Below, in pieces: positions 1 through 64,000 of a DNA stretch of 64,000 nt (position 1 is the first letter of the stretch; each line of letters opens with the position of its first letter). The stretch comes from a virus. The translations under genes and the position numbers were made by a program. The stretch spans positions 1-64,000 of the IMG/VR virus record IMGVR_UViG_3300036832_001118; one strand, 5' to 3'. A model generated the notes under the pieces. It was not told where the DNA came from. It did not search any database and saw nothing but the letters and a program-made list of their open reading frames with translations.

Positions 1-83
1 GCTGAAAGTCTACTGTCCCCAAACCCTATTCGCAATTCACCATTACTGCCATTGAAACCATTAGCTTATTTTCCCTAAAATAA

Positions 84-128
84 TTGTCCCCTAAGGGCTT
101 GTATTGGGGACAAGGGTATGCCATATAA
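84..128 (+). promoter_or_regulatory. Putative sigma70 promoter overlapped by an inverted-repeat operator
   Basis: TTGTAT (99-104), 17 bp spacer, CATATA (122-127). TTGTCCCC (84-91) and GGGGACAA (106-113) form an inverted repeat around the -35. Confidence 0.45.
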
Positions 129-155
129 GGGTCATCGAACTGTGAGGACAAGACC

Positions 156-326
156 ATGTTTGTATCACCGCAATGGAAAGAAGTTTTCGGTGTGTTCACT
201 GCCCGCAATGGGCAATGGGCGCTTGTGTCTACCCATGGCAATCTAGCCGAGGCTATGCGCGAGCGGGATTATACGGCCCGCGAGCTAGACCAGCAGGTAG
301 CTATCTTCCGTAAGGCTATTCACTAA
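156..326 (+). CDS. Small hypothetical protein (56 aa, MFVSPQWKEVFG...), not in the ORF track
   Basis: GAGGA RBS at 144-148, ATG at 156, open frame to TAA, downstream of the putative promoter. Confidence 0.6.
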   Translation: MFVSPQWKEVFGVFTARNGQWALVSTHGNLAEAMRERDYTARELDQQVAIFRKAIH

Positions 327-463
327 GCCTTTAAAGGGCGGAGGGAGGCCATCTAAGGGAGGTACCCTGGTAAACGTTTCCAGGGGCCCCAGTCGAGACG
401 GCCCCGAAATGCGAAGCTCTCCAATGTATATCTGCCGCCACCTTTTTCCCCTAATAGGCGAAC

Positions 464-507
464 GGGTCCCATATTTCGCTCCTTAATACGCAATGGGTCC
501 CATATTT
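464..507 (+). repeat. 13-bp direct repeat GGGTCCCATATTT x2 (464-476, 495-507), probable resolvase binding subsites
   Basis: Exact repeat at 31-bp spacing immediately upstream of the recombinase RBS. Confidence 0.6.
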
Positions 508-516
508 GAGGATGTT

Positions 517-1104
517 ATGCGTGCAGTTCTCTACTTACGCGTCAGTACGAAGGATCAGGACACCGACAATCAGGAGCGGGAGCTTCGGGTTGCGGCGGCT
601 CGATTGGGTCATGAGATCATTAATATTTACCGGGATCATGGGATCAGCGGTGCCAAGGGTCGAGACAGGCGGCCTGGGTTTGACCAACTGCACCGGGACG
701 CCAGCCGCGGGAAATTCGACCTCGTCATGGCCTGGTCGGTGGATCGGCTGGGCCGCAGCGTACAGGACCTTGTATCCTTCTTAGTTCATCTTCATTCCAC
801 GCGCACTGGGCTTTATTTGCATCAGCAGGGGCTGGACACGACGACGCCTGCGGGCCGGGCGATGTTTCAGATGCTGGGTGTATTTGCTGAGTTTGAGCGT
901 GAGATCATACGTGAGCGGGTGAATGCGGGGATGGCGCGGGCGCGGGCGAGTGGCACGCGCTCTGGCAAGGCGATAGGTCGGCCTGGGGTTCACATTGAGA
1001 CGGTTGACGCCATTCGGGCGGCGCGGGGGACTGGCACGATTCGGGAGCTGGCGTTGAGGTTTAACATCAGCAAGAGCGCGGTGGCGCGGGTGTTGGCGGA
1101 TTAG
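517..1104 (+). CDS. Serine recombinase (resolvase/invertase family) with C-terminal HTH
   Basis: YLRVST catalytic Ser motif, SGAK..RP, VDRLGRS, AEFEREIIRERV..G, GRP and C-terminal HTH. Start moved to ATG 517, which follows GAGGA. Confidence 0.95.
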   Translation: MRAVLYLRVSTKDQDTDNQERELRVAAARLGHEIINIYRDHGISGAKGRDRRPGFDQLHRDASRGKFDLVMAWSVDRLGRSVQDLVSFLVHLHSTRTGLYLHQQGLDTTTPAGRAMFQMLGVFAEFEREIIRERVNAGMARARASGTRSGKAIGRPGVHIETVDAIRAARGTGTIRELALRFNISKSAVARVLAD

Positions 1105-1304
1105 GTTTCCAGCGCCCGCACGCGATGGTCGATGCGTTCGAGCTGGCGCGACAGGGCGCGGACTTCATCAGTGAGGCCGCCGACTGTTGCATCGAGTCGG
1201 CGGACCATGGCGGTTGTGACGCTCATTTGGTCTTCGACGGCGCCGAGGCGTTCGATGACGCGATCGAGTTGCTGGGCGATAAAGGCGAGGTCGATGTCGG
1301 CCAT
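1101..1304 (-). CDS. Small coiled-coil hypothetical protein (MADIDLAFIAQQLDRVIE...)
   Basis: Heptad pattern; its stop overlaps the recombinase stop convergently. Confidence 0.65.
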   Translation of the reverse strand: MADIDLAFIAQQLDRVIERLGAVEDQMSVTTAMVRRLDATVGGLTDEVRALSRQLERIDHRVRALET

Positions 1305-1437
1305 ACGGCAGGTTGTAGGGGTGGGCCTTCTTCTGTCAAGATGGACTTGACATGGCCAGGCATTACGACGCGCGCGGTGACCTCGACTCCGACGATGAGA
1401 TGGTTCTGGTGAGGCAGGCTCAAGAGAAGCTCGATAG

Positions 1438-1686
1438 ATGACCGGAAACATCATGGAACTGAGCGAGTACAGGAAGAAGCGGCCCCAGCAGGAGAAGCAC
1501 TATGCGAGGGCCATGACCGTTCAGCATTTGATCGATGTCCTCGGCTTCTGCGATAGGAGGGCCAAGGTGTACGTCAGGAACAGTTGGATGGTGGGCGTGG
1601 TGGAGATCCAGGAGTACAGCGAGGGCGTTCAGGGCCTGCCGACGGTCCTGCTTCAGTTGAACCAGGAGGAGCTGCCGCGGCAATGA
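1438..1686 (+). CDS. Hypothetical protein
   Basis: ORF with ATGA coupling to the next gene. Confidence 0.6.
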   Translation: MTGNIMELSEYRKKRPQQEKHYARAMTVQHLIDVLGFCDRRAKVYVRNSWMVGVVEIQEYSEGVQGLPTVLLQLNQEELPRQ

Positions 1687-1883
1687 TCGCGCTGGCATAT
1701 CTTGATGTCGGCCTTGTCTTGTTCGCCTTGACCTTGGTCAGGCCATCTGCGCAAGCCGTGCGCCGCATCAGGGAGCTGGATCAATCATTCGCAGTGGTCT
1801 ACGTCGCGGCAATGGTCGGGGCCAGCCTGTGGCCGTTGGTGCTGGTTGGATTGCTTCTCGGGTGGAGACGGGATGAGCAATGA
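1683..1883 (+). CDS. Small membrane protein (2 TM)
   Basis: ATGA overlap; two hydrophobic segments. Confidence 0.6.
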   Translation: MIALAYLDVGLVLFALTLVRPSAQAVRRIRELDQSFAVVYVAAMVGASLWPLVLVGLLLGWRRDEQ

Positions 1884-2053
1884 GCAGCCCGTGGCCTTGG
1901 CATATTCCGCAAGTGCCGACCGTGACAACGGGCGGCACAAGTCCTTATGAAATGCAGATAGCCTGTCACTTTGTTTGGCGCGCAGTTATTTACGCTGAGC
2001 CACACCCGCAGTTTCACGTGGAACGCTGGGTGGTAAGGACCTTAAAGCCTTAA
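1880..2053 (+). CDS. Possible 57-aa ORF (MSSPWPWHIPQ...)
   Basis: ATGA overlap with the upstream stop; open to TAA 2051-2053. The region is also highly self-complementary. Confidence 0.4.
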   Translation: MSSPWPWHIPQVPTVTTGGTSPYEMQIACHFVWRAVIYAEPHPQFHVERWVVRTLKP

Positions 2054-2086
2054 ATAGCGAGGGACTGGTCACCTTCGCAGCCGCGC

Positions 2087-2112
2087 GGGCTCCCTCTGTG
2101 GGGGCCTTTTTT
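2087..2112 (+). terminator. Intrinsic terminator
   Basis: GGGCTCCC-TCTGT-GGGGGCC followed by TTTTTT. Confidence 0.65.
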
Positions 2113-2134
2113 GTTTCCACAGAGGAGTGCAGCA

Positions 2135-2425
2135 ATGCGCCGGATGGCATGGTTGATCTTTGCAGCAGCGATGTTTGCGTCTGCGCCGCTATCGTTGTCC
2201 TCGCCACCCTCATGGTCTTCGTGGCTACCCTCGGTGACGGCGAGCACGGCTGACGCTGCGGTGGTGTGGCGGCACCGACGCGTGGACCGGCGCGGCTATT
2301 ACGGCGGCAGCTATTACGCCCACCCGGACGGCCTCGGCGGCTATCCCTACAGCGCCAGCCACTACGCCTATCGGCATGTGTGGGCGCCGCCGGGCTGGGG
2401 CTGGCATCGCGGTTGGCGCTGGTGA
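2135..2425 (+). CDS. Small exported Gly/Tyr/Trp-rich protein
   Basis: GAGGAG RBS, signal-peptide-like N-terminus, YYGGSYY/GWGW tail. Confidence 0.7.
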   Translation: MRRMAWLIFAAAMFASAPLSLSSPPSWSSWLPSVTASTADAAVVWRHRRVDRRGYYGGSYYAHPDGLGGYPYSASHYAYRHVWAPPGWGWHRGWRW

Positions 2426-2430
2426 CGGCG

Positions 2431-2583
2431 ATGGACCGGGCTGTGGAGGGGTTGCTGGAGGAACTTTTGCAGGAGCTGGGTCAGCTGCGCTCTGAGATGG
2501 AGGCGTTGCGTCAGGACGTGCACACGATTCTGGAGCACATGCCGATGCAGATGATTCCGGACCGGGATAGCGAGGTGCAATGA
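2431..2583 (+). CDS. Small coiled-coil hypothetical protein
   Basis: ATG 2431, LEELLQELGQLRSEMEALR heptads, ATGA coupling. Confidence 0.55.
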   Translation: MDRAVEGLLEELLQELGQLRSEMEALRQDVHTILEHMPMQMIPDRDSEVQ

Positions 2584-2810
2584 GTCTGCGCGAGGACGAG
2601 GTCGGCCAGGCGGCGCGCGCGCTTGGGGCTTGGATGCGATCACAGGAGTTCGACTGGCGCGATATTTCGTTATTGTGTCAGGCGATGGTGGGTTTTTCGA
2701 CGGCGAATTTGAGTGCCAACAAGGCGGAATTTGAGATCAACCTGACGCGGCTCAAGCGCGACGTCGACAATTCGGCGCGGCGGGCGTGGAAGGATCGGGG
2801 CGTGGCGTAG
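2580..2810 (+). CDS. Hypothetical protein
   Basis: ORF with GAGGTG RBS and ATGA overlap. Confidence 0.6.
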   Translation: MSLREDEVGQAARALGAWMRSQEFDWRDISLLCQAMVGFSTANLSANKAEFEINLTRLKRDVDNSARRAWKDRGVA

Positions 2811-2812
2811 CG

Positions 2813-2998
2813 ATGTTGCACGTGCTGGCCATTTTGGCGACGACCTATGTGCCGATCTGCACGGTGGATTCCCCGCTGGGTAGCCACTGTGTGATTGACG
2901 GCAACGTCTGGCAGTATCGCTGCATTGCGGCTGCGCACAAGCAGTTTGTCTGCGATCGACGGCTTAAGCGTCCAACCAAACACGTTATTCCAACCTAG
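2813..2998 (+). CDS. Small Cys-containing, possibly exported protein
   Basis: ATG after the upstream stop; hydrophobic N-terminus; 4 Cys. Confidence 0.45.
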   Translation: MLHVLAILATTYVPICTVDSPLGSHCVIDGNVWQYRCIAAAHKQFVCDRRLKRPTKHVIPT

Positions 2999-3007
2999 GG
3001 GGCTCAC

Positions 3008-3499
3008 ATGGGGACGGAAAAACACGGGGAATCTCGCCGCAGTGGTTGGTCGGCGGAATACGGCATTTGGTGGGCAATGCTACAGCGCTGCCATGATCCT
3101 AATTATAAAAACTTCCGAAATTACGGTGGCCGCGGGATCGAAGTCTGCGAGCGCTGGCGCTACGGTGAAAACGGCAAGCATCCCGTGGTTTGTTTCATCG
3201 AGGACATGGGACGGCGTCCCTCGCCGCAATATTCCATCGAACGGATCAACAACTTACTTGGCTATTCGCCCAGCAACTGCCGTTGGGCCACGCGCAAAGA
3301 ACAAGCGAACAATCGACGCTATCGAACAAACACGACCGGCTATCCAGGAGCGCAGCCTTGTCGGGGGAAGTTCAAGGCTCAACTGCATGTCGGAGGCAGG
3401 GTTGTGCATCTAGGTGTGTTTGACACTGCGCAACAGGCTTCAGCCGCATGGTTACAGGCTAAAGCCGCAACTCAGGAGAAAAACCATGTGCGATTATAG
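3008..3499 (+). CDS. HNH-type homing endonuclease with C-terminal AP2 domain
   Basis: [40 protein letters not shown]; AP2-like [18 protein letters not shown]. Confidence 0.85.
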
Positions 3500-3914
3500 C
3501 CTGCGCCATCTCGCCTCGCGTCCGGCCAAGGTCGATGACAAGCTGGTGGTGAGCAAGTTCCACAATTCGATTTCTATTGGTTTCGTCGATGCCGCTGCCG
3601 CCTATGAAAAGATCAACGAGGTGGTGTGCGTGCTGCCCGGCACCGAGTTGGCGTTTGGCGACAACATCACCCAGGCCGCCAGCGGCCACCCCGGCTATGG
3701 CGACAAGGAGCACGCCCACAACACCGCGCGCTTCCGCCAGATCAACCTGGAGAATCCACATACCCATCACGACGCCCTTGAACTCCCCAGCGGGGCAATG
3801 ATCCTGCTGCATAGCCTCAAGCCCGGCCAGACCGCCACCGTGCTGCAGCTTCCCGCCACGCCCAAGACGGCGGAGGAGGCCGAGGCGCAGGCGCGGCTGG
3901 AGGTTGTGGCCTAG
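3486..3914 (+). CDS. Conserved hypothetical protein (MCDYSL...SRPA family)
   Basis: AGGAG RBS; [17 protein letters not shown] and HHDALE motifs recalled from Bradyrhizobium-type hypothetical proteins. Confidence 0.75.
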
Positions 3915-4074
3915 GTGGACCTGCGCGCGTTCGTGCTCTGGAACGGGATTGAGTGGGTGCCCAACGTGATGCTGCGGCCGCATTGGTGGTGGCCGCGGCG
4001 TTACTGGGCGGTCCGGCGCGCGCGCTTAGCGGCGGCGTACATGAATTGGAAGAAGGTACGGCCGTAGGTCAACG

Positions 4075-6393
4075 ATGGCGAACGGGGACACGTCCAGCCA
4101 GATTGCCCGTTTACAGCAGCAGATAATGGTTTTGCAGCAGCAAATAATGTCGCCGCCTGCTGTTGCGATGTTACGGGCGCAGGTTCGAGCGCTGCAGGAT
4201 CGGATGGGTCCGACGATTGTCGGCCCGCCGGGGCCGATGGGTTCGGCGGGACCGGTTGGTGGTCCTGGGGCGATAGGTCCGACTGGGCCTGCGGGTGTGG
4301 CTGGTGGCGCCGGGACGCCGGGTTTAGGCGGGCTTGCGGGGCCGCAAGGGTTGCAAGGTCTGCAAGGGTTGCAAGGTCTGACAGGGGCCACTGGCGCGAC
4401 TGGAGCAGCTGGGAGTGGCGGCGGTGGCTCCGTCGCCTGGTCATTCAACGCCATGTTCGGCGGCGTCGGTGACGGTGCCACCAACAACGCGACGGCTTGG
4501 AACAATTTTGCCAGCGCGGCACGTTCGGCCAGTGCTGCGGGCAAGGCGGTGGTGCTGGAGTTGACGCCCGGTACTTACAACTACAATCACGCGCAGTGCC
4601 AGAGTTTTTTGCAGAACATCAAGAACCTGCACATCATTGGTCACGGTGCCGTCATTCAGAACACCTATGATCGGAATGTCAGCGGCGCCAACGCAGCTTA
4701 CGAGTGGCCGTGGGGACCGGCGTGTCAACCGCTGTGGAATGCATCTGCGGTTAACCAGGGGTTTTTGATTCAAACGACGACGCCGGTTACCAATACCGTC
4801 ACCCTGATCACCGCGACCGACAGCGCCAATTTTGCCGTTGGCCAGTGGATCATGTTGGCCAGTCTCGACATTCAGTACTATGGCTGGCCGCCGAACTGCG
4901 ATTTGTTCGAGTATGCCAAGATCACCGCGATCAACTCTGGCACCGGGGTCATCACGCTAGATCGTAACATTTTAAACGTGCACCGCTCGGACTTCCCCGA
5001 CGGCAACAATCCCAACCCCTGTGGTCGCGCCCGCATCTGGCAACTGAATACGTCTGGATGGTCAATCGGGACAATTACTTGGGACCTCGACCATATCTAT
5101 CAGGGGCTGACGGTGAACCCGGCGCCCAATTCTGGCTCGGTCTATCAGATCTTTACTGGGCGCCAGATCAAGACCATTGACTGGACCGGGGTCGGGCCTT
5201 CGGAGAGCGTGGCTTTCAACGTCGAGCATCACAGCCCGCGCTTCACCACCCAGGCCGAGTCGGACAAATTGGTGCGCAGCATCAGCTACAACGCGATGGA
5301 CTACACCTGCGGCCAGCGTTTGGCGTTTCAATCGTCGAGCATCGACATGGTGACGATACGTGACTCCTACATCACTGGCTCGCTGACGCCAGGTAATGTC
5401 AAGCATATCGTTGTCGATAATTGTGTCACTGACTATATCGCGTCAGTATCGACGCAAGGCATGGGACGGTCGCGCACGGTCAGGAACTCGCGCATATTTG
5501 GCGCTGGGACTATCAACTACAATATCAATGACGCCGGGACGATGCTGACGGTCGATGCAACAAATGTCACGTATGCCAACGGAACTTTTAAGATCTTGAA
5601 GTCTTCCAACATGCACCAATCGTGGAATTGCGTCATCGGCCAAGTGATCTATTTAGGCGCCAACACCGATATATACAACGCTTATTTGTTTGCCGATATT
5701 GGTGTTGGATATGTTGCTGCCTTGCGCGAGGATGCAACGTACCTCTACATCGACACCACCCTTCCATTCACGACGCTGCCGAGCTGGTTCTTCAAAGTTG
5801 GAATCGTGCGCGAGGGCGCCATTCGCTTCGAGAATTGCACCGGCTGCGATGCGGCGGACCTGGCCTCGGAGGCGGCCAGGCGCGGGAAAAATCCTCGCGA
5901 ATATTTTCGCTACCGGTTTATGGGCAAGTTTGCCCAGGGTGGTGGTTGGTTGTATCACAAAGGCCTTCTCACCAGCTTGAAGTGCAACGTTCGGCAAGTG
6001 TCGCCGGCAGCGGGCACCACCTTAAAGATCAACGCTAACGTCTTTGATCAAGCAACTCTGGCGATGACTGGTACAGTTGAGTTTGATTTTAACTGTAACA
6101 TTGTTGGTGAGCGAATCATCACGCAAGCTGTATATACCGGCAAGCAGACCGGCGACGCTATCACATTGAATGGTACGCAGTCCTTCATCCCAGTCGGTCA
6201 AATCTGGGATGGTCAGTCGCAGTGGTATTTTATCAATCTTGCTCCCAGCTCGTATGCGTTCTATCAGCTGCCGATCGTGGATTTGGAGTTTGAATTTGAT
6301 CTAGGTAAGATCAGCACCGTCAGTTATCCGCAGTACGGTGACCCGGCGGCTGGCACCAATCTGATCGCGGCTCCGACGGGGCAATTACCATGA
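4075..6393 (+). CDS. Tailspike/fibre-like protein: coiled coil, collagen GXY repeats, then a beta-helix (pectate-lyase-like) domain
   Basis: GPPGPMGSAGP...GLQGLQ triplets; FGGVGDGATNNATAW and LTPGTY motifs typical of the start of a tailspike beta-helix. Confidence 0.75.
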   Translation: MANGDTSSQIARLQQQIMVLQQQIMSPPAVAMLRAQVRALQDRMGPTIVGPPGPMGSAGPVGGPGAIGPTGPAGVAGGAGTPGLGGLAGPQGLQGLQGLQGLTGATGATGAAGSGGGGSVAWSFNAMFGGVGDGATNNATAWNNFASAARSASAAGKAVVLELTPGTYNYNHAQCQSFLQNIKNLHIIGHGAVIQNTYDRNVSGANAAYEWPWGPACQPLWNASAVNQGFLIQTTTPVTNTVTLITATDSANFAVGQWIMLASLDIQYYGWPPNCDLFEYAKITAINSGTGVITLDRNILNVHRSDFPDGNNPNPCGRARIWQLNTSGWSIGTITWDLDHIYQGLTVNPAPNSGSVYQIFTGRQIKTIDWTGVGPSESVAFNVEHHSPRFTTQAESDKLVRSISYNAMDYTCGQRLAFQSSSIDMVTIRDSYITGSLTPGNVKHIVVDNCVTDYIASVSTQGMGRSRTVRNSRIFGAGTINYNINDAGTMLTVDATNVTYANGTFKILKSSNMHQSWNCVIGQVIYLGANTDIYNAYLFADIGVGYVAALREDATYLYIDTTLPFTTLPSWFFKVGIVREGAIRFENCTGCDAADLASEAARRGKNPREYFRYRFMGKFAQGGGWLYHKGLLTSLKCNVRQVSPAAGTTLKINANVFDQATLAMTGTVEFDFNCNIVGERIITQAVYTGKQTGDAITLNGTQSFIPVGQIWDGQSQWYFINLAPSSYAFYQLPIVDLEFEFDLGKISTVSYPQYGDPAAGTNLIAAPTGQLP

Positions 6394-6683
6394 GCAATGT
6401 CGAGGACGAGCGCACTCGACCGCTATGTGACGGAGCCGTAACGATGTTGGTTATAGATTGGCTTGACGGCAACTGTCCGGTACAGGCTGAGGGCACCGTT
6501 GATGGACGACCGTTCTATTTCCGTGCCAGATGGCAGCATTGGAGCTTTGACGTTGATGACGTCACCTTCCGCGAAGCAAGGTGGGGCGATAGCCCATTCG
6601 CTGCTGGATGGATGCCCCACGACGCGGCGCGAAACATCATTGAACGATGCGCCGAGGAATACTCTAGCGAGCACAAAGGATAA
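6390..6683 (+). CDS. Hypothetical protein (CPVQAEG...FYFRAR family)
   Basis: ATGA overlap; globular composition. Confidence 0.65.
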   Translation: MSNVEDERTRPLCDGAVTMLVIDWLDGNCPVQAEGTVDGRPFYFRARWQHWSFDVDDVTFREARWGDSPFAAGWMPHDAARNIIERCAEEYSSEHKG

Positions 6684-6691
6684 AAACTCTA

Positions 6692-8173
6692 ATGCACGGC
6701 ACGCAGCTGCCGCAGGAGTTGACACCCGAGGACCTGAAGCTCATTGCGACTGCGTCGGAAGCCCGCTCCGCGATCGAGGCGCGGGAGAAGTTCTACGCCT
6801 TCCGCCGTTACATGCGCCCGGACATGAAGTGGAATTGGTGGACCCAGGTGGTGTGCCTGGAGTTGCAGCAGTTCTACAACGACATGATGGCGGGCAAGCG
6901 ACCGAAGATGGCGCTGATGGCGCCGCCGCAGCACGGCAAGAGTTGGGCGGCGCAGGACTTCATGGCTTGGGTGGCGGGCGCCAACCCGGACCTGAAGATC
7001 ATCTTTGCCAGCTATTCGGATGATCTCGGCATCACCTCCAATGCCAACCTGCAGCGACTGATCAAGGCGGACAAGTATCGGCGCGCGTTCCCGCAAACGC
7101 GCATCGATGTGCAAGGCTGGGCCTGTAATCAGAGTTTGATTGAATTTGTTGAGAAGCGCGGTAGTTTCCGGAACACCACGGTCGACGGCCCGATCAACGG
7201 CATGGAATTGCATCTCGGCGTGATTGATGATCCGCACAAGGGTCGCGCCGAGGCGATGAGCAAGGCGGTGCGCGAGAAGACCTGGAGCTGGTTTGTTGAT
7301 GATTTTGGTGCCCGCTTTGCCGCCAATTCCGGCATGCTGATTTTGATGACCAGGTGGCATGTTGATGATTTGTTAGGTCGCTATTTGGAGAAGTTTCCGC
7401 AGACTAAGATTGTGCGCTTCCCGGCCATCGCCGAGGATGACGAGTATTGTAATCCGAGCGAGCCCAACACCCCGACCCGTAAACGCGGCGCGGCGCTGTT
7501 TCCGGCGGTGAAGCCACTCAAGTTCTTGCTCGAACGCAAGACCCTGATGACCGAGACGTCATGGGAGTCGGAGTATCAACAACATCCAATTGTTGTTGGT
7601 GGCGGCATCTTCCCGATCGACAAGCTCACCACCTTGGGCATCTTTGATCGCAACGAGGTGAAACAGACGGTGCGCTACTGGGATAAAGCCGGGACCGAGG
7701 GCGGCGAGGGCGCCTATACGGCCGGTGTGCTGATGCATGCGATGAAGAACAAGAGTTACGTTATTGCCCATGTGGTGCGCGGGCGCTGGGGCGCGCTCGA
7801 GCGCGAGGACCAGATCCGCGCCTGGGCCAAGATCGATCGCGACAACTGGGGCTGGGGCTACGAGGTTTACGTCGAGCAGGAGCCGGGCTCCGGCGGCAAG
7901 GAAAGTGCTGAGGCCACCATCCGCGAGCTGCGCGGGTTTAGGGTCTTTGCTGACCGGGTCACCGGCAAGAAGGAGATCAGGGCCGAGCCGTTCGCCGCGC
8001 AAGTGCAGGGCGGCAACGTGCGATTACTTGCCGGTACCTGGCAGGGCGACCTGCTGGCCGAGCTCGAGGCCTTTCCCAACGGCAAATACAAGGATCAGGT
8101 CGATGCCTGCTCCGGCGCCTTCGCCAAGCTGACGGGTGATGGCTACTACAATATCGACGCGCTAGCGAGCTAA
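6692..8173 (+). CDS. terL: Terminase large subunit
   Basis: Walker A APPQHGKS, Walker B GVIDDP, MTRWH..DL, nuclease motifs YWDKA, EQEPGSGGK and DQVDA. Confidence 0.95.
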   Translation: MHGTQLPQELTPEDLKLIATASEARSAIEAREKFYAFRRYMRPDMKWNWWTQVVCLELQQFYNDMMAGKRPKMALMAPPQHGKSWAAQDFMAWVAGANPDLKIIFASYSDDLGITSNANLQRLIKADKYRRAFPQTRIDVQGWACNQSLIEFVEKRGSFRNTTVDGPINGMELHLGVIDDPHKGRAEAMSKAVREKTWSWFVDDFGARFAANSGMLILMTRWHVDDLLGRYLEKFPQTKIVRFPAIAEDDEYCNPSEPNTPTRKRGAALFPAVKPLKFLLERKTLMTETSWESEYQQHPIVVGGGIFPIDKLTTLGIFDRNEVKQTVRYWDKAGTEGGEGAYTAGVLMHAMKNKSYVIAHVVRGRWGALEREDQIRAWAKIDRDNWGWGYEVYVEQEPGSGGKESAEATIRELRGFRVFADRVTGKKEIRAEPFAAQVQGGNVRLLAGTWQGDLLAELEAFPNGKYKDQVDACSGAFAKLTGDGYYNIDALAS

Positions 8174-8194
8174 ACAAACAAATAGGAGCAACCG

Positions 8195-8386
8195 ATGGCG
8201 GTCGGCGAGGAACTCAGTGAAGCGGCCAAGCATCAATTGAATGCAGTCAAGGATGCGGCGCAGGCGCTCAAGGATGCGCTCGATCGTGCGGCGCATACCT
8301 CGCCCGCAGATGTGGTGGATAAGGCGCACCAGAGCGTCAATGACTTGATTGATTGGGTCAAGCAAAAGACTGGCAGGCAGACGTAG
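8195..8386 (+). CDS. Small helical hypothetical protein
   Basis: AGGAG RBS, ORF. Confidence 0.65.
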   Translation: MAVGEELSEAAKHQLNAVKDAAQALKDALDRAAHTSPADVVDKAHQSVNDLIDWVKQKTGRQT

Positions 8387-8398
8387 CGACAGACAGCG

Positions 8399-8794
8399 AT
8401 GCCTTTTGAGCCGTTGCCCACAGTCCCTAGTGGCAGGCAGGCTCTGACGTGCGGCAGCATCTCCTACAAGCGCAATAGCCGCAGCCGAAATAAAAAATCG
8501 CCGCCGCGCCTGATCATCTGCCTGCCCGCTATGGTCAATAACGGCACCATCAAGAAGCACGACCGGGTCGGGTTATTGATCGGCACCAGTGGCGATACGG
8601 GCAAGGCGCGCCTGGTCAAGAGCAACGGTGGTGCGGCCCTGGCGCACACGCTGCGTGGCGGCGCCATCTTGCTGCGCTTCGGTTACGTCCCGATGTTGGG
8701 GTTGGACTCGGCCGAGCGCGAAGAGCTGGACTTCCGTGTCAATGGCGAGGGCTTCGAGTTTGATCTGCCGACATGGTTCAGGGGAAAGGTGTGA
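8399..8794 (+). CDS. Hypothetical protein
   Basis: ORF in operon context. Confidence 0.6.
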   Translation: MPFEPLPTVPSGRQALTCGSISYKRNSRSRNKKSPPRLIICLPAMVNNGTIKKHDRVGLLIGTSGDTGKARLVKSNGGAALAHTLRGGAILLRFGYVPMLGLDSAEREELDFRVNGEGFEFDLPTWFRGKV

Positions 8795-8797
8795 TAA

Positions 8798-9025
8798 ATG
8801 ACCGATTTTCCCAAACTGATCCGCATCGTGCGCGCGCCCGACGGGAAAAACCGCGCCTACATCGGCGACCAGCAGCTGTGGTTTATCAACTATCGTGAAG
8901 AGTACGGGCGGTCCGGCCATACCGTCATCCTGACCATCCCGGCCGAGCACATCGCATTCGAGAAACATGAGCGACGAGATCCTCACACTGACACTGGCGG
9001 GCGGCAAGCCGTTCGTGGTGCGTAA
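8798..9025 (+). CDS. Hypothetical protein
   Basis: ORF in operon context. Confidence 0.55.
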   Translation: MTDFPKLIRIVRAPDGKNRAYIGDQQLWFINYREEYGRSGHTVILTIPAEHIAFEKHERRDPHTDTGGRQAVRGA

Positions 9026-9155
9026 GTTCAACATCATCGCGGCGCACGAGCCGGTCGAAGGTGAGACCCACGCTGGCGGTAAGACGAAGGTTTACCTGTC
9101 GAGCGGGGTGACGATCTTCGTGCGCGAGCCGCCGGACTTTGTGGTGCAGCCCTGA
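8967..9155 (+). CDS. Small beta-rich hypothetical protein
   Basis: ORF; TGATG coupling to the next gene. Confidence 0.55.
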   Translation: MSDEILTLTLAGGKPFVVRKFNIIAAHEPVEGETHAGGKTKVYLSSGVTIFVREPPDFVVQP

Positions 9156-9349
9156 TGCCTAACGACGGTGGCTTCCACCCCAACGGCTACATCCTGCAGG
9201 CGCGCACACCACGCCAGACCAACCTGTGGGGCCCGTTCAAGACCGCCGACGAGGCCGCACACTGGGCCACAACAAATATCTCATCGGGCGCAGGACAATG
9301 GGTCATCCGCCCGTTGTGGGACCCGAAAATGGCTCAGGCCGACGCCTGA
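9155..9349 (+). CDS. Hypothetical protein
   Basis: TGATG coupling; WGPFKTADEAAHWA motif. Confidence 0.55.
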   Translation: MPNDGGFHPNGYILQARTPRQTNLWGPFKTADEAAHWATTNISSGAGQWVIRPLWDPKMAQADA

Positions 9350-9536
9350 ATGCGTCGGCAGCGCAGGTTGCTGTTGGCGGTGGCGATCCTGCAGCAGCCG
9401 TGGTTCATCTGGCACGGCGCCGTGTGTCTGCCGCCGGTGCGGCCGCTCTATGCCTATGGCATCGTCTACCCCAACCAGATGACCGGGCAGACGTTCTGCT
9501 ATGCCACCATCAACTTGGGAAGGCGATCTGTAGCCC

Positions 9537-9962
9537 ATGGCAATCCCCACGGACGGCGTTGAGATTGTCCCACGGCTGTGGATTGGATCGAACAAGACTT
9601 GCGACGCGCTGCGGCAGCAAATCAACTTTGTCTGCATCAACGTCGACCAGCAATCGCATACGGTTGACCAGCGCTGCAATTTCATCCCGATTTGCGGCGC
9701 AAACGGGTTCGTTGACTATGACGCGTTGACCCGCATCGAGCGGCGGCTGTTTGCGCAATGGCCGAGTAACGGCAGCGCATTGATCCACGGTATTCAAGGG
9801 CTCACTTACTCGCCGCTGGCGATGGCCCTGTACCTACAGGCGCGTTATTCGATCAGCCTGCAGCAGGCCTACGCGTGGGTGCTGGCCAAGCAGCCGCAAG
9901 CACAGGACCTAAGCCGCCTGGCGGCGCCGGTCGCCACCAACACCGCCTGGGCGGGTGGTTAG
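9537..9962 (+). CDS. Dual-specificity phosphatase-fold protein, catalytically degenerate
   Basis: EIVPRLWIGS N-terminal motif; LIHGIQGLTYSP in place of VHCxxGxxRS; AMALYL..ISLQQAYAWV..KQP C-terminal helices. Confidence 0.75.
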   Translation: MAIPTDGVEIVPRLWIGSNKTCDALRQQINFVCINVDQQSHTVDQRCNFIPICGANGFVDYDALTRIERRLFAQWPSNGSALIHGIQGLTYSPLAMALYLQARYSISLQQAYAWVLAKQPQAQDLSRLAAPVATNTAWAGG

Positions 9963-9974
9963 GGAGAACCCAAA

Positions 9975-10223
9975 ATGAGCCTCATCACCGCGCTGGTCTA
10001 TATCATCATCACGCTGATCGTGGTCGGCGTGATCTTCTGGGCGATACAGACCCTGCTGCCATTGATCCCGCTGCCGGAGCCGTTCCGCCGGGTCATCTAC
10101 GTATTGTTAGTGGTGATTATGGTTATCATCGTTCTTTACGTCATTCTGCAACTTTTGGGTTTTGCGGGCAGCGTGCGCATCGGCCGCATCGGCCTCACCT
10201 ATATGCTGACGGTGGTGACATGA
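9975..10223 (+). CDS. Small 2-TM membrane protein
   Basis: Two very hydrophobic segments joined by IPLPEPF; GGAG RBS. Confidence 0.75.
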   Translation: MSLITALVYIIITLIVVGVIFWAIQTLLPLIPLPEPFRRVIYVLLVVIMVIIVLYVILQLLGFAGSVRIGRIGLTYMLTVVT

Positions 10224-10347
10224 CCTGCCGCCGCTGCCGCGGCATCGGCTTTCGCTATATCGGCCTCGGCCGCGTGCACTGGATCAAATGGCGCAACGTG
10301 CTGGTCTATCGACCTTGCCTGTTCTGTCAGACGCTGAGGAGATCGAC

Positions 10348-10518
10348 ATGAAGTTTTTGTTGCTCGCGGCGACGGTGCTCGCCCTGATACTCAACGCAAC
10401 TCCGGCCGCAGCCGGCAAAAGCAAGGTTCAATGCCGCGATTCCAAGACCGGCGCCTATGTGTCCGCAGCCTACGCCAAGAAATATCCCGGCCTAACCGTG
10501 TGTGAGACCAAGAAATGA
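10348..10518 (+). CDS. Small exported protein
   Basis: GAGGAG RBS; signal peptide; CRDSKTG.YVS..YAKKYP..TVCE. Confidence 0.7.
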   Translation: MKFLLLAATVLALILNATPAAAGKSKVQCRDSKTGAYVSAAYAKKYPGLTVCETKK

Positions 10519-10721
10519 CGCCAGACGACGCCAAGACCAAGTGGTGCCCGTTCACTCGGCTACAGGCGAGTGGCAATACCGTGCTCGACAATCGCGGTGG
10601 CGGTACCAGTGGCACGACGCCGCCGCTTAACTACAACTGCATCGCCGATGGCTGTATGTGCTGGCGCTGGTTTGGCGCGACAGACGGGTACTGCGGACTG
10701 GGCGGACAGACACAAAACTAA
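10515..10721 (+). CDS. Cys-rich phage protein (AKTKWCPF...CIADGCMCWRW...GYCGL)
   Basis: Recurrent phage Cys pattern; ATGA overlap. Confidence 0.7.
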   Translation: MTPDDAKTKWCPFTRLQASGNTVLDNRGGGTSGTTPPLNYNCIADGCMCWRWFGATDGYCGLGGQTQN

Positions 10722-10742
10722 TGCGAGACAAAGGAGCCTGAC

Positions 10743-11060
10743 ATGCCACGACCCGTGCGAGTAGCAACCGAGGACGGCAAAGAGTACATCGTCAATACCG
10801 CCAACATCGTCAGCGTCGAGCTGATGCCCGGCGAGCCGGGTGAGCCGGCGGTGGAGGCACAGGAGGAGGTGGCGGACGATCCCGGCGAGGAGCCGTCAGC
10901 GACTAATCCGACTGGCCGCGCGCCCAAGCTCGGCCGTCCCAAGGTCGAGGCTAAGGACGCGGTACCCGGCACGCCCGACAAAGCCGTGATCAAGCTGGTC
11001 AACGGCGACACGTTGGAAGTCGTGCAGGACGGGCGCTATCTGCAGGACCTGATGGCGTAA
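10743..11060 (+). CDS. Hypothetical protein with an acidic/Pro-rich central insert
   Basis: AAGGAG RBS; ORF ends just before the portal gene. Confidence 0.65.
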   Translation: MPRPVRVATEDGKEYIVNTANIVSVELMPGEPGEPAVEAQEEVADDPGEEPSATNPTGRAPKLGRPKVEAKDAVPGTPDKAVIKLVNGDTLEVVQDGRYLQDLMA

Positions 11061-11064
11061 TCGA

Positions 11065-12561
11065 ATGGCTGAAGTTGTTGCTGGACCTCAGTCCTGGTTC
11101 GATAGCTTCAGTAATTTTCTTGCCGGATTCGGACTGTTTGGTCGCGACAAGTCGGTCAGCCAACAATACTACCTCAATCTGCTTACTCCGCAACAGCTGG
11201 AAGCCGCCTATCGCGGCGACTGGCTGGCGCGCAAGATCGTCGAGGTGCCGGCGTTCGATTGCACTCGCGCCTGGCGCAGCTGGGTGGCGGAGCAGGATCA
11301 GATCGAGCAGCTGGAGCGCACCGAGCAGGAGTTCGGGCTGCAGCACAAACTGCTCTCGGGACTGACCAAGGCGCGGCTGTACGGCGGCGCCGCGTTGATC
11401 GTCGGCGTCGACCAGGGCGACTGGGGCGACGAACTCGACGTCGACAGGGTCGGCAAGGGCGATCTTAAGTTTGTGCATGTGGTCGATCGCTGGCACCTCG
11501 CCGCCGGCCCGCTGGTGCGCGACGTCACCAATGCCTATTTTGGTCAGCCCGCCTGGTACATGCGCGCCAACGTGCCATTGCCGCCGCAGATCGGCGGCGT
11601 TGAGCAACTTGAGGCGGCGATGAAGGGCCTGCCGCCAGGCTCGGTGATCTACATCCATCCCAGCCGCATCGTCCGCCTGATCGGTTGCGACTATCCGTCG
11701 ATGGATCACGCGCCCGATCCGTGGGGCGACAGCGTGCTGCAGATCGTCGACAACGCGGTGAAAAACGCGGGCCTGGTCGCCTCCTCGGTGTCCGCCGCGA
11801 TCGGCGAACTCAAGTTCGATATCATTAAGATCAAAGGCCTCTCGGCGATGATGGAGACCACCGAGGGCGCCAAGAAACTGGTCGACCGCTTCTCCAACGC
11901 CAACGCGGCAAAGTCGGTGGTCAATTCGGTGATGCTCGACAAAGAGGAGGAATGGGAGCGGCGCGAGCTGCGCCTCACCAACATGGACCGGGTGCTGATG
12001 AGTTACCTGACCATCGCCTGCGGTGCCGCTGATATTCCCGCCACGCGTCTGCTCGGGCGCTCGCCCGAAGGCCTGGATGCGACCGGGGATTCGGATACGA
12101 GAAATTATTACGATCGATTGGCCGCGGATCAGACCGTGCGGCTGACACCGGCGATGGCGCGGCTCGATGACATTCTCATCCGCCATACCTTCGGCAGCCG
12201 CGACCCCGACATCCATTATCACTGGGACAGCCTGTGGCAGATGGACGACAAGGAAAAGGCTGACATCAACCTCAAAATAGCGCAGGCGCACAATTTCGAT
12301 GTGCAGGCGGGTATCTTGCCGCCCGCAGTGTTGAAGAAAGCACGCGAGAACTTCCTGATCGAGAATCCATTTATGTATCCCGGCATCGAAGGGGCGATCG
12401 AGGAATTCGACGACGACAACCAATTCGGCGAGATGGTGCACGAGGCGGCGGTCGCCGGCCTGCAGCGCGAGATCGATCCGCCGATGCCCGGCGAGCCCGG
12501 CGGCCCGCCACTGCCAGCCCCACGCCCCGGAGGCGGCGGAGGCGGCAATGGCCCAGGCTGA
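11065..12561 (+). CDS. Portal protein (DUF1073 type)
   Basis: YRGDWLARKIVE.PA.D..R.WR, ARLYGGA, IHPSR, WGDSVL, AADIP.TRLLG.SP.GL.ATGDSD..NYYD. Confidence 0.9.
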   Translation: MAEVVAGPQSWFDSFSNFLAGFGLFGRDKSVSQQYYLNLLTPQQLEAAYRGDWLARKIVEVPAFDCTRAWRSWVAEQDQIEQLERTEQEFGLQHKLLSGLTKARLYGGAALIVGVDQGDWGDELDVDRVGKGDLKFVHVVDRWHLAAGPLVRDVTNAYFGQPAWYMRANVPLPPQIGGVEQLEAAMKGLPPGSVIYIHPSRIVRLIGCDYPSMDHAPDPWGDSVLQIVDNAVKNAGLVASSVSAAIGELKFDIIKIKGLSAMMETTEGAKKLVDRFSNANAAKSVVNSVMLDKEEEWERRELRLTNMDRVLMSYLTIACGAADIPATRLLGRSPEGLDATGDSDTRNYYDRLAADQTVRLTPAMARLDDILIRHTFGSRDPDIHYHWDSLWQMDDKEKADINLKIAQAHNFDVQAGILPPAVLKKARENFLIENPFMYPGIEGAIEEFDDDNQFGEMVHEAAVAGLQREIDPPMPGEPGGPPLPAPRPGGGGGGNGPG

Positions 12562-12718
12562 CCGCGAACAATACGACTATCGGCCGACCGTCGATGAACG
12601 GTTTGCCAACATCGACTTGCTGCTGAATGCCCTGCAACGGGAACACGGCGAGCCACGCTATGACATCCCGCCGCAACTCGTCACGCACCATAAGAGGAAG
12701 CTGTGGGAGCAGCCATGA
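12548..12718 (+). CDS. Small hypothetical protein (56 aa), not in the ORF track
   Basis: Open frame overlapping the portal end, ATGA-coupled to the next ORF. Confidence 0.45.
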   Translation: MAQADREQYDYRPTVDERFANIDLLLNALQREHGEPRYDIPPQLVTHHKRKLWEQP

Positions 12719-13053
12719 CGATCAATATGCTGGAAGTACGCGCGCGCAAGGAGTTGGAAAAGGGCATCAAGGAGCTTGCCACCACGCATTACGATCACAA
12801 TCTCTACGCCGCCAAAACGCGCGATGCCATCGTTAGGGATATCGCCGTCATCCGCGATGAGCTGATCGACCGCTATCACACCAGCCTGCCTGCGGTGGCG
12901 CTCTATGTCGGCGAGTACGGACGCACCCTGAAGGTCAAATTCGTGATCCCGAACCTGCTCAAGGGCCCCGGCTGCGTCGGTTGGATGAAAGAGCCGGAAG
13001 GCGGCGGCATCGCCGAGTTGCGCATTGAGAACATCAACGGCCCTCGTAATTGA
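12715..13053 (+). CDS. Hypothetical protein
   Basis: ATGA-coupled ORF. Confidence 0.6.
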   Translation: MTINMLEVRARKELEKGIKELATTHYDHNLYAAKTRDAIVRDIAVIRDELIDRYHTSLPAVALYVGEYGRTLKVKFVIPNLLKGPGCVGWMKEPEGGGIAELRIENINGPRN

Positions 13054-13909
13054 TGCGCAGTCGTCGCGCGATCCAACGGGAACCGGCAGACTGCGTGCGT
13101 CCTTCCGTGCCGAAGCTAAACTGAGGCTGCGCCAATTGCGTGCGCAAATGCGCACCGCCCTGATGGACCAGGATGTGCTCGGGCTCAACCAGGGCACGAT
13201 CATGGGTTTCCATCCCGCCGACGTGCGGCTCAATGCGTTTCACGCGTGGCTCGCTTATATGGCCGGTCATTACCTGGCCGGGTCTTGGCCAGGCCGCTTT
13301 ATCGGCCTCGCGTGGGAGTCAGGACGCCAGGCTGCTGCAAGAGAGGTCTATCGCGGTAGCGTCCCCCCGCCTCCCGACGGTAACCCACAGCACCTGGCGC
13401 AACTGGCTAAACAGGAACTCGCGGGCATCATCGCCGCGACGGTGCAACAAGTCAGCCGCGCGGCGAATAGCGTCCTGCAACTGCGGCTCAAGCCCGCGCG
13501 GGCGTGGCGCGTTCTCGCTGCCGCGTTCGACAAGGTTGCACTCAATCGCCTGATGGCGATGTGCAACGTGCTGATCATTGCGGCCTTCAATCAGGCCAAG
13601 ATCGAGACCTACCGCAATGTTGGGTTCTCCCAAGTCGGCATCATTCCGGAGACGCAAGAGGAGCCCCCCGCAAAGAAGGGGCAGTCACTCCTCACCGGTG
13701 TGCTGAAAACGGCCGGCGCATTAGCGCTCATCAAGTCGGCGCTGCCGCAACAACAGCAACTCGCTGGCGTGCAGACCGCAAACGACGAGCGCGTCTGCGA
13801 CAAGTGCGACAAGATCGCCGCCGACTCGCCCTATACGCTGGACTACGCGGCCACCCTGATCCCCGTGCATCCCAACTGCCGCTGCAGCGTCTACGCCTGG
13901 CGCGGCTAG
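13025..13909 (+). CDS. Minor head morphogenesis protein (MuF/SPP1 gp7-like)
   Basis: RDPTGT N-terminus; C-terminal TANDERVCDKC...IPVHPNCRC; lies after the portal. Start uncertain. Confidence 0.85.
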   Translation: MRTSTALVIDAQSSRDPTGTGRLRASFRAEAKLRLRQLRAQMRTALMDQDVLGLNQGTIMGFHPADVRLNAFHAWLAYMAGHYLAGSWPGRFIGLAWESGRQAAAREVYRGSVPPPPDGNPQHLAQLAKQELAGIIAATVQQVSRAANSVLQLRLKPARAWRVLAAAFDKVALNRLMAMCNVLIIAAFNQAKIETYRNVGFSQVGIIPETQEEPPAKKGQSLLTGVLKTAGALALIKSALPQQQQLAGVQTANDERVCDKCDKIAADSPYTLDYAATLIPVHPNCRCSVYAWRG

Positions 13910-13918
13910 GAACAATCC

Positions 13919-15646
13919 ATGCCCCTTACCAAGAAGGGTCGCAAGATCAAAGCGGCATTTGTCGAACAGTACGGCGAGGAAAAAGGCGAGCAGGTTTTCT
14001 ATGCCAGCAAGAATGCAGGCACGATCTCCGGTGTCGATGTTGGCTGGACGCCTGCGTCGCGTGCCGCTGCGGTCAAGACAAAGCAATCAGACTCGTCGGA
14101 AGAGACCCCCGGCTCGAAGAAGGGGCCGAATGTCAGCACCGATCCGTATCGCGCGCCGCAGCGGCGCGCGGCGCCATCGGCACCCATCGGCACAACAAAC
14201 ACAGGTCCGAGCAATGCGCCCGCCCCTCCACCGGGTCAGCATCTCGGCGTTGCAGAACTTCCGAAACGGAAAAAGAAGCCAAGCTTGAAGCGCGATCCTG
14301 AAACCTACGCGGAAGAGATCGCCGACAAGCGACGCAGGAAAATTCAAGCGCGCGACCCATTCGGGCGGGAAGCCGGAACCTATGAGGAAGAGGACAGCAT
14401 GTCTGATCTGTTTGAAACGGTCGGCGACGCTGCCTATTCACAGCACCTGTCGATGCGCGACACCATCGAGTTGGATCGCAAATACCGCGTCGATCACACG
14501 CGCGATGGGGTGCTCAAAGCGATGCCACGCATCGCTCGCACCGGCATTCAGATTTATGGCGGTGATGAGGTCGGGCGACCGGAAAAGGATCTGGTTCGTG
14601 TGTTGCGCCCCGCCGACGCGGTATTTGCGACCGACGCGGTGCATACCTACACGCATCTGCCGGTCACGCTCGATCATCCCGGCGAGTTGGTCACCACACA
14701 GAACTGGCGCAAATACGCGGTTGGCGATACCGGCGGAGAATTTGAGCGCGATCAAGACGGGAATGTCCTCTTCGCGCGTGTGCCGATGATGCTGCGCGAC
14801 GCCGCCGCGATCCAAGCATTCAAAGACGGTCAGAACCAGCTCAGCGTCGGCTACGAGTGCGACCTCGTCTGGACGCCGGGAATCACTGATGACGGCGACG
14901 AGTATGACGCCGTTCAATCAAATATTCGGGCCAATCACCTCGCCGTCGTCACCAATGCGCGCGGTGGTGAACAGTTGAAGATTGGTGACGATGGCCAAAG
15001 AGGAGACTCCGCCATGAATTTAAAGAACGTCACGGTCGACGGGATCGAGTGCCAGATGACTGACACTGCCGCCGCGCTCGTGCAGAAGACGCTTAAGACC
15101 CTCAGCGACAGCTACGACAAGCTCAGCGACGAGTTCGATGCCTTCAAGAAGAAAAAGGATAAGGACGACGAAGACTGCAAAGACTCGATGAAGAAGTCGG
15201 AGGACGCCCTCAAGGCCAAGGATGCCGAGATCGCGGTGCTCAACAAGAAGGTGGCCGATGCCGAGTGGACGCCGGAGCGGATCGAGGACGAGATCGGTAA
15301 GCGCCTGGACGTGATTGATAAGGCGCGCACGTTCCTCGGCGATAAGCTCAACACCAAGAGCAAGTCGCTCAACGACATTCGCAAGCAGGTCGTTGATGCC
15401 CACATGGGCGATGCGGCCAAGGATTGGGACCCGGTCAAGATCGAGGCCGGCTTTGCCGCCATCACCAAGGACGCCAAGCGTGCCCAGGCTCCCAGCAATC
15501 AATTTGCTGATGCGGTTCGCGCGTTCGCGCAGCCAATGCACCCGGTCAACTTAGGCGATGCCCAAGCAGTCAAAGAGGCTGCTTACAACGAGTACGTGAA
15601 AGACGCCGAGCAGGCGTGGAAGCGTCTCGGCCAGGGCGCGCAGTAA
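13919..15646 (+). CDS. DUF2213 prohead protease/scaffold with an N-terminal extension
   Basis: IARTGIQ.Y, PVTLDHP, NW..YAVG, LSVGY, NHLAVV..AR.G; C-terminal charged coiled coil. Confidence 0.88.
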   Translation: MPLTKKGRKIKAAFVEQYGEEKGEQVFYASKNAGTISGVDVGWTPASRAAAVKTKQSDSSEETPGSKKGPNVSTDPYRAPQRRAAPSAPIGTTNTGPSNAPAPPPGQHLGVAELPKRKKKPSLKRDPETYAEEIADKRRRKIQARDPFGREAGTYEEEDSMSDLFETVGDAAYSQHLSMRDTIELDRKYRVDHTRDGVLKAMPRIARTGIQIYGGDEVGRPEKDLVRVLRPADAVFATDAVHTYTHLPVTLDHPGELVTTQNWRKYAVGDTGGEFERDQDGNVLFARVPMMLRDAAAIQAFKDGQNQLSVGYECDLVWTPGITDDGDEYDAVQSNIRANHLAVVTNARGGEQLKIGDDGQRGDSAMNLKNVTVDGIECQMTDTAAALVQKTLKTLSDSYDKLSDEFDAFKKKKDKDDEDCKDSMKKSEDALKAKDAEIAVLNKKVADAEWTPERIEDEIGKRLDVIDKARTFLGDKLNTKSKSLNDIRKQVVDAHMGDAAKDWDPVKIEAGFAAITKDAKRAQAPSNQFADAVRAFAQPMHPVNLGDAQAVKEAAYNEYVKDAEQAWKRLGQGAQ

Positions 15647-15677
15647 GGGCCAAGAGAGATCTGAAGGAGTTTAAACC

Positions 15678-16535
15678 ATGACGACTGTACTCCAGACTAC
15701 CTACCGGCCGCAGATCGCGCCCTTTCTGTTGGGCCTGATCATCGACGAGAACGACGCGGAAACCATCACCAAGGTTTGCAACACGGCGGCGGGCATTCCT
15801 TTCGGCGTCGCCGTCAGCCAGGATACCGTCGACAAGAACTGCATCCTTGGCGGGTCGAAGTTCATCGGCCTGACCCAGCGCGATAAGGCGCTGGCGCTGG
15901 CAGCGGTCGATCCACTCGCGGCCATCGACACGCCCAACCCGCTCGATGCCTACGGTCAGTGGACCAACGTGTCGATCATCACGCGCGGCCGCATTGCCGT
16001 GCGCGCGGGCGCCAACGTGGCGGCGTGGGACCCGTTGTTCTACGACCTCACCACGGGGCTGCTTACGAACTTGGTCACGGGCGCTGCGGCGTCGGGCTCG
16101 ATCACGTTCTCCAGCCAGCCGCTTGATGGCCAGACGGTGACCATCCAGGGCACTGCGGTCACGTTCAAGGCGAGTGGTGCCACCGGCCTCCAGGTCAATA
16201 TCGGTCCGACCTTGGGCGACACGCTCGTTGCGCTCGCGGCGTTCCTGAACGGGTCGGCCGACGCTAACCTCGTGTTGATGAAGTATGCGGCCGATCCTCC
16301 GTCGCCGGGCGGCTCAGGACAGGGCAGTGGTGCCAACAGGTTACTGGTTGGCGTCAAAGCCGTGGGCGTGGCCGGCAATGCCTACACGCTTGCCACCAAC
16401 GTGCCGGGGGCAACTGTGTCAGGCGCCACCCTCTCGGGGGGCACAGCAGCGGCCACCGCCATCCCTAGCGGCCGTTGGTACACCAGCGCGCTCGCTGGCC
16501 AACTCGCCGTCGCTTCGCTCGGCATCCAGTACTGA
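15678..16535 (+). CDS. Capsid cement/decoration protein with an inserted beta domain
   Basis: IPFGVAV, VSIITRGRIAV, C-terminal RWYTSA.AGQLA; lies between the protease and the capsid gene. Confidence 0.75.
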   Translation: MTTVLQTTYRPQIAPFLLGLIIDENDAETITKVCNTAAGIPFGVAVSQDTVDKNCILGGSKFIGLTQRDKALALAAVDPLAAIDTPNPLDAYGQWTNVSIITRGRIAVRAGANVAAWDPLFYDLTTGLLTNLVTGAAASGSITFSSQPLDGQTVTIQGTAVTFKASGATGLQVNIGPTLGDTLVALAAFLNGSADANLVLMKYAADPPSPGGSGQGSGANRLLVGVKAVGVAGNAYTLATNVPGATVSGATLSGGTAAATAIPSGRWYTSALAGQLAVASLGIQY

Positions 16536-16564
16536 TCCTGGATTAGGTCAAGGAGAACACAACT

Positions 16565-17518
16565 ATGCCCAATAACATGTTTTCGGATGCCGGCCAGCAG
16601 CAGGCGATGGGCTTTCTGATTGCTCAGACCGCCTACATCGAGCCGCAAGTCTATCGCGTGAAGTACCCCGCATTGAACTATGCGGAGTTCGTGCCGGTCA
16701 ATTCAGCGCTCCCGGAGTATACCAAGTCGGTCACCTTCTTCTCGGTCGACATGTACGGGCGCGCCGACTGGCTCAACATGCAGTCGCGTGACGTGCCACT
16801 CGCCGACATCACCCGCGGCAAGGGTGAGGCCGCGATCGAGACGGCGGGCATCGGCTATCGCTACAATCTGGAGGAGCTTGGTCAGGCACAAATGCTGCCG
16901 GGAACCAATCTCACGACAGAGCGGGCGACGGCCGCGCGGCGCGCCGCCGAAGAGAAGATTCATAATGTTTGTATGTACGGCGATTCAGTCAAGAATTGGC
17001 TCGGTCTAACAAACCATACCGCGCCAACCGTGATCACCGCGCCGCGCACCTGGGTCGCTGATATGGCACAAACGACGCCAGCTATCAGTCAGATCCTGCA
17101 GGATGTCAATGGTGCCCTCACCAACATCTGGCAGGCGACGTTGACTGTGGAGATGGCTGATACGGTGCTGTTGCCGATCTCGGCGATGTCCTTCTTGGCG
17201 ATCACGCAGCTGCCCAACACGACAATGAACCTGCTGCAGTGGCTCAAGATGAACAATATGTATACGCAGCAGACCGGGCGGCCCATCACGATCCAGGCCG
17301 TGCGCGGGCTTGACACTGCGGGTGCCAGCGGTAACGGACGCATGATTGCCTACCGGCGCGATCCGGAAGCGCTCCAGGTGCCGATTCCGATGCCGTACCG
17401 GTTCTTCCCGGTCTGGCAGACAGGGCCGTTCGTATTCGACATTCCCGGCGCCTTTCGCATGGGCGGCCTGCAATGGCGTCTGCCCGCGACAGCCCGGTAT
17501 ATCGACGGCATCTGCTGA
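16565..17518 (+). CDS. Major capsid protein (DUF2184/encapsulin-like HK97 fold)
   Basis: FL..Q.AYIEP.VY..KYP, GY.YN.EEL..A, YGD, MIAY.RDPE, PMP, YIDGI end; AAGGAG RBS. Confidence 0.9.
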   Translation: MPNNMFSDAGQQQAMGFLIAQTAYIEPQVYRVKYPALNYAEFVPVNSALPEYTKSVTFFSVDMYGRADWLNMQSRDVPLADITRGKGEAAIETAGIGYRYNLEELGQAQMLPGTNLTTERATAARRAAEEKIHNVCMYGDSVKNWLGLTNHTAPTVITAPRTWVADMAQTTPAISQILQDVNGALTNIWQATLTVEMADTVLLPISAMSFLAITQLPNTTMNLLQWLKMNNMYTQQTGRPITIQAVRGLDTAGASGNGRMIAYRRDPEALQVPIPMPYRFFPVWQTGPFVFDIPGAFRMGGLQWRLPATARYIDGIC

Positions 17519-17548
17519 TCAACTCAGCCAACATCAACCGCTAACCGC

Positions 17549-17570
17549 ACCCGCCGCTGGCGGGTTTTTT
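17549..17570 (+). terminator. Intrinsic terminator after the capsid gene
   Basis: ACCCGCC-GCT-GGCGGGT followed by TTTTT. Confidence 0.85.
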
Positions 17571-17595
17571 GTTGCCATCAACACAAGGAGGACGC

Positions 17596-17937
17596 ATGCC
17601 AGGTCACATTGGCGTTCCGCTCGAGGATTGGCGGGAACGTGCGCGTAAGTCGTGGTCGAATGTGATTGCCTACAATAGCCACCCCGTACAGAGCCACATC
17701 ATCTTCGATAAAGACGGATATGGCCAGATGATCCGCGCTGGAGAGCGGCGCGAGATCGCAATGCTCGATGAGGACATTGTCTCGTTGCGCGAACAGCGGC
17801 GACCGGGTCGGCAAAAAACAGACGCCGAGGGCATAATGTTCACCTGCCCACAGCATCCCGTCGTGATCGAGGATGTCCCGGCGCTGCCGGCCGCCAACGC
17901 TGCTGCGGCCGAAGAGGCGCGTCAGCAGATCAAATAA
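17596..17937 (+). CDS. Hypothetical head-associated protein
   Basis: AAGGAGG RBS; position. Confidence 0.7.
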   Translation: MPGHIGVPLEDWRERARKSWSNVIAYNSHPVQSHIIFDKDGYGQMIRAGERREIAMLDEDIVSLREQRRPGRQKTDAEGIMFTCPQHPVVIEDVPALPAANAAAAEEARQQIK

Positions 17938-17943
17938 AGCCCC

Positions 17944-18384
17944 ATGGTCGCGACCTCACAGGACGTTATCGCCTTCAAAGCGCTGTTCCCGGCGTTGGCC
18001 AAATTTGGCGATGCCGATATTAGCGGTGCCTTTGGCTTGGCCGACGTGATGACGGATGCGAACGCCTGGAGCAATCCCACCACCTATCGCTACGCACGCT
18101 TCCTCTGGACTGCCAACCAGTTGGTGATCATGGCCATCCTGGGACAGACCACCCTAGGCTTGGCGTCGAGCATGAGTAGCAGCGTTGGCCTGACGCCCGC
18201 AGGTCTAGGATTTCTGCGCGACGTCAGGTTTGGCGAGCGTTCCGTGTCGTTCGAACAGTACAGGCTGTTCAATCAGACCGCTATGAACTCCGGGCCAATC
18301 GATGCGGCGCTTGGCTACACGATCTATGGCCTTGAGTACCAAGGCCTGCGCAATCGCGAGTTTCCCGCGGTGCTGGTCGTATGA
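17944..18384 (+). CDS. Head-tail adaptor (DUF4054-like)
   Basis: FKALFPA, GE.SVSF, T.YG.EY..LR motifs. Confidence 0.75.
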   Translation: MVATSQDVIAFKALFPALAKFGDADISGAFGLADVMTDANAWSNPTTYRYARFLWTANQLVIMAILGQTTLGLASSMSSSVGLTPAGLGFLRDVRFGERSVSFEQYRLFNQTAMNSGPIDAALGYTIYGLEYQGLRNREFPAVLVV

Positions 18385-18806
18385 GCACCTGGCGCGGCTT
18401 CGAAAGATTAGTTGATGCATATGACGACCTGTACTTTGGCGAGCCGATCGAATTGCACCCGATGCTATCCGAGGACGAAACCATCGGCACGCCGCAACCC
18501 GATCCCAGCCGGTCGGTGCTCTACTGCATCGGTGTTTATGTGACGCCGGGCTCACGGGCGACGGGTGAGAGTGGCACCATCGCTTCCGGGGTGGCGCGCA
18601 GCGAAGCTGGCATCCTGACGGCGGCCGAGTGGGTGAGCATCACCGAGGACCAACTCGGCGATCCCGCCAAGTGGGGACCGGCGGTTAGCAACTACGACCG
18701 CGTCTACCTGCCCGAACGCGGCACCTGGCACAACATCAACGCAATCACGCCGTCAGCAACCGGACGGTTCAATGTCAATTTGACGAGAGTGCAAGAACCG
18801 ACATGA
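18381..18806 (+). CDS. Head closure/neck protein
   Basis: Position and size; ATGA coupling. Confidence 0.6.
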   Translation: MSTWRGFERLVDAYDDLYFGEPIELHPMLSEDETIGTPQPDPSRSVLYCIGVYVTPGSRATGESGTIASGVARSEAGILTAAEWVSITEDQLGDPAKWGPAVSNYDRVYLPERGTWHNINAITPSATGRFNVNLTRVQEPT

Positions 18807-19678
18807 GCCTGCTGCGCGCCGTCATTCGCACGACGGCGGTCGGGGCACTTCGGGATCAAACCTGGGCGCAGGAGCGTGTTGCTGATAGCTCGATGATGCC
18901 GATCGCGCAGGCAGTCTACGGCGGTCCGGCGAAGCCATATATCATGGTATATACCGACAGAGACGACATCAGTCCGGTGCAGGCCAAGGCAGAACTGTAC
19001 AACGGGCAAAACCGGCTGCTGCAGTTGACTATCGAAATCGGGGTTGCCAGTGCCGTTCGCGATCCCACCGGTAAGCTCAATATTCAAATTGCCAACACCG
19101 ACGAAGGTATGGAGCTGGCCTGCGATATCGTGCAGGCGCAAGCGCTGGCGGCATTAATCGGCAACCCGCAGAGCATGTGGGGCGACGTGTTCAAGCAACT
19201 GACCCGCAAGGTGCACCGGGTGTTGACGGTGCGCGGCGGCCAGTCCGGGCAGGGCGTCAAGTATTCGGCGCGTCGCGTCATCATCGCGCTATCGACCATC
19301 TTTGACGCCGTGCCCGGCGAGGTGCTGGACACCAACCACCCGATCAACAAGTTTATCGCCATGGCGAACTCAAACCCATTTCTGCATGTTCAGGATACCG
19401 CAGCGGTGATCCAACCCTTGCTCGCTAACATCAATGCGCCGAGTTGGCGCCAGGCGCAGGCCTTCCTCGGGCTTGATACCGAGGCAGCAAAGATCATCAA
19501 TCCTGATGGCACCCCATTGCCGGTGCCGCTCTTTGAGACGCCGCCGTATGATCCGTTCCCGGCGCCCGGAACGCCGGATGAATATGTGCCGGCGACGCAA
19601 GACATCACGCTGATGGACGACGACAATCCCGAGCAAGAGTGGGATCCGCTCGTGCCGCAGTATCACGATTACGACTGA
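18803..19678 (+). CDS. Tail terminator/neck protein
   Basis: ALRDQTWAQERV.DS and PYI.VYTD motifs seen in alphaproteobacterial phage neck proteins. Confidence 0.65.
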   Translation: MSLLRAVIRTTAVGALRDQTWAQERVADSSMMPIAQAVYGGPAKPYIMVYTDRDDISPVQAKAELYNGQNRLLQLTIEIGVASAVRDPTGKLNIQIANTDEGMELACDIVQAQALAALIGNPQSMWGDVFKQLTRKVHRVLTVRGGQSGQGVKYSARRVIIALSTIFDAVPGEVLDTNHPINKFIAMANSNPFLHVQDTAAVIQPLLANINAPSWRQAQAFLGLDTEAAKIINPDGTPLPVPLFETPPYDPFPAPGTPDEYVPATQDITLMDDDNPEQEWDPLVPQYHDYD

Positions 19679-19680
19679 CC

Positions 19681-20328
19681 GTGATCCACGTTCTGATCCA
19701 AACCGATGATCTTTTGAACTGGGCCGGTTACTTCGGCGAGTTGCCGAAAAAGACACCCGAGGTTCTCGCCCGCGTGCTCAATAATGTCGGCGACGAAGTG
19801 CTGCAAACATCGATTGAGTACTTTGCCGAGAGTACCGGGCTCGACGCCATCGACGTGCGGCCGCAGCTGGAAGTGACCGAGGCCACTCCCAGCAATCTGC
19901 GCTGGGTGATGGATGCCAGCGCCATCGTCCTAAAAGAGTCTCCCAACTGGGAGCGGCCGTGGGACAAGCCCGGTGATAACACGTTCAGCCAGCAGCAACT
20001 GCTGCAAATCGTCACCAGTGGCGACCGTCAGGTCTGTCCGGTGTGCCTAGATGCAGCTGCAAATTCCCCGTACACCGTCGACGACATCAACAAACTGGCG
20101 GCAAAGTGGAAAGACAGAGATTTCCCGGTGCCCATCGGCGGTGAGGCGCGCACCAACCTGATCCATCCCTATTGCCGCTGCCGCACCGTGCCCTGGATTC
20201 AATCGCGACAGCTGAATGTGCAGTTCGCCACCACGCCGCCGACGCCGCCGGTGGTGTTGACTGCGCGTCAGTTAGGTCAGGCCATCGTTACAGAACTCGG
20301 CGCAACATTGAGAGTGAAGGTGCCGTAA
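19681..20328 (+). CDS. Tail completion-like protein carrying a MuF-type Cys motif
   Basis: ARVLN.VG (gpZ-like) N-terminus; TSGDRQVCPVC...IHPYCRC. Confidence 0.6.
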   Translation: MIHVLIQTDDLLNWAGYFGELPKKTPEVLARVLNNVGDEVLQTSIEYFAESTGLDAIDVRPQLEVTEATPSNLRWVMDASAIVLKESPNWERPWDKPGDNTFSQQQLLQIVTSGDRQVCPVCLDAAANSPYTVDDINKLAAKWKDRDFPVPIGGEARTNLIHPYCRCRTVPWIQSRQLNVQFATTPPTPPVVLTARQLGQAIVTELGATLRVKVP

Positions 20329-21089
20329 TGCTCAATCACTGGGAACAGATCTGGTATCACATCGCCGAGCTGCAGCGGCAGACCGGAAGCTCCGATCGCT
20401 TCGGCACGGTCAAGGAAGTGCAGGGCGACAGGATTAGAGTCAGCTATGGCATCAAACCGGACGGCAGCGAATTAATTAGTGGTTGGCTCTCCACTTCGGA
20501 TCAGCGCGGCGGCAATCGCGAGCGACACAACTACGAGAAGGGTCAGAACGTCCGCGTCAGCGCCATTGCTGGCAGCTTCCGCAATGGCAGCGTGAGCCAC
20601 TGGGCAGAAAGCGACTCATTTCCCGCGCCGGATCATGCCGATGACGTGAATGGCCATAGTGGCCAGACCGGCAAGGCGGCCTTCGCCTTCAACAAGGCTG
20701 GCGGGCAACAGCAAGGCGGCGGCGGTGGTCAGGGCGGCGGTGGAGGCGGCGGGCAGGGCGGCGGCCAGGAAGACTACGGCGAGATGATGATCTTCAAGCA
20801 GGCCGGCCAAAATCCGCAGCATCAGGATCAGACCGGCGATTGGCAGCAGGGTGGTGGCCAGCAACAACAAGGTCAACAGAAACAGAAGCCGGAAGCGGCA
20901 CAGAAGCTCCGGCTGGCCGAGAAGGGCTTCATTACCGGCCGCGTCGGCACGAATGTACGCTTTGCCGCGCACGAGCAAGGCGCGATGCTCCAGTACCAGG
21001 ATTTTACGATTTTCGTCGATAAGGGTGGTTGCTGGGCATCGAAACCGATCCAGATCAAGAAGTGTCAGATCCCGAAAGACGACAACTAA
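20328..21089 (+). CDS. Baseplate assembly protein V (spike)
   Basis: RFGTV.EV....RV, W.S...RGG, GQNV OB-fold pattern; Gly/Gln-rich insert. Confidence 0.75.
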   Translation: MLNHWEQIWYHIAELQRQTGSSDRFGTVKEVQGDRIRVSYGIKPDGSELISGWLSTSDQRGGNRERHNYEKGQNVRVSAIAGSFRNGSVSHWAESDSFPAPDHADDVNGHSGQTGKAAFAFNKAGGQQQGGGGGQGGGGGGGQGGGQEDYGEMMIFKQAGQNPQHQDQTGDWQQGGGQQQQGQQKQKPEAAQKLRLAEKGFITGRVGTNVRFAAHEQGAMLQYQDFTIFVDKGGCWASKPIQIKKCQIPKDDN

Positions 21090-21210
21090 TACTGTTCGGA
21101 GCCCACACGCCCCCCCACCCCACTCCGGGCAGTGTAGGTCCCCGCCGTCATCCACGGCCCCCAACCCCTGGCGGCGGGGGCCGCCCCAGCTAACAACAAG
21201 GAGTTGCTCC

Positions 21211-21459
21211 ATGCCTATCTCCCCACAGGAGGCGCGGCGTCGCGCCAAAGAGCAAGCCGCAACTAAAGCACCGGTGCAGACCTACATCATTATCGACGAG
21301 CATTTTCGTCCTAACGCGCACGGGCTCGGCGGTGTCAAGCCGTTCGTGAAGAACGGCAAGCAGTGTTTGGTGCTGACCGAACAGCAAGCCAGATACTGGC
21401 TTGATGCTGGCGCGATCGCGCCCGAGCAGCCCCCGGCAGAGCAGCCCCCGGCAGAATAA
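21211..21459 (+). CDS. Small baseplate-region protein
   Basis: AAGGAG RBS; LTEQQARYW..AG.I motif. Confidence 0.65.
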   Translation: MPISPQEARRRAKEQAATKAPVQTYIIIDEHFRPNAHGLGGVKPFVKNGKQCLVLTEQQARYWLDAGAIAPEQPPAEQPPAE

Positions 21460-22034
21460 TGGCTGGCAATACCGTCTCCGCCGTCCTCGACGACATTTAC
21501 TCGCAGACCCAATTCTTCAACGAAGTAAATGCTGTCTGGCCAGATTTGTGGAAGCAGCGGGCGTTTGTCTCGCCCGCACGCAATGGTATGGACCGCAGAA
21601 CCGGCAAACTGCTGCAAGGCTGGGATCATGTGCAGCAGTCGATGGAAATCATTTTCGAGACGCCGTTCCATGAGCGCGTGCTGCGTCGCTGGGTCGGCAG
21701 CTTCGTGCCGCGGCTGCTAGGCGAAGAAATCATCTATCGCATCATCACACGGTTCTGGTGGGCGATCGCTGAGGCGCTGGACCTGTGGGAACCGAACTAT
21801 CGCGTCAAGCGCGTCTATTTCATGGGTAACGCGACAACAACCAATCCGGCGTCGCAGCCGAATCCAGCGCTGCCCGATTTGGTTCGGCAGGGTCAAGTGA
21901 TCTTCCGCAACGAAGGTGTTTATCGGCCCCGCGCCCATCTCGGCGACTTCTCGCCGGAGACCCTTCGTTATTTCGGCGCAATCAGCCAGGGCGGCGGGGT
22001 CTGGGACATCGTCCCGGTTGGGAATAATGGTTGA
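21459..22034 (+). CDS. Baseplate wedge protein W (gp25-like)
   Basis: GMDRRTGK.L.GW.HV.QS..IF.TP..RV.RR..GS..P.L, WEP. Confidence 0.9.
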   Translation: MAGNTVSAVLDDIYSQTQFFNEVNAVWPDLWKQRAFVSPARNGMDRRTGKLLQGWDHVQQSMEIIFETPFHERVLRRWVGSFVPRLLGEEIIYRIITRFWWAIAEALDLWEPNYRVKRVYFMGNATTTNPASQPNPALPDLVRQGQVIFRNEGVYRPRAHLGDFSPETLRYFGAISQGGGVWDIVPVGNNG

Positions 22035-23100
22035 AAACCTCGTTACCACAACGCCGAGCCGGTTCTCGGTTATCCGGCCTGAGTTGTTGCCGACCATGCA
22101 GGTGTTGGAGTCGATCGGCACCGAGGACATCCTCACGCGACGCATGCAGCAATTGCTGATCATTTGGAACCAGCACGACCCGCCCAACGCCGCGCAGTAC
22201 GATGTTCAGGGCCTTGAGTTCGATCCGATCAAGATCAATCAAGAACTGAACACCTACTTCGAGCTGATGGTGCGAGATCGGGTCAATCAGGCCTGCCGCG
22301 CCGTGACCTTAGCGTTTGCCGTAGGCAGCGATCTCGAGGCCATTGCCAGTCGCTACCCCTACGGCGTGCCGCGCATTCAGTACGATGTCAGCGGCAATCT
22401 GCTGACACCAGATCAGATCGCCGCCGGGGCAACCGTAGTCAGCAGCGAAACCGATGCGGTCTATCGCGAACGCATCTGGCTCAGCCCGAGCATGCTGTCG
22501 CTGACTGGGCCAGGGCAGGGTACCTATGAGAGTTACAAGTTCTGGGCGCTGAGTGCGCCGCAGTTTGCCGGTCAGTCGCTGTTACGCGATGCCAGTTGCT
22601 TCACCAAAGCCGGAACCGGCAACGTCTACATTCCGATCATGGCGGATTCGTTTGCTCCGGTTAGTACACTTGATCCGGTAACCAAGAACGTTTACACGAC
22701 GATCTTCAACAACAATCCAATCCCGAGTAAGGATCAGGTTTCGGCTGTCTATCAATACATTACCGCCGCGGATGTGGCGCGCAAGGGATTGACCGATGTG
22801 GTCAACGTGCTCGCGCCGAAGATGATCAGCACCAACATCAACGCTAGGGTATGGCTATTCCCCGGCGTCGATAAGGCCAGCACCATGCTGGCGACGATGC
22901 AGAGCGTCAATCAATTGGTTGCCGCGATCCGTTGGCTCGGCGCCGACCTGACCATGATGAGTTTGGAAGGCGCCTTTGCCCAGAACACCGGGGTGTACAA
23001 CGTGCAGATCACATCGCCGACCGGCGACATTACGGTCGACAACAGCGGCTGTGTGAACGTGGTGTCGTCGACCCTGACCTACATGGGCGTCGCCGAGTAA
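22027..23100 (+). CDS. Baseplate protein J
   Basis: RVNQA.RAV.LAFA.GSDL, ETD..YRERI.L, Y.FWALSA, LTD.V.V. Confidence 0.9.
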   Translation: MVENLVTTTPSRFSVIRPELLPTMQVLESIGTEDILTRRMQQLLIIWNQHDPPNAAQYDVQGLEFDPIKINQELNTYFELMVRDRVNQACRAVTLAFAVGSDLEAIASRYPYGVPRIQYDVSGNLLTPDQIAAGATVVSSETDAVYRERIWLSPSMLSLTGPGQGTYESYKFWALSAPQFAGQSLLRDASCFTKAGTGNVYIPIMADSFAPVSTLDPVTKNVYTTIFNNNPIPSKDQVSAVYQYITAADVARKGLTDVVNVLAPKMISTNINARVWLFPGVDKASTMLATMQSVNQLVAAIRWLGADLTMMSLEGAFAQNTGVYNVQITSPTGDITVDNSGCVNVVSSTLTYMGVAE

Positions 23101-23103
23101 GCC

Positions 23104-25671
23104 GTGGCCATTATCACCGTCACCAATGCGGCGACATTAGCCGGTACGGGTACTGTTGGTGTCGGCGGTACAGCGTTCATTACCAATGGCCTGCAGGTCT
23201 GGTACAAGTTCGAAGACACAACAACAACTGATAGTTCTGGTCAGAACAATACTGGCACAGTGACCGGATCGCCGCTGCCTACCTTGGGTGCGGGCAAGGT
23301 TGGTCAAGGCGTGGTGTTTAGCGGCGGCAGTGGTGCGGTATCCATACCGCCCACGGCGGTGTCAATACCCACGTCGACCTCGTCATTCTCCATCATGGCC
23401 TGGGTGAAAACCACCGGCGGGGACGGCACCCCCATCTTCGGCGGCCGCAAATCTGGCGGCAGTGGCATTCTTGACCTCGTCGTTGGCTACAACGGCGCCG
23501 ATAACTCAGGCACCGGCGCGCCCTCGATCATCATGCAGGGCGACAACGGTCTGGGCCAGACCCATATCAATGGTTCCAGTGCCATCAACAACGGGGCGTT
23601 TCATCACGTCGCCACCGTATTTGACGGCAGCGGTGGCGCTGGCAACCAAACGCTGAAACTCTATGTCGACGGCGTGCAGGTCGGCTCAACTGCGACCGCG
23701 CCCATCACCTCTGGCATTACCTTTGACGCCGCGGGCGCGAATGTCGGCCGCGAGAATGCCCAAGGCTGGAGCCTCACCGGCACCGTTGATGACTTCCGCT
23801 TTTACAATCGCGCTTTATCTGCGACCGAAATCAACACCATTGCCAGTCTCGGTGAAGCGGTATCGGTCGGCATACCGTTGGTCTTGCGCGCGGCGGCGCG
23901 GGCACCGTTGGTCGGCGCGGGGAACGTCAATTCGCGTCTCGCAAGCACATTCAACCTAAGCGCACCGTTGTCCGGTGTGGGCCAGCTTAATTCGCTTCTG
24001 GGGCGATCATCTACGCTGCAGGCCCCTCTGCTGGGTGCTGGCAATTTGCTGGCGACGATCGGTCTACCGGCGCAGCCAGGCAAGCTCATTCCGATCAGCG
24101 CCGTCTTCAGCGAAGGCCTGATCGATCCGGATACGGGTCAACCCTACGGCACCTGGCACGGGCGCGGCCGGATGGGTGTGACCTTCGGGCGGCTGATGGG
24201 GATCTTCGCCCAGTTTGCGGGCGAGGGCGGATGCGCGGTTACCACGACTTGGCTGCAGGCCGACTATATCTGGCCCGGTATTGTCGAGGATGCCGGCGAG
24301 CAAGTGTTATACCGCCAGGCGGCGGGGCTGGAGAAGTCACTCGCCACCGTTGATGCTTATCGGTTGACCCAGACCTACGCCGAGCTGATTCGAGATCAGT
24401 GGGATCCTTACCGGATCAGCTCAACCAATCTCCCCTATTTGGCTTGGGCGATGGGGGTCAACCTGTGGGAGGACAGCTGGTCGGAAGAGTTTAAACGTTG
24501 GTGGGTCGCCAACCAGTGGACCAAGAAATACGAGCGCGGCAGCGCACTCGGGCTCAAGGACTTCGTTAACACGGTCAACGCCTCTCCGGGGATGCACGCC
24601 GAGATTGTGAACTTGGTGGTGCCGCCAGCGTGCTTCTATCCGGGCAAGGCGCTGACCGATGCTGAGCGGGCCGCTTATGTGGCGCGCTTTCCGCAATTGC
24701 GCCTCTATCCATACGCGCCGCGCCCGCAGTTGCCCTATCTCGGTTATCTCGGCGGCTACTCGCTGACTAAGGGTGGTCAAAAGATATTCGTCAAGAACGG
24801 TCACTTCCTCGGTCCGCTGCTCAAGTACTACCCGACCAACTACAACGCGGGTGGTCTCTACCTGCGTTCAGCCTCGCTGTACGAGCCGAGGACCGGCGTG
24901 GAGACCCAGTTGACCGTGCGCACCATCACGGCCGCGTCGCAGCCGGGACAGAAGGAAATCACCTACGACGAGATATCGCTGTCCTCTATTCCCGGCAATC
25001 TGTTCTATCCGGGAAACAACAACAAACAGTATCTGCTGGCAAGGCATCCGACCACGCAGAGGCTCAAGCACGCCGTTGTGCTGGGGCGACTACCCTATAC
25101 GCCAAGCCGTCTGGTGCGAATTCCGCGTGACGGGACACTGGATCGCACACAATACCAAGCACTATTCACTACCATTGGTACTGGCCTCGATCCGATCAAG
25201 GTGCGGCCGGAACAGGTCTATCAGATACATCCGATGCGACAGCTGGAATGGTACTGCGGCATGCCTCTGCGCCGCACCTACCTGACCAAAACGAATGCTT
25301 GGCAATTCCTTTACGAGCGTTGGTATCTGTTCGATCCGACGCGGCTTCCCGATAACCGCAAGGCCGCCACCTACATGGGGCGCGCTCGGTTCGGTATCCA
25401 TAAATATACGGCCGAGGCCGATATCCAGGCGTGGTTTACCTGGCCGAAGTTCTATGCGCGGGCCAATGGCTATTACGGCAAGGGGCGATTTTTCCCGCCC
25501 AAAAACACCAAACTGATTGATCAAATCAGGCGCGCAGTAACCGCCTCGATGGCGGCGCGCGACACTGTGCTGATCGACACAGGCATCAAGCGCACAATTC
25601 AAATCCGCGATCTGACGGTGCTCGATGGTCGATTCTCCATCGGCCAATATGTCACCGACAGGACCGCTTGA
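23104..25671 (+). CDS. Tail protein I (P2 gpI-like) with an N-terminal LamG domain and Ala/Gly repeats
   Basis: WDP....LPYLAWAMGVNLWEDSWSEE.KR...RGS..GL; LamG motifs FSIMAWVK, HHVATVFD, KLYVDG, DDFRFYNRALS. Confidence 0.85.
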   Translation: MAIITVTNAATLAGTGTVGVGGTAFITNGLQVWYKFEDTTTTDSSGQNNTGTVTGSPLPTLGAGKVGQGVVFSGGSGAVSIPPTAVSIPTSTSSFSIMAWVKTTGGDGTPIFGGRKSGGSGILDLVVGYNGADNSGTGAPSIIMQGDNGLGQTHINGSSAINNGAFHHVATVFDGSGGAGNQTLKLYVDGVQVGSTATAPITSGITFDAAGANVGRENAQGWSLTGTVDDFRFYNRALSATEINTIASLGEAVSVGIPLVLRAAARAPLVGAGNVNSRLASTFNLSAPLSGVGQLNSLLGRSSTLQAPLLGAGNLLATIGLPAQPGKLIPISAVFSEGLIDPDTGQPYGTWHGRGRMGVTFGRLMGIFAQFAGEGGCAVTTTWLQADYIWPGIVEDAGEQVLYRQAAGLEKSLATVDAYRLTQTYAELIRDQWDPYRISSTNLPYLAWAMGVNLWEDSWSEEFKRWWVANQWTKKYERGSALGLKDFVNTVNASPGMHAEIVNLVVPPACFYPGKALTDAERAAYVARFPQLRLYPYAPRPQLPYLGYLGGYSLTKGGQKIFVKNGHFLGPLLKYYPTNYNAGGLYLRSASLYEPRTGVETQLTVRTITAASQPGQKEITYDEISLSSIPGNLFYPGNNNKQYLLARHPTTQRLKHAVVLGRLPYTPSRLVRIPRDGTLDRTQYQALFTTIGTGLDPIKVRPEQVYQIHPMRQLEWYCGMPLRRTYLTKTNAWQFLYERWYLFDPTRLPDNRKAATYMGRARFGIHKYTAEADIQAWFTWPKFYARANGYYGKGRFFPPKNTKLIDQIRRAVTASMAARDTVLIDTGIKRTIQIRDLTVLDGRFSIGQYVTDRTA

Positions 25672-25681
25672 GGAGTCAACG

Positions 25682-28267
25682 ATGGCCGAAAAAGAAGTCT
25701 TGTTTGAAGACAATATGGAGACCCAGGCGCAGGACTTTAACAACCTGCAAGACTGGATCGGCAAGTCGATTGACGACGTCGTTGTTGACGCGATCGATGC
25801 CGGCAATGCCTACACGGGTTTGGGCATATCCAAGGCGGCGGCTACCCAGGTGACCATTGCGCCGGGTAGGTTGTACTGGGGCGGTGCCGTCTACATCATG
25901 GAAGACCCGGTTACGATCGACTTTCAAACAGTTGCCGGTGGAATGCCGGTGACGCAGAAGCGGCAAATCGCCATCGTCGCGTGGGGCAGCACGATCACGA
26001 CCGATGTCCAGCCGCGCAACTTCGTTGTCGACGCAGACACCGGGCAGGCGCAGCCCGAGAGCGTGGCGATGACCAGCATTCGGACCTGCAACGTTGGCCC
26101 GATCCCCGGCGTTGAAGCGCCCAGTCCTAACTATCCGGCTGTGCCCGCCACCAACTTGCTGATTGGCTACGTGCTGATGGACCCGTCTGGCGTGGTGTCC
26201 ATTCAGCAGACGAGTTCAACGCAGCTTACGAATTTGACGACCCTGGGCAATGCGGTCGGCGGACTGATGGCGTGGCAGGGTATTGTTAATGGGCAGATTT
26301 CTACTCTACAGACCAGCTTGGCGGCATTGGCTGCCAGCCTGGCGAACTATGTCACCCTCGACATGTTCAGCAAGCTAACAGATCTCGTGAATCAGATATG
26401 GCAGATCGTCAACAAGCCAGCCACTTATGTGCTCGACAGCATTGATAACTTCTTCGATTTATCTCAGTCCGCAGTAGGCACTAATGTCGACGGACCATAC
26501 GCTGCCAATGTGGCGGAGGGCATTCGCTTTGTTTCGAATGGTAACTGGACCGGAAAGTTGGTGTTGTTGAATAATACTGAGCCAGCAATTCAAGCCTGGG
26601 ATACGTTCATTCTGCCGAAACCCTCGGGCATGCGCGTGCGCATGGACTGCAGTTTTCAGGGCCTTGATTGGGTCGCGGAACGTATTCTTGGGCATCCGTA
26701 TTGGACCTACTCACCGCGCAAACTGGCCTGGGCACGTGAGCGGTTTCGTTGCGGCGTGCCGTTCTTGCCGTGCCCATCTCCAACGGTGTTTGCTTGGACC
26801 GGCACGCTCGATCCAGTCTACTGCAATTTGCGCTTTGATGCAGGCGACACATGGCCGGGTATACCGTGCAACCAGCTGGTTAAGTATCCGGATGATGACT
26901 GGGATTTCCCGCGCTACATCCCGAACCGTAATTTCTATTACTGGGAAGACGCTGTCGATGTGTTTTACTGGAGCAAGGTGAGCGCCAGTCTACACTATAA
27001 CCACAATCACTACGGCCAATCATTTCTCAATTCTCAAGACGGCTGGCTTGGCGGAATTACCGTGTTCAGCATGGTGCCGAATTATTTTCAGCCACTGACC
27101 CTATTGATCTATCGCTGCGACGATCAGGGAGTGCCGGATCATCAGCAATGCATCGCTCAACTCGATCTTGATGCTGCCGGGGTGCAGGCTTGTTACAGCA
27201 ACCCGATACAATTGGGTGATTTGGTCGCTCCCGCTCAATTGACGTTTGAACTTCAACAAGCGTTACAGGCTGGCTATAGGCCTGGCGATTTTATTGGGTA
27301 TACGAGCGATGAAGGTGTAAGGGCCTATATGAGTTTTGGTTTTGTCGTGGTTCCGGGTAATTTCGTAAATAATGCGCAAGTCTGGAACATTTATTTTCCA
27401 GGTTTCCCGGTCTTTGCCTATCCGGTGCGACTGACGTTCTCGCCAGTATATCTCGAAGCTGGCAAGCGTTATTCGTTTCATCTAGGCAGCCAATCCGATC
27501 ATCAGTTCGCAGTCTCCATTGACCCGTCCTGCTACTCAGTGCATCACGGCGATTTCTGGGAGTACGATGGCTCTGCTTGGTTCCGGGTTGTGACGGGTGG
27601 GCCACGGACGCTGCGCTTCATGCTGCATTATCTGGTCTGGGGACAGTATGGGCAGAACACGCCGACCGGGCAGCTGCGCTACGATGTGGAGATGCAGCCG
27701 CTGTCTCTAACCGGCGGCATCCAATCGGCCGACATTCTGGCTGAGCATATCATTCCAGCAGCCACGGACCTGAGCTATGCGCTGTTTCTCAACAATAAGT
27801 GGCAGCCGTTCGATTCCAACCCGAATAACCCGACGCCGCTTAATTCTTCGGTACAACTGGCACGCTTGAAGATCGTCTTCACCGGCACGACCGATTTGAT
27901 GCCTGGTGTTAGCCTGACCAACAGCCAAGTAAAGCTGACAGGTACGACGCAGAACCAGTTCTATCACATCTCGACCAACATCTCGCGCGGCTCGCCGACC
28001 GGTACTGGCCTTCAGGTCATTACCAGCTCGACCAATTTCGTGCCGGCCCATCATACGCTGAGCTGCTTCATCCACACGACGGCGCGACAGACGCCGACGA
28101 CAGTCAGCCCCCCTGTGGTGCTGAGCGACGGAGTCACCACTCAGCACGTCTGGCAGTTTACGACGGGGGTCACCTCTGTCAGCAACTATCAGGTGGAATT
28201 GTCGGGCGGCACTGATGGTACCGGCGACAACTTTGTGGTCAACCAACGATCGGCCTACGGTAAATAA
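25682..28267 (+). CDS. Large tail/baseplate fibre-associated protein
   Basis: GAGGAG RBS; position after gpI; VTIAPGRLY.GG.VY N-terminus. Confidence 0.7.
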   Translation: MAEKEVLFEDNMETQAQDFNNLQDWIGKSIDDVVVDAIDAGNAYTGLGISKAAATQVTIAPGRLYWGGAVYIMEDPVTIDFQTVAGGMPVTQKRQIAIVAWGSTITTDVQPRNFVVDADTGQAQPESVAMTSIRTCNVGPIPGVEAPSPNYPAVPATNLLIGYVLMDPSGVVSIQQTSSTQLTNLTTLGNAVGGLMAWQGIVNGQISTLQTSLAALAASLANYVTLDMFSKLTDLVNQIWQIVNKPATYVLDSIDNFFDLSQSAVGTNVDGPYAANVAEGIRFVSNGNWTGKLVLLNNTEPAIQAWDTFILPKPSGMRVRMDCSFQGLDWVAERILGHPYWTYSPRKLAWARERFRCGVPFLPCPSPTVFAWTGTLDPVYCNLRFDAGDTWPGIPCNQLVKYPDDDWDFPRYIPNRNFYYWEDAVDVFYWSKVSASLHYNHNHYGQSFLNSQDGWLGGITVFSMVPNYFQPLTLLIYRCDDQGVPDHQQCIAQLDLDAAGVQACYSNPIQLGDLVAPAQLTFELQQALQAGYRPGDFIGYTSDEGVRAYMSFGFVVVPGNFVNNAQVWNIYFPGFPVFAYPVRLTFSPVYLEAGKRYSFHLGSQSDHQFAVSIDPSCYSVHHGDFWEYDGSAWFRVVTGGPRTLRFMLHYLVWGQYGQNTPTGQLRYDVEMQPLSLTGGIQSADILAEHIIPAATDLSYALFLNNKWQPFDSNPNNPTPLNSSVQLARLKIVFTGTTDLMPGVSLTNSQVKLTGTTQNQFYHISTNISRGSPTGTGLQVITSSTNFVPAHHTLSCFIHTTARQTPTTVSPPVVLSDGVTTQHVWQFTTGVTSVSNYQVELSGGTDGTGDNFVVNQRSAYGK

Positions 28268-28278
28268 GGAGAGAAGTT

Positions 28279-28464
28279 ATGGCGGAACAGTATTATAGCG
28301 TTCGACCAAAGACGGTTTTCCAAGCCAATGACGTGATTTTCTATCCGGGGCGCGGCGACTACATCGTTGCGGAGAGTGTTTATAACGGTAAGACCGATGA
28401 TGGCCAGGCCAATTTTATGGACCTGTGCGAGTCGGCAACGCCGGTTAACGCTCCGGGCAGTTAG
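28279..28464 (+). CDS. Small tail-associated protein
   Basis: AAGGAG RBS. Confidence 0.65.
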   Translation: MAEQYYSVRPKTVFQANDVIFYPGRGDYIVAESVYNGKTDDGQANFMDLCESATPVNAPGS

Positions 28465-28465
28465 A

Positions 28466-29827
28466 ATGGGTCAGATAATAGACCCCAACTCACTGCTGCT
28501 TAAGACCGATCAGCAGCCAGCGAATGTCGCTTTCTTCAACAATCTGATTAGCCAGATGTGTTTTGCCATCAACGGCGTTGGCACTCGCATGGATGGCTAC
28601 GATGCTGCTGAGCAGAACTTGGTCAATCTGGGACTGGCCAACATCAATTCCACGCTGGGTCCCTTCCTCAGCACCCTGCAGCAGGCAGCGCAGTTAGGGT
28701 TCCTGGTGGCGGAGGCGGATGGTGTTACGGCCTCGCTGACTCTGGGGCAGCCATTCGAGCTTGTGCTGACCAGCAATGGCGCCAGCCTGTTCACCCCGAC
28801 CACATGGCTGATGGCCATGGACGTGACCGACAATACCAACTGGGGCGTGCTCCAGCTGGTGAGTTGGGTGCAGGAGGACTTGAACCTCTCCACCACCTGC
28901 ATCTACGCCAGCAAGACCAAGGCATCTGCTTCGTGGCAAGTGTGCTGCGGCAGTGGCGTGCTCAATGCCATGGTCAACGATCTGCAGGCTGCCAACACTG
29001 CGGCGACCAATGCGCAGAACGCGGCCAGCAGCGCGCAGACCAACGCCAATTACGTGCAGAGCGTTGCCACCACAATATCGACGTCTGGCAACGTCATCTC
29101 GGTCGCGGGCAAGGCCGGCACCGTGACGCTGGTCGAGGGTGACATTGCCAACCTGACCTCGGACTTGGCAGCGCGGCCGACCAGCACCTACGTTAACAAT
29201 GCCGTGGCTGGGCTGCAGCCGCGCAGCGCCAACCTCGATCAATTGTCGAGCAGCGCCCTGACCGCGTTCGGCTTCGCGCTGTTCAGCGCCGCTAATTCCG
29301 CCGCCGCCATGACGACACTGGGTGCGGCAGGGTTGATCAGTCCTAGCTTCAGCGGTGTGCCCAAGGCCCCAACCCAGGCACCGGGAGATAACTCAACCAA
29401 CATCAGCACGACGGCATTCGTTGCGGCAGCGCTTACAACAGCGCTGGCCAGTTATCAGACGACAGCTGGCTTGGCTACCGCAGTCGCTGGGTTGACCATT
29501 AACTCGAATCAGATAGCCGCCGCCTTCAATGACCAGACCGCCACCAGCTACACCTTTGCGGCGAGCGACGTTGGTAAGCAGATCACCCTAACCAACAGCG
29601 CCGCCATAACTGCCACCCTACCGAACAACTTGCCCAAGGGCTGGAACTGCTTGGTGTGGCAGGGCGGCGCCGGGCAGGTGACGTTCACAGCTGGCAGCGG
29701 TGCCACGCTAGTCAACCGCCAGAGCAAGACCAAGACCGCCGGGCAGTACGCGATGGTCAGCTTGATGGTGATGAGCAATAGCATTGGCACCAGCGCGGTG
29801 TACGCGCTTGGCGGGGATGCAGCCTGA
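28466..29827 (+). CDS. Tail fibre protein
   Basis: V.SVAGK.G.V.L, SP.FSG.P.APT..GDNST.I.TTAFV fibre repeats; C-terminal TSYT..SD.GK..Q.GAGQVT domain. Confidence 0.85.
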   Translation: MGQIIDPNSLLLKTDQQPANVAFFNNLISQMCFAINGVGTRMDGYDAAEQNLVNLGLANINSTLGPFLSTLQQAAQLGFLVAEADGVTASLTLGQPFELVLTSNGASLFTPTTWLMAMDVTDNTNWGVLQLVSWVQEDLNLSTTCIYASKTKASASWQVCCGSGVLNAMVNDLQAANTAATNAQNAASSAQTNANYVQSVATTISTSGNVISVAGKAGTVTLVEGDIANLTSDLAARPTSTYVNNAVAGLQPRSANLDQLSSSALTAFGFALFSAANSAAAMTTLGAAGLISPSFSGVPKAPTQAPGDNSTNISTTAFVAAALTTALASYQTTAGLATAVAGLTINSNQIAAAFNDQTATSYTFAASDVGKQITLTNSAAITATLPNNLPKGWNCLVWQGGAGQVTFTAGSGATLVNRQSKTKTAGQYAMVSLMVMSNSIGTSAVYALGGDAA

Positions 29828-30531
29828 TGCTGATGGTGCCAAGCACGCGCGGGTTCGTCGGCGCTGTACCGCTGCCGCCCTCAGCGCTTGACCCAAATTT
29901 TAGCGTGCCGGCGATAACGCTGAGCAACAACAACTTGACCGCCATCGGCAACTCGACGACCAGCTCCGGCTCGGTGCTCGGTACCCAAGGGGCGGCCAGC
30001 GGCAAGCGCTACTTCGAGGCAACCTTCGATATCCTGGCCACTACTCCAAATGGGCTGGGGTCATTCGTCGGCGTGGTCAACACCTACTTCACGCGCCTAG
30101 CATATCCGGCAGGACTGAACCTGACTTTTATGTATCCCGGCACCGACAGTTATAGCTGGGGCTTCGGCCAATACCAGGGAAATTACATGGCCCAGCTGAT
30201 TGGCGGAACTCCAAGTGGTACAGCGTTTTCTGGGAGTAATGGTGCCGTCGCGATGGTCGCCGTCGACCTCGACGCGGGTCATCTTTGGTTCGGCATGAAT
30301 GGAGCCTGGTGTCAGGGTAGTCCGCTTGGAACAGTCGATTTTAGCATTCCTCCAGGGGGATCGTTAGGGGGAGCGTTGTGGCCCGCGGTCTTTGTGACCG
30401 CGAACCCGAACTTTACCCAGGTCACCTTCAACCCTGGCTACGGGCCGTTCCAATACGGGCCGCCCAGCGGCTTCATAGCCTGGGGCGCGGGCGACGGCAC
30501 CGGGGCATTTGTTAGCACAAGTCCCCGTTAA
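29827..30531 (+). CDS. SPRY/B30.2-like domain tail protein
   Basis: LSNNNLTA, SGKRYFE, VAVDLDAG.LWFG.NG.W, F.Y.PPSGF.AW. Confidence 0.75.
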   Translation: MLMVPSTRGFVGAVPLPPSALDPNFSVPAITLSNNNLTAIGNSTTSSGSVLGTQGAASGKRYFEATFDILATTPNGLGSFVGVVNTYFTRLAYPAGLNLTFMYPGTDSYSWGFGQYQGNYMAQLIGGTPSGTAFSGSNGAVAMVAVDLDAGHLWFGMNGAWCQGSPLGTVDFSIPPGGSLGGALWPAVFVTANPNFTQVTFNPGYGPFQYGPPSGFIAWGAGDGTGAFVSTSPR

Positions 30532-30564
30532 TGATGTCCGCAATGAAACATCACAGGATAGAAA

Positions 30565-30801
30565 ATGCCCATCCAAATCAACAACCAAACACTTGAGCTG
30601 GATGGCATCCAAAGCATCCTCGTCAGCGACATTCAGCCCGACACCGACACCGACTACTTTGTCCGCATTCTCACCTTCTTTAGCGATCCAATATCCACAA
30701 CCAATCGCGCGCCGTTGTTAACACTGAAACTCTATGGCGGAAGCCAGTCCACCAACGACAAGTCTGAATTAGAAATCCAAACTCCGTCTCTGGAGTTTTA
30801 G
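30565..30801 (+). CDS. Small hypothetical protein
   Basis: ORF with AGGA RBS. Confidence 0.65.
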   Translation: MPIQINNQTLELDGIQSILVSDIQPDTDTDYFVRILTFFSDPISTTNRAPLLTLKLYGGSQSTNDKSELEIQTPSLEF

Positions 30802-30851
30802 TTCACCGAGCCTCCCTGGACCTGGATCCCTATCCCTCACAGGTCCCACCT

Positions 30852-30885
30852 GGCCGGCAGCTCGCGCTGTCGGCCTTTTTGTTTT
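30852..30885 (+). terminator. Intrinsic terminator before the sheath gene
   Basis: GGCCGGCAGC/GCTGTCGGCC stem followed by TTTTTGTTTT. Confidence 0.75.
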
Positions 30886-30907
30886 CCTGCACCGAAGGAG
30901 CAGCAAC

Positions 30908-32803
30908 ATGTCTCAGCCCTATTTCGGCCTACAGTTTATCCAACTCGACGACCAGCCGATTCCGGTGCTGGGTGCCAATATGGATGTGATTGGAATTATT
31001 GGACCGTGCAGCACGGCCGATAATACCGTGTTTCCCCTCAACACCCCCGTCCTCGTCTACTCGAACGATACCGATACCCTACAATCGCTTGGGAGTGACG
31101 GATACATCCAAGATGCCATCAACGGCATCAATGCGCAGTTGGCTGACTTCCAGGTCGCGGCGCAACTCGTGATCGTCGTCACGCCGTATGGAACGGCCGC
31201 GGACCTCAACATCAAGACGCAGCAGACGATTGCCAACATCATGGGCAACAGCGTCATGCGCACTGGTGTGTGGGCATTCACTAACGCGGCCAATATGCTG
31301 TACTGCACGCCGCGCCTGATCATCGCCCCCGGCTATACTGGTCAGATGGCCAACAGTTTGAACACGCTGTTCGTCAACACGGTTGGTATCGGCTACGTCC
31401 CCTATGGGACCTATCAGATCCAGTTCGCGCCGGGTGTGGGCGAACTCAATGGAGCGACGTTGGTTCTTCCCACCGCGCATGCGGTGGCGGAGGCGGATGG
31501 CTCGATCCATGAGCAGGATATCTTCATTGATAGCTGGGGGGCCTGGTTCACATCGGCGCCGACCGCAACCATTGTGACGCCCGACGGGCCGCCGGTCGTG
31601 GCGCAGCGTGCTTCGGGCAGCATGATCTTCAATCAGAACCCCGGCATCGGTTCGACCATCACGCTCGGCGGAACGACCGTGACGTTTGTCTCCGGCACGC
31701 CGACCGGCAATCAGGTGCAGATCGGCGCCAACCTGTCGATCACGCTGAACAATTTGCTGACGATGCTCAACGCCAGCGCCGACACCAACATCAGGATCTG
31801 TCAGCCGTATACGCTGAGCACCAACCAGCTGTTGTTCATCGCGACTGCCGCGGGGGCAGCCGGCAACGGCTTCACGCTTTCCGGGACGGTCACTGGGCTC
31901 TCGATCTCTGGGCCACACCTGACGGGCGGTCAAGATGCAATGGCCTCGGTCCGGTGCACGATGACGGCGACGGTCGCGCTCGGTGCCAACCCGGTCTGCG
32001 CAGCGCTCGGCGGCGGCGTGCTCGATAATCTGATCGGGCAAGCGATTGTTGAGAGTGCCGGCACCTCGCAAATCCAGGACGAGAACTGGCGCACCACGAT
32101 GAACAATCAAAGGGTCATTGCGGTCAGCGGTGGGGTGAAGATCCAGGATCCCGTGTCAGGCAACATCATCGTGGTGCCGCGAGCTGGTCGTGAGGCTGGC
32201 CTTGCTGTGGCACGTGACTTTGCCACCGGCGCGCCGTTCCACTCCTGGGCCAACCAGCCCATCCAGGGCATCGTCGGGCCCGCCCGCACGGTCGAGTTCT
32301 CACTGACTGATCCGGCCTGTGAGGGGCAGCAACTGCTTGCCGCCAATATCGGCATCATCGCCCGCGGTTTGATTGGTGTGGAAACGGCGGTCAGTTCCGG
32401 CGGGTTCATCTCGATCACGTTGGACAACACAGGGGATGATCCTCTGTGGCAAATGATTAACGTAAAACGCGGCAGAGACTTCATTCACCTCAGTCTCATG
32501 CCAGTGTTGCGGACCTACCTCGGGCGCTCCAATATTGATCGGCAGACGGTAACTAATGTTATCACCACGATCAATGACTTCCTGTTCACCCTGAAGGCGC
32601 GCCAGCAAATCATCGACGGCAAGGCGTCATTCAACGGCAGCTTCAACACCGCAGGCGAAATCCGGCTCGGTCACCTGACCGTTGGGTTCTCCGCCGAAGA
32701 AGCGCCGGTGCTCAAACTGATCACGACCATGTCGTCTCGGTACAAACCTGCGATAGATCAAATGGTCGCACAGCTAGAGCAACAGCTAAATATCTCGGCC
32801 TAA
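30908..32803 (+). CDS. Contractile tail sheath protein (P2 FI-like) with an inserted domain
   Basis: VIGIIG...AD..FPLNTPVL, PRLIIAPG, PFHSWANQ...GI.G..R, INV.R..D, G.L.V....E...L. Confidence 0.9.
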   Translation: MSQPYFGLQFIQLDDQPIPVLGANMDVIGIIGPCSTADNTVFPLNTPVLVYSNDTDTLQSLGSDGYIQDAINGINAQLADFQVAAQLVIVVTPYGTAADLNIKTQQTIANIMGNSVMRTGVWAFTNAANMLYCTPRLIIAPGYTGQMANSLNTLFVNTVGIGYVPYGTYQIQFAPGVGELNGATLVLPTAHAVAEADGSIHEQDIFIDSWGAWFTSAPTATIVTPDGPPVVAQRASGSMIFNQNPGIGSTITLGGTTVTFVSGTPTGNQVQIGANLSITLNNLLTMLNASADTNIRICQPYTLSTNQLLFIATAAGAAGNGFTLSGTVTGLSISGPHLTGGQDAMASVRCTMTATVALGANPVCAALGGGVLDNLIGQAIVESAGTSQIQDENWRTTMNNQRVIAVSGGVKIQDPVSGNIIVVPRAGREAGLAVARDFATGAPFHSWANQPIQGIVGPARTVEFSLTDPACEGQQLLAANIGIIARGLIGVETAVSSGGFISITLDNTGDDPLWQMINVKRGRDFIHLSLMPVLRTYLGRSNIDRQTVTNVITTINDFLFTLKARQQIIDGKASFNGSFNTAGEIRLGHLTVGFSAEEAPVLKLITTMSSRYKPAIDQMVAQLEQQLNISA

Positions 32804-32892
32804 ATCCGAAGGAAGTCGGAAGTACTGGCATAAAAATCTGATATCCGCTATGGTGGTGCCTGCCACTCGGCATCATCATAGCGGAGGGAAAC

Positions 32893-33402
32893 GTGAGCCA
32901 TATCATAGGCTTAATAGGAGAGCGCTTCGGGCGTCTATTGGTCATTGCCAGGGGCCCAAGCACTAAAGTTAACGGTTTTGCTTGTTGGGCTTGTCAGTGC
33001 GATTGCGGCAAGGTCACGGTCGTTAGCGGCATTAACCTACGGAATGGTCAGACCCGCTCCTGTGGATGTCTTAGGAAAGAAATGCTTGACGCCGGATTAC
33101 ATGTCACTCACGGGAATCGTCGCGGCCGTAAATCAACGCCAGAATATCAAACTTGGCTTGAGATGATGCGCCGTTGTTACAATCCGAACTTCATTGGTTT
33201 CAAAGATTACGGGGGTCGAGGTATTCGAGTTTGCAGAAAGTGGCGCCGGTCATTTGAGGCGTTTCTTGCTGATGTAGATAGGCGCCCGTCGCCTGAATAC
33301 TCGATAGATCGTATCAACAACAACGGAAATTACGAGCCCGGCAACGTGCGTTGGGCTACGCGTAAAGAACAAGCAAACAATAGACGACCGCGGACAAAGT
33401 AA
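32893..33402 (+). CDS. HNH-type homing endonuclease with an N-terminal CxCDCG domain
   Basis: GERFGRL.V, W.C.CDCG, SCGC, YGGRGI.VC..W, SIDRINNNGNYEPGNVRWAT; lower GC; inserted between sheath and tube. Confidence 0.9.
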   Translation: MSHIIGLIGERFGRLLVIARGPSTKVNGFACWACQCDCGKVTVVSGINLRNGQTRSCGCLRKEMLDAGLHVTHGNRRGRKSTPEYQTWLEMMRRCYNPNFIGFKDYGGRGIRVCRKWRRSFEAFLADVDRRPSPEYSIDRINNNGNYEPGNVRWATRKEQANNRRPRTK

Positions 33403-33450
33403 CGCGGCGGCGACGAAGTTCGCCTGAATCAACCAAACACACCGTTTCCG

Positions 33451-33477
33451 AAACCCGGCCTTCGCGCCGGGTTTTTT
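33451..33477 (+). terminator. Intrinsic terminator
   Basis: AAACCCGGC/GCCGGGTTT stem plus T run. Confidence 0.8.
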
Positions 33478-33528
33478 GTTGCCCGGAACACACTTCAAGC
33501 GGCCATACAAGAGCAGGAGTACTTCAAG

Positions 33529-34119
33529 ATGGCTAACCCAGTTTGGACTTTGGAAGATGCGAACATGTTCTGCGGTGTCGGTCCCACCGACAACACGGCC
33601 AGCAACCATCTGGTGCTGACCGAAGTAAAGCTCCCTGGCCTCGACATGCAGTACGTCGACCATCGCGCTGGTGGCGCGCCGATTGCGATCGAAGTCAGCA
33701 CAGTGATCGCCCGGCTTGAGTGCACGTTCGTCTGCGTCGGGCTGCAGGATCAGATCATCAAGCTGATAGGCAGTTGGAACAACACCATGAACTGGTTCTG
33801 GATCTATGGTGTGATCCGCGACCAAGGTAATGGCACGGCAGCTCAGGCGGCCGCGGCGATCAAAGGTCAGCTTGGCCGTGCCGATCCGCAGAACTATCGA
33901 CGTGGCGATCTAATGCACACGAACTACGCCATTCGCGGCATTACGCACTACGAATTCAACATCGCGGGCGCGAATGTGGTGCTCTGGGATTATATGTCCA
34001 ACACCAGGATCATTGGCGACGTCGATCAGAACCGGGTCATCAATACCTTCCTCAACACCGCGGCAGTGACAGCGGCCCCGGCGATCTCGACCGTGTTCCC
34101 ATTCCAGCCGGGTGAATAA
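33529..34119 (+). CDS. Major tail tube protein (P2 FII-like)
   Basis: E.KLP.L....HRAGG, I.G.LG..DP..Y.RG, HYE, D...N..I.GD. Confidence 0.88.
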   Translation: MANPVWTLEDANMFCGVGPTDNTASNHLVLTEVKLPGLDMQYVDHRAGGAPIAIEVSTVIARLECTFVCVGLQDQIIKLIGSWNNTMNWFWIYGVIRDQGNGTAAQAAAAIKGQLGRADPQNYRRGDLMHTNYAIRGITHYEFNIAGANVVLWDYMSNTRIIGDVDQNRVINTFLNTAAVTAAPAISTVFPFQPGE

Positions 34120-34653
34120 ATGAAAGCGTGGGCTATGCGCAACGACGGCACGTTCGTCGTTGAACTCTACACGCCGCTCAAGCATCAAAATCGGGAGATC
34201 GAATACATCGTCATTCAAGCTCCGCGCTACGAGCATTCCATCCGTTGGAACCGCGGTGAGATCCCATCAGGCTTTGCCCTGTTGGCGGAACTCACCAACT
34301 TGCCAGAGCGATTGCTGCGTCAGGTGACCAATCCAGATATCGACCGCATCACCTTTGCGCTGTTCGCGCAGGCGAAGTTCGCGCAGACGGACGTGTTTGA
34401 GGGCAAGATCCCGCTCGCCACGCCGGATGAGCAGCTACCCGAAGACATGGAAACGCCAATAGTCGATCAGGTTGATCCGCGCTTCCCGCACGTTGAAGGA
34501 CCGATCAAACGCTTCCCAGCCCCGCCGGTCACACAAGTTCCCGGCGCGGCGCCACAACCCGGAGCAGCACCTGCGTCGCCAGCACCCGCAGCGCCAGCAG
34601 AGAATTTCGATCTTGGCTTTAGCGGGCCAGAAGCGATGAAGGCGGTTAGCTAA
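34120..34653 (+). CDS. Tail assembly chaperone
   Basis: VEL.TPL....I.YI, LLAELT.LP......PD..R; lies between the tube and tape measure genes. Confidence 0.75.
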   Translation: MKAWAMRNDGTFVVELYTPLKHQNREIEYIVIQAPRYEHSIRWNRGEIPSGFALLAELTNLPERLLRQVTNPDIDRITFALFAQAKFAQTDVFEGKIPLATPDEQLPEDMETPIVDQVDPRFPHVEGPIKRFPAPPVTQVPGAAPQPGAAPASPAPAAPAENFDLGFSGPEAMKAVS

Positions 34654-37600
34654 ATGGACGACATCCTCGCCAGCGCTCAAGTTGTTTTGGAAGGCGTTGA
34701 CAAAGTCAGTCCTGCTGCGACCTCGAGTATAGACGCGCTCAAACGGCTCGCCGCGACTGGCGCTGATGTACAACGGCAGCTGATCAATGCCGCACAGAAC
34801 CATCAGCAAACGCTGCAAGTCCTTAATAAAATTTATGCGCAGAACCAGCAGGCGGCACAAGCCGCGGGTACGGGAGCGACCCAAGCCGCCAATGCAGCAT
34901 CTCAGGCGGTTCAGAAGCATACGCAAACGGTCCAACAAGTACCTCCCGCACTTAATGCGGCGGGACGTGCCGCCAATCAGCTGCAGAAACAACTGACGGA
35001 TGCGTTCTCGGTCTATGCGATTGAGGAGTTCATTCGCAAGTCTTACATGGCTTTCACCAGCCAAGAATTGGCGATGCGTAGAGTTCAACTCGCCGCTGGC
35101 GGCACGACAGAGGAGATCAACAAGGTACACCGGGGACTGCACGATATAGCCACCGAAACTAACCAAGCGACCGAGAATATGGCCAAGGCGTTTCGCGACT
35201 TTCAGGCCCGATCCGGGCTGGGCTATGGTGAGGCAGTAAAGGCGTTTAGGGCCGTGGCTGATGCCGCTGATTTGGCTGGCGTCCACGTTGACGCGATGTC
35301 GCGCGTTGCCACGGCGGCGATGGCGCAGTTGAACATCAACGACAAGGAATTGTCGCAGCTCATGGGAGCTTTTGGCAAAGCCTTCGCCGGAATGGGCAGT
35401 GAAGCTTTGCATGTCATGCCGAATATCATTGCCTTGATGCAGCGGCTTCATATCACCGGAAAGGATGCGCTTGAAGGAGTTGCTGCTGCTATCCAGGCTA
35501 CAGGCAAGCTACAGGGCTCAGCTGAGGGGGCCGCGCGCGGGTATCAGGCCATCGTCGACCTGGCGTCTCGTCCAGATACTAGGCTGGGTTATGTACTTCA
35601 AGACAAAGTTCAAGCCGTTGCGGATCATATTGGCGACACTACCGATTTATACGCGGCTGCCCTTGAGAAGATGCGAGAGGAATGGAAGAAGACTGGCGGC
35701 AATTTTCGCAGCGAGATGATGCAATTGAATTTAATGTTTGAGGGCAACCAAGACGCAATACAAACGGCCCGAGCTGCCATGAAGTTATCCGATGAGGAAT
35801 TTAAAAAATACATTCAAGACTTGAAGGAAAAAATGGCGACAGAAAAAGAAGCCGCAAAGCTACATGAAGAGACCATGAGAGGAGCAATCGACGGAACGCG
35901 TAAGCTCATTGGCGCCTGGAATGATTTGGAACTTTCGATCGGCGGGCTCCTGGATAAGCTGGGCGCAACCGACAGTCTGAATAGTACCGTCACTGATTTG
36001 AAGAAGCTCACGGAATTGCTTGAGTGGCTAGATAAGTTCATGAAAGAGCATATGAGTATGGGAGGGCTCGGCGGTGTAACAAGTGGATTTGGTCTCGGGA
36101 CGCGGTTTCGCGAGCATATTTTAAGTCTTCCTCCCGCCTTCAGCATGGGCACCCCGGCGCCGCCGAGAATGCAATCTGGCGGCGTTGTCACTGAACCAAC
36201 CGTCGCAATGATCGGCGAGGCTGGGCCCGAAGCGGTCGTGCCGCTCGGCGGTGGTGGCGCTGATATGCGTGGCGCTGACGGCGGCACTCAAGCCGAGCGT
36301 GAGGCGGCCGAGATGTGGGGACGTCTGCATGGTCTGGCCGGAGCGCGCCACAAGCACGTCGATCTGAAGGGCCAACTCAGCCAAGAGGAATTGGACAAGA
36401 TCCTGCAAGCTGAGGGAGGTGGCGGCCCTGGTGGTGGCGGCCGTGACACCGGGTGGGGACCGGGGAGTGGACGCGGGGGAACCAGAGGGGACGGCACCTC
36501 TCGTGGTGACGGCAGAACTGACGACAATAGAACTTCCGATGTGAAGCCGCCTCCAGCGGCAGCGCCACTGCCAACGCAAGGCGCGGCTGGCATCCCTGGG
36601 TTACCCGGCAGCCCATCCGGTCCAGCGCTGACGCCTGAAGAGCGCAAAGCGGCGGGGGCGCCGAGCGGTGGAACAGGAGGAGAATTTCAAGCCGGTGGAA
36701 AGTACTCAAAATCACAGCAGGCGGCCATCAATGCCGTTGTAAATGAATGGCGCAAGGCTGGAATGTCTGATGTTGGCATTGCAGGTGTTCTTGCCAACAT
36801 TCGTGAGGAATCTACATTTGATCCAACTTTGCGACATCCCGATCAGCCAAAATACGGCGGTGAAGCGCATTTTGCGCATGGCTTGTATCAGGAAGGCGGC
36901 GCTGAATGGAATAACTACGTAAGTTGGATGCAGCGGAATTATCCAAAAGGCGATTGGCGTGATCCGAAATTGCAAAGTGAATTTGCTGCTAAGAATTTGC
37001 GCGAAGGGATAGGCGACGCGCGTTATAAGGCAGTTTGGGAAAGGATGAAAAATGCCAAGACGCCAGCGGAAGCAGCAGCGGCTTATGTTGAAGGTTATTT
37101 GAAACCTGCCGCAAAATATCGAGAAAAACGCGTTCGTGAGTTCAGGGCCGGTGGCGCTCCCGGTTTAGAGACATATGGAACCGGAACTGGTGGCCCCGCT
37201 GAGATAGCGCGACCCGACTTGCCGCCGATAGGTCAGGTCGCCGGGCTGCCGGGTGGGCCGTCTGGTCCGAGCCTGACGCCGGAACAAAGGAAAGCGGCTG
37301 CGACTGGTGGCGGTGGGGGCGGCGGCGAGGGTGGTGGCAGTGTGATCTCTCCATTCCCAGGCGCTCATGGGTTTGGAATCGGGTCTAGCAATGTTTATGG
37401 AGCAGGCAGAAGCGGAGGGCGCCGAGCGCATTCAGGTAATGATCTTCATGCCGGTGATAGTCCGGGGTCGACTCCGAATGGCACGCCTGTAGTGTCAATG
37501 ACTGGTGGTACGGTTCTCTACAACGGCAGGAATTCGGGATATGGAGCAAATATTGTCATCAGGGGCGATGACGGCATTATTCGTAGATACGCAGTTCATG

Positions 37601-38733
37601 GAAGTACTGCGGATCTAAAGCCGGGAGCGCATGTTGATCAGGGGCAGTTCATTGGTCGCATTGGGGAGAACCATCTCCATTACGAGGAAATTCCGCCTAC
37701 CAGAAATGGTAGGGACAATCCAGTCTATCATGAATTTGAGAGAAATGCGAGGACCAATACATTTACCAACACAGCAAACCAAAGAGGAACCGTTGATCCT
37801 TCTGGCCCCCACGGATCATTGCAGAACATAGGCAAGAAAAAAGAGCAGGTCGACCAAGCAACCGGCCCGACGAAGCCTGGCGGCAAGGGCACCAAGCTCT
37901 TCATTCATGGAATGAATTATGAGCGCTTTGGTGACGCCAGCAAGATACAAGATGAGATCGAAGCGGATGTGCGGCGTCAAGCAGCGGCCGAGGGTTACGA
38001 CAACGTAGAGTTTGTTCGCGGCAGCAATAACCAGCAAAAAATTGCTGAGGCCGATGCGCGTCTGAAGAAAGGGGGTATCACGAAGGTTGATGGCTTCTCG
38101 CAGGGTGGCTACATTATCAATAATCACCTGCGAAAGAGATATCCAAAAATTGCTATGACGGATTATGGTGCCACAAAAAGTGGCGCTGATCCTAATTTCC
38201 CTGGCGTCAAACATATGCAGTTGCCGAAGGCGGCGGCTGATAGAGCTGTCGAAGAGCGTAAGGCGCGCGAGGCCAAGGCGGCACCAGCGCCTGCTGTCCG
38301 CAGCGCTGAAGTTGAGCGCGGTGAGGCAGCTGGCCTACAGGCGCGCCTCGCCCAGGCTGACAAGGAAGCGGCGGCAGCTAAGCCCAAGAAGGAAGCGGCA
38401 GGACCGCCGCTAGCATTGAAGACGGCTAAGGCGATGGCCGAGGGCGGCATCGTCACGCGACCGACCGATGCGCTCGTTGGCGAGGCGGGTCCCGAGGCGA
38501 TCATTCCGCTGGACGGTGGCGGCTCAAGTAGTTTGGACATTGACAGTTTGCTCCGGCAACACGCCGAGTTGCAGGCACATATGAACCAAAATCCGATCGA
38601 GGTGCCGATGGCTGAGCCGCATCGCATGGGGGGCGGTCGCCAACCGTTCGGTCGCATGATTGAGATGTCGCGACGTAAGACCGAAGCGCGCCGCACGGCA
38701 CATGAAGTGCCGCTCGATACAGGGCCGATGTAA
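34654..38733 (+). CDS. Tape measure protein 1 with phage-tail lysozyme, M23 peptidase and putative alpha/beta-hydrolase domains
   Basis: Helical Ala/Gln-rich N-terminal ~470 aa; GGVV..PT..IGEAGPEAVVPL x2; AGVLANI.EES.FDP..GLYQ; H.G.DL..GYG..H..HLHYE; GFSQGG. Confidence 0.85.
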   Translation: MDDILASAQVVLEGVDKVSPAATSSIDALKRLAATGADVQRQLINAAQNHQQTLQVLNKIYAQNQQAAQAAGTGATQAANAASQAVQKHTQTVQQVPPALNAAGRAANQLQKQLTDAFSVYAIEEFIRKSYMAFTSQELAMRRVQLAAGGTTEEINKVHRGLHDIATETNQATENMAKAFRDFQARSGLGYGEAVKAFRAVADAADLAGVHVDAMSRVATAAMAQLNINDKELSQLMGAFGKAFAGMGSEALHVMPNIIALMQRLHITGKDALEGVAAAIQATGKLQGSAEGAARGYQAIVDLASRPDTRLGYVLQDKVQAVADHIGDTTDLYAAALEKMREEWKKTGGNFRSEMMQLNLMFEGNQDAIQTARAAMKLSDEEFKKYIQDLKEKMATEKEAAKLHEETMRGAIDGTRKLIGAWNDLELSIGGLLDKLGATDSLNSTVTDLKKLTELLEWLDKFMKEHMSMGGLGGVTSGFGLGTRFREHILSLPPAFSMGTPAPPRMQSGGVVTEPTVAMIGEAGPEAVVPLGGGGADMRGADGGTQAEREAAEMWGRLHGLAGARHKHVDLKGQLSQEELDKILQAEGGGGPGGGGRDTGWGPGSGRGGTRGDGTSRGDGRTDDNRTSDVKPPPAAAPLPTQGAAGIPGLPGSPSGPALTPEERKAAGAPSGGTGGEFQAGGKYSKSQQAAINAVVNEWRKAGMSDVGIAGVLANIREESTFDPTLRHPDQPKYGGEAHFAHGLYQEGGAEWNNYVSWMQRNYPKGDWRDPKLQSEFAAKNLREGIGDARYKAVWERMKNAKTPAEAAAAYVEGYLKPAAKYREKRVREFRAGGAPGLETYGTGTGGPAEIARPDLPPIGQVAGLPGGPSGPSLTPEQRKAAATGGGGGGGEGGGSVISPFPGAHGFGIGSSNVYGAGRSGGRRAHSGNDLHAGDSPGSTPNGTPVVSMTGGTVLYNGRNSGYGANIVIRGDDGIIRRYAVHGSTADLKPGAHVDQGQFIGRIGENHLHYEEIPPTRNGRDNPVYHEFERNARTNTFTNTANQRGTVDPSGPHGSLQNIGKKKEQVDQATGPTKPGGKGTKLFIHGMNYERFGDASKIQDEIEADVRRQAAAEGYDNVEFVRGSNNQQKIAEADARLKKGGITKVDGFSQGGYIINNHLRKRYPKIAMTDYGATKSGADPNFPGVKHMQLPKAAADRAVEERKAREAKAAPAPAVRSAEVERGEAAGLQARLAQADKEAAAAKPKKEAAGPPLALKTAKAMAEGGIVTRPTDALVGEAGPEAIIPLDGGGSSSLDIDSLLRQHAELQAHMNQNPIEVPMAEPHRMGGGRQPFGRMIEMSRRKTEARRTAHEVPLDTGPM

Positions 38734-41700
38734 TGGATGAAGTTGTCGGCAGCGCCAAGGTTGTTCTGGAGGGTATCGATAAGATTAGCCCTGCCGTAAC
38801 AACCAGTATCGATACACTTAAAAAGTGGGCGGCAAGTGGCGCCGATGTGCAACGGCAGTTGATCCAGGCTGCGCAGAAGCATCAACAAACACTGCAAGTG
38901 CTTAACCAGATCTACGCACAGAACCAACAAGCCGCACAAGCTGCAGGCGGCGCAACGACACAAGCGTTCAATGCAGGAACGCAGGCGGCTCAGCAATTAA
39001 CGCAGGCGGTTCAGAAAGTGCCGCCCTCACTTATTAATATCGGACAGGCCGGCGCCGTCTTACAAAAACAAGTCGCCGGCTATTTCTCGATCTACGCGAT
39101 TGAGGAGTTCATTCGCAAGTCTTACATGGCTTTCACCAGTCATGAAGAACATATGCGGCGAATTCAACTCGCCTTTGGCGGTACCACAGAGGAGATCAAA
39201 AAACTACATGGTGAACTGAGTAGCCTGGCGGCAGCGGTCGGGTCAACAACAGAGAAGATGACTGACGACCTCCGTGCGTTTATGGCCGGTTCAGGACTTG
39301 GACGCGGCGAGGCACTGGAGGCGTTCAAGGGTATTGCCATGGCGGCCGACGAGGCCGGCATTCACGTGCAGGATATGTCACGCATTGCCACAATGGCAAT
39401 GGCACAGCTGCAAATTAGCACGCGAGAGATGCCCCAGTTAATGGGGTCAATGGGTAAGGCTTTCGCTGAAATGGGCGCTGCGGCCGCGCGCGTCCTGCCG
39501 AATATCATCACTTTGATGCAGCAGATCGGCCTTACAGGCAAAGCCAATCTGCAAGCCGCCTTGGCCATCGCCGAGGTCAGCACAAAAGCTACCGGCGACG
39601 CAGAGATTTCTTGGCGTAATCTGCAGACCATATTGCAGCAAATGGGCGATCCCGAAAGCAAATTGAATCGTCAGGCGGCGGATAGGTTCGACGCTTTCAA
39701 ACAGAATATTGGCGATACCATCGATGCATACATGATTGCCGTTGATTGGACGCGGGATGTTATGAAGCGGCATCCCGACATCCGCAGCGTAAACGCTGAA
39801 ATGGATTGGATGTTTGGCCATAATGTGCAGCTGCAGGAACAGTTAAAACACGATGCGGCAGTCGAGCGGGATGAGTTATATAAAACATTACGGGCCCAGA
39901 AGGATGCGCTCGGTAATGTCAAGGAGATCGATGAGGCGCATCAAAAGTTTGTAAAGGGCTCAATAGATGGAACGCGTCGGCTCTCGCAAGCTTTGATCGA
40001 CGTGGCAGTATCGGCCGGTGGATTTCTTGATTCGATTGGCATGACTGATACTTTGCATAGCACTGTTACCGACCTGCAACATCTCAAAGAACTCATTGAA
40101 TGGTTTCAAGGGAAGAGTAAGGAGGGCGAAGACAAGGGCGGCGTTCCGAACGATGCTTCAGAGTACAGGGACATGCTGCGCCGCCGAATACACCCACCGG
40201 CTAAGCCAGAAATCAAGCCACATCAATCTGGTGGCGTTGTTAGTGAGCCGACCTTGGCAATGATCGGTGAGGCTGGGCCGGAAGCCGTGGTCCCGCTGAC
40301 ACGCGGCTTTGATATGCGCGGCGCCTCGGGCGGTACGCAGGCCGAGCGGGACGCCGGGACAATGTGGGCTCGCTTGCATGGTCTGGCACTAACGCGGACC
40401 AAGCATATCGATCTGCACGGGAAGCTGACGCAGGAAACCATCGACAAGCTGATGGGTGGCGGGGGCAGCTCTGGCGGAGGTGGCGCCAGCGGGGATTCCA
40501 GCGGGGCGAGCGGGACACCGACGGGGACAAGCAGCACGACGGGTGACAGCAAATCAACTGGCGATAGCAAGGCTGATACAGGCGGTACGCAACCGGCCCC
40601 GCCTGGGGCAGAGGGAACATTCCGACCTGTTTATAAACTAGGGGGTGCTGATCTCAGCGACGCCGTCGTCAATACGATTGCCGGCGAAGCTTACACCAAC
40701 AATCAAGAGAGCGTCGATGCTGTCATCAATAATATGCTGAATCGCGTCGGATCGAAAGGCTGGGGGCCATCCGGCGACATGCAACAGGTAGCACGCGCGC
40801 GCGGTCAATATGCTGGCTATCGTAAGGCCAATGCTAAAGAAGCTGAATTTATTCGTAACAGAATCAAAGCCATCGCGTCCGGTGGGGTTAAAGACAACAC
40901 TGGTGGATCAAACGAATATCGAGCAGGTTCCTACCGCGGGCCTTGGTATCAACATCATCGCGACGCACCAGTAGTTGGTGGCAATCGATTTGGCTTTAAT
41001 CCAAAAGTTTCAAATGGACCTTACGCTCCTTATCCAACCAAGATGATGGCCAAGGGCGGAATTGTTACGAAGCCTACGCTGGCGACGATCGGCGAGAATG
41101 GGCCAGAGGCCGTGGTGCCGCTCCAGGAGGTGGGTACAAAGGGGCAACAACAGCAGTTTTGGGGAATGCCGAGTGAGGGTGGAAAGGAGGGAGAAGCGGA
41201 TTTAGATCCAGTACGTGCATTAGCGTTCGAGAATGAAAAAATTTTAGGACAGCCTGGGCGTCATCGTGCTTCGCAGTGGCACGAGTGGTTGAAGCAAAAT
41301 CCCTATGGCCGTGGGGTAAGTGAGGGAGAAGCTATAGGTACCAATCCATTTGGGGTTCGACAAAAGGAGTATTTGAAACAGCTAGAACGTACAATGGAGG
41401 TACAGGGAGATAACCCTGATCTCGATAAGAGAGTCTTGGAAGATTTAGGCCCTCGTCCATCGCAAGCCAGCCTCACTGGTGGCGGCGGCTCTAGTGGTGG
41501 TGCCGGTGCCAGCATGAACTTCGGTGGTGGCTTTGGCGGCGGCGAAACATCTGCACCGGAAGGCTACACGCCGAGCGTGGCCAACATACATCCAAACGCT
41601 CATGGATTTCTTAACGCGATTGCTAGCACAGAGACAGACTTCAGCGAAAGAGAGGCTTACTCCGACGCGACTAACGTCAAGAGCTACGGCGGCAACACGT

Positions 41701-42233
41701 CGATGTACGATTACGGCTACTATCAGATGGCTCAGCGTGACATCGACTATGCTGTCAAAACTCTGCACATGTCTCCGGAGATAGCTCAGCATTTGACTGG
41801 TGGGCCTGATCATAAGAGTACGCTCGATCAGCAGACTGCTTCCGTTAATGAATATTTGCAGCGGCGTTATCCAGACGCTTATAGAAATCTAGTGGAGCGC
41901 GGTGACTATGAAGGCATGCGCCAGGCCACGAGGCATGGCAAAAGCTGGGTTTGGTTTGGCCTGAAAGACAAACCCAAGCAAGCTTTGACTGAGTACAACA
42001 AGGTCGCGCAGCCGCAGACCACGGCAGTGACGCCGCTGCCCAAGTCGCGACCGGCATCGGCGCAGGCAAGCGCACAGACCCACTTCAACAACAACCCGAT
42101 TCAGGTGCCGGTCGCCCCGGCCAAGCTTGGGGCACACCGCCAATCGTTTGCGCGCAGCGCTGGTTGGGCGCAGCGCAAGGCGCATGCCCGCAGCGCTCGA
42201 CAGGAAGCCACGGTTCATACCGGGGAGATGTAA
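38733..42233 (+). CDS. Tape measure protein 2 (paralogue) with SleB-like cell-wall hydrolase and lambda-R-like lysozyme domains
   Basis: N-terminus collinear with TMP1; TIAGEA..AV...MLNR..GQY..D.TGG; FLNAIA.TE..YGYYQ..W.GL. Confidence 0.85.
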   Translation: MDEVVGSAKVVLEGIDKISPAVTTSIDTLKKWAASGADVQRQLIQAAQKHQQTLQVLNQIYAQNQQAAQAAGGATTQAFNAGTQAAQQLTQAVQKVPPSLINIGQAGAVLQKQVAGYFSIYAIEEFIRKSYMAFTSHEEHMRRIQLAFGGTTEEIKKLHGELSSLAAAVGSTTEKMTDDLRAFMAGSGLGRGEALEAFKGIAMAADEAGIHVQDMSRIATMAMAQLQISTREMPQLMGSMGKAFAEMGAAAARVLPNIITLMQQIGLTGKANLQAALAIAEVSTKATGDAEISWRNLQTILQQMGDPESKLNRQAADRFDAFKQNIGDTIDAYMIAVDWTRDVMKRHPDIRSVNAEMDWMFGHNVQLQEQLKHDAAVERDELYKTLRAQKDALGNVKEIDEAHQKFVKGSIDGTRRLSQALIDVAVSAGGFLDSIGMTDTLHSTVTDLQHLKELIEWFQGKSKEGEDKGGVPNDASEYRDMLRRRIHPPAKPEIKPHQSGGVVSEPTLAMIGEAGPEAVVPLTRGFDMRGASGGTQAERDAGTMWARLHGLALTRTKHIDLHGKLTQETIDKLMGGGGSSGGGGASGDSSGASGTPTGTSSTTGDSKSTGDSKADTGGTQPAPPGAEGTFRPVYKLGGADLSDAVVNTIAGEAYTNNQESVDAVINNMLNRVGSKGWGPSGDMQQVARARGQYAGYRKANAKEAEFIRNRIKAIASGGVKDNTGGSNEYRAGSYRGPWYQHHRDAPVVGGNRFGFNPKVSNGPYAPYPTKMMAKGGIVTKPTLATIGENGPEAVVPLQEVGTKGQQQQFWGMPSEGGKEGEADLDPVRALAFENEKILGQPGRHRASQWHEWLKQNPYGRGVSEGEAIGTNPFGVRQKEYLKQLERTMEVQGDNPDLDKRVLEDLGPRPSQASLTGGGGSSGGAGASMNFGGGFGGGETSAPEGYTPSVANIHPNAHGFLNAIASTETDFSEREAYSDATNVKSYGGNTSMYDYGYYQMAQRDIDYAVKTLHMSPEIAQHLTGGPDHKSTLDQQTASVNEYLQRRYPDAYRNLVERGDYEGMRQATRHGKSWVWFGLKDKPKQALTEYNKVAQPQTTAVTPLPKSRPASAQASAQTHFNNNPIQVPVAPAKLGAHRQSFARSAGWAQRKAHARSARQEATVHTGEM

Positions 42234-42881
42234 ATGGCCGTTCCACCCTTCACCGTCCCTCTTCCGAACGTCATCGGTGTCAAGAACCCGCCGGTTACCC
42301 CGCCCGTAGAGAACACTTTCAAAATCCGGCCTTATTACGAGGCTTATGCTAGCGGTCAAACGAGCAAGTATCCCTATGCGAGCTGGCTGCAGAACGGAGC
42401 CAGCCTGTATGCGCCGACGACAGATAGCGGCATCAACAATGTTCTATACGCGTGGGGGCCGATCCAATTTATTGTTGTTGGATTGAACACGCATGAGCTG
42501 GACCACGATACGGAAACGGATTGGGCGCAGAAGGAAATTGTAAACGCGGCGATCTACAGGGAGTGGGTAGGAGAAAACGATGAGCAACTCTACGTGCGCG
42601 GGCGCATATTCCCTTATCGTATCCAGGGCATGACACAGCTCGAAGCATTCGAGTTGCAACGGCGCGGCGGCATTGTCAACCAACTCATCCGCGGTGATGG
42701 CTTGATCATGGGCTGGTTTGCCTGTCAGAAACTCGTGCGCGGTCATACGTTCCTGTCTGCGGAAGGCGTCGGCCAGCAGATCGCTTTCGAGACCGTGCTG
42801 GTGCGTTGTCCTGTGCCCGCTGCTGACAATCGCTATTCCAGTCTTTGGGGCACCATGATCAATCCGCAGGGACTAGGCTGA
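42234..42881 (+). CDS. Tail protein U (P2 gpU-like)
   Basis: WG.IQF, WA.KE......EW.GE.D, G..FP, LIRGDG..MGWF, G.GQ.I.FE. Confidence 0.85.
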   Translation: MAVPPFTVPLPNVIGVKNPPVTPPVENTFKIRPYYEAYASGQTSKYPYASWLQNGASLYAPTTDSGINNVLYAWGPIQFIVVGLNTHELDHDTETDWAQKEIVNAAIYREWVGENDEQLYVRGRIFPYRIQGMTQLEAFELQRRGGIVNQLIRGDGLIMGWFACQKLVRGHTFLSAEGVGQQIAFETVLVRCPVPAADNRYSSLWGTMINPQGLG

Positions 42882-42903
42882 TGGGCAAGCGTAGGTATGC
42901 CGC

Positions 42904-43173
42904 ATGGTGACCGGTTTCGAATTAGTCCAGGTGACGACAGACTACGTCACCGCAGATCTGATTATTTGGAAGCGCTATAAGCGCAAAGCGCCGGGTATGG
43001 TCGAGCTGATGCTGGACGCCAATCCGCAGTTGGCCTTCGTGCACCGGACCACGCCGTTCATTCCGCCGGGCACTTATCTGCGTGTGCCGATCGATCCTGG
43101 AATGATCCTTGGGCGTATCGCGCCGCTGCCCACGGATTCCTTGTGGACTGACAGGGCGGGTAGTACGCTGTGA
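42904..43173 (+). CDS. Tail protein X (LysM-like)
   Basis: DLIIW.RY....G.VE..LDANP.LA......P.GT..P. Confidence 0.9.
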   Translation: MVTGFELVQVTTDYVTADLIIWKRYKRKAPGMVELMLDANPQLAFVHRTTPFIPPGTYLRVPIDPGMILGRIAPLPTDSLWTDRAGSTL

Positions 43174-44753
43174 GCAACGGCGGCATCCCGCTGCCATCGT
43201 TGCCGCCTGATCCGATCCTTGTTGGACAGCCCTTCCCGCTGCAAGGCTTGCCGCAAGCGCCGTTCGGTTCGCCAATTCTTGATACGCGACCGGGACCGCC
43301 GCAACTGCTCAACAGTGCCAGCGGCGGCGTAAACACCAGGTACACCACGGACATTTTTTCCGGGACGGACAACAATGGCAATCCGCTTCCACCGCCGCCG
43401 AACCCGTTTATCGGCTCGCCAATTCAAACTAATCGGCTGCAGGCTTTCTGCACGGTGATAGTCGCCGGAGTCGATATCACGGATAAGCTCAATCCCTATC
43501 TCATCTCGCTGCGGATAGTAGATGCCAAGGTTCCAACCGCAGAAATCGAAATCGATGACCGTGACGCACGGCTGCCGATCCCGCCATATAACGCGGATGT
43601 CAGCATCTACATTGGCTGGGTGGCTGAGGCTACCTACGTGAATTTCAAAGGTGTGATTGTGGACCTCGAATACAGCGACGCGCGCCAGGGCGGCCGACAC
43701 ATGACGGTGCACTGCCGGGCTGACAGCCTGAATACCAAGATGAAGGAACCAGGTTCCGATAATGTAGGCGATGGCCCCCCACCGGGCGAGAACGTCGGCA
43801 AGACAATTCCTGTCAACGAATGGCTACAGTCCGCGGCGAAGGCGGCCGGGACGATAGTGAGTTTTGCACCCGATGCGCTGGCGAAGGCGCAGAAACTTTT
43901 GAAGGATCATCATGACCGCAACAATGAAAGCATGCAGCAATTGGTGGAGCGTGAGGCCAAGGCGGCGGGCCTCACCACGCAATATTTTCGTGGTGGGGTC
44001 AAACTCTTCGGGATCAACGACGCGCAGGGAAGTGTCATCGCCCAGGTCGGTTACAATCTGATCAGTCTACGCGTGCGACCCTACTCGGCCCGTGGCAGCT
44101 GGAGCGACAGCAGACAACACTGGTTCGATACCAAGCTGGGCCAGTGGAAGCGAATGAAGATCCCCATCAGCACCGGCAGCGCGCAATTCGACAGTGCGAT
44201 TGGTGCGGTTGCAGGCTTCCTGTTGCCGAAACCGGCGCCAGACGAGGCGTCAGCGCAAGCCGATCGCGACGGGGGATCTAATCAGGTTGGCTTCGGTTAT
44301 GGGCACGGTCGTATCTGTATCAATGGTGAGCCATCGGCACAATTCTTGTGTGCGGTAACGGTGATCGGAGTACGCTCCGGTGTGGATGGCCGTTACAAGG
44401 CTTGGGACGCGGTCGAGCATATCTATTCCCGTCAAGGCTACGTCACTTGGCTCGATGTTATTACGGATGCGGACGGCAGCCCCGGCAGCAACGTGCTGGA
44501 AGGTCACATCGCGGCGGCTGAGTTGGGTGCGAAGTTGGCGCTAGCCTACGCAAAACAGGGCGTTAGCGCTATCGTGCCGCTTCCCAGCCCAACGCAGCTA
44601 AACCAACAAGTTCCCGCAGGAGAGCCGATCGATTCGGGTACCGCGTCGTCTCTCTTGCCAAACCTCTCACCCCCTCCGCCTGTGCCGAATGCGCCGATCC
44701 CACTTGATCCATTGGGGTCATTGGGGAGTCAACCCTTGGGAGGGTCTTTGTGA
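43170..44753 (+). CDS. Baseplate hub / late control D protein with Pro-rich terminal extensions
   Basis: G.DIT..L.PYLISL.I.D, I.IDDRD..L.IP, NES, I.GEP......V..GVR.GVDG.Y....H.YSR.G.VT. Confidence 0.85.
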   Translation: MSNGGIPLPSLPPDPILVGQPFPLQGLPQAPFGSPILDTRPGPPQLLNSASGGVNTRYTTDIFSGTDNNGNPLPPPPNPFIGSPIQTNRLQAFCTVIVAGVDITDKLNPYLISLRIVDAKVPTAEIEIDDRDARLPIPPYNADVSIYIGWVAEATYVNFKGVIVDLEYSDARQGGRHMTVHCRADSLNTKMKEPGSDNVGDGPPPGENVGKTIPVNEWLQSAAKAAGTIVSFAPDALAKAQKLLKDHHDRNNESMQQLVEREAKAAGLTTQYFRGGVKLFGINDAQGSVIAQVGYNLISLRVRPYSARGSWSDSRQHWFDTKLGQWKRMKIPISTGSAQFDSAIGAVAGFLLPKPAPDEASAQADRDGGSNQVGFGYGHGRICINGEPSAQFLCAVTVIGVRSGVDGRYKAWDAVEHIYSRQGYVTWLDVITDADGSPGSNVLEGHIAAAELGAKLALAYAKQGVSAIVPLPSPTQLNQQVPAGEPIDSGTASSLLPNLSPPPPVPNAPIPLDPLGSLGSQPLGGSL

Positions 44754-44771
44754 AGCATTTGGGGTCATGAT

Positions 44772-46271
44772 GTGTCCAACCGTCGCCTCGCGCACACATA
44801 CACACTCCAGGCTGAGTTCGACGGCCAAGGCGTTCTAGTCGCCGATCCCTATCCGCTTTATCCGCGTGCCTTTTTGTGGGCCCATCTCGATGACGGGATT
44901 ATGGAGTCCGTCACGACCAATTGGGGCAACGAAGGCATCTACATGGAAGGCGTCGGCCCGTCGTTGGTCGGGCGCGCCGTTCCCGGTCTCGGTCCGCTGC
45001 AGCAGATCAACCTTGGCGGTGCGCTGCAGTTCGACGCTGACGGCAATCTCGCTTACGATCCGACTAACGTTGAACATCAAATCGCGGCGCTGACCGCGCA
45101 GCTGACGACGTTGCAGCAACAGTTTGCAGCGTTGAATGATCAGGTCGAGCTTCTTTACGCGACGCTCAAATCGACTGCTTTCAACCCGTATGGCCAAGCC
45201 AGCCTTGCTGGGGCAGGGGCGCTGGCTGCGGCGTTGGCCACGCCATTTTCGCTGGCGGTGCCAGCGATGCAGGCGAACGGTAATCTGCAGGCGGTAATTG
45301 GCTTTCAGCTGCCAATGGCCCCCCGAGCATTCGCCGCCGTTGGCAGCCTCACCGCAGCTGCGCTCAATGCTCTCAATATGCGATCCGCGATGACTGGGGC
45401 GGGCGCAGCCAACGTTGCTTTGATCCAAGTGCCCAGCACCGTCAAGCAACTCGGGTCCCAGTTGTTTGCTGGCGCTGGTGGCGGCGTATCAAAATTGGGC
45501 ATTGGATTGGCGGCGTCAGCCACTTTGGCGGGCGCGAGCAATCTCAATGTCAGCTTGCTCACGGCGTTGGGCAGTTCAACAAGCTTTGCTGGCGCGAGCA
45601 CCTCTGCGGCCAAATTGATACAAGTGCAACGGATCTCGAGGCTTCTCTCTGGCTCTGGTGGTGCTAGCATAGATGTGCAGCTTTACCGATCGGCATTCGA
45701 TCCGGTCCACAAGGGTGCGCAGGTCATTCTGTCGAACAACAACTTAACCGCCACGGTGGCCAGCGCGCCGTATCAGAGCGGATCGGCGATAGGCACAAGC
45801 TCGCGCTCCAACGGCAAGCTGTACTTTGAGGTGCACCAGGATGTGCCGATCACGACCGGCGATATCGCCACCGCCATCGGCGTGGTGACCACGGGCTTTG
45901 ACGTGTCCCTGCAGGTTGGCCAGGACGTCTACAGCTGGGGCATGATGGCGGCAGACAGGAATGGCCGGCATGATAATAACACAGATGGCGGAGGGATTCC
46001 TGCTATTGCGGGCGTCGTCTATACATTTATGGTGGCGATTGATTTCAATTACACCGGCGCCGGCAACAACACCGCGATCTACTTTGGCGTAAACGGGTCA
46101 TGGTCCAATAGTGGCGCGCCGATCTGGAATAACCTGCCGCCCAACACTCTGCTCTACCCGGCGGTGTCGCCGTGGTCCGATGCTGTTGGCAATCCGTCCC
46201 AGCTCACGCTCAATATTGGGACGACCGCGTTCAACTATACTCCGCTGAGCGGCTTCTCCGCTTGGGGCTAA
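44772..46271 (+). CDS. Fibre-like protein: coiled coil, Ala/Gly repeats, C-terminal SPRY domain
   Basis: LTAQLTTLQQQ heptads; LAGAGAL repeats; LSNNNLTA..GKLYFEV..GFSAW. Confidence 0.75.
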   Translation: MSNRRLAHTYTLQAEFDGQGVLVADPYPLYPRAFLWAHLDDGIMESVTTNWGNEGIYMEGVGPSLVGRAVPGLGPLQQINLGGALQFDADGNLAYDPTNVEHQIAALTAQLTTLQQQFAALNDQVELLYATLKSTAFNPYGQASLAGAGALAAALATPFSLAVPAMQANGNLQAVIGFQLPMAPRAFAAVGSLTAAALNALNMRSAMTGAGAANVALIQVPSTVKQLGSQLFAGAGGGVSKLGIGLAASATLAGASNLNVSLLTALGSSTSFAGASTSAAKLIQVQRISRLLSGSGGASIDVQLYRSAFDPVHKGAQVILSNNNLTATVASAPYQSGSAIGTSSRSNGKLYFEVHQDVPITTGDIATAIGVVTTGFDVSLQVGQDVYSWGMMAADRNGRHDNNTDGGGIPAIAGVVYTFMVAIDFNYTGAGNNTAIYFGVNGSWSNSGAPIWNNLPPNTLLYPAVSPWSDAVGNPSQLTLNIGTTAFNYTPLSGFSAWG

Positions 46272-46290
46272 TATTAATTAGGATGGGGCA

Positions 46291-47382
46291 ATGCTTACGA
46301 GAGATGTGAAGACTGCGACTACGAGCTATGGTGATCTTGTACATTACGCTGAGCGGGAGGTCGGCGCCAAAGCCTGGGCTTGCTTTTGTCGGTTCGGTGG
46401 CGTCGGCGACAACCTCATCGCTGCTGCCGTCGCCAAGCCGCTCAAGGATCTCGGCTATCTGGTCGAATGCATCAGCCAGGAGCCAAACCACGAGCTGTTC
46501 CTCAACAACCCACACATCGATAAACTGTCGGTCTACCAGCAAGAGGATTGGCCCAAAGATCAACTCGCCTGGTGCCAGTGGTTCGCCAAGCGGAGCAAGG
46601 AGTATGACCGCTTCGCCAATCTGAGCCATACCGTCGAGGTGCGGCATGCGGCATTCCCGGCCATGTCGTCATTTTGGTGGCCAGCACATTATCGCCGTAA
46701 GTTTTTTGCTGGCAGCTATCTGGAAACGGCCTGTGATCTGCTCGATGTTCCCTATACCTTTGATCGGCTGTTCTGGCCGACCGACGCAGAGGTCGAGAAC
46801 GCGCAAGAGACGCGCAACAAGATCGGTACCGGTCCGATCATCGGCTGGTGCTGCAATGGCACGCGCATCGATAAGGTCTATCCACAAGCTCCGCAAACCA
46901 TCGGCCGCCTGATCAAAGAGTTAGATGCGCAAGTCGTGTTGATCGGTCGAGGACCGGGCACGCCGGACTATGCGCTGGCTGAGCAGACCTTCCAAATGGT
47001 CGAAGCGCAGAACGGCAGCAAAGCCGGGCTGCAGCACGTGGGCGGCGACGGCTGGCCGTTGCGGCGGGTGTTGACGTTCACGCAATCGCTCGACCTTATC
47101 ATTGGGCCAGACACCGGGCCGCTCTGGGCGGTCGCGCTCGAGCCCAGCCCGAAAATCGTGCTGCATTCGCACGCGTCAGTCGAGAACATTTGTAAACATT
47201 GGCGCAACACCGTCAGCCTGCATGCTGATCCGCGCCGCGTCGATTGCTGGCCTTGCCACAGGCTCCACGACACCGCGGATACCTGCCGCTTGAACCAATG
47301 GAAGAATGGCGCCGCCTGCATCTCCTACATTCCGGCTGATGCAGTCATCAAGGCGGCGAGACAACTACTGCAATCAACCTGA
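46291..47382 (+). CDS. Glycosyltransferase family 9 (heptosyltransferase-like, GT-B fold)
   Basis: RFGGVGD, L..NPHID, K.YP, IGPDTGP.W...A, C-terminal CWPC...C...C. Confidence 0.85.
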   Translation: MLTRDVKTATTSYGDLVHYAEREVGAKAWACFCRFGGVGDNLIAAAVAKPLKDLGYLVECISQEPNHELFLNNPHIDKLSVYQQEDWPKDQLAWCQWFAKRSKEYDRFANLSHTVEVRHAAFPAMSSFWWPAHYRRKFFAGSYLETACDLLDVPYTFDRLFWPTDAEVENAQETRNKIGTGPIIGWCCNGTRIDKVYPQAPQTIGRLIKELDAQVVLIGRGPGTPDYALAEQTFQMVEAQNGSKAGLQHVGGDGWPLRRVLTFTQSLDLIIGPDTGPLWAVALEPSPKIVLHSHASVENICKHWRNTVSLHADPRRVDCWPCHRLHDTADTCRLNQWKNGAACISYIPADAVIKAARQLLQST

Positions 47383-47409
47383 GCCAACACATTTCATAAC
47401 GGTTCCCTG

Positions 47410-47432
47410 ACCCGCCACTCGGCGGGTTTTTT
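47410..47432 (+). terminator. Intrinsic terminator
   Basis: ACCCGCC-ACTC-GGCGGGT followed by TTTTT. Confidence 0.85.
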
Positions 47433-47445
47433 GTTGTCTGGAGAC

Positions 47446-47691
47446 ATGCTCATGCTTGAATTCGATACGCTCGTCGTTCCGCTCGATGCCAACGTGCAAC
47501 AGACGCTGGAAGCCAAGGGGCGCGAAGGCTGGATGCTGGTGCCCGGTACGACGCCGCGCGTGATCTATCAGATCTGCCGTCCAATCCAGACGCAGCCGCT
47601 CGCTGAGAACAAGGGCTTTGGCGTCCTGCGCATTGACGAGTCGCAAATCCACATCGTCGACAAAGACGGGAACAAGGTGGAGCGCCACTGA
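47446..47691 (+). CDS. Small hypothetical protein (L...G.EGW.LV motif, DUF4177-like)
   Basis: GGAG RBS; LEAKGREGWMLV. Confidence 0.6.
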   Translation: MLMLEFDTLVVPLDANVQQTLEAKGREGWMLVPGTTPRVIYQICRPIQTQPLAENKGFGVLRIDESQIHIVDKDGNKVERH

Positions 47692-47692
47692 C

Positions 47693-48379
47693 ATGCACGG
47701 GACCCTGATCCGCGGGATTGACGTGAATGGGCATAGCGTCGGCCCGATCGTCGATATGGACTACAACCCGTTGATCTTCAATCAGCAGAGTATCGACGCC
47801 GCCAAGAACGTGATCTTGACGCCAACAGCCAACATCACGGTCGCAGAGCGCTGGACCAATGAAACCGAATTTATGGTGCAGTATCTCGATCAGCTCAAAC
47901 TCACGCGCGACAGCTGGGTGTTGGACTATGGCTGTGGCGTTGGTCGTCTCGCCAAAGTGATGATCGAGCATTACGGTTGTCAGGTTGTCGGCGTTGATAT
48001 TAGCAAGTCGATGCGCAGTATGGCGCATACCTATGTGCAGAGCGACCGGTTCATGTCCTGCTCGGCGGAGATGTGCGATGCGCTGGCGCCAGACTTCGAT
48101 GTCGCGATTGCGGTTTGGACGCTGCAGCATTGCCGTCGCCCGATCGAGGACATCCAATTTATCTGGCGCAACCTCAATGGCGATGGCCGACTGTTGGTAT
48201 TGAATGAATCATTTCGCTATCTGCCGGTGGTCAACGGCCGCAGTTGCGATTGGGTTGATGATCATCAGGAAGTCTGGGGCGAACTGCGCAGGCTTTTCCA
48301 CCAACATTGGGAACAACCATTCCCGTCTTCACAAGGTCGCTTGGCATTTTACCAGCGGCACGATCAAGCAGAGGAGTAA
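47693..48379 (+). CDS. Class I SAM-dependent methyltransferase
   Basis: VLDYGCGVGRLA, VVGVDIS.SM, FD..IA..TLQH, L...G.L. Confidence 0.9.
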   Translation: MHGTLIRGIDVNGHSVGPIVDMDYNPLIFNQQSIDAAKNVILTPTANITVAERWTNETEFMVQYLDQLKLTRDSWVLDYGCGVGRLAKVMIEHYGCQVVGVDISKSMRSMAHTYVQSDRFMSCSAEMCDALAPDFDVAIAVWTLQHCRRPIEDIQFIWRNLNGDGRLLVLNESFRYLPVVNGRSCDWVDDHQEVWGELRRLFHQHWEQPFPSSQGRLAFYQRHDQAEE

Positions 48380-48385
48380 AATGCT

Positions 48386-48796
48386 ATGGCGAATATCGGT
48401 TTGTGGGCGCAGAAGAACATGCTTGACTGGGTGCTGTTAGGAGCAGCACCAGCCAAGCCGCCCGGCACCTATGTCGGGCTGAGCCTTGGAGCGCCAACCT
48501 ATCAGACCATGTCGGAGGTGGGTGCTGGCTCTGGTTACAGCCGCATCGGCGCAGCGACGACTTGGTTTACCCCCGCGACTACCGGTGGCGGCGTTGGCAC
48601 GACATGGAACGCGACCGCAGCCACGTTTGGCCCGTTCTCATCCTCGGGGGCGATCAGCGGATTAGTCGTTGTTGACAACGCAACCAGCGCGACCCCCAAC
48701 ATGCTTTGGTACGGCAACTTGGCCACGCCGCGCACCCCGCTGGCGGGTGACTCTCTGGTCCTTGCCAGTAGCGCGCTGGTCATCACCTTGTCCTGA
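48386..48796 (+). CDS. Small virion fibre-module structural protein
   Basis: YVGL..GAP....EV..GYSR, N....TF, D..T..N.L.YG.L..R....GD motifs typical of minor tail proteins preceding long fibres. Confidence 0.7.
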   Translation: MANIGLWAQKNMLDWVLLGAAPAKPPGTYVGLSLGAPTYQTMSEVGAGSGYSRIGAATTWFTPATTGGGVGTTWNATAATFGPFSSSGAISGLVVVDNATSATPNMLWYGNLATPRTPLAGDSLVLASSALVITLS

Positions 48797-49107
48797 TGGC
48801 GTGGCAACGCGGCGGCTATTGCTGCAGGTGCGGTGACTGCTGCGTCGGGAATCCGTTTCCCGATCCGGATGATCCCAACGCATCGGCGGCGATGAAACTG
48901 CCGCCCGAAGTCAATGGCTATTGCCCGCTGTTTAAGTGGGCAAACCTGCCGGAGGGCCCTGGCTTCTGCAAGGGCCACGCCGGCGCGGTACCGGCGGGAC
49001 GGGAGGACCCATTCTACCTGAATGGCTGCAACGTGTGGCCACAGTCGCCAAGCGAGATTTCTGAGTACAAAAACTGTACCTACTCATTCACCTGGGTTGA
49101 CGACTAG
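48796..49107 (+). CDS. CxxCxxCC cysteine-cluster protein (YkgJ/FliB-like metal binding)
   Basis: CCRCGDCC, CPL, C..H, C..WP, C.Y.F. Confidence 0.7.
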   Translation: MAWQRGGYCCRCGDCCVGNPFPDPDDPNASAAMKLPPEVNGYCPLFKWANLPEGPGFCKGHAGAVPAGREDPFYLNGCNVWPQSPSEISEYKNCTYSFTWVDD

Positions 49108-52100
49108 TGGCAACGAAGACCTGGTACATCCTCAACACAAATGGGGCCAGCCCAAACTTCATGGGCAACCTCCAGGATGGAGGCACCTCTCCGAGTGTAG
49201 CTAATTGCTCCTTCGGCTATGCTCCTGGCAAGCTGGCGATCAATTCCTACTGCAAGTCATTTCTGGGCGCCATCAGCACCAGCAGCACTAGCGGCACGAC
49301 ATCGTACATCAACAGTGCCGCTGGCCCAGGCAAGGGCACCGGCACAAGTACCAGCACGGCCGGTGACAGCTTCGCTACCCCCGTGCCATACTCGGTATCG
49401 TTCGCGGCCGGGACCTGGACCTTCACCTGGAACATGATCGCCAACACTGCCACCCTGACGGGTAGGCTGTGCATGAGGGTGTGGGCCAGCGTTAATCAGG
49501 ACAGCACCAGCGCCAGGGAGCTGACGTCTGGGGCAGTGTTCAGCAATGTGCTGGGCATCTCGACCAGCGGCACGACGCTGACGACATCCTGGTCGGCCCC
49601 TGCCATCACCTTGAACAATGAGTATTTGTTCTTTCAATTAGAGTGGCAGGAGCAGACCAGCACTGGTAGCTCAGTCTCTGACAATGCCTTGTTCCGCCAG
49701 GGCAGCAGCATCGTCAGCGCTTCTGCTGCTGTTGTTGCCAACATCTCTGCGAACCTTGCTGGTGCCGGCGCGCTCACCGCCGACGCGACCATTCTGACTG
49801 TCGCGCTGGGCACGCCGACCGGGCCATCTGGATCGAGCGTCTGGTACAAGTTCGAAGACAGCACGACCACCGACAGCTCGGGCAACAACAACACCGGCAC
49901 ACTGGGCGGTTCGCCACTGCCAGTGCTGGGCACCGGCAAGTTCGGCCAGGGCATGGTGTTCGGCGGCCCCTCTGGCGGAATTGCTGTCCCGTCCGCCGCG
50001 GTTAGCGTTCCGACCGCCACCTCGTCATTCTCGGTCATGGCGTGGGTCAAGACGTCGTTTAATGGCGACGGCCAACCCATATTCGGCGGCCGCACTGGCA
50101 GCAGCACGTCGATCATTGACTTCATGCTCGGTTACAATGGTGTCGACAATGCCGGCACCAACACAGCGTCCATCCTCGTCTGGGCCGACGATGGTTCTGG
50201 CCAGACGCACATCAACGGCACCACGGCCCTCAACGACAATGCGTGGCACCACGTGTGCGTCGTGTTTGATGGCAGCGGTGGCGCCGCGTTATCAGATAAT
50301 TTTAATCGTGCAAATGGCTCGCTCGGTTCCCCCTGGATCAACTCGCCGAGCCTCACTGGGCTCGCCATCGCCAGCAATCAAGTCACGATGGGCAGCGCGG
50401 CCTGGGCGCTGGCGTACTGGGACCCAGCGGTTAACGCCGCCCCCGCCGATCAGTGGGCGTCGGTGGTTTGCTCTGCCGGGACTTTTATGGGTCCGGTGGT
50501 GCGGCATCAGTCCGGTGCATCGTCTGGCTACATGTGCTTCTACAACGGCAATGCCAGCGGCCTGATCTATCTCTACAGTTTTACTGGCGGCACGTTTAAT
50601 TTTCTGAGCAACGCTGTAGGCAGTTGCAACATCGGCGATACGCTGACGCTGCAGGCCGTCGGCTCGACGCTACGGGTGCTCGTTAACGGCGTCTCCACAG
50701 GTACTTTTACCGACACAACCTATTCCAGCGGCCAGCCCGGCATCGCGGCTCAACAAGGCACGCTCGATAATTTCAGTGCGGGTACTACGCAGACACTAAA
50801 ACTCTACGTTGACGGCACCCAGCAGGGTTCGACGACGACGGCGCCGTTGACGTCGGGCATCACGCTCAACAACGCCTATGTCGGCCGCGAGAATGCCCAA
50901 GGCTGGGGCATCACCGGCACCATCGACGACTTCCGGTTCTATCCCAAGGCGCTGACAGTAACCGAGATCGGCACCTTGCTGGTCGGCGTGGCAGGCGCGA
51001 CCACTTGGCAGGGCAGCGCGACCCCAGCAGGTACCGGTGCCCTGACTGTCAATGCCAACTTACTCGCGCAGGCTGCTGCTGTATTAGCTGGCGTTGGTGC
51101 ACAGACTGCTAGTGCATGGCTGTATATGCCAGCATCACTGGCGCCTCTTGCTGGTGTCAGTGCCCTGACTACGACATTGCGGCAGAGCCTGCCTTTCGCC
51201 GCTTCGCCCTTCTCTGGTGTCGGCGCGTTTGCGCCGCTGAATCTGTCGCCGCAACTGGTCAGCAGTGCCAGTTTCAGTGGCGCCGGTCAGGCCAGTTGGC
51301 CGACGATCAATCCGATCAATCAACTGTTGGTAGCTCGGGCAACGTTGGCTGGCGCGAGCAGCGAGTCATCCGCGCTCAACGTCTTGCTTGGTACTACATC
51401 GGCGCTGAGCGGTGCGGGCCAAGCCAACTGGCCGACCACTAATCCCGTCAATCAGCTGCTGGTAGCTTCCAGCTTGCTAGCTGGTGGCAGCGCCTTGGTC
51501 GGCGACGTAACGCGAGTCGTCGGTGCGGGCACCCAGTGGCAGGGCACGGCCCTGTGGGCTGGAGCATCCACGCTCGCTGCGCAAGCAACAGCGATTCTCG
51601 TTGCCTCCTCCAGTCTGGCAGGCAGCGCAGCCCTGACCGTACAAGTTGGTGTCGGGCTCGCCACGACTGCTGCGTTGAGTGGCGCTAGCAGCCAATCGTC
51701 TGCGCTGAGTGTTCTGCTCAGAACCACATCGGCACTGAGTGGTGTCGGCGCTGCTAGTTGGCCAACGATCGATCCTATCGATCAGCTGTTGGCCGCGACC
51801 GCGACGTTGGCCGGTGCCAGCACCTCGGCATCGAGCCTGCTGACGCTGCGGCCGGTCACCGCCACGCTCGCTGGCGCCAGTGCGCAACTCGCCAGCATGA
51901 CGGCGAGGATGCCCAGCGTTGCGGCCTTGGCTGGGGCTGCGACGCTTGCGGGTAGTTTAAGCCAAACTCTCTTGAGCAGTGCGATCTGGGCTGGAGCGGG
52001 CGCGGCTCTCAGCGGCCTGACGCAGCAGCTCTCTGTTAACGTGGCTTCCTTTGCTGCGGTCGGCAATCTTACGGGCGACGCTCCAGTGTTGCGCGCCGCC

Positions 52101-53750
52101 TATGCAACCTTTGCCGGCAGCAGCGCTCTCACCGTCGCTCCGGCGCAATGGCTGACTAGTACTGCCGCATTTGCCGGCGCGGGATCGCTCATAGCCACGC
52201 CGGTCCAATGGCAGGGTATTGCAGCGCTTGCTCCGGGCGCCAGTACCCTCAACGGCGATCTCTTTATTCCTGGCCATAACGCATGGTCGGCGATCCTGAA
52301 CGTCTGGCCAGCGACCGGCACCCTGATCGCTGCCACGACGGCACAGCTTGCGGCAGTTTCGAATCTTGCCGCAGCCTCCACCCTCGCCGGTTCGCTGACG
52401 ACGCGGATGCCGATCAGCGCCGTGGCTACAGGCGCCGGACAACTCAGCGCAACCGCGGCGCAGGCGGTTGCGGCAAAATCGACGCTGGCTGGTGCTGGGC
52501 AATCGGCGGCCACTTCGTCGAGCCTGCAACTGGCTGCAAATGCGAGTGTTTCCGGCGTCGGCGGGCTCACCGGGAATTACTATCAATTACTATCAATTAC
52601 CAGCAGCGTCCTGAACGGCCTCGGTGGTCTCGTCACGACCCCGGCCCAATGGATGCAGACGACCTCCGCGTTGAACGGCGTTGGCGCCCTGGCTGGCGAC
52701 ATCGTCAAGCTCACCGGCGGCCAACTGCGGCCGATCGATGCCGTAGTCTATCTCGGAACGAGTGCGCTGACGGCGCAGACGGCCCAATGGCTGCAAGGCC
52801 TCGTGACATGGTCCGGCGCGGGCGCACTCACCCCACCGTCCGTTTCCGTCATCGAACCTGTGACGCTCTCCCTCGGTGGACAGAGTTCGATGGCCGCGTC
52901 GGCCGCTTTGCGAATGTCCGCGGTCTTCGCGGCGGCTGGCGTCGGTCAGGTCGCGGCTGATCTCGTTCGCTTCACGCCCGGTATACAGCAGGGCTCAGCG
53001 TTGTTGACCGGCGCGTCTTTACTCGTTGCCGCCACCAGCCAGAGTATGGCCGTCAACTTGGCGCTGGCGGGCAATGGGACGCTGACGGGCCTCGGCTCTC
53101 TCAGAATGGCCGCCAGCTCGTTGTGGGCCGGGTCGAGCGTGCTGACGGCGGATCTCGGTCGCCTCGGTCAGGCTACGCAAATCGCGACGGCGCTCGCTGG
53201 GGTTGGTGGGTTCAGCGCCGTTGCCAGTTTGGCGCTACCACTCAAGGCGAGCTTTGGTGCGGCCGGCACGCTGATCGCCGTCGCCCAACAGTTAGCGGCG
53301 CTCGCACCGCAGCCATTGCAGGGCGCTGGTGCGATAAATGCGCGTGCCACCAACCTGATGGCGCTGCAAACGCTGCTCGGCGGCGCCAGCAGTCTGACGG
53401 CTGCGCCCACGCAATTCCAACAGGTCGCCGGCATTCTGGCCGCGGCCGGCTATAGCGCCGCCTACCTCGGTCAGATCCAGCTGCTCAGCCAGCAAATCCT
53501 ATTCGGCACTGGCGTGCTGGGTGCCAACCTGATCCAGACGTCGATCCGGGTTGTCACCGCCACGATCATCGGGCGCCCCAGCGAATCTGGAATCAACGTT
53601 ACCGGGCGCAACCCGAACACCTCCACGGTAACGGGCCAGGACGAGCGTGCCGGGATCAGCGTCACTGGGCGCAAGAGCGCCACCACGGTGACTGGTCAGA
53701 ACCCGCGAACCGGCATCATCGGCCAAGGCGACTTCGTCACTCTGCATTGA
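49107..53750 (+). CDS. Giant fibre/adhesin-like protein: Ser/Thr-rich N-domain, LamG with nested insert, ~900 aa of Ala/Gly/Ser/Thr repeats
   Basis: 1547-aa ORF; LamG motifs; recurring LAGAS/LAGAG roughly every 21-25 aa. Confidence 0.8.
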   Translation: MATKTWYILNTNGASPNFMGNLQDGGTSPSVANCSFGYAPGKLAINSYCKSFLGAISTSSTSGTTSYINSAAGPGKGTGTSTSTAGDSFATPVPYSVSFAAGTWTFTWNMIANTATLTGRLCMRVWASVNQDSTSARELTSGAVFSNVLGISTSGTTLTTSWSAPAITLNNEYLFFQLEWQEQTSTGSSVSDNALFRQGSSIVSASAAVVANISANLAGAGALTADATILTVALGTPTGPSGSSVWYKFEDSTTTDSSGNNNTGTLGGSPLPVLGTGKFGQGMVFGGPSGGIAVPSAAVSVPTATSSFSVMAWVKTSFNGDGQPIFGGRTGSSTSIIDFMLGYNGVDNAGTNTASILVWADDGSGQTHINGTTALNDNAWHHVCVVFDGSGGAALSDNFNRANGSLGSPWINSPSLTGLAIASNQVTMGSAAWALAYWDPAVNAAPADQWASVVCSAGTFMGPVVRHQSGASSGYMCFYNGNASGLIYLYSFTGGTFNFLSNAVGSCNIGDTLTLQAVGSTLRVLVNGVSTGTFTDTTYSSGQPGIAAQQGTLDNFSAGTTQTLKLYVDGTQQGSTTTAPLTSGITLNNAYVGRENAQGWGITGTIDDFRFYPKALTVTEIGTLLVGVAGATTWQGSATPAGTGALTVNANLLAQAAAVLAGVGAQTASAWLYMPASLAPLAGVSALTTTLRQSLPFAASPFSGVGAFAPLNLSPQLVSSASFSGAGQASWPTINPINQLLVARATLAGASSESSALNVLLGTTSALSGAGQANWPTTNPVNQLLVASSLLAGGSALVGDVTRVVGAGTQWQGTALWAGASTLAAQATAILVASSSLAGSAALTVQVGVGLATTAALSGASSQSSALSVLLRTTSALSGVGAASWPTIDPIDQLLAATATLAGASTSASSLLTLRPVTATLAGASAQLASMTARMPSVAALAGAATLAGSLSQTLLSSAIWAGAGAALSGLTQQLSVNVASFAAVGNLTGDAPVLRAAYATFAGSSALTVAPAQWLTSTAAFAGAGSLIATPVQWQGIAALAPGASTLNGDLFIPGHNAWSAILNVWPATGTLIAATTAQLAAVSNLAAASTLAGSLTTRMPISAVATGAGQLSATAAQAVAAKSTLAGAGQSAATSSSLQLAANASVSGVGGLTGNYYQLLSITSSVLNGLGGLVTTPAQWMQTTSALNGVGALAGDIVKLTGGQLRPIDAVVYLGTSALTAQTAQWLQGLVTWSGAGALTPPSVSVIEPVTLSLGGQSSMAASAALRMSAVFAAAGVGQVAADLVRFTPGIQQGSALLTGASLLVAATSQSMAVNLALAGNGTLTGLGSLRMAASSLWAGSSVLTADLGRLGQATQIATALAGVGGFSAVASLALPLKASFGAAGTLIAVAQQLAALAPQPLQGAGAINARATNLMALQTLLGGASSLTAAPTQFQQVAGILAAAGYSAAYLGQIQLLSQQILFGTGVLGANLIQTSIRVVTATIIGRPSESGINVTGRNPNTSTVTGQDERAGISVTGRKSATTVTGQNPRTGIIGQGDFVTLH

Positions 53751-53763
53751 TCGGAGAGCATCC

Positions 53764-54258
53764 GTGCCCGTCACCTATCACGCCGACATCGATGTCGTGT
53801 CCGGTACCGACTGGACGATTGCCGGCACCCTCTATGACGCCACCGGCAAACTGCTCGACGTCACCAATTGCGCGCTAGCTTGGGTGTTGCTCGATCCGGA
53901 CGGCAATCCAGTTCTGCCGACCGATCTCAACATCACGATCAGTAAGACAGATCCGGTTAATGGTGCCATCCAAATCACCGTGCCGATGCAATACACCTAC
54001 CTGCGGCCAGGCCGTTACACCGATGCACTGCAAGTGACTGAGGGCACTTCGACGGACGTGTTTTGGATGGGGCAACTGCGTTGCGCCGCTAACCCGCTCA
54101 ACGTGTTCAACAACATCGTTGAACAGCCCGTCCCGCCGCCAGCACCCACTTCTTCCTACGAAGAAGCGTTGGTTGTCGTGCCGCAGTGGTGGTGGACGGT
54201 GCCAAATGCAGCCGCGCCCTACTACCCCTACTACCCCTACTACGGGGGTTGGTGGTGA
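53764..54258 (+). CDS. Ig-like (BppU-like) structural protein with an aromatic C-terminal tail
   Basis: G.DW.I...LYD..G..LD.T, I...DP.NG.I.I, L.PG.Y.D.L; ends YYPYYPYYGGWW. Confidence 0.65.
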   Translation: MPVTYHADIDVVSGTDWTIAGTLYDATGKLLDVTNCALAWVLLDPDGNPVLPTDLNITISKTDPVNGAIQITVPMQYTYLRPGRYTDALQVTEGTSTDVFWMGQLRCAANPLNVFNNIVEQPVPPPAPTSSYEEALVVVPQWWWTVPNAAAPYYPYYPYYGGWW

Positions 54259-54734
54259 CGTCGCCGTGGCCGCACGACGATCAGATTAGCTTGATGCGAT
54301 TCTACGGCCGTCCTGGCCGGGTGGCGATGGGCAACGTGCTGGTGCCCTGGCACATGATCTACAACGAACCACCGCATCCGACGATTCAGCATTTCGCGAT
54401 GCACGTCAAATGCGTGGCCGCGATGAACCGTATCTTGCAGGCCATCTGGGACCACTACGGCCATTCGCAGGAAGCCATCGAAGAAGTAGGCATGAATATC
54501 TGGGGCGGCGCCTACAACCCGCGCAAGATCCGCGGCTCTAACCGCTGGTCGACGCACGCGTTTGGTGCCGCGGTCGATTTCGACCCTGATCATAACGAGA
54601 TGAACTTCTCACCGCATAATCCGCACAAGATGGCGCAGCCGGTGATCGACTGCTTCAAGGCTGAGGGCGCGTTCTGGGGTGGTGATTTCAGGGGCCGAAA
54701 AGATCCCATGCATTTTCAGTTTGCGCACGAATGA
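54255..54734 (+). CDS. M15-family peptidase endolysin
   Basis: GAYNPRKIRG..WSTHAFGAAVD, WGG.F....DPMHFQ. Confidence 0.85.
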   Translation: MTSPWPHDDQISLMRFYGRPGRVAMGNVLVPWHMIYNEPPHPTIQHFAMHVKCVAAMNRILQAIWDHYGHSQEAIEEVGMNIWGGAYNPRKIRGSNRWSTHAFGAAVDFDPDHNEMNFSPHNPHKMAQPVIDCFKAEGAFWGGDFRGRKDPMHFQFAHE

Positions 54735-54740
54735 GGTCTC

Positions 54741-55595
54741 ATGCAAGCCAACTACGACAAGTTCATCCGGCGCGTCATCGCCATGTATGAGGGTGGGTAT
54801 TGCAACGATTTTGGCGACCCCGGCGGGCCGACGAAATTTGGCATCACCTGCTATGACCTGGCGCAGCACATGGGACGGAGGATGCAATCAAAAGCCGCCT
54901 GGGCGCCGATCGTGCGTGCCATGTCGTTGCAGACCGCCGAAGAAATCTATGCGAGCAAGTATGCGACTAAGGATCGCTTTAACGAACTGGAGTCGGGCAG
55001 CGACTGTGTGATCCTCGACTACGGGATCAATAGCGGTGTGCTGCGGCCGGTGTGGATTGCACAAAAAATCACTGGCCGCCCGCGCTCCAATATCTTCAAT
55101 GACGATCTGGTCAAAGCGATCAACGACTATTCGGCGCATCGTTTCGTCGAACGTATGTGCGATGAGCGCATGACGTTCCTACGTGGGCTCGCTATCTGGC
55201 CACGCTTTCGTGGCGGCTGGTCAACGCGTGTCGCCGACCTGCGGCGCTATTGTACGAGCCTTGCCAATGACCAGCCGGTCGCGCCCCCAAGGGATGTCGT
55301 CTCCGATCACGTCGCATCTGTGAAGACGGCGCAGCGCGAATACAATCAACTCTATCAGCTGCATCTCGACGTTGATGGGTTTGAGGGGCCCGAGACCAGG
55401 GCCGTCACCCGCCGCTTCCAACAAGAGTATGGGCTCGAGGTCGACGGCATCATCGGTGAGCACACCATGGCCAAACTGGCGGAAGTCGTGCCGCCGGTGC
55501 CGGGCGTGCTTTCGTTGTTCGAGGACGAAGCGCCGGAAGCCATGGCCAAGGGTGTCGAAAACGTTAGCGACATCCATTTGGAGTACGAACATTGA
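54741..55595 (+). CDS. GH108 lysozyme with C-terminal peptidoglycan-binding domain
   Basis: EGGY.ND.GDPGG.TKFGIT, D.GINSG, F..GW..RV; VDG..GP.T...FQ..GL.VDGIIG..T. Confidence 0.92.
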   Translation: MQANYDKFIRRVIAMYEGGYCNDFGDPGGPTKFGITCYDLAQHMGRRMQSKAAWAPIVRAMSLQTAEEIYASKYATKDRFNELESGSDCVILDYGINSGVLRPVWIAQKITGRPRSNIFNDDLVKAINDYSAHRFVERMCDERMTFLRGLAIWPRFRGGWSTRVADLRRYCTSLANDQPVAPPRDVVSDHVASVKTAQREYNQLYQLHLDVDGFEGPETRAVTRRFQQEYGLEVDGIIGEHTMAKLAEVVPPVPGVLSLFEDEAPEAMAKGVENVSDIHLEYEH

Positions 55596-56377
55596 TCCAC
55601 TATTTCGGCAAGAAGTCTGCGCGCCTTGGCGCCATCCGATTCATGGCGACCTCGTATGTTGACCTGGCGCGGCTGCCGACACCGCCGATCGTGTTCGGCC
55701 ATGTCAACAATAGTTGGCCATTCTTGACTCTCGGAAACGATGCATGCGGAAATTGCGTGTGGGCAGGCGCGGCACACGAGACGCAGATTTTCCGCGCAGC
55801 AACACGCAAGCCATGGCCGCGCTTCACCGACGATAGTGTCGTCAGCGTTTACAGTCAGCAAACCGGCTACGTGCCTGGCGTGCCATCGACCGATGATGGC
55901 ACCGACATGCAGGCGGCGGCGGAGTTTCGTCGCGTCACCGGTATGCCCGATGCGGATGGCGCACTGCATTTCATCAAGGCTTATGCCACCATTCCCATCA
56001 CTAACGATCAGCACATGCTGGACCTGATCGTCAAACTGACCTTTGCTTTTGGCGTGATCGGCTGTGGATTTCGCATGCAACAGGCGCAGGGGACGCAGTT
56101 TGATCAGAAGCAGCCATGGAGCCTGATGCGCGGGTCGCCGATTGTTGGCGGCCACTATGTGCCCGTCGTTGGTCGCAACTCACGGGGCAATCTGGTTGGC
56201 ATCAGCTGGGGCCGCACTACCGCAATCACCCCGGTTTTCATGATGGAGCAGCTGGATGAAATGATCGTCTATCTGAGCCGCGAGTATCTGACGGCCGGAG
56301 GTCACACTCCCGAACTCTTGCAGGAAGCCCAACTCGACGCCGACTTAGCCACACTTTCCATCCCCTCCCATGCATAA
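55592..56377 (+). CDS. Papain-like (C1/C39-type) cysteine peptidase, putative lysin
   Basis: LGND..G.CV.AG..H, D.G, GGHYV..VG, ISWG. Confidence 0.75.
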   Translation: MIHYFGKKSARLGAIRFMATSYVDLARLPTPPIVFGHVNNSWPFLTLGNDACGNCVWAGAAHETQIFRAATRKPWPRFTDDSVVSVYSQQTGYVPGVPSTDDGTDMQAAAEFRRVTGMPDADGALHFIKAYATIPITNDQHMLDLIVKLTFAFGVIGCGFRMQQAQGTQFDQKQPWSLMRGSPIVGGHYVPVVGRNSRGNLVGISWGRTTAITPVFMMEQLDEMIVYLSREYLTAGGHTPELLQEAQLDADLATLSIPSHA

Positions 56378-56388
56378 GGAGAACTAGC

Positions 56389-56784
56389 ATGCTGTCCTAC
56401 CTGAAAGGGGCCGCCGCTGCTATCGCGCTGGCCGCACTGGTCGCGTGTTCGCAGAGCGGCCAAGCGCCCGATGCCACCCTCACGCTGGAGCAAATTCAGA
56501 ACTCCATCAAGGCCACCTGCAACTATGTGCCGACCATCGAGAGTATTGCCTCGCTGGCGGCGACAATCACCAGTACGATCAATCCAGCTGCGGGCGCTGC
56601 CGCTACGGTCGGCGTCGCGGTCGGCTCGGCGCTGGTGGCCGATGTCTGCAAGGCCGTGACGGCACAGCAGGCGATGCTGAAGAGTTCAGCCAAGCCCGGC
56701 GAGCCTCTGAAAGAGCGAACCCTTGACGTCACCGTCAACGGCGTCTCCGTGCATGGTACGTTGGTCCCGGAGAATAAGACATGA
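56389..56784 (+). CDS. Lipoprotein (spanin candidate)
   Basis: AAGGAG RBS; lipobox LVAC; internal hydrophobic helix; within the lysis cassette. Confidence 0.65.
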   Translation: MLSYLKGAAAAIALAALVACSQSGQAPDATLTLEQIQNSIKATCNYVPTIESIASLAATITSTINPAAGAAATVGVAVGSALVADVCKAVTAQQAMLKSSAKPGEPLKERTLDVTVNGVSVHGTLVPENKT

Positions 56785-57185
56785 CCAGCAACATCCAGGC
56801 GATGGCCGATTACATCCCGGCCGCGTGGCGCGCCTACCAGCACCTCGGCCAGATCCGCGACCTGCAGGCGCGGGCGCTGCCGCACATCCAAGCGCTGATG
56901 GCGATGATGCCACAGGCGCAGGCGCTCTATGCGGAGATCTTCCCGGAGGCGCAGCAGTCGCAGTCGCACCCGCCGGCGCTGACCGGCATCTCGGTCGAGC
57001 AGCTCCAGCAAATGCTCAACCACTACGGCGCCAGCCTGCGCGTAGATGGCAAGTATGGCGACCGCACCCACAAGGCGGTCGAGGCCTATCAGCGCGGACA
57101 CGGGCTGATCGTTGACGGCTGGGCCGGATCGGAAACGTTGAATCACCTGTTCGGCAAGGTGTCGAGCGACGCGGCCAAGCCGTGA
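56781..57185 (+). CDS. Stand-alone peptidoglycan-binding domain protein
   Basis: LQQ.LN..G..L.VDG.YG..T..AV..YQ..GL.VDG.AG.ET. Confidence 0.85.
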   Translation: MTSNIQAMADYIPAAWRAYQHLGQIRDLQARALPHIQALMAMMPQAQALYAEIFPEAQQSQSHPPALTGISVEQLQQMLNHYGASLRVDGKYGDRTHKAVEAYQRGHGLIVDGWAGSETLNHLFGKVSSDAAKP

Positions 57186-57277
57186 TCAGCAACAACGGCT
57201 GCTTACTGATCTTGAACGTTGCGGTCTGGATAATGGTTGGTCTTCTGCTCTTAATCGGCAGCGCCAAGTACGGATGA
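57182..57277 (+). CDS. 31-aa single-TM peptide (possible holin/antiholin component)
   Basis: GTGA overlap; LLILNVAVWIMVGLLLLIG. Confidence 0.4.
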   Translation: MISNNGCLLILNVAVWIMVGLLLLIGSAKYG

Positions 57278-57283
57278 ACCGCC

Positions 57284-57595
57284 ATGAAACTCAGCCAGGA
57301 TCAACTCTACTCATTCGTGCGTTGGGTCATCACCGGCCTGTGCGGTTGGCTGCTGACCAAGGGCTGGATCAACGATGTGTGGGTCGAGGGCATCATCGGC
57401 GTCGCCCTGGCCATCGCCTCGCTCGGCTGGTCGATGTGGACCCACACCCCAGCGCAACAATTAGAGGCGGTCAAGCGCATCAGCCCAGACATCAAGGTCG
57501 AGGTACCAGAGAAGGTTCTCGACGCGCATCCCTCGATTAAACAATTGGCGGATAGCAACCCAGCCTTCATGCACGTGGTGGGGCGCGATCAATAA
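57284..57595 (+). CDS. Putative holin (2 TM)
   Basis: Q..S.VR..I....GWL..KG and a second TM ending WS; lysis context. Confidence 0.7.
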   Translation: MKLSQDQLYSFVRWVITGLCGWLLTKGWINDVWVEGIIGVALAIASLGWSMWTHTPAQQLEAVKRISPDIKVEVPEKVLDAHPSIKQLADSNPAFMHVVGRDQ

Positions 57596-57605
57596 TGGAA
57601 GACCG

Positions 57606-58010
57606 GTGGCTGATACGAATAACAATGGTCGCACTATACGCCTCCCCAGTCTCGCCACCCTCAGCGTTGTCATCGCGCTGCTGGTACAGCTCGGCGGCGT
57701 CATTGTCTGGGCGACCAACGAGCATAATGCGCGCGTCGTTTTGCAGCAACAAGTGGACGCCCGCATCCGCGATGCTGATGGCCGCCTCGTGCAATTAGAT
57801 ACGCGTCTGGCGCGGCTTGACGAATTCGTGCGCACGCTCAATGACAAGCAGAATGTGGTCAATACCTCGGATGCGGCCCGCTACGACAGTCTCGAAGGGC
57901 ACCTGAAGCGTATGGATGATCGCGTCGACCGCATCGTGCAGGCGCTCGACCAGACATATAATTTGCTCAACGAGCACCTGCGCAACCCAAAAATGCACCG
58001 CCAACCATGA
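57606..58010 (+). CDS. TM plus coiled-coil protein (i-spanin/XhlA-like candidate)
   Basis: N-terminal TM, long heptad region. Confidence 0.6.
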   Translation: MADTNNNGRTIRLPSLATLSVVIALLVQLGGVIVWATNEHNARVVLQQQVDARIRDADGRLVQLDTRLARLDEFVRTLNDKQNVVNTSDAARYDSLEGHLKRMDDRVDRIVQALDQTYNLLNEHLRNPKMHRQP

Positions 58011-58110
58011 GACTCAGCTGCCTCGCCCGTAGGGCAGTTGATAGGGCTGCTCGCAGCCTACCCCCATCACACGCTGTGGGCAGCCCACCCCTAATAAAAG
58101 GACGAGAGCG

Positions 58111-58605
58111 ATCGCAATACCATATGTCGCCTGCTTCTTTGGCGCCGGACCGACCGGCATCTGGGCCTGGGGCGGGTTCTTCACGTCGTCCGGTATATGG
58201 CGCACGGCCAACCGCTTGCGCGCCATTGGGATCGAGGCGGAATGCTTTCGCTTCAATCAGACGGAGCTTGCCGATGCGCGGCTGACGACCGCGCGCACTG
58301 CACATCGGCCGGTCGGTATGTTGGCCTACTCGCTTGGCAACACCGCGGCGCTGTGGTTGCAACAATACACGACGTGTAATTTGTTGTTTTCGATCGCCGA
58401 CTCGAAGCTGGGGCGTAACACTCCGGTCAATCACATGCACACCAAGCGCTCAGTGCTGTGGCGCGGTCCTGGCGTGCTCAGTGGCGCTGGCGGCGATCTC
58501 GGCTATGACGTGGTGCACGACAGCAACAAGCCGCATCTGCTGATGGATTTCGCGCCCGAGGTTTGGCAGAACGCAATGGCCGAATTCAGCAAACTGATTG
58601 TTTGA
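58111..58605 (+). CDS. Small alpha/beta-hydrolase-like protein; start uncertain (ATC 58111 or TTG 58216)
   Basis: AYSLG nucleophile elbow, SIAD, KPHLLMD; frame open from 58045. Confidence 0.55.
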   Translation: MAIPYVACFFGAGPTGIWAWGGFFTSSGIWRTANRLRAIGIEAECFRFNQTELADARLTTARTAHRPVGMLAYSLGNTAALWLQQYTTCNLLFSIADSKLGRNTPVNHMHTKRSVLWRGPGVLSGAGGDLGYDVVHDSNKPHLLMDFAPEVWQNAMAEFSKLIV

Positions 58606-58607
58606 CG

Positions 58608-59057
58608 CTATTGCTTCGGCGCGTGACACACCTGCGTGTCCTCTGGGAACCTGCGGCAATGCTCTTCACCCATTTGGATCACGCGTTCGCGACTTTCGTC
58701 TATTGATTCTGGTTGCGGGTCTATGACCGGCGGCGTTCCGGGCGGTCGTGCGTAGGCGGCGAATGGCACGTGCGGAGCATTCAGACTATTGGGCACCGGC
58801 CGCGATATGATCGGCGGGTGACGTTCCCATGGCGGACCGTACAGGGCCCAAGAATAGTCGTCGGGCAGTCGACAATAGGGATCGTAGTCCGCGTCGGGGC
58901 AGAAAAAGTAGTTTCCATCGCGATAGATGTGGCGCGGATACGAATAAACCTCGACCGGCGGCGGTGGTAACCGCGGCAGCGGCACGACCGGAATGCCATC
59001 GGCCAGTGCCAGCGCCGGCGAAAACGCCAGCAAACATGCTAAGATAGACCGTCTCAT
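58608..59057 (-). CDS. Exported Pro-rich protein
   Basis: AAGGAGG RBS on the minus strand; signal peptide MRRSILACLLAFSPALALA; two Cys pairs. Confidence 0.75.
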   Translation of the reverse strand: MRRSILACLLAFSPALALADGIPVVPLPRLPPPPVEVYSYPRHIYRDGNYFFCPDADYDPYCRLPDDYSWALYGPPWERHPPIISRPVPNSLNAPHVPFAAYARPPGTPPVIDPQPESIDESRERVIQMGEEHCRRFPEDTQVCHAPKQ

Positions 59058-59070
59058 TGAAGCCCTCCTT

Positions 59071-59102
59071 GCCTCGTCCCTTCGGGGGCGAGGCCTTTTT
59101 TT
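59071..59102 (+). terminator. Intrinsic terminator ending the late/lysis transcript
   Basis: GCCTCGTCCC-TTCG-GGGGCGAGGC followed by a T7 run. Confidence 0.85.
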
Positions 59103-59115
59103 GTGTTTAAACGCC

Positions 59116-59155
59116 CCGCCCAAAATGGGCAATGCGTGCCGCCCAAAATGGGCAA
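59116..59155. repeat. Tandem palindromic operator-like repeat CCGCCCAAAATGGGCAA x2
   Basis: Exact 17-bp copies at 59116-59132 and 59139-59155; core GCCCA-AAA-TGGGC. Confidence 0.7.
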
Positions 59156-59278
59156 GATGGCCTAAGTTACCATCAGATACAAATTTCTGTGGCGCATGAC
59201 AAGCGCTACTTGACATGGTGCAAGGACAGCGCAACCATGCTGTGTGAGGATTTAACGCCGCCCCAATGGAGATGTCCG

Positions 59279-59470
59279 ATGGGTCCGCTTAGTGACAGAC
59301 AGCGGCGTGAGGACGTCCAATATGCCCAAGCCCGAGAGCGCATAGAGAAGGGATGGGATGCCATACTGCGACGCGACGCAGACACTGCTGCGGATCTCCT
59401 TGAGCAGGCCGCGCATGACTTGCGCGCTATCAACAAGAAAGTCGTGCCAATTCGGGGCCCGAAAGGGTGA
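59279..59470 (+). CDS. Hypothetical protein
   Basis: GGAG RBS; helical composition. Confidence 0.6.
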   Translation: MGPLSDRQRREDVQYAQARERIEKGWDAILRRDADTAADLLEQAAHDLRAINKKVVPIRGPKG

Positions 59471-59503
59471 GGGGGTTGTAACCCAGCGTATGGAGGACGC
59501 ACA

Positions 59504-59839
59504 ATGAGTAGTAATGGTGGGAATGTGCAGGAAGCGGAAGGTCGGATGCGTCAACTGCCGGGTGTCATTGCCGGCATGGAGAAGACGCTGGAGCGGGAGC
59601 TGGGTCGCACTCCAGCGATCGCGCCTGATGCGCCGGAACTGAAGCGCAATACATTCACGGCCCACGAGCCATTGCAAACCATCGCTGATGCTCTCAAGCG
59701 ATTGATTTGGGATGACAATGAAAAACTCGCGCAGATGATCACCTCGCATTTTCAGGCCGAGCAACCCGCATCTATGGCTGCCGCCATCCAGCGGGCCGCT
59801 GATGATTTGAGGAATGAGTACAGCAATTCGCGGCAGTAA
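59504..59839 (+). CDS. Hypothetical protein
   Basis: GGAGG RBS. Confidence 0.7.
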   Translation: MSSNGGNVQEAEGRMRQLPGVIAGMEKTLERELGRTPAIAPDAPELKRNTFTAHEPLQTIADALKRLIWDDNEKLAQMITSHFQAEQPASMAAAIQRAADDLRNEYSNSRQ

Positions 59840-59859
59840 CCAATTCCCCTGTCGCGATG

Positions 59860-59910
59860 GGGCCGCCGCTAGAGGGAGGAAGGGCCTTTGCCTGGCGGCG
59901 GCTCTTTTCT
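59860..59910 (+). terminator. Long-loop hairpin plus T-rich tail
   Basis: GGGCCGCCGCTAG/CTGGCGGCGGCTC stem, loop containing GGGAGGA, followed by TTTTCTT. Confidence 0.5.
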
Positions 59911-59940
59911 TGGCCCACTTGGAACCCAAAGGAAAGGCAA

Positions 59941-60222
59941 ATGAAACGCGCTCGCATCCGCGATGAGTTCGGCACCCGCAAAGGCACTAAGCTCGATAAG
60001 TTGGTTTGCTACCTTGTCCCCAAAGCCGACAAGGAGATCAAACTTAAACGACTGGCCAAGATGATCCATCGCAAGGACAAGGTCATCGACCCGGTCAATG
60101 CGACCAGGATGAGCATCAACGGCCTTAACCGTCACATCCAGGAGCGCAACCTCCCTTATAAGCCAGTCACCTACTCTCGCGCCGGCAAAGAGATCACGCT
60201 CCGATTACAGCGCACGACTTGA
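59941..60222 (+). CDS. Basic, possibly winged-HTH DNA-binding protein
   Basis: AAGGAAAGG RBS; very Lys/Arg-rich. Confidence 0.55.
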   Translation: MKRARIRDEFGTRKGTKLDKLVCYLVPKADKEIKLKRLAKMIHRKDKVIDPVNATRMSINGLNRHIQERNLPYKPVTYSRAGKEITLRLQRTT

Positions 60223-60355
60223 GGTGGGGCCCGCCGTCGATGGCTTATAGCTACAGAGGCTGTCGACGGCGATTGCTTTGGAGGGAGCCATGGACGACGA
60301 TCTTGACGACTTCATTAATGCGTGGCTGGCACCTAAGCAGAGAAGGTGGATGCGT

Positions 60356-60550
60356 ATGGCAGATATCATTTCAACGGCAGATAAACTGGCAGAGATTAAG
60401 CGAGAGATCGCCGTGCGCCGCAACGCCTATCCCAAATGGGTCGAGGCCGGTCGCTTGACGCAGCAAAAGTCTGATTACCAATTGCGCGTCATGCAGGCTA
60501 TCCAAGCCGACTATGAGCGCAAGGCGAAAGCGAGCAACACGGAGGAATAA
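60356..60550 (+). CDS. Conserved phage hypothetical protein (REIA.R...YP.WV..G.L)
   Basis: Recurrent phage motif; start could be further upstream (60290). Confidence 0.7.
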   Translation: MADIISTADKLAEIKREIAVRRNAYPKWVEAGRLTQQKSDYQLRVMQAIQADYERKAKASNTEE

Positions 60551-60573
60551 AACACCGTGAAGATAACCCCATT

Positions 60574-60771
60574 ATGAGCATGGATATATTGAATAAGTTG
60601 TTGACGGTGCATCGCACAGACGCGCGGCTGGTTTGCGTCATTCGCGCCCTCGGGGAAATCCCGGTGATCCGCTACGCCGAGGAGCACACACGAGACGGCC
60701 ACACTATCACACTGACGTTTCCGGCTGAGCTGGTGGAAGTGTATCTCCCAGTTGATGCAGGCACGCGGTGA
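60574..60771 (+). CDS. Hypothetical protein
   Basis: ORF only. Confidence 0.45.
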   Translation: MSMDILNKLLTVHRTDARLVCVIRALGEIPVIRYAEEHTRDGHTITLTFPAELVEVYLPVDAGTR

Positions 60772-60858
60772 GTTCCCGTCGGACATCATCCATCGTGGGT
60801 TCGGCGACAGGCCACTGCCGGAACGCAGACCACCACCAATAACCAAGGGAGCGCGACT

Positions 60859-61329
60859 ATGTTACAGCGACGTCAAATGCTAAGCGCGAAGGAACTGCTG
60901 CTACCCAAAAAGGTGGTTGAGGCCCTGATCGCCATCCGCGACGAGCTGCGCGATGGCAAATATCCGCACCGGTCCATCTACAGTGGCGAGACGTGGTCAC
61001 CGATCAGTTACGGTTTCAACCCACAGCTCCCCCCGGACACGGAGGTATACTTCAACATGGTGCACTGGTCCATCCATTCGCGGGAGTATTCGCGGCCGTA
61101 CCGAATCTGCTGCATCGGCGGCCTGGTGGAACAGCGCACCGGATATCGGATGCGTGGTGACTTTGATTTTCAGCAGCACCAACTGTGCTATCCGGGCGGC
61201 ATTCCTGACCGGCAGATTACCGAAAGCCAGGTTCGCCTGTACAACAAAATCACCCCGGACCAAGCGGCCGACGCGATCGACAACTTCCTGTACGAGGGTG
61301 ACCCACAGTGGGGGCGCGTGCTGACATGA
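60859..61329 (+). CDS. Phage hypothetical protein (FNM..W...CIGG...ITP.QAA.AI.NFL..G.P.W)
   Basis: GGGAG RBS; motif pattern. Confidence 0.7.
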   Translation: MLQRRQMLSAKELLLPKKVVEALIAIRDELRDGKYPHRSIYSGETWSPISYGFNPQLPPDTEVYFNMVHWSIHSREYSRPYRICCIGGLVEQRTGYRMRGDFDFQQHQLCYPGGIPDRQITESQVRLYNKITPDQAADAIDNFLYEGDPQWGRVLT

Positions 61330-61402
61330 ATGACCAGTTGACCATCTGGACCGGCTGCATCGGTATCCCGACGAGGACCCTGCCATCTATGAGACTTGGG
61401 GT

Positions 61403-61882
61403 ATGATAACCCTCAAAGACCTGATTGAGTTCGCATCCAAGAACTGTGAGCAGATCTTCAAGGTCACCGGCGAAATCGTCGCCATGTTTCACATGTGCGA
61501 CGCCGACGAAAACAACTTTATCTGGCAGCCGGACATGGCGGACAAAGATGCCATGGCTGCGGCGGCGCGACAGATCATGTGCGAGAAACACATCCAATCC
61601 TACGTATTCATCGACGAGGCCTGGATCTTGGAGATCAAGCGAACCCTGAAACCTGGGGAGGCGGAAGAGATCGAGCGCTTCTGTAACGAGTTTGGTGTAA
61701 GCAACCATCCGGATCGCCGCGAGGTGCTGATGTTCTACGCCGAGAGCAAGAGCGGCGAGCGTCTGCAGGCACATCGCCCCATAGTGCGCCCGGAGCACGG
61801 CAAGCCAAAACTGATGTCGCTGCGATATCCCTGGCAGGGTGGCACGTCGCGCGGACGCCTGGTTGGATTGCTGCAGCCATGA
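61403..61882 (+). CDS. Hypothetical protein (EAW...HPDRRE family)
   Basis: ORF; ATGA coupling. Confidence 0.7.
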   Translation: MITLKDLIEFASKNCEQIFKVTGEIVAMFHMCDADENNFIWQPDMADKDAMAAAARQIMCEKHIQSYVFIDEAWILEIKRTLKPGEAEEIERFCNEFGVSNHPDRREVLMFYAESKSGERLQAHRPIVRPEHGKPKLMSLRYPWQGGTSRGRLVGLLQP

Positions 61883-62316
61883 AATGCCGCCGACTGCCGC
61901 CACCGCCACCCAAAGGTTATACCTGGCTGCACCAGCGGTTGCTGCCGATTGCAGCAGTGGAATGGTGGTCGCGCCAAAATATGGCGGCGTTTGATCGCTG
62001 GGGTATTGAAACCGAAGAGCACTGGCGCAACGACCCGAGCTACCACTGGGCCGCGCAGCGCAAGAAGGTCAAGCCCATGAGCATCAAGATCTACGACGAG
62101 GACTGCCCCGGCTGCCGCCCGGCGGCAATGGATCCGGCCACCGGGCAGGTGCTGCCCGACGACCACCCGCTGATGCAACGGATCCTGCGCGCCTGGGGCC
62201 AAACCAGTCGCGCGCAGCGCGCGGCCTGGCACAAGGTCACCTGCCAGAACTCACGCGACCCGCACGACCTGCTGCTATGCCAGCAGTTTCTCAGCGCGAT
62301 CCAACATGGCGGCTGA
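61879..62316 (+). CDS. Hypothetical protein (CPGCRPA...H.VTCQNSR)
   Basis: ORF; the true start may be internal (MSIKIY). Confidence 0.6.
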   Translation: MKCRRLPPPPPKGYTWLHQRLLPIAAVEWWSRQNMAAFDRWGIETEEHWRNDPSYHWAAQRKKVKPMSIKIYDEDCPGCRPAAMDPATGQVLPDDHPLMQRILRAWGQTSRAQRAAWHKVTCQNSRDPHDLLLCQQFLSAIQHGG

Positions 62317-62318
62317 CC

Positions 62319-62540
62319 ATGGTCCCGCCCGCCTATGCCGCCGCGGCGTACCAAGCCGCTGCCATCATGGAGGCGATGATGCGCGCCCATCGCCAACTAT
62401 TGGAGGAGGAAAACGTGTGGCGGATATGGGACTATGCGGGCAGCGAGCCGTTACGTAAATTAAACATTACCCTGGCGCAGGCGCAGTGGGCGTTCCACGA
62501 GGCCAAACGTCGGGTACGGGATAGGCATATTGGGCAGTAA
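62319..62540 (+). CDS. Hypothetical protein
   Basis: ORF following the upstream stop. Confidence 0.45.
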   Translation: MVPPAYAAAAYQAAAIMEAMMRAHRQLLEEENVWRIWDYAGSEPLRKLNITLAQAQWAFHEAKRRVRDRHIGQ

Positions 62541-62544
62541 TTTC

Positions 62545-62748
62545 ATGGCCATCGTGTATGCCAAGTTCGAGGTCAATATCACGTCCCGCGATGGCTGGAC
62601 CAAGCTGCAGCTGGACGAACTGCGACGCTGCCTAGACCTTGCCACGCGCGCGTACACAACCCCAGAGTATGATGGTGACGTAGAGGTTGAGCTTACCGAA
62701 ACGGCAGGGGACTCGACGACGCAGGCGCAGATCGACGGAGGCGAATGA
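62545..62748 (+). CDS. Hypothetical protein
   Basis: ORF. Confidence 0.5.
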   Translation: MAIVYAKFEVNITSRDGWTKLQLDELRRCLDLATRAYTTPEYDGDVEVELTETAGDSTTQAQIDGGE

Positions 62749-62871
62749 CCAGCCGTGATCTGCATCTTCATGTTGGGTGCAGTGTCGGGTGTCGTGGGGA
62801 CAATCTGTGTGCTCATGCTGCTGTCTTGGTACGCATAATGGCAGCACGAGATGCCCAGCCGAGGAGACTAA

Positions 62872-63153
62872 ATGATGCGCGACCTTGAAGTAACTGAGGG
62901 ACAAGAGTGGTGGATACAAGAAAAGGGCGCGCAGGCCTACCTATGGCACGGCACCCTGCTCCGGCATATTGAGTTCGATGGCGAGTGTTGGCGGGCTGGT
63001 GGTTGGTACAGCTACGTGGTGCTACCGCGCTTTGGCTGGATCAACGATGTGTGCCTCATCGTTGGCCAGCTGCCGGATGACATGGCGGAAGGACTCCGCA
63101 ACGCCAAAATGGACCCGCGTCACGCGCACCTCAACGAGCTCATGAAACCCTAA
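62872..63153 (+). CDS. Hypothetical protein
   Basis: GAGGAG RBS. Confidence 0.65.
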   Translation: MMRDLEVTEGQEWWIQEKGAQAYLWHGTLLRHIEFDGECWRAGGWYSYVVLPRFGWINDVCLIVGQLPDDMAEGLRNAKMDPRHAHLNELMKP

Positions 63154-63174
63154 TTAGGGATCGAGGTAAAACCC

Positions 63175-63303
63175 ATGCTCTACTTAATCGTTTTATTGCT
63201 GCTGTGGGTAGTATGGCTGGAGGTTCGAGTGCGCATCCTTACGCGTGAAGTGTTTGCTTTCGAAAAGGCATACGTTCACAGATTTCCACATGCAGACAAG
63301 TAA
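63175..63303 (+). CDS. 42-aa single-TM peptide
   Basis: GAGG RBS; MLYLIVLLLLWVVWL. Confidence 0.5.
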   Translation: MLYLIVLLLLWVVWLEVRVRILTREVFAFEKAYVHRFPHADK

Positions 63304-63304
63304 G

Positions 63305-63736
63305 ATGATTGACAAATCGACCTGGGGCGAGGGCCCGTGGCAGACCGAGCCCGACGAGCTGGACTGGACCGACGCTGTCACCGGGCTGCGCTGCCGAATT
63401 TTGCGCAACCCGCGCATGGGGATGCTGTGCGGCTACGTCGAGGTGCCACCCGAGCATCCGTTGTTCGGCCGCCATTACGATGGGGTGAATGCGCGCGTTG
63501 AGGTGCACGGCGGGGCGACCTTTGCTGAGGAGGAGGACGGACTATGGTGGATCGGCTTCGATTGCGGCCACACCTGGGACATCGCGCCGGGGATGGATGC
63601 GATGTTGCCGCCGTATGTGCGCGAACGGAACAGAGGGAGACCAGTAGTCTACCGCAGCTTCGACTACGTCCACGACCAGTGCACCGCTTTGGCGTGGCAG
63701 ATACACCAGCTAGCCGAAAAGCCCGAGGCCACGTAA
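63305..63736 (+). CDS. Conserved phage protein (CGYV..P..HP...VHGG.TF...W.IGFDC.H)
   Basis: Widespread phage motif set. Confidence 0.8.
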   Translation: MIDKSTWGEGPWQTEPDELDWTDAVTGLRCRILRNPRMGMLCGYVEVPPEHPLFGRHYDGVNARVEVHGGATFAEEEDGLWWIGFDCGHTWDIAPGMDAMLPPYVRERNRGRPVVYRSFDYVHDQCTALAWQIHQLAEKPEAT

Positions 63737-63764
63737 TGTGTCCGGTGCTCAATGAGGAAGCGCA

Positions 63765-63938
63765 ATGCCAAAGAGCAAGAAAAAATTCGGATCCAATTTC
63801 AAAGTACTTGATGCGCACGTCATCCAGCCCGAGGAATACGCGGAGGCGCCGGAGTTGACCGACGAGCAGCTCGCCCAGGCCGATCTGTATGAGGGCGGCA
63901 AGCTGATCCGCCGCGGCAAGCCGCGGTCGCGGCAATGA
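63765..63938 (+). CDS. 57-aa protein resembling the N-terminal half of BrnA (DUF4415) antitoxins
   Basis: GAGGA RBS; LDAHVIQPEEY.E.PELTDE....AD..EGGKLIRRG.P, then stop; no RHH domain. Confidence 0.65.
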   Translation: MPKSKKKFGSNFKVLDAHVIQPEEYAEAPELTDEQLAQADLYEGGKLIRRGKPRSRQ

Positions 63939-64000
63939 TCGTCGCGTCGGCTGGCTCAACACCAATTTCCACCAAAGCGGCATAAAGATCAGAGCGAACT

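Follow-up and report, generated by a model that had tools for sequence, protein, structure and literature searches.

Two tape-measure genes lie in tandem in one tail module

The window analysed here is a 64,000-nucleotide stretch of an 87.8-kb viral record, and the phage is a soil myophage of ~88 kb, uncultured, whose tail module is P2-like. The tail genes run in the order sheath, HNH, tube, 177-amino-acid ORF, TMP1, TMP2, gpU and gpX (all features located below are on the plus strand), with TMP1 (34654..38733, 1359 aa) and TMP2 (38733..42233, 1166 aa) together occupying the tape-measure slot of the module. Contractile-tailed phages normally have one TMP; the tape measure is regarded as being encoded once, with a homotrimer of the protein setting the length of the tail and going ahead of the DNA into the cell. 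As originally predicted from the letters of the sequence, both ORFs are intact and TAATG-coupled: the junction reads ...CCG ATG TAATG GAT..., such that the TMP1 stop and the TMP2 start overlap by one base.

Of the surrounding genes, the sheath, tube and chaperone-like ORF are present once. Upstream are the tail sheath (30908..32803; phrog_23, E 5e-34, with a weak Phage_sheath_1 match), for which we found no second gene in the 87.8-kb record, and a tail tube of the P2 FII type (33529..34119; Pfam Phage_tube, E 4.7e-16, above cutoff), also single-copy in the record. Directly upstream of TMP1, the 177-amino-acid ORF (34120..34653) has no family match, is the sole copy in the record and is assigned to the tail-assembly-chaperone position by its place in the order; syntenic ORFs of 175 and 163 amino acids precede the single TMP of relatives L006 and L010, respectively. 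Downstream lie a P2 gpU-like gene (42234..42881; PF06995, E 4e-18), which shares 79% identity with its counterpart just behind the lone TMP of L006, a P2 gpX-like gene (42904..43173; PF05489, E 2e-6, above cutoff), and a hub candidate (43170..44753; phrog_52 tail protein, E 6e-10) that is placed as gpD by position and is 48% identical to its syntenic counterpart in L006.

The two proteins share their ends and differ in between. BLASTP aligned TMP1 residues 1–584 (34654..36405) with TMP2 residues 1–574 (38733..40454) at 52% identity (E 3e-161), which bore out the predicted N-domain of equal length, including the YAIEEFIRKSYMAFTS block, which lies at residues 119–136 in both proteins. The same search recovered STVTDL...EW, GGTQAER...MW.RLHGLA and, towards the C-terminus, NPI.VP...TG.M in both, the last of these within a conserved C-terminal tail (NPIEVP...TGPM at 38566..38730 in TMP1 and NPIQVP...TGEM at 42066..42230 in TMP2; 32–43% identity). 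The predicted GEAGPEAVVPL motif is likewise common to both, occurring twice per protein as GGxVTxPTxAxIGEAGPEAVVPL, and is also detectable as a four-copy DNA repeat (family D1). Its first copy in TMP1, GGVVTEPTVAMIGEAGPEAVVPL (36172..36245), is 84% identical in DNA to the first copy in TMP2 (40224..40297), and the second copies lie at 38437..38510 in TMP1, where BLASTP segments also mark it, and at 41049..41122 in TMP2. In the PHROG tape-measure profiles, the GGVVTEPTVAMIGEAGPEAVVPL motif was matched close to the C-terminal ends. A GxPGxPSGPxLTPEQRKA linker is also repeated at the locus.

Both proteins match PHROG tape-measure families, including phrog_794 at residues 9–314 of TMP2 (E 2.6e-7). 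Their TMP_3 (PF20155) scores, 21.8 bits for TMP1 and 16.6 bits for TMP2, are both below the cutoff of 41, and a direct Pfam profile search found no PF10145 match in either. The single TMP of L010 passes PF10145 (34.7 bits against a cutoff of 33.2), and a profile built from six N-domains (A1) aligned with it over 430 columns (hhalign probability 100%, E 1.7e-42). Because of this alignment, we assign the N-domains of TMP1 and TMP2 as tape-measure cores of the PhageMin_Tail type; the one in TMP2 was placed by BLASTP, tree and profile alignment. By homology and gene slot, TMP1 and TMP2 are predicted tape-measure proteins that would serve as ruler in the tail lumen.

The two copies carry different cargo

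Of the enzymes predicted in TMP1, the tail lysozyme and the M23 peptidase were confirmed. Residues 693–828 (36730..37137) match Phage_lysozyme2 (PF18013, E 8e-18, 65–71 bits, above cutoff) and resemble the lysozyme domain of phi29 gp13 (PDB 3csr). Residues 940–1011 (37471..37686) match Peptidase_M23 (PF01551, E 5e-13, 49.5 bits, above cutoff), with PDB matches to LytM, DipM and lysostaphin and with the HxxxD and HxH motifs visible in the translation as HSGND and HLH. Catalytic motifs were found in both of these domains and in the Hydrolase_2-like domain of TMP2.

The third TMP1 cargo, predicted as a GxSxG hydrolase, is a candidate serine hydrolase defined by motif (residues 1079–1190; 37888..38223). 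What held up was the motif itself: HG...GFSxGGY...D...H, in the canonical Ser-Asp-His order, is invariant in four homologues (TMP1, P0007, P0009 and P0156). In the AF2 model, which has a core pLDDT of 80–94 and poorly modelled last ~80 residues, the serine sits at a strand-helix turn of a beta-alpha-beta sandwich. By this nucleophile elbow it would be of the alpha/beta-hydrolase type. In fold comparisons, the model best matched lobes of a generic kind, flavodoxin-like or from binding proteins (Z ≤ 8.9); esterases appeared only in weak Foldseek rows, and Pfam gave no match to these residues.

In TMP2, the predicted SleB-like hydrolase corresponds to residues 618–767 (40584..41033), where the Hydrolase_2 (SleB/CwlJ) profile PF07486 scores 19.6 bits (E 0.0015), below its cutoff of 27. 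The region is nevertheless 58–74% identical to a domain of ~620-amino-acid alphaproteobacterial tape-measure proteins (from Methylobacterium, Salinarimonas, Rhodoblastus and Pseudolabrys). PF07486 or PF10145 is present in some of these proteins, and two that share the domain, P0170 and P0171, have precomputed PF07486 assignments. We call the region Hydrolase_2-like. An Atlas lead for the same residues agrees with this identity.

The lambda-R-like lysozyme also predicted in TMP2 is not supported by profile and homologue searches, which came up empty. PF00959 (GH24, lambda R / T4 e type) had no match in the whole 87.8-kb record at E ≤ 10, PF01464 (SLT) had none in TMP2 at the same threshold, and the PF18013 profile matched TMP1 only. 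The remaining region (residues ~800–1100; 41130..42032), mostly helical in a poor single-sequence AF2 model (pLDDT 37), returned no Pfam, PDB or homologue match and has no domain assigned. Atlas gave weak lysozyme-like leads there, all below 0.9. Two of the five cargo domains originally claimed, this one and the TMP1 GxSxG hydrolase, are without a secure family assignment. The broader claim of two collinear tape-measure paralogues with differing cargo was borne out.

The duplication is old and both copies are conserved

The suggestion that the pair might be an assembly chimera was contradicted by three observations. A Logan contig of 4,095 nucleotides covers 35031–39125, across the TMP1/TMP2 junction, with zero differences; read depth is even over the locus (14–16x throughout); and a second soil sample from another study contains near-identical fragments of both genes (0–1 difference). 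The source run does show strain microdiversity at 34401–34869, and one joint between 36289 and 39303 is sub-threshold.

Between TMP1 and TMP2, pS is 0.72 and pN is 0.32, giving a dN/dS of at most about 0.17; synonymous sites are saturated, and the duplication is old. Identity falls to 17–33% in the centre of the N-domain, and conservation is concentrated at the ends. The sole exact word of at least 15 nucleotides common to the two genes is a 44-bp block encoding AIEEFIRKSYMAFTS, at 35017..35060 in TMP1 and 39096..39139 in TMP2, in a region whose synonymous sites differ in relatives L005–L012. This identity suggests exchange between co-resident copies, and the block is probably a gene-conversion tract.

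Each copy has its own orthologue, P0003 for TMP1 (59–61% identity) and P0014 for TMP2 (64%). Each of these is assigned to an ENA contig of 30,446 nucleotides, in which both are truncated ORFs; from the identical size we infer that the two are adjacent in one genome, so that one relative besides this phage apparently keeps both TMP copies. In the tree, TMP1 with P0003 and TMP2 with P0014 form sister clades with 99–100% support, single-gene lineages fall outside, and tip branches are of similar length for both copies. Neither copy shows relaxed selection, and the pair is under purifying selection. The refuting scenario offered with the original prediction, in which relatives have a single TMP and one copy is relaxed, applies only in its first part: more distant relatives are single, but the pair apparently has orthologues in a second phage and the branches are similar.

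Those more distant syntenic relatives (five IMG/VR contigs) each have one TMP-sized gene, and L006 and L010 have the same gene order as here. The single TMPs of L006, L010/L011 and L012 (1094–1204 amino acids) occupy the corresponding position, flanked by the chaperone-like ORF and gpU, and pair a homologous N-domain (29–34% identity) with variable enzyme cargo. The GEAGPEAVVPL-type motif recurs in the TMPs of L005 and L006, and the C-terminal tail of the L006 protein is 44% identical to that of TMP1. The cargo differs: L010 carries Amidase_2, and L006 carries a probable CHAP-like Cys...His stretch, recognized by eye. Such differences show turnover of cassettes on a constant frame.

How two tape measures might serve one tail

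We favour, with moderate confidence, the reading that a tape-measure gene with cargo was duplicated in tandem long ago, in this lineage specifically, and that both proteins are made together and enter the same kind of tail, bringing extra enzymes. Both copies retain the parts needed for assembly (the equal-length N-domain, the motif of the GEAGPEAVVPL type and the short tail at the C-terminus, which is present in single-TMP relatives too) and hold between these anchors a different string of exchangeable cell-wall-hydrolase cassettes. Translational coupling, together with a single sheath, tube and chaperone-like gene, argues that TMP1 and TMP2 would be produced together, taken from one pool into the lumen of one kind of tail and ejected on sheath contraction. 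Peptidoglycan might then be opened locally by the lysozyme-like glycosidase, the M23 endopeptidase and the candidate serine hydrolase of TMP1, with TMP2 contributing its SleB/CwlJ-like hydrolase and the domain that has no family assignment. The tails would probably deliver both enzyme sets, and duplication may be a way to load more enzyme types than a single chain carries. From sequence we infer that both proteins are expressed and enter virions, that they form mixed rather than separate trimers, and that the enzymes are active.

Several observations sit uneasily with this reading. The chains differ by 193 residues, and a whole-chain ruler would specify different lengths, an awkward fit with a trimer of both chains; most relatives manage with a single TMP; a secure family is lacking for two of the five cargo domains; and the second case of the pair depends on an adjacency deduced from contig size, with both ORFs truncated. 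A stricter version, in which every tail contains an obligate mixed TMP1/TMP2 trimer and duplication is an escape from the cargo limit set by one chain and a narrow lumen, we put forward only tentatively, as possible.

Alternatively, each tail might contain a homotrimer of one paralogue, giving two kinds of virion with differing payloads, and perhaps tail lengths, that hedge bets over hosts or wall states. The different total lengths (1359 versus 1166 amino acids), the divergent N-domain centre (17–33% identity), which could favour self-association, and the cargo sets without overlap would fit this idea. We nevertheless consider it unlikely, given that the copies are translationally coupled in one operon, share their most conserved N-terminal, motif and C-terminal segments, and are served by a single chaperone-like gene, as well as a single tube and hub region, with no sequence feature that would enforce sorting.

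A division of labour, with one copy acting as ruler and channel former and the other travelling as a passenger in the tail lumen, would give the tape-measure ends of the passenger the role of a loading signal, by analogy with the N-terminal packing signals of eCIS cargo. TMP2 falls within the size range of the relatives' proteins (1166 against 1094–1204 amino acids) and TMP1 is longer, and conservation between the two is indeed strongest at the ends. Much of the ruler should have been lost from a mere passenger, however, and TMP1 and TMP2 alike keep the whole ~575-amino-acid N-domain, equally long in each, as well as the tail and two copies of the motif; both orthologue pairs evolved at similar rates. 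Such a split seems distinctly improbable. That the pair is an artefact of metagenome assembly (a chimera of two strains, as the microdiversity and the sub-threshold joint might suggest) or contains a non-functional remnant is very improbable indeed, given the bridging contig, the even depth, the second sample, the orthologues of both copies assigned to an ENA contig of the same size, frames open for 3.5–4.1 kb at a dN/dS of at most about 0.17, and the exact TAATG overlap.

Relation to known systems

Virion-associated lysins are established as domains of tape-measure proteins, and such domains leave the tail on ejection and open murein locally (PMC6116005). As in TMP1 and TMP2, a tape-measure core is followed by wall-degrading domains in T5 pb2, the mycobacteriophage TM4 TMP, the phiIPLA35 TMP and phiCbK gp95, the last of which has a CHAP domain (PMC6116005; PMC3556154). 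In those phages a single TMP gene usually encodes one or two enzyme motifs, whereas the phage described here, a P2-like myophage, has a duplicated gene with different multi-enzyme strings. To call the pair an undescribed system was an overstatement, as it is a duplication of a cargo-bearing tape measure, itself an already known type; in the literature, we found no published case of such a tandem pair.

Individual pieces of the cargo have relatives elsewhere. TMP1 residues ~683–1020 match both halves of phi29 gp13 (tail morphogenesis protein 1; PDB 3csq/3csr), a tail-tip protein in which an M23/LytM endopeptidase likewise comes after a lysozyme-like domain; gp13, however, belongs to the tail knob of a podovirus and is free-standing, outside any tape measure. 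The ~620-amino-acid Hyphomicrobiales tape-measure proteins share only the Hydrolase_2-like cassette of TMP2, are much shorter and have unrelated or distantly related N-domains, which points to exchange of the cassette and hints at an alphaproteobacterial host.

The polyvalent proteins known from phages and conjugative elements resemble the pair in having many enzymatic domains per polypeptide and in entering the host with DNA, but their domains act mostly against host defence and nucleic acids rather than the cell wall, and the paper on them makes no mention of tape measures (Iyer et al. 2017, PMC5512222). In T6SS and eCIS loading, separate cargo proteins are attached to a constant machine through a dedicated signal or adaptor, whereas here the cargo is covalently within tape-measure paralogues of full length, and 34120–43173 showed no adaptor genes; the likeness is one of analogy.

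Coming from uncultured soil phages, the case will have limited immediate impact until the virion is examined. The conserved pair raises the questions of whether a mixed tape measure can be accommodated in one tail, by what means two chains that are 193 residues apart in size would gauge tail length, and to what extent the enzymes carried by a tail can be diversified. An organization of exchangeable cassettes on a constant frame could help in designing tails or tailocins that deliver selected wall enzymes. If a mixed tape measure proves true and general, heteromeric tape measures would be an unrecognized, recurrent design of phage tails.

A contractile-tail module with two genes in the tape-measure slot

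The IMG/VR record, whose first 64 kb form the window, totals 87,760 nt, with an estimated completeness of 94%, and the public runs that contain it are soil metagenomes; no RNA run is listed among the public runs containing the tape-measure stretch. The region round the two adjacent tape-measure paralogues, TMP1 and TMP2, is a P2-like contractile-tail module (30908–47382) read from the plus strand. It comprises genes for the tail sheath (30908–32803; phrog_23, E 5e-34) and an FII-type tube (33529–34119; Pfam Phage_tube, E 4.7e-16), an ORF of 177 aa at the chaperone position (34120–34653), the uninterrupted ORFs of TMP1 (34654–38733; 1359 aa) and TMP2 (38733–42233; 1166 aa), a gpU-like gene (42234–42881; PF06995, E 4e-18), a gpX-like gene (42904–43173; PF05489) and, downstream of the latter, at the gpD position, a gene for a tail protein of 527 aa. 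Because sheath, FII-type tube, gpU-like and gpX-like genes surround the tape measures, the original prediction was correct in calling this a contractile-tailed phage. TMP1 and TMP2 together stand precisely where P2 has gene T, and the sheath, tube and chaperone-like genes each occur once in the whole record.

Between the sheath and tube genes lies an HNH endonuclease ORF (32893–33402, plus strand; phrog_374, E 2e-63) that looks like a mobile homing-endonuclease insertion into the tail operon (for comparison, see bioRxiv 10.1101/2023.03.23.533998). Among relatives' loci retrieved from IMG/VR, sheath and tube genes adjoin in L010; in L005 and L006 other small ORFs separate them. The sheath has an inserted domain of its own (aa 230–368; 31595–32011), and part of an ORF among the head genes (16074–16523) shares 40% identity with it.

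TMP1 and TMP2 are paralogous tape measures

The two genes meet in a TAATG overlap, and their N-domains (TMP1 1–584, TMP2 1–574) share 52% identity (BLASTP, E 3e-161). Their C-terminal tails, ~55 residues each, are also related, and every motif that the original prediction listed as shared is present in the pair. One of these elements, GGxVTxPTxAxIGEAGPEAVVPL (~24 residues), occurs twice in each protein, giving a four-copy repeat at the DNA level. PHROG tape-measure profiles match the GEAGPEAVVPL-type motif near their own C-terminal ends, so that it is an element which tape measures commonly have close to the C-terminus.

Neither protein reached a Pfam tape-measure cutoff directly (TMP_3, 21.8 bits for TMP1 and 16.6 for TMP2 versus 41). 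The syntenic single gene of L010 passes the PhageMin_Tail cutoff, and its product aligned over 430 columns with a profile built from six such N-domains (hhalign probability 100%, E 1.7e-42). On the basis of gene position and this transitive homology via L010, both N-domains are tape-measure cores.

The pair is present in independent data and is old

A 4,095-nt Logan contig, assembled independently from the probable source run, matches 35031–39125 with 0 differences and therefore bridges the TMP1–TMP2 junction, and read depth is even at 14–16x over both genes. Fragments of the two genes with 0–1 difference also occur in another soil sample, which comes from a different study. Between the copies, synonymous divergence has reached saturation (pS 0.72) but pN stays at 0.32: the copies are old and constrained. 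Given the bridging contig, the even depth, the second sample and the constraint between copies, it is highly implausible that the tandem genes reflect an assembly artefact, the chimera against which the original prediction had cautioned, or the decay of one copy.

A 44-bp block at 35017–35060 recurs exactly at 39096–39139; the two genes have no other exact word of at least 15 nt in common. Its synonymous positions differ in relatives, and it probably arose by gene conversion over a short tract, between copies residing in the same genome. At 34401–34869, alternative short contigs from the source run (depth 4.4 and 8.3) carry 9–12 differences across the chaperone/TMP1 boundary, which indicates strain microdiversity at the 5′ end of TMP1. 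Two sub-threshold joints were also seen in this run, one from 36289 to 39303 with 24 foreign letters and the other from 41544 to 40458.

Both copies have orthologues, apparently in a second phage

We searched the TMP1 N-domain against 1.8 billion representative proteins, among which its close relatives were very few. The orthologues of TMP1 and TMP2 are P0003 (59–61% identity to TMP1) and P0014 (64% to TMP2), both on a 30,446-nt ENA contig, where we infer that they are adjacent. Maximum-likelihood analysis placed (TMP1, P0003) and (TMP2, P0014) as sister clades with 99–100% support and similar tip lengths, and two further homologues (P0015 and P0004) branched outside them. Because each copy groups with its own orthologue, the duplication predates the split of the two phages, with both copies kept and neither evolving faster. 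Relaxed selection on one copy, which the original prediction had counted against the pair, was thus not seen, in keeping with the constrained sites. The C-terminal parts of P0015, P0017 and P0004 (on ENA contigs of 85–96 kb and 11 kb) read as a frameshifted conserved motif region, and for this reason the ENA assemblies of related phages probably contain indel errors.

Other searches returned nothing: neither megablast nor tblastn against a phage collection gave a match, and no hits came from an IMG/VR scan with a single protein or from scanning JGI metagenome contigs and GTDB genomes with profiles. In the more distant syntenic relatives from IMG/VR, a single gene of TMP size occupies the slot: 1204 aa in L006 (whose gpU is 79% identical to that of the window), 1144 aa with Amidase_2 cargo in L010 and L011, 739 aa in L015 and L016, and 1173 aa in L017. 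In L012 a 1094-aa gene directly precedes gpU with only 220 nt of sequence upstream, so that a second copy is possible. A single tape measure in relatives, which the original prediction had counted against the pair, is thus found in distant ones, but the pair itself appears to be conserved as orthologues in the second phage.

Cargo domains differ between the copies

The wall-enzyme domains between the shared ends, the cargo, turn over faster than this frame. The TMP1–P0003 alignment extends beyond the N-domain to aa ~880, spanning the first cargo domain; TMP2 and P0014 have nothing in common after residue 574. In the distant homologue P0007, the block of M23 domain, serine-hydrolase candidate and motif is 33% identical to TMP1, and the N-domain only 24%. 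The last visible domain of P0003, which is incomplete, differs by eye from that of TMP1.

The tail lysozyme and M23 peptidase predicted for TMP1 were both borne out, with Phage_lysozyme2 (aa 693–828) and M23 (aa 940–1011) domains scoring above cutoff and keeping their catalytic motifs; phi29 gp13 has two halves similar to this pair. For the predicted GxSxG hydrolase (aa 1079–1190), the sequence pattern held up, with HG, GFSxGGY, D and H invariant across four homologues. A model from a shallow alignment gave a beta-alpha-beta sandwich and placed the serine where a strand turns into a helix, but Foldseek and VIA-align matched only common alpha/beta sandwiches, and we regard the domain as a candidate serine hydrolase, nothing more. 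A linker, GxPGxPSGPxLTPE(E/Q)RKA, precedes cargo domains twice in TMP1 (aa 649–666, 36598–36651; aa 864–881, 37243–37296), recurs in P0003 and twice in P0007, and is absent from TMP2; it may mark where cassettes join or serve as a processing site.

In TMP2, residues 618–767 scored under the Hydrolase_2 cutoff. Tape-measure proteins of ~620 aa from Methylobacterium, Salinarimonas, Rhodoblastus and Pseudolabrys nevertheless contain a cassette that is 58–74% identical to these residues, and since some of the proteins have a PF07486 annotation, the label 'SleB-like' is reasonable. The same resemblance hints at an alphaproteobacterial host. The lambda-R-like lysozyme proposed for the same protein was not recovered: GH24 (lambda R type) and SLT profiles had no match in the whole 87.8-kb record at E <= 10, and aa ~800–1100 of TMP2 gave no PDB sequence match, no Pfam match and no homologue. 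An AF2 single-sequence model of this segment was unusable (pLDDT 37). By eye it contains an E-T...GYYQM pattern that recalls enzymes of the lysozyme type, and the annotation source Atlas returned weak, low-confidence lysozyme-like leads; its lysozyme-like nature is a lead, not a result. Any endolysin of the phage is of another type than GH24/SLT or lies within the tape measures' enzyme families.

How two tape measures might serve one tail

With a single copy each of the sheath, tube and chaperone-like genes beside two coupled tape-measure genes, the simplest reading is that TMP1 and TMP2 are made together and share a tail. Two virion types, each with one of the proteins, would be an unlikely arrangement, and we consider it quite improbable that one protein is the ruler and the other a passenger. 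A shared ruler would be consistent with N-domains of equal length (~575–585 aa); overall, the proteins differ by 193 residues, which argues against whole-chain ruling in a mixed trimer. At the candidate interfaces the two proteins are 52–80% identical. The literature searched yielded no paper on paired tape-measure genes or heteromeric tape measures, nor the motif strings of these proteins.

We favour co-production in a shared tail on grounds of gene content and translational coupling. Through their conserved ends the two proteins would engage a common chaperone, tube and hub; each would be packed into the tail lumen and leave it at contraction, and their complementary enzymes would digest the wall locally. 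Tape measures with lysin domains have an established role (PMC6116005; PMC3556154), which this proposal would extend.
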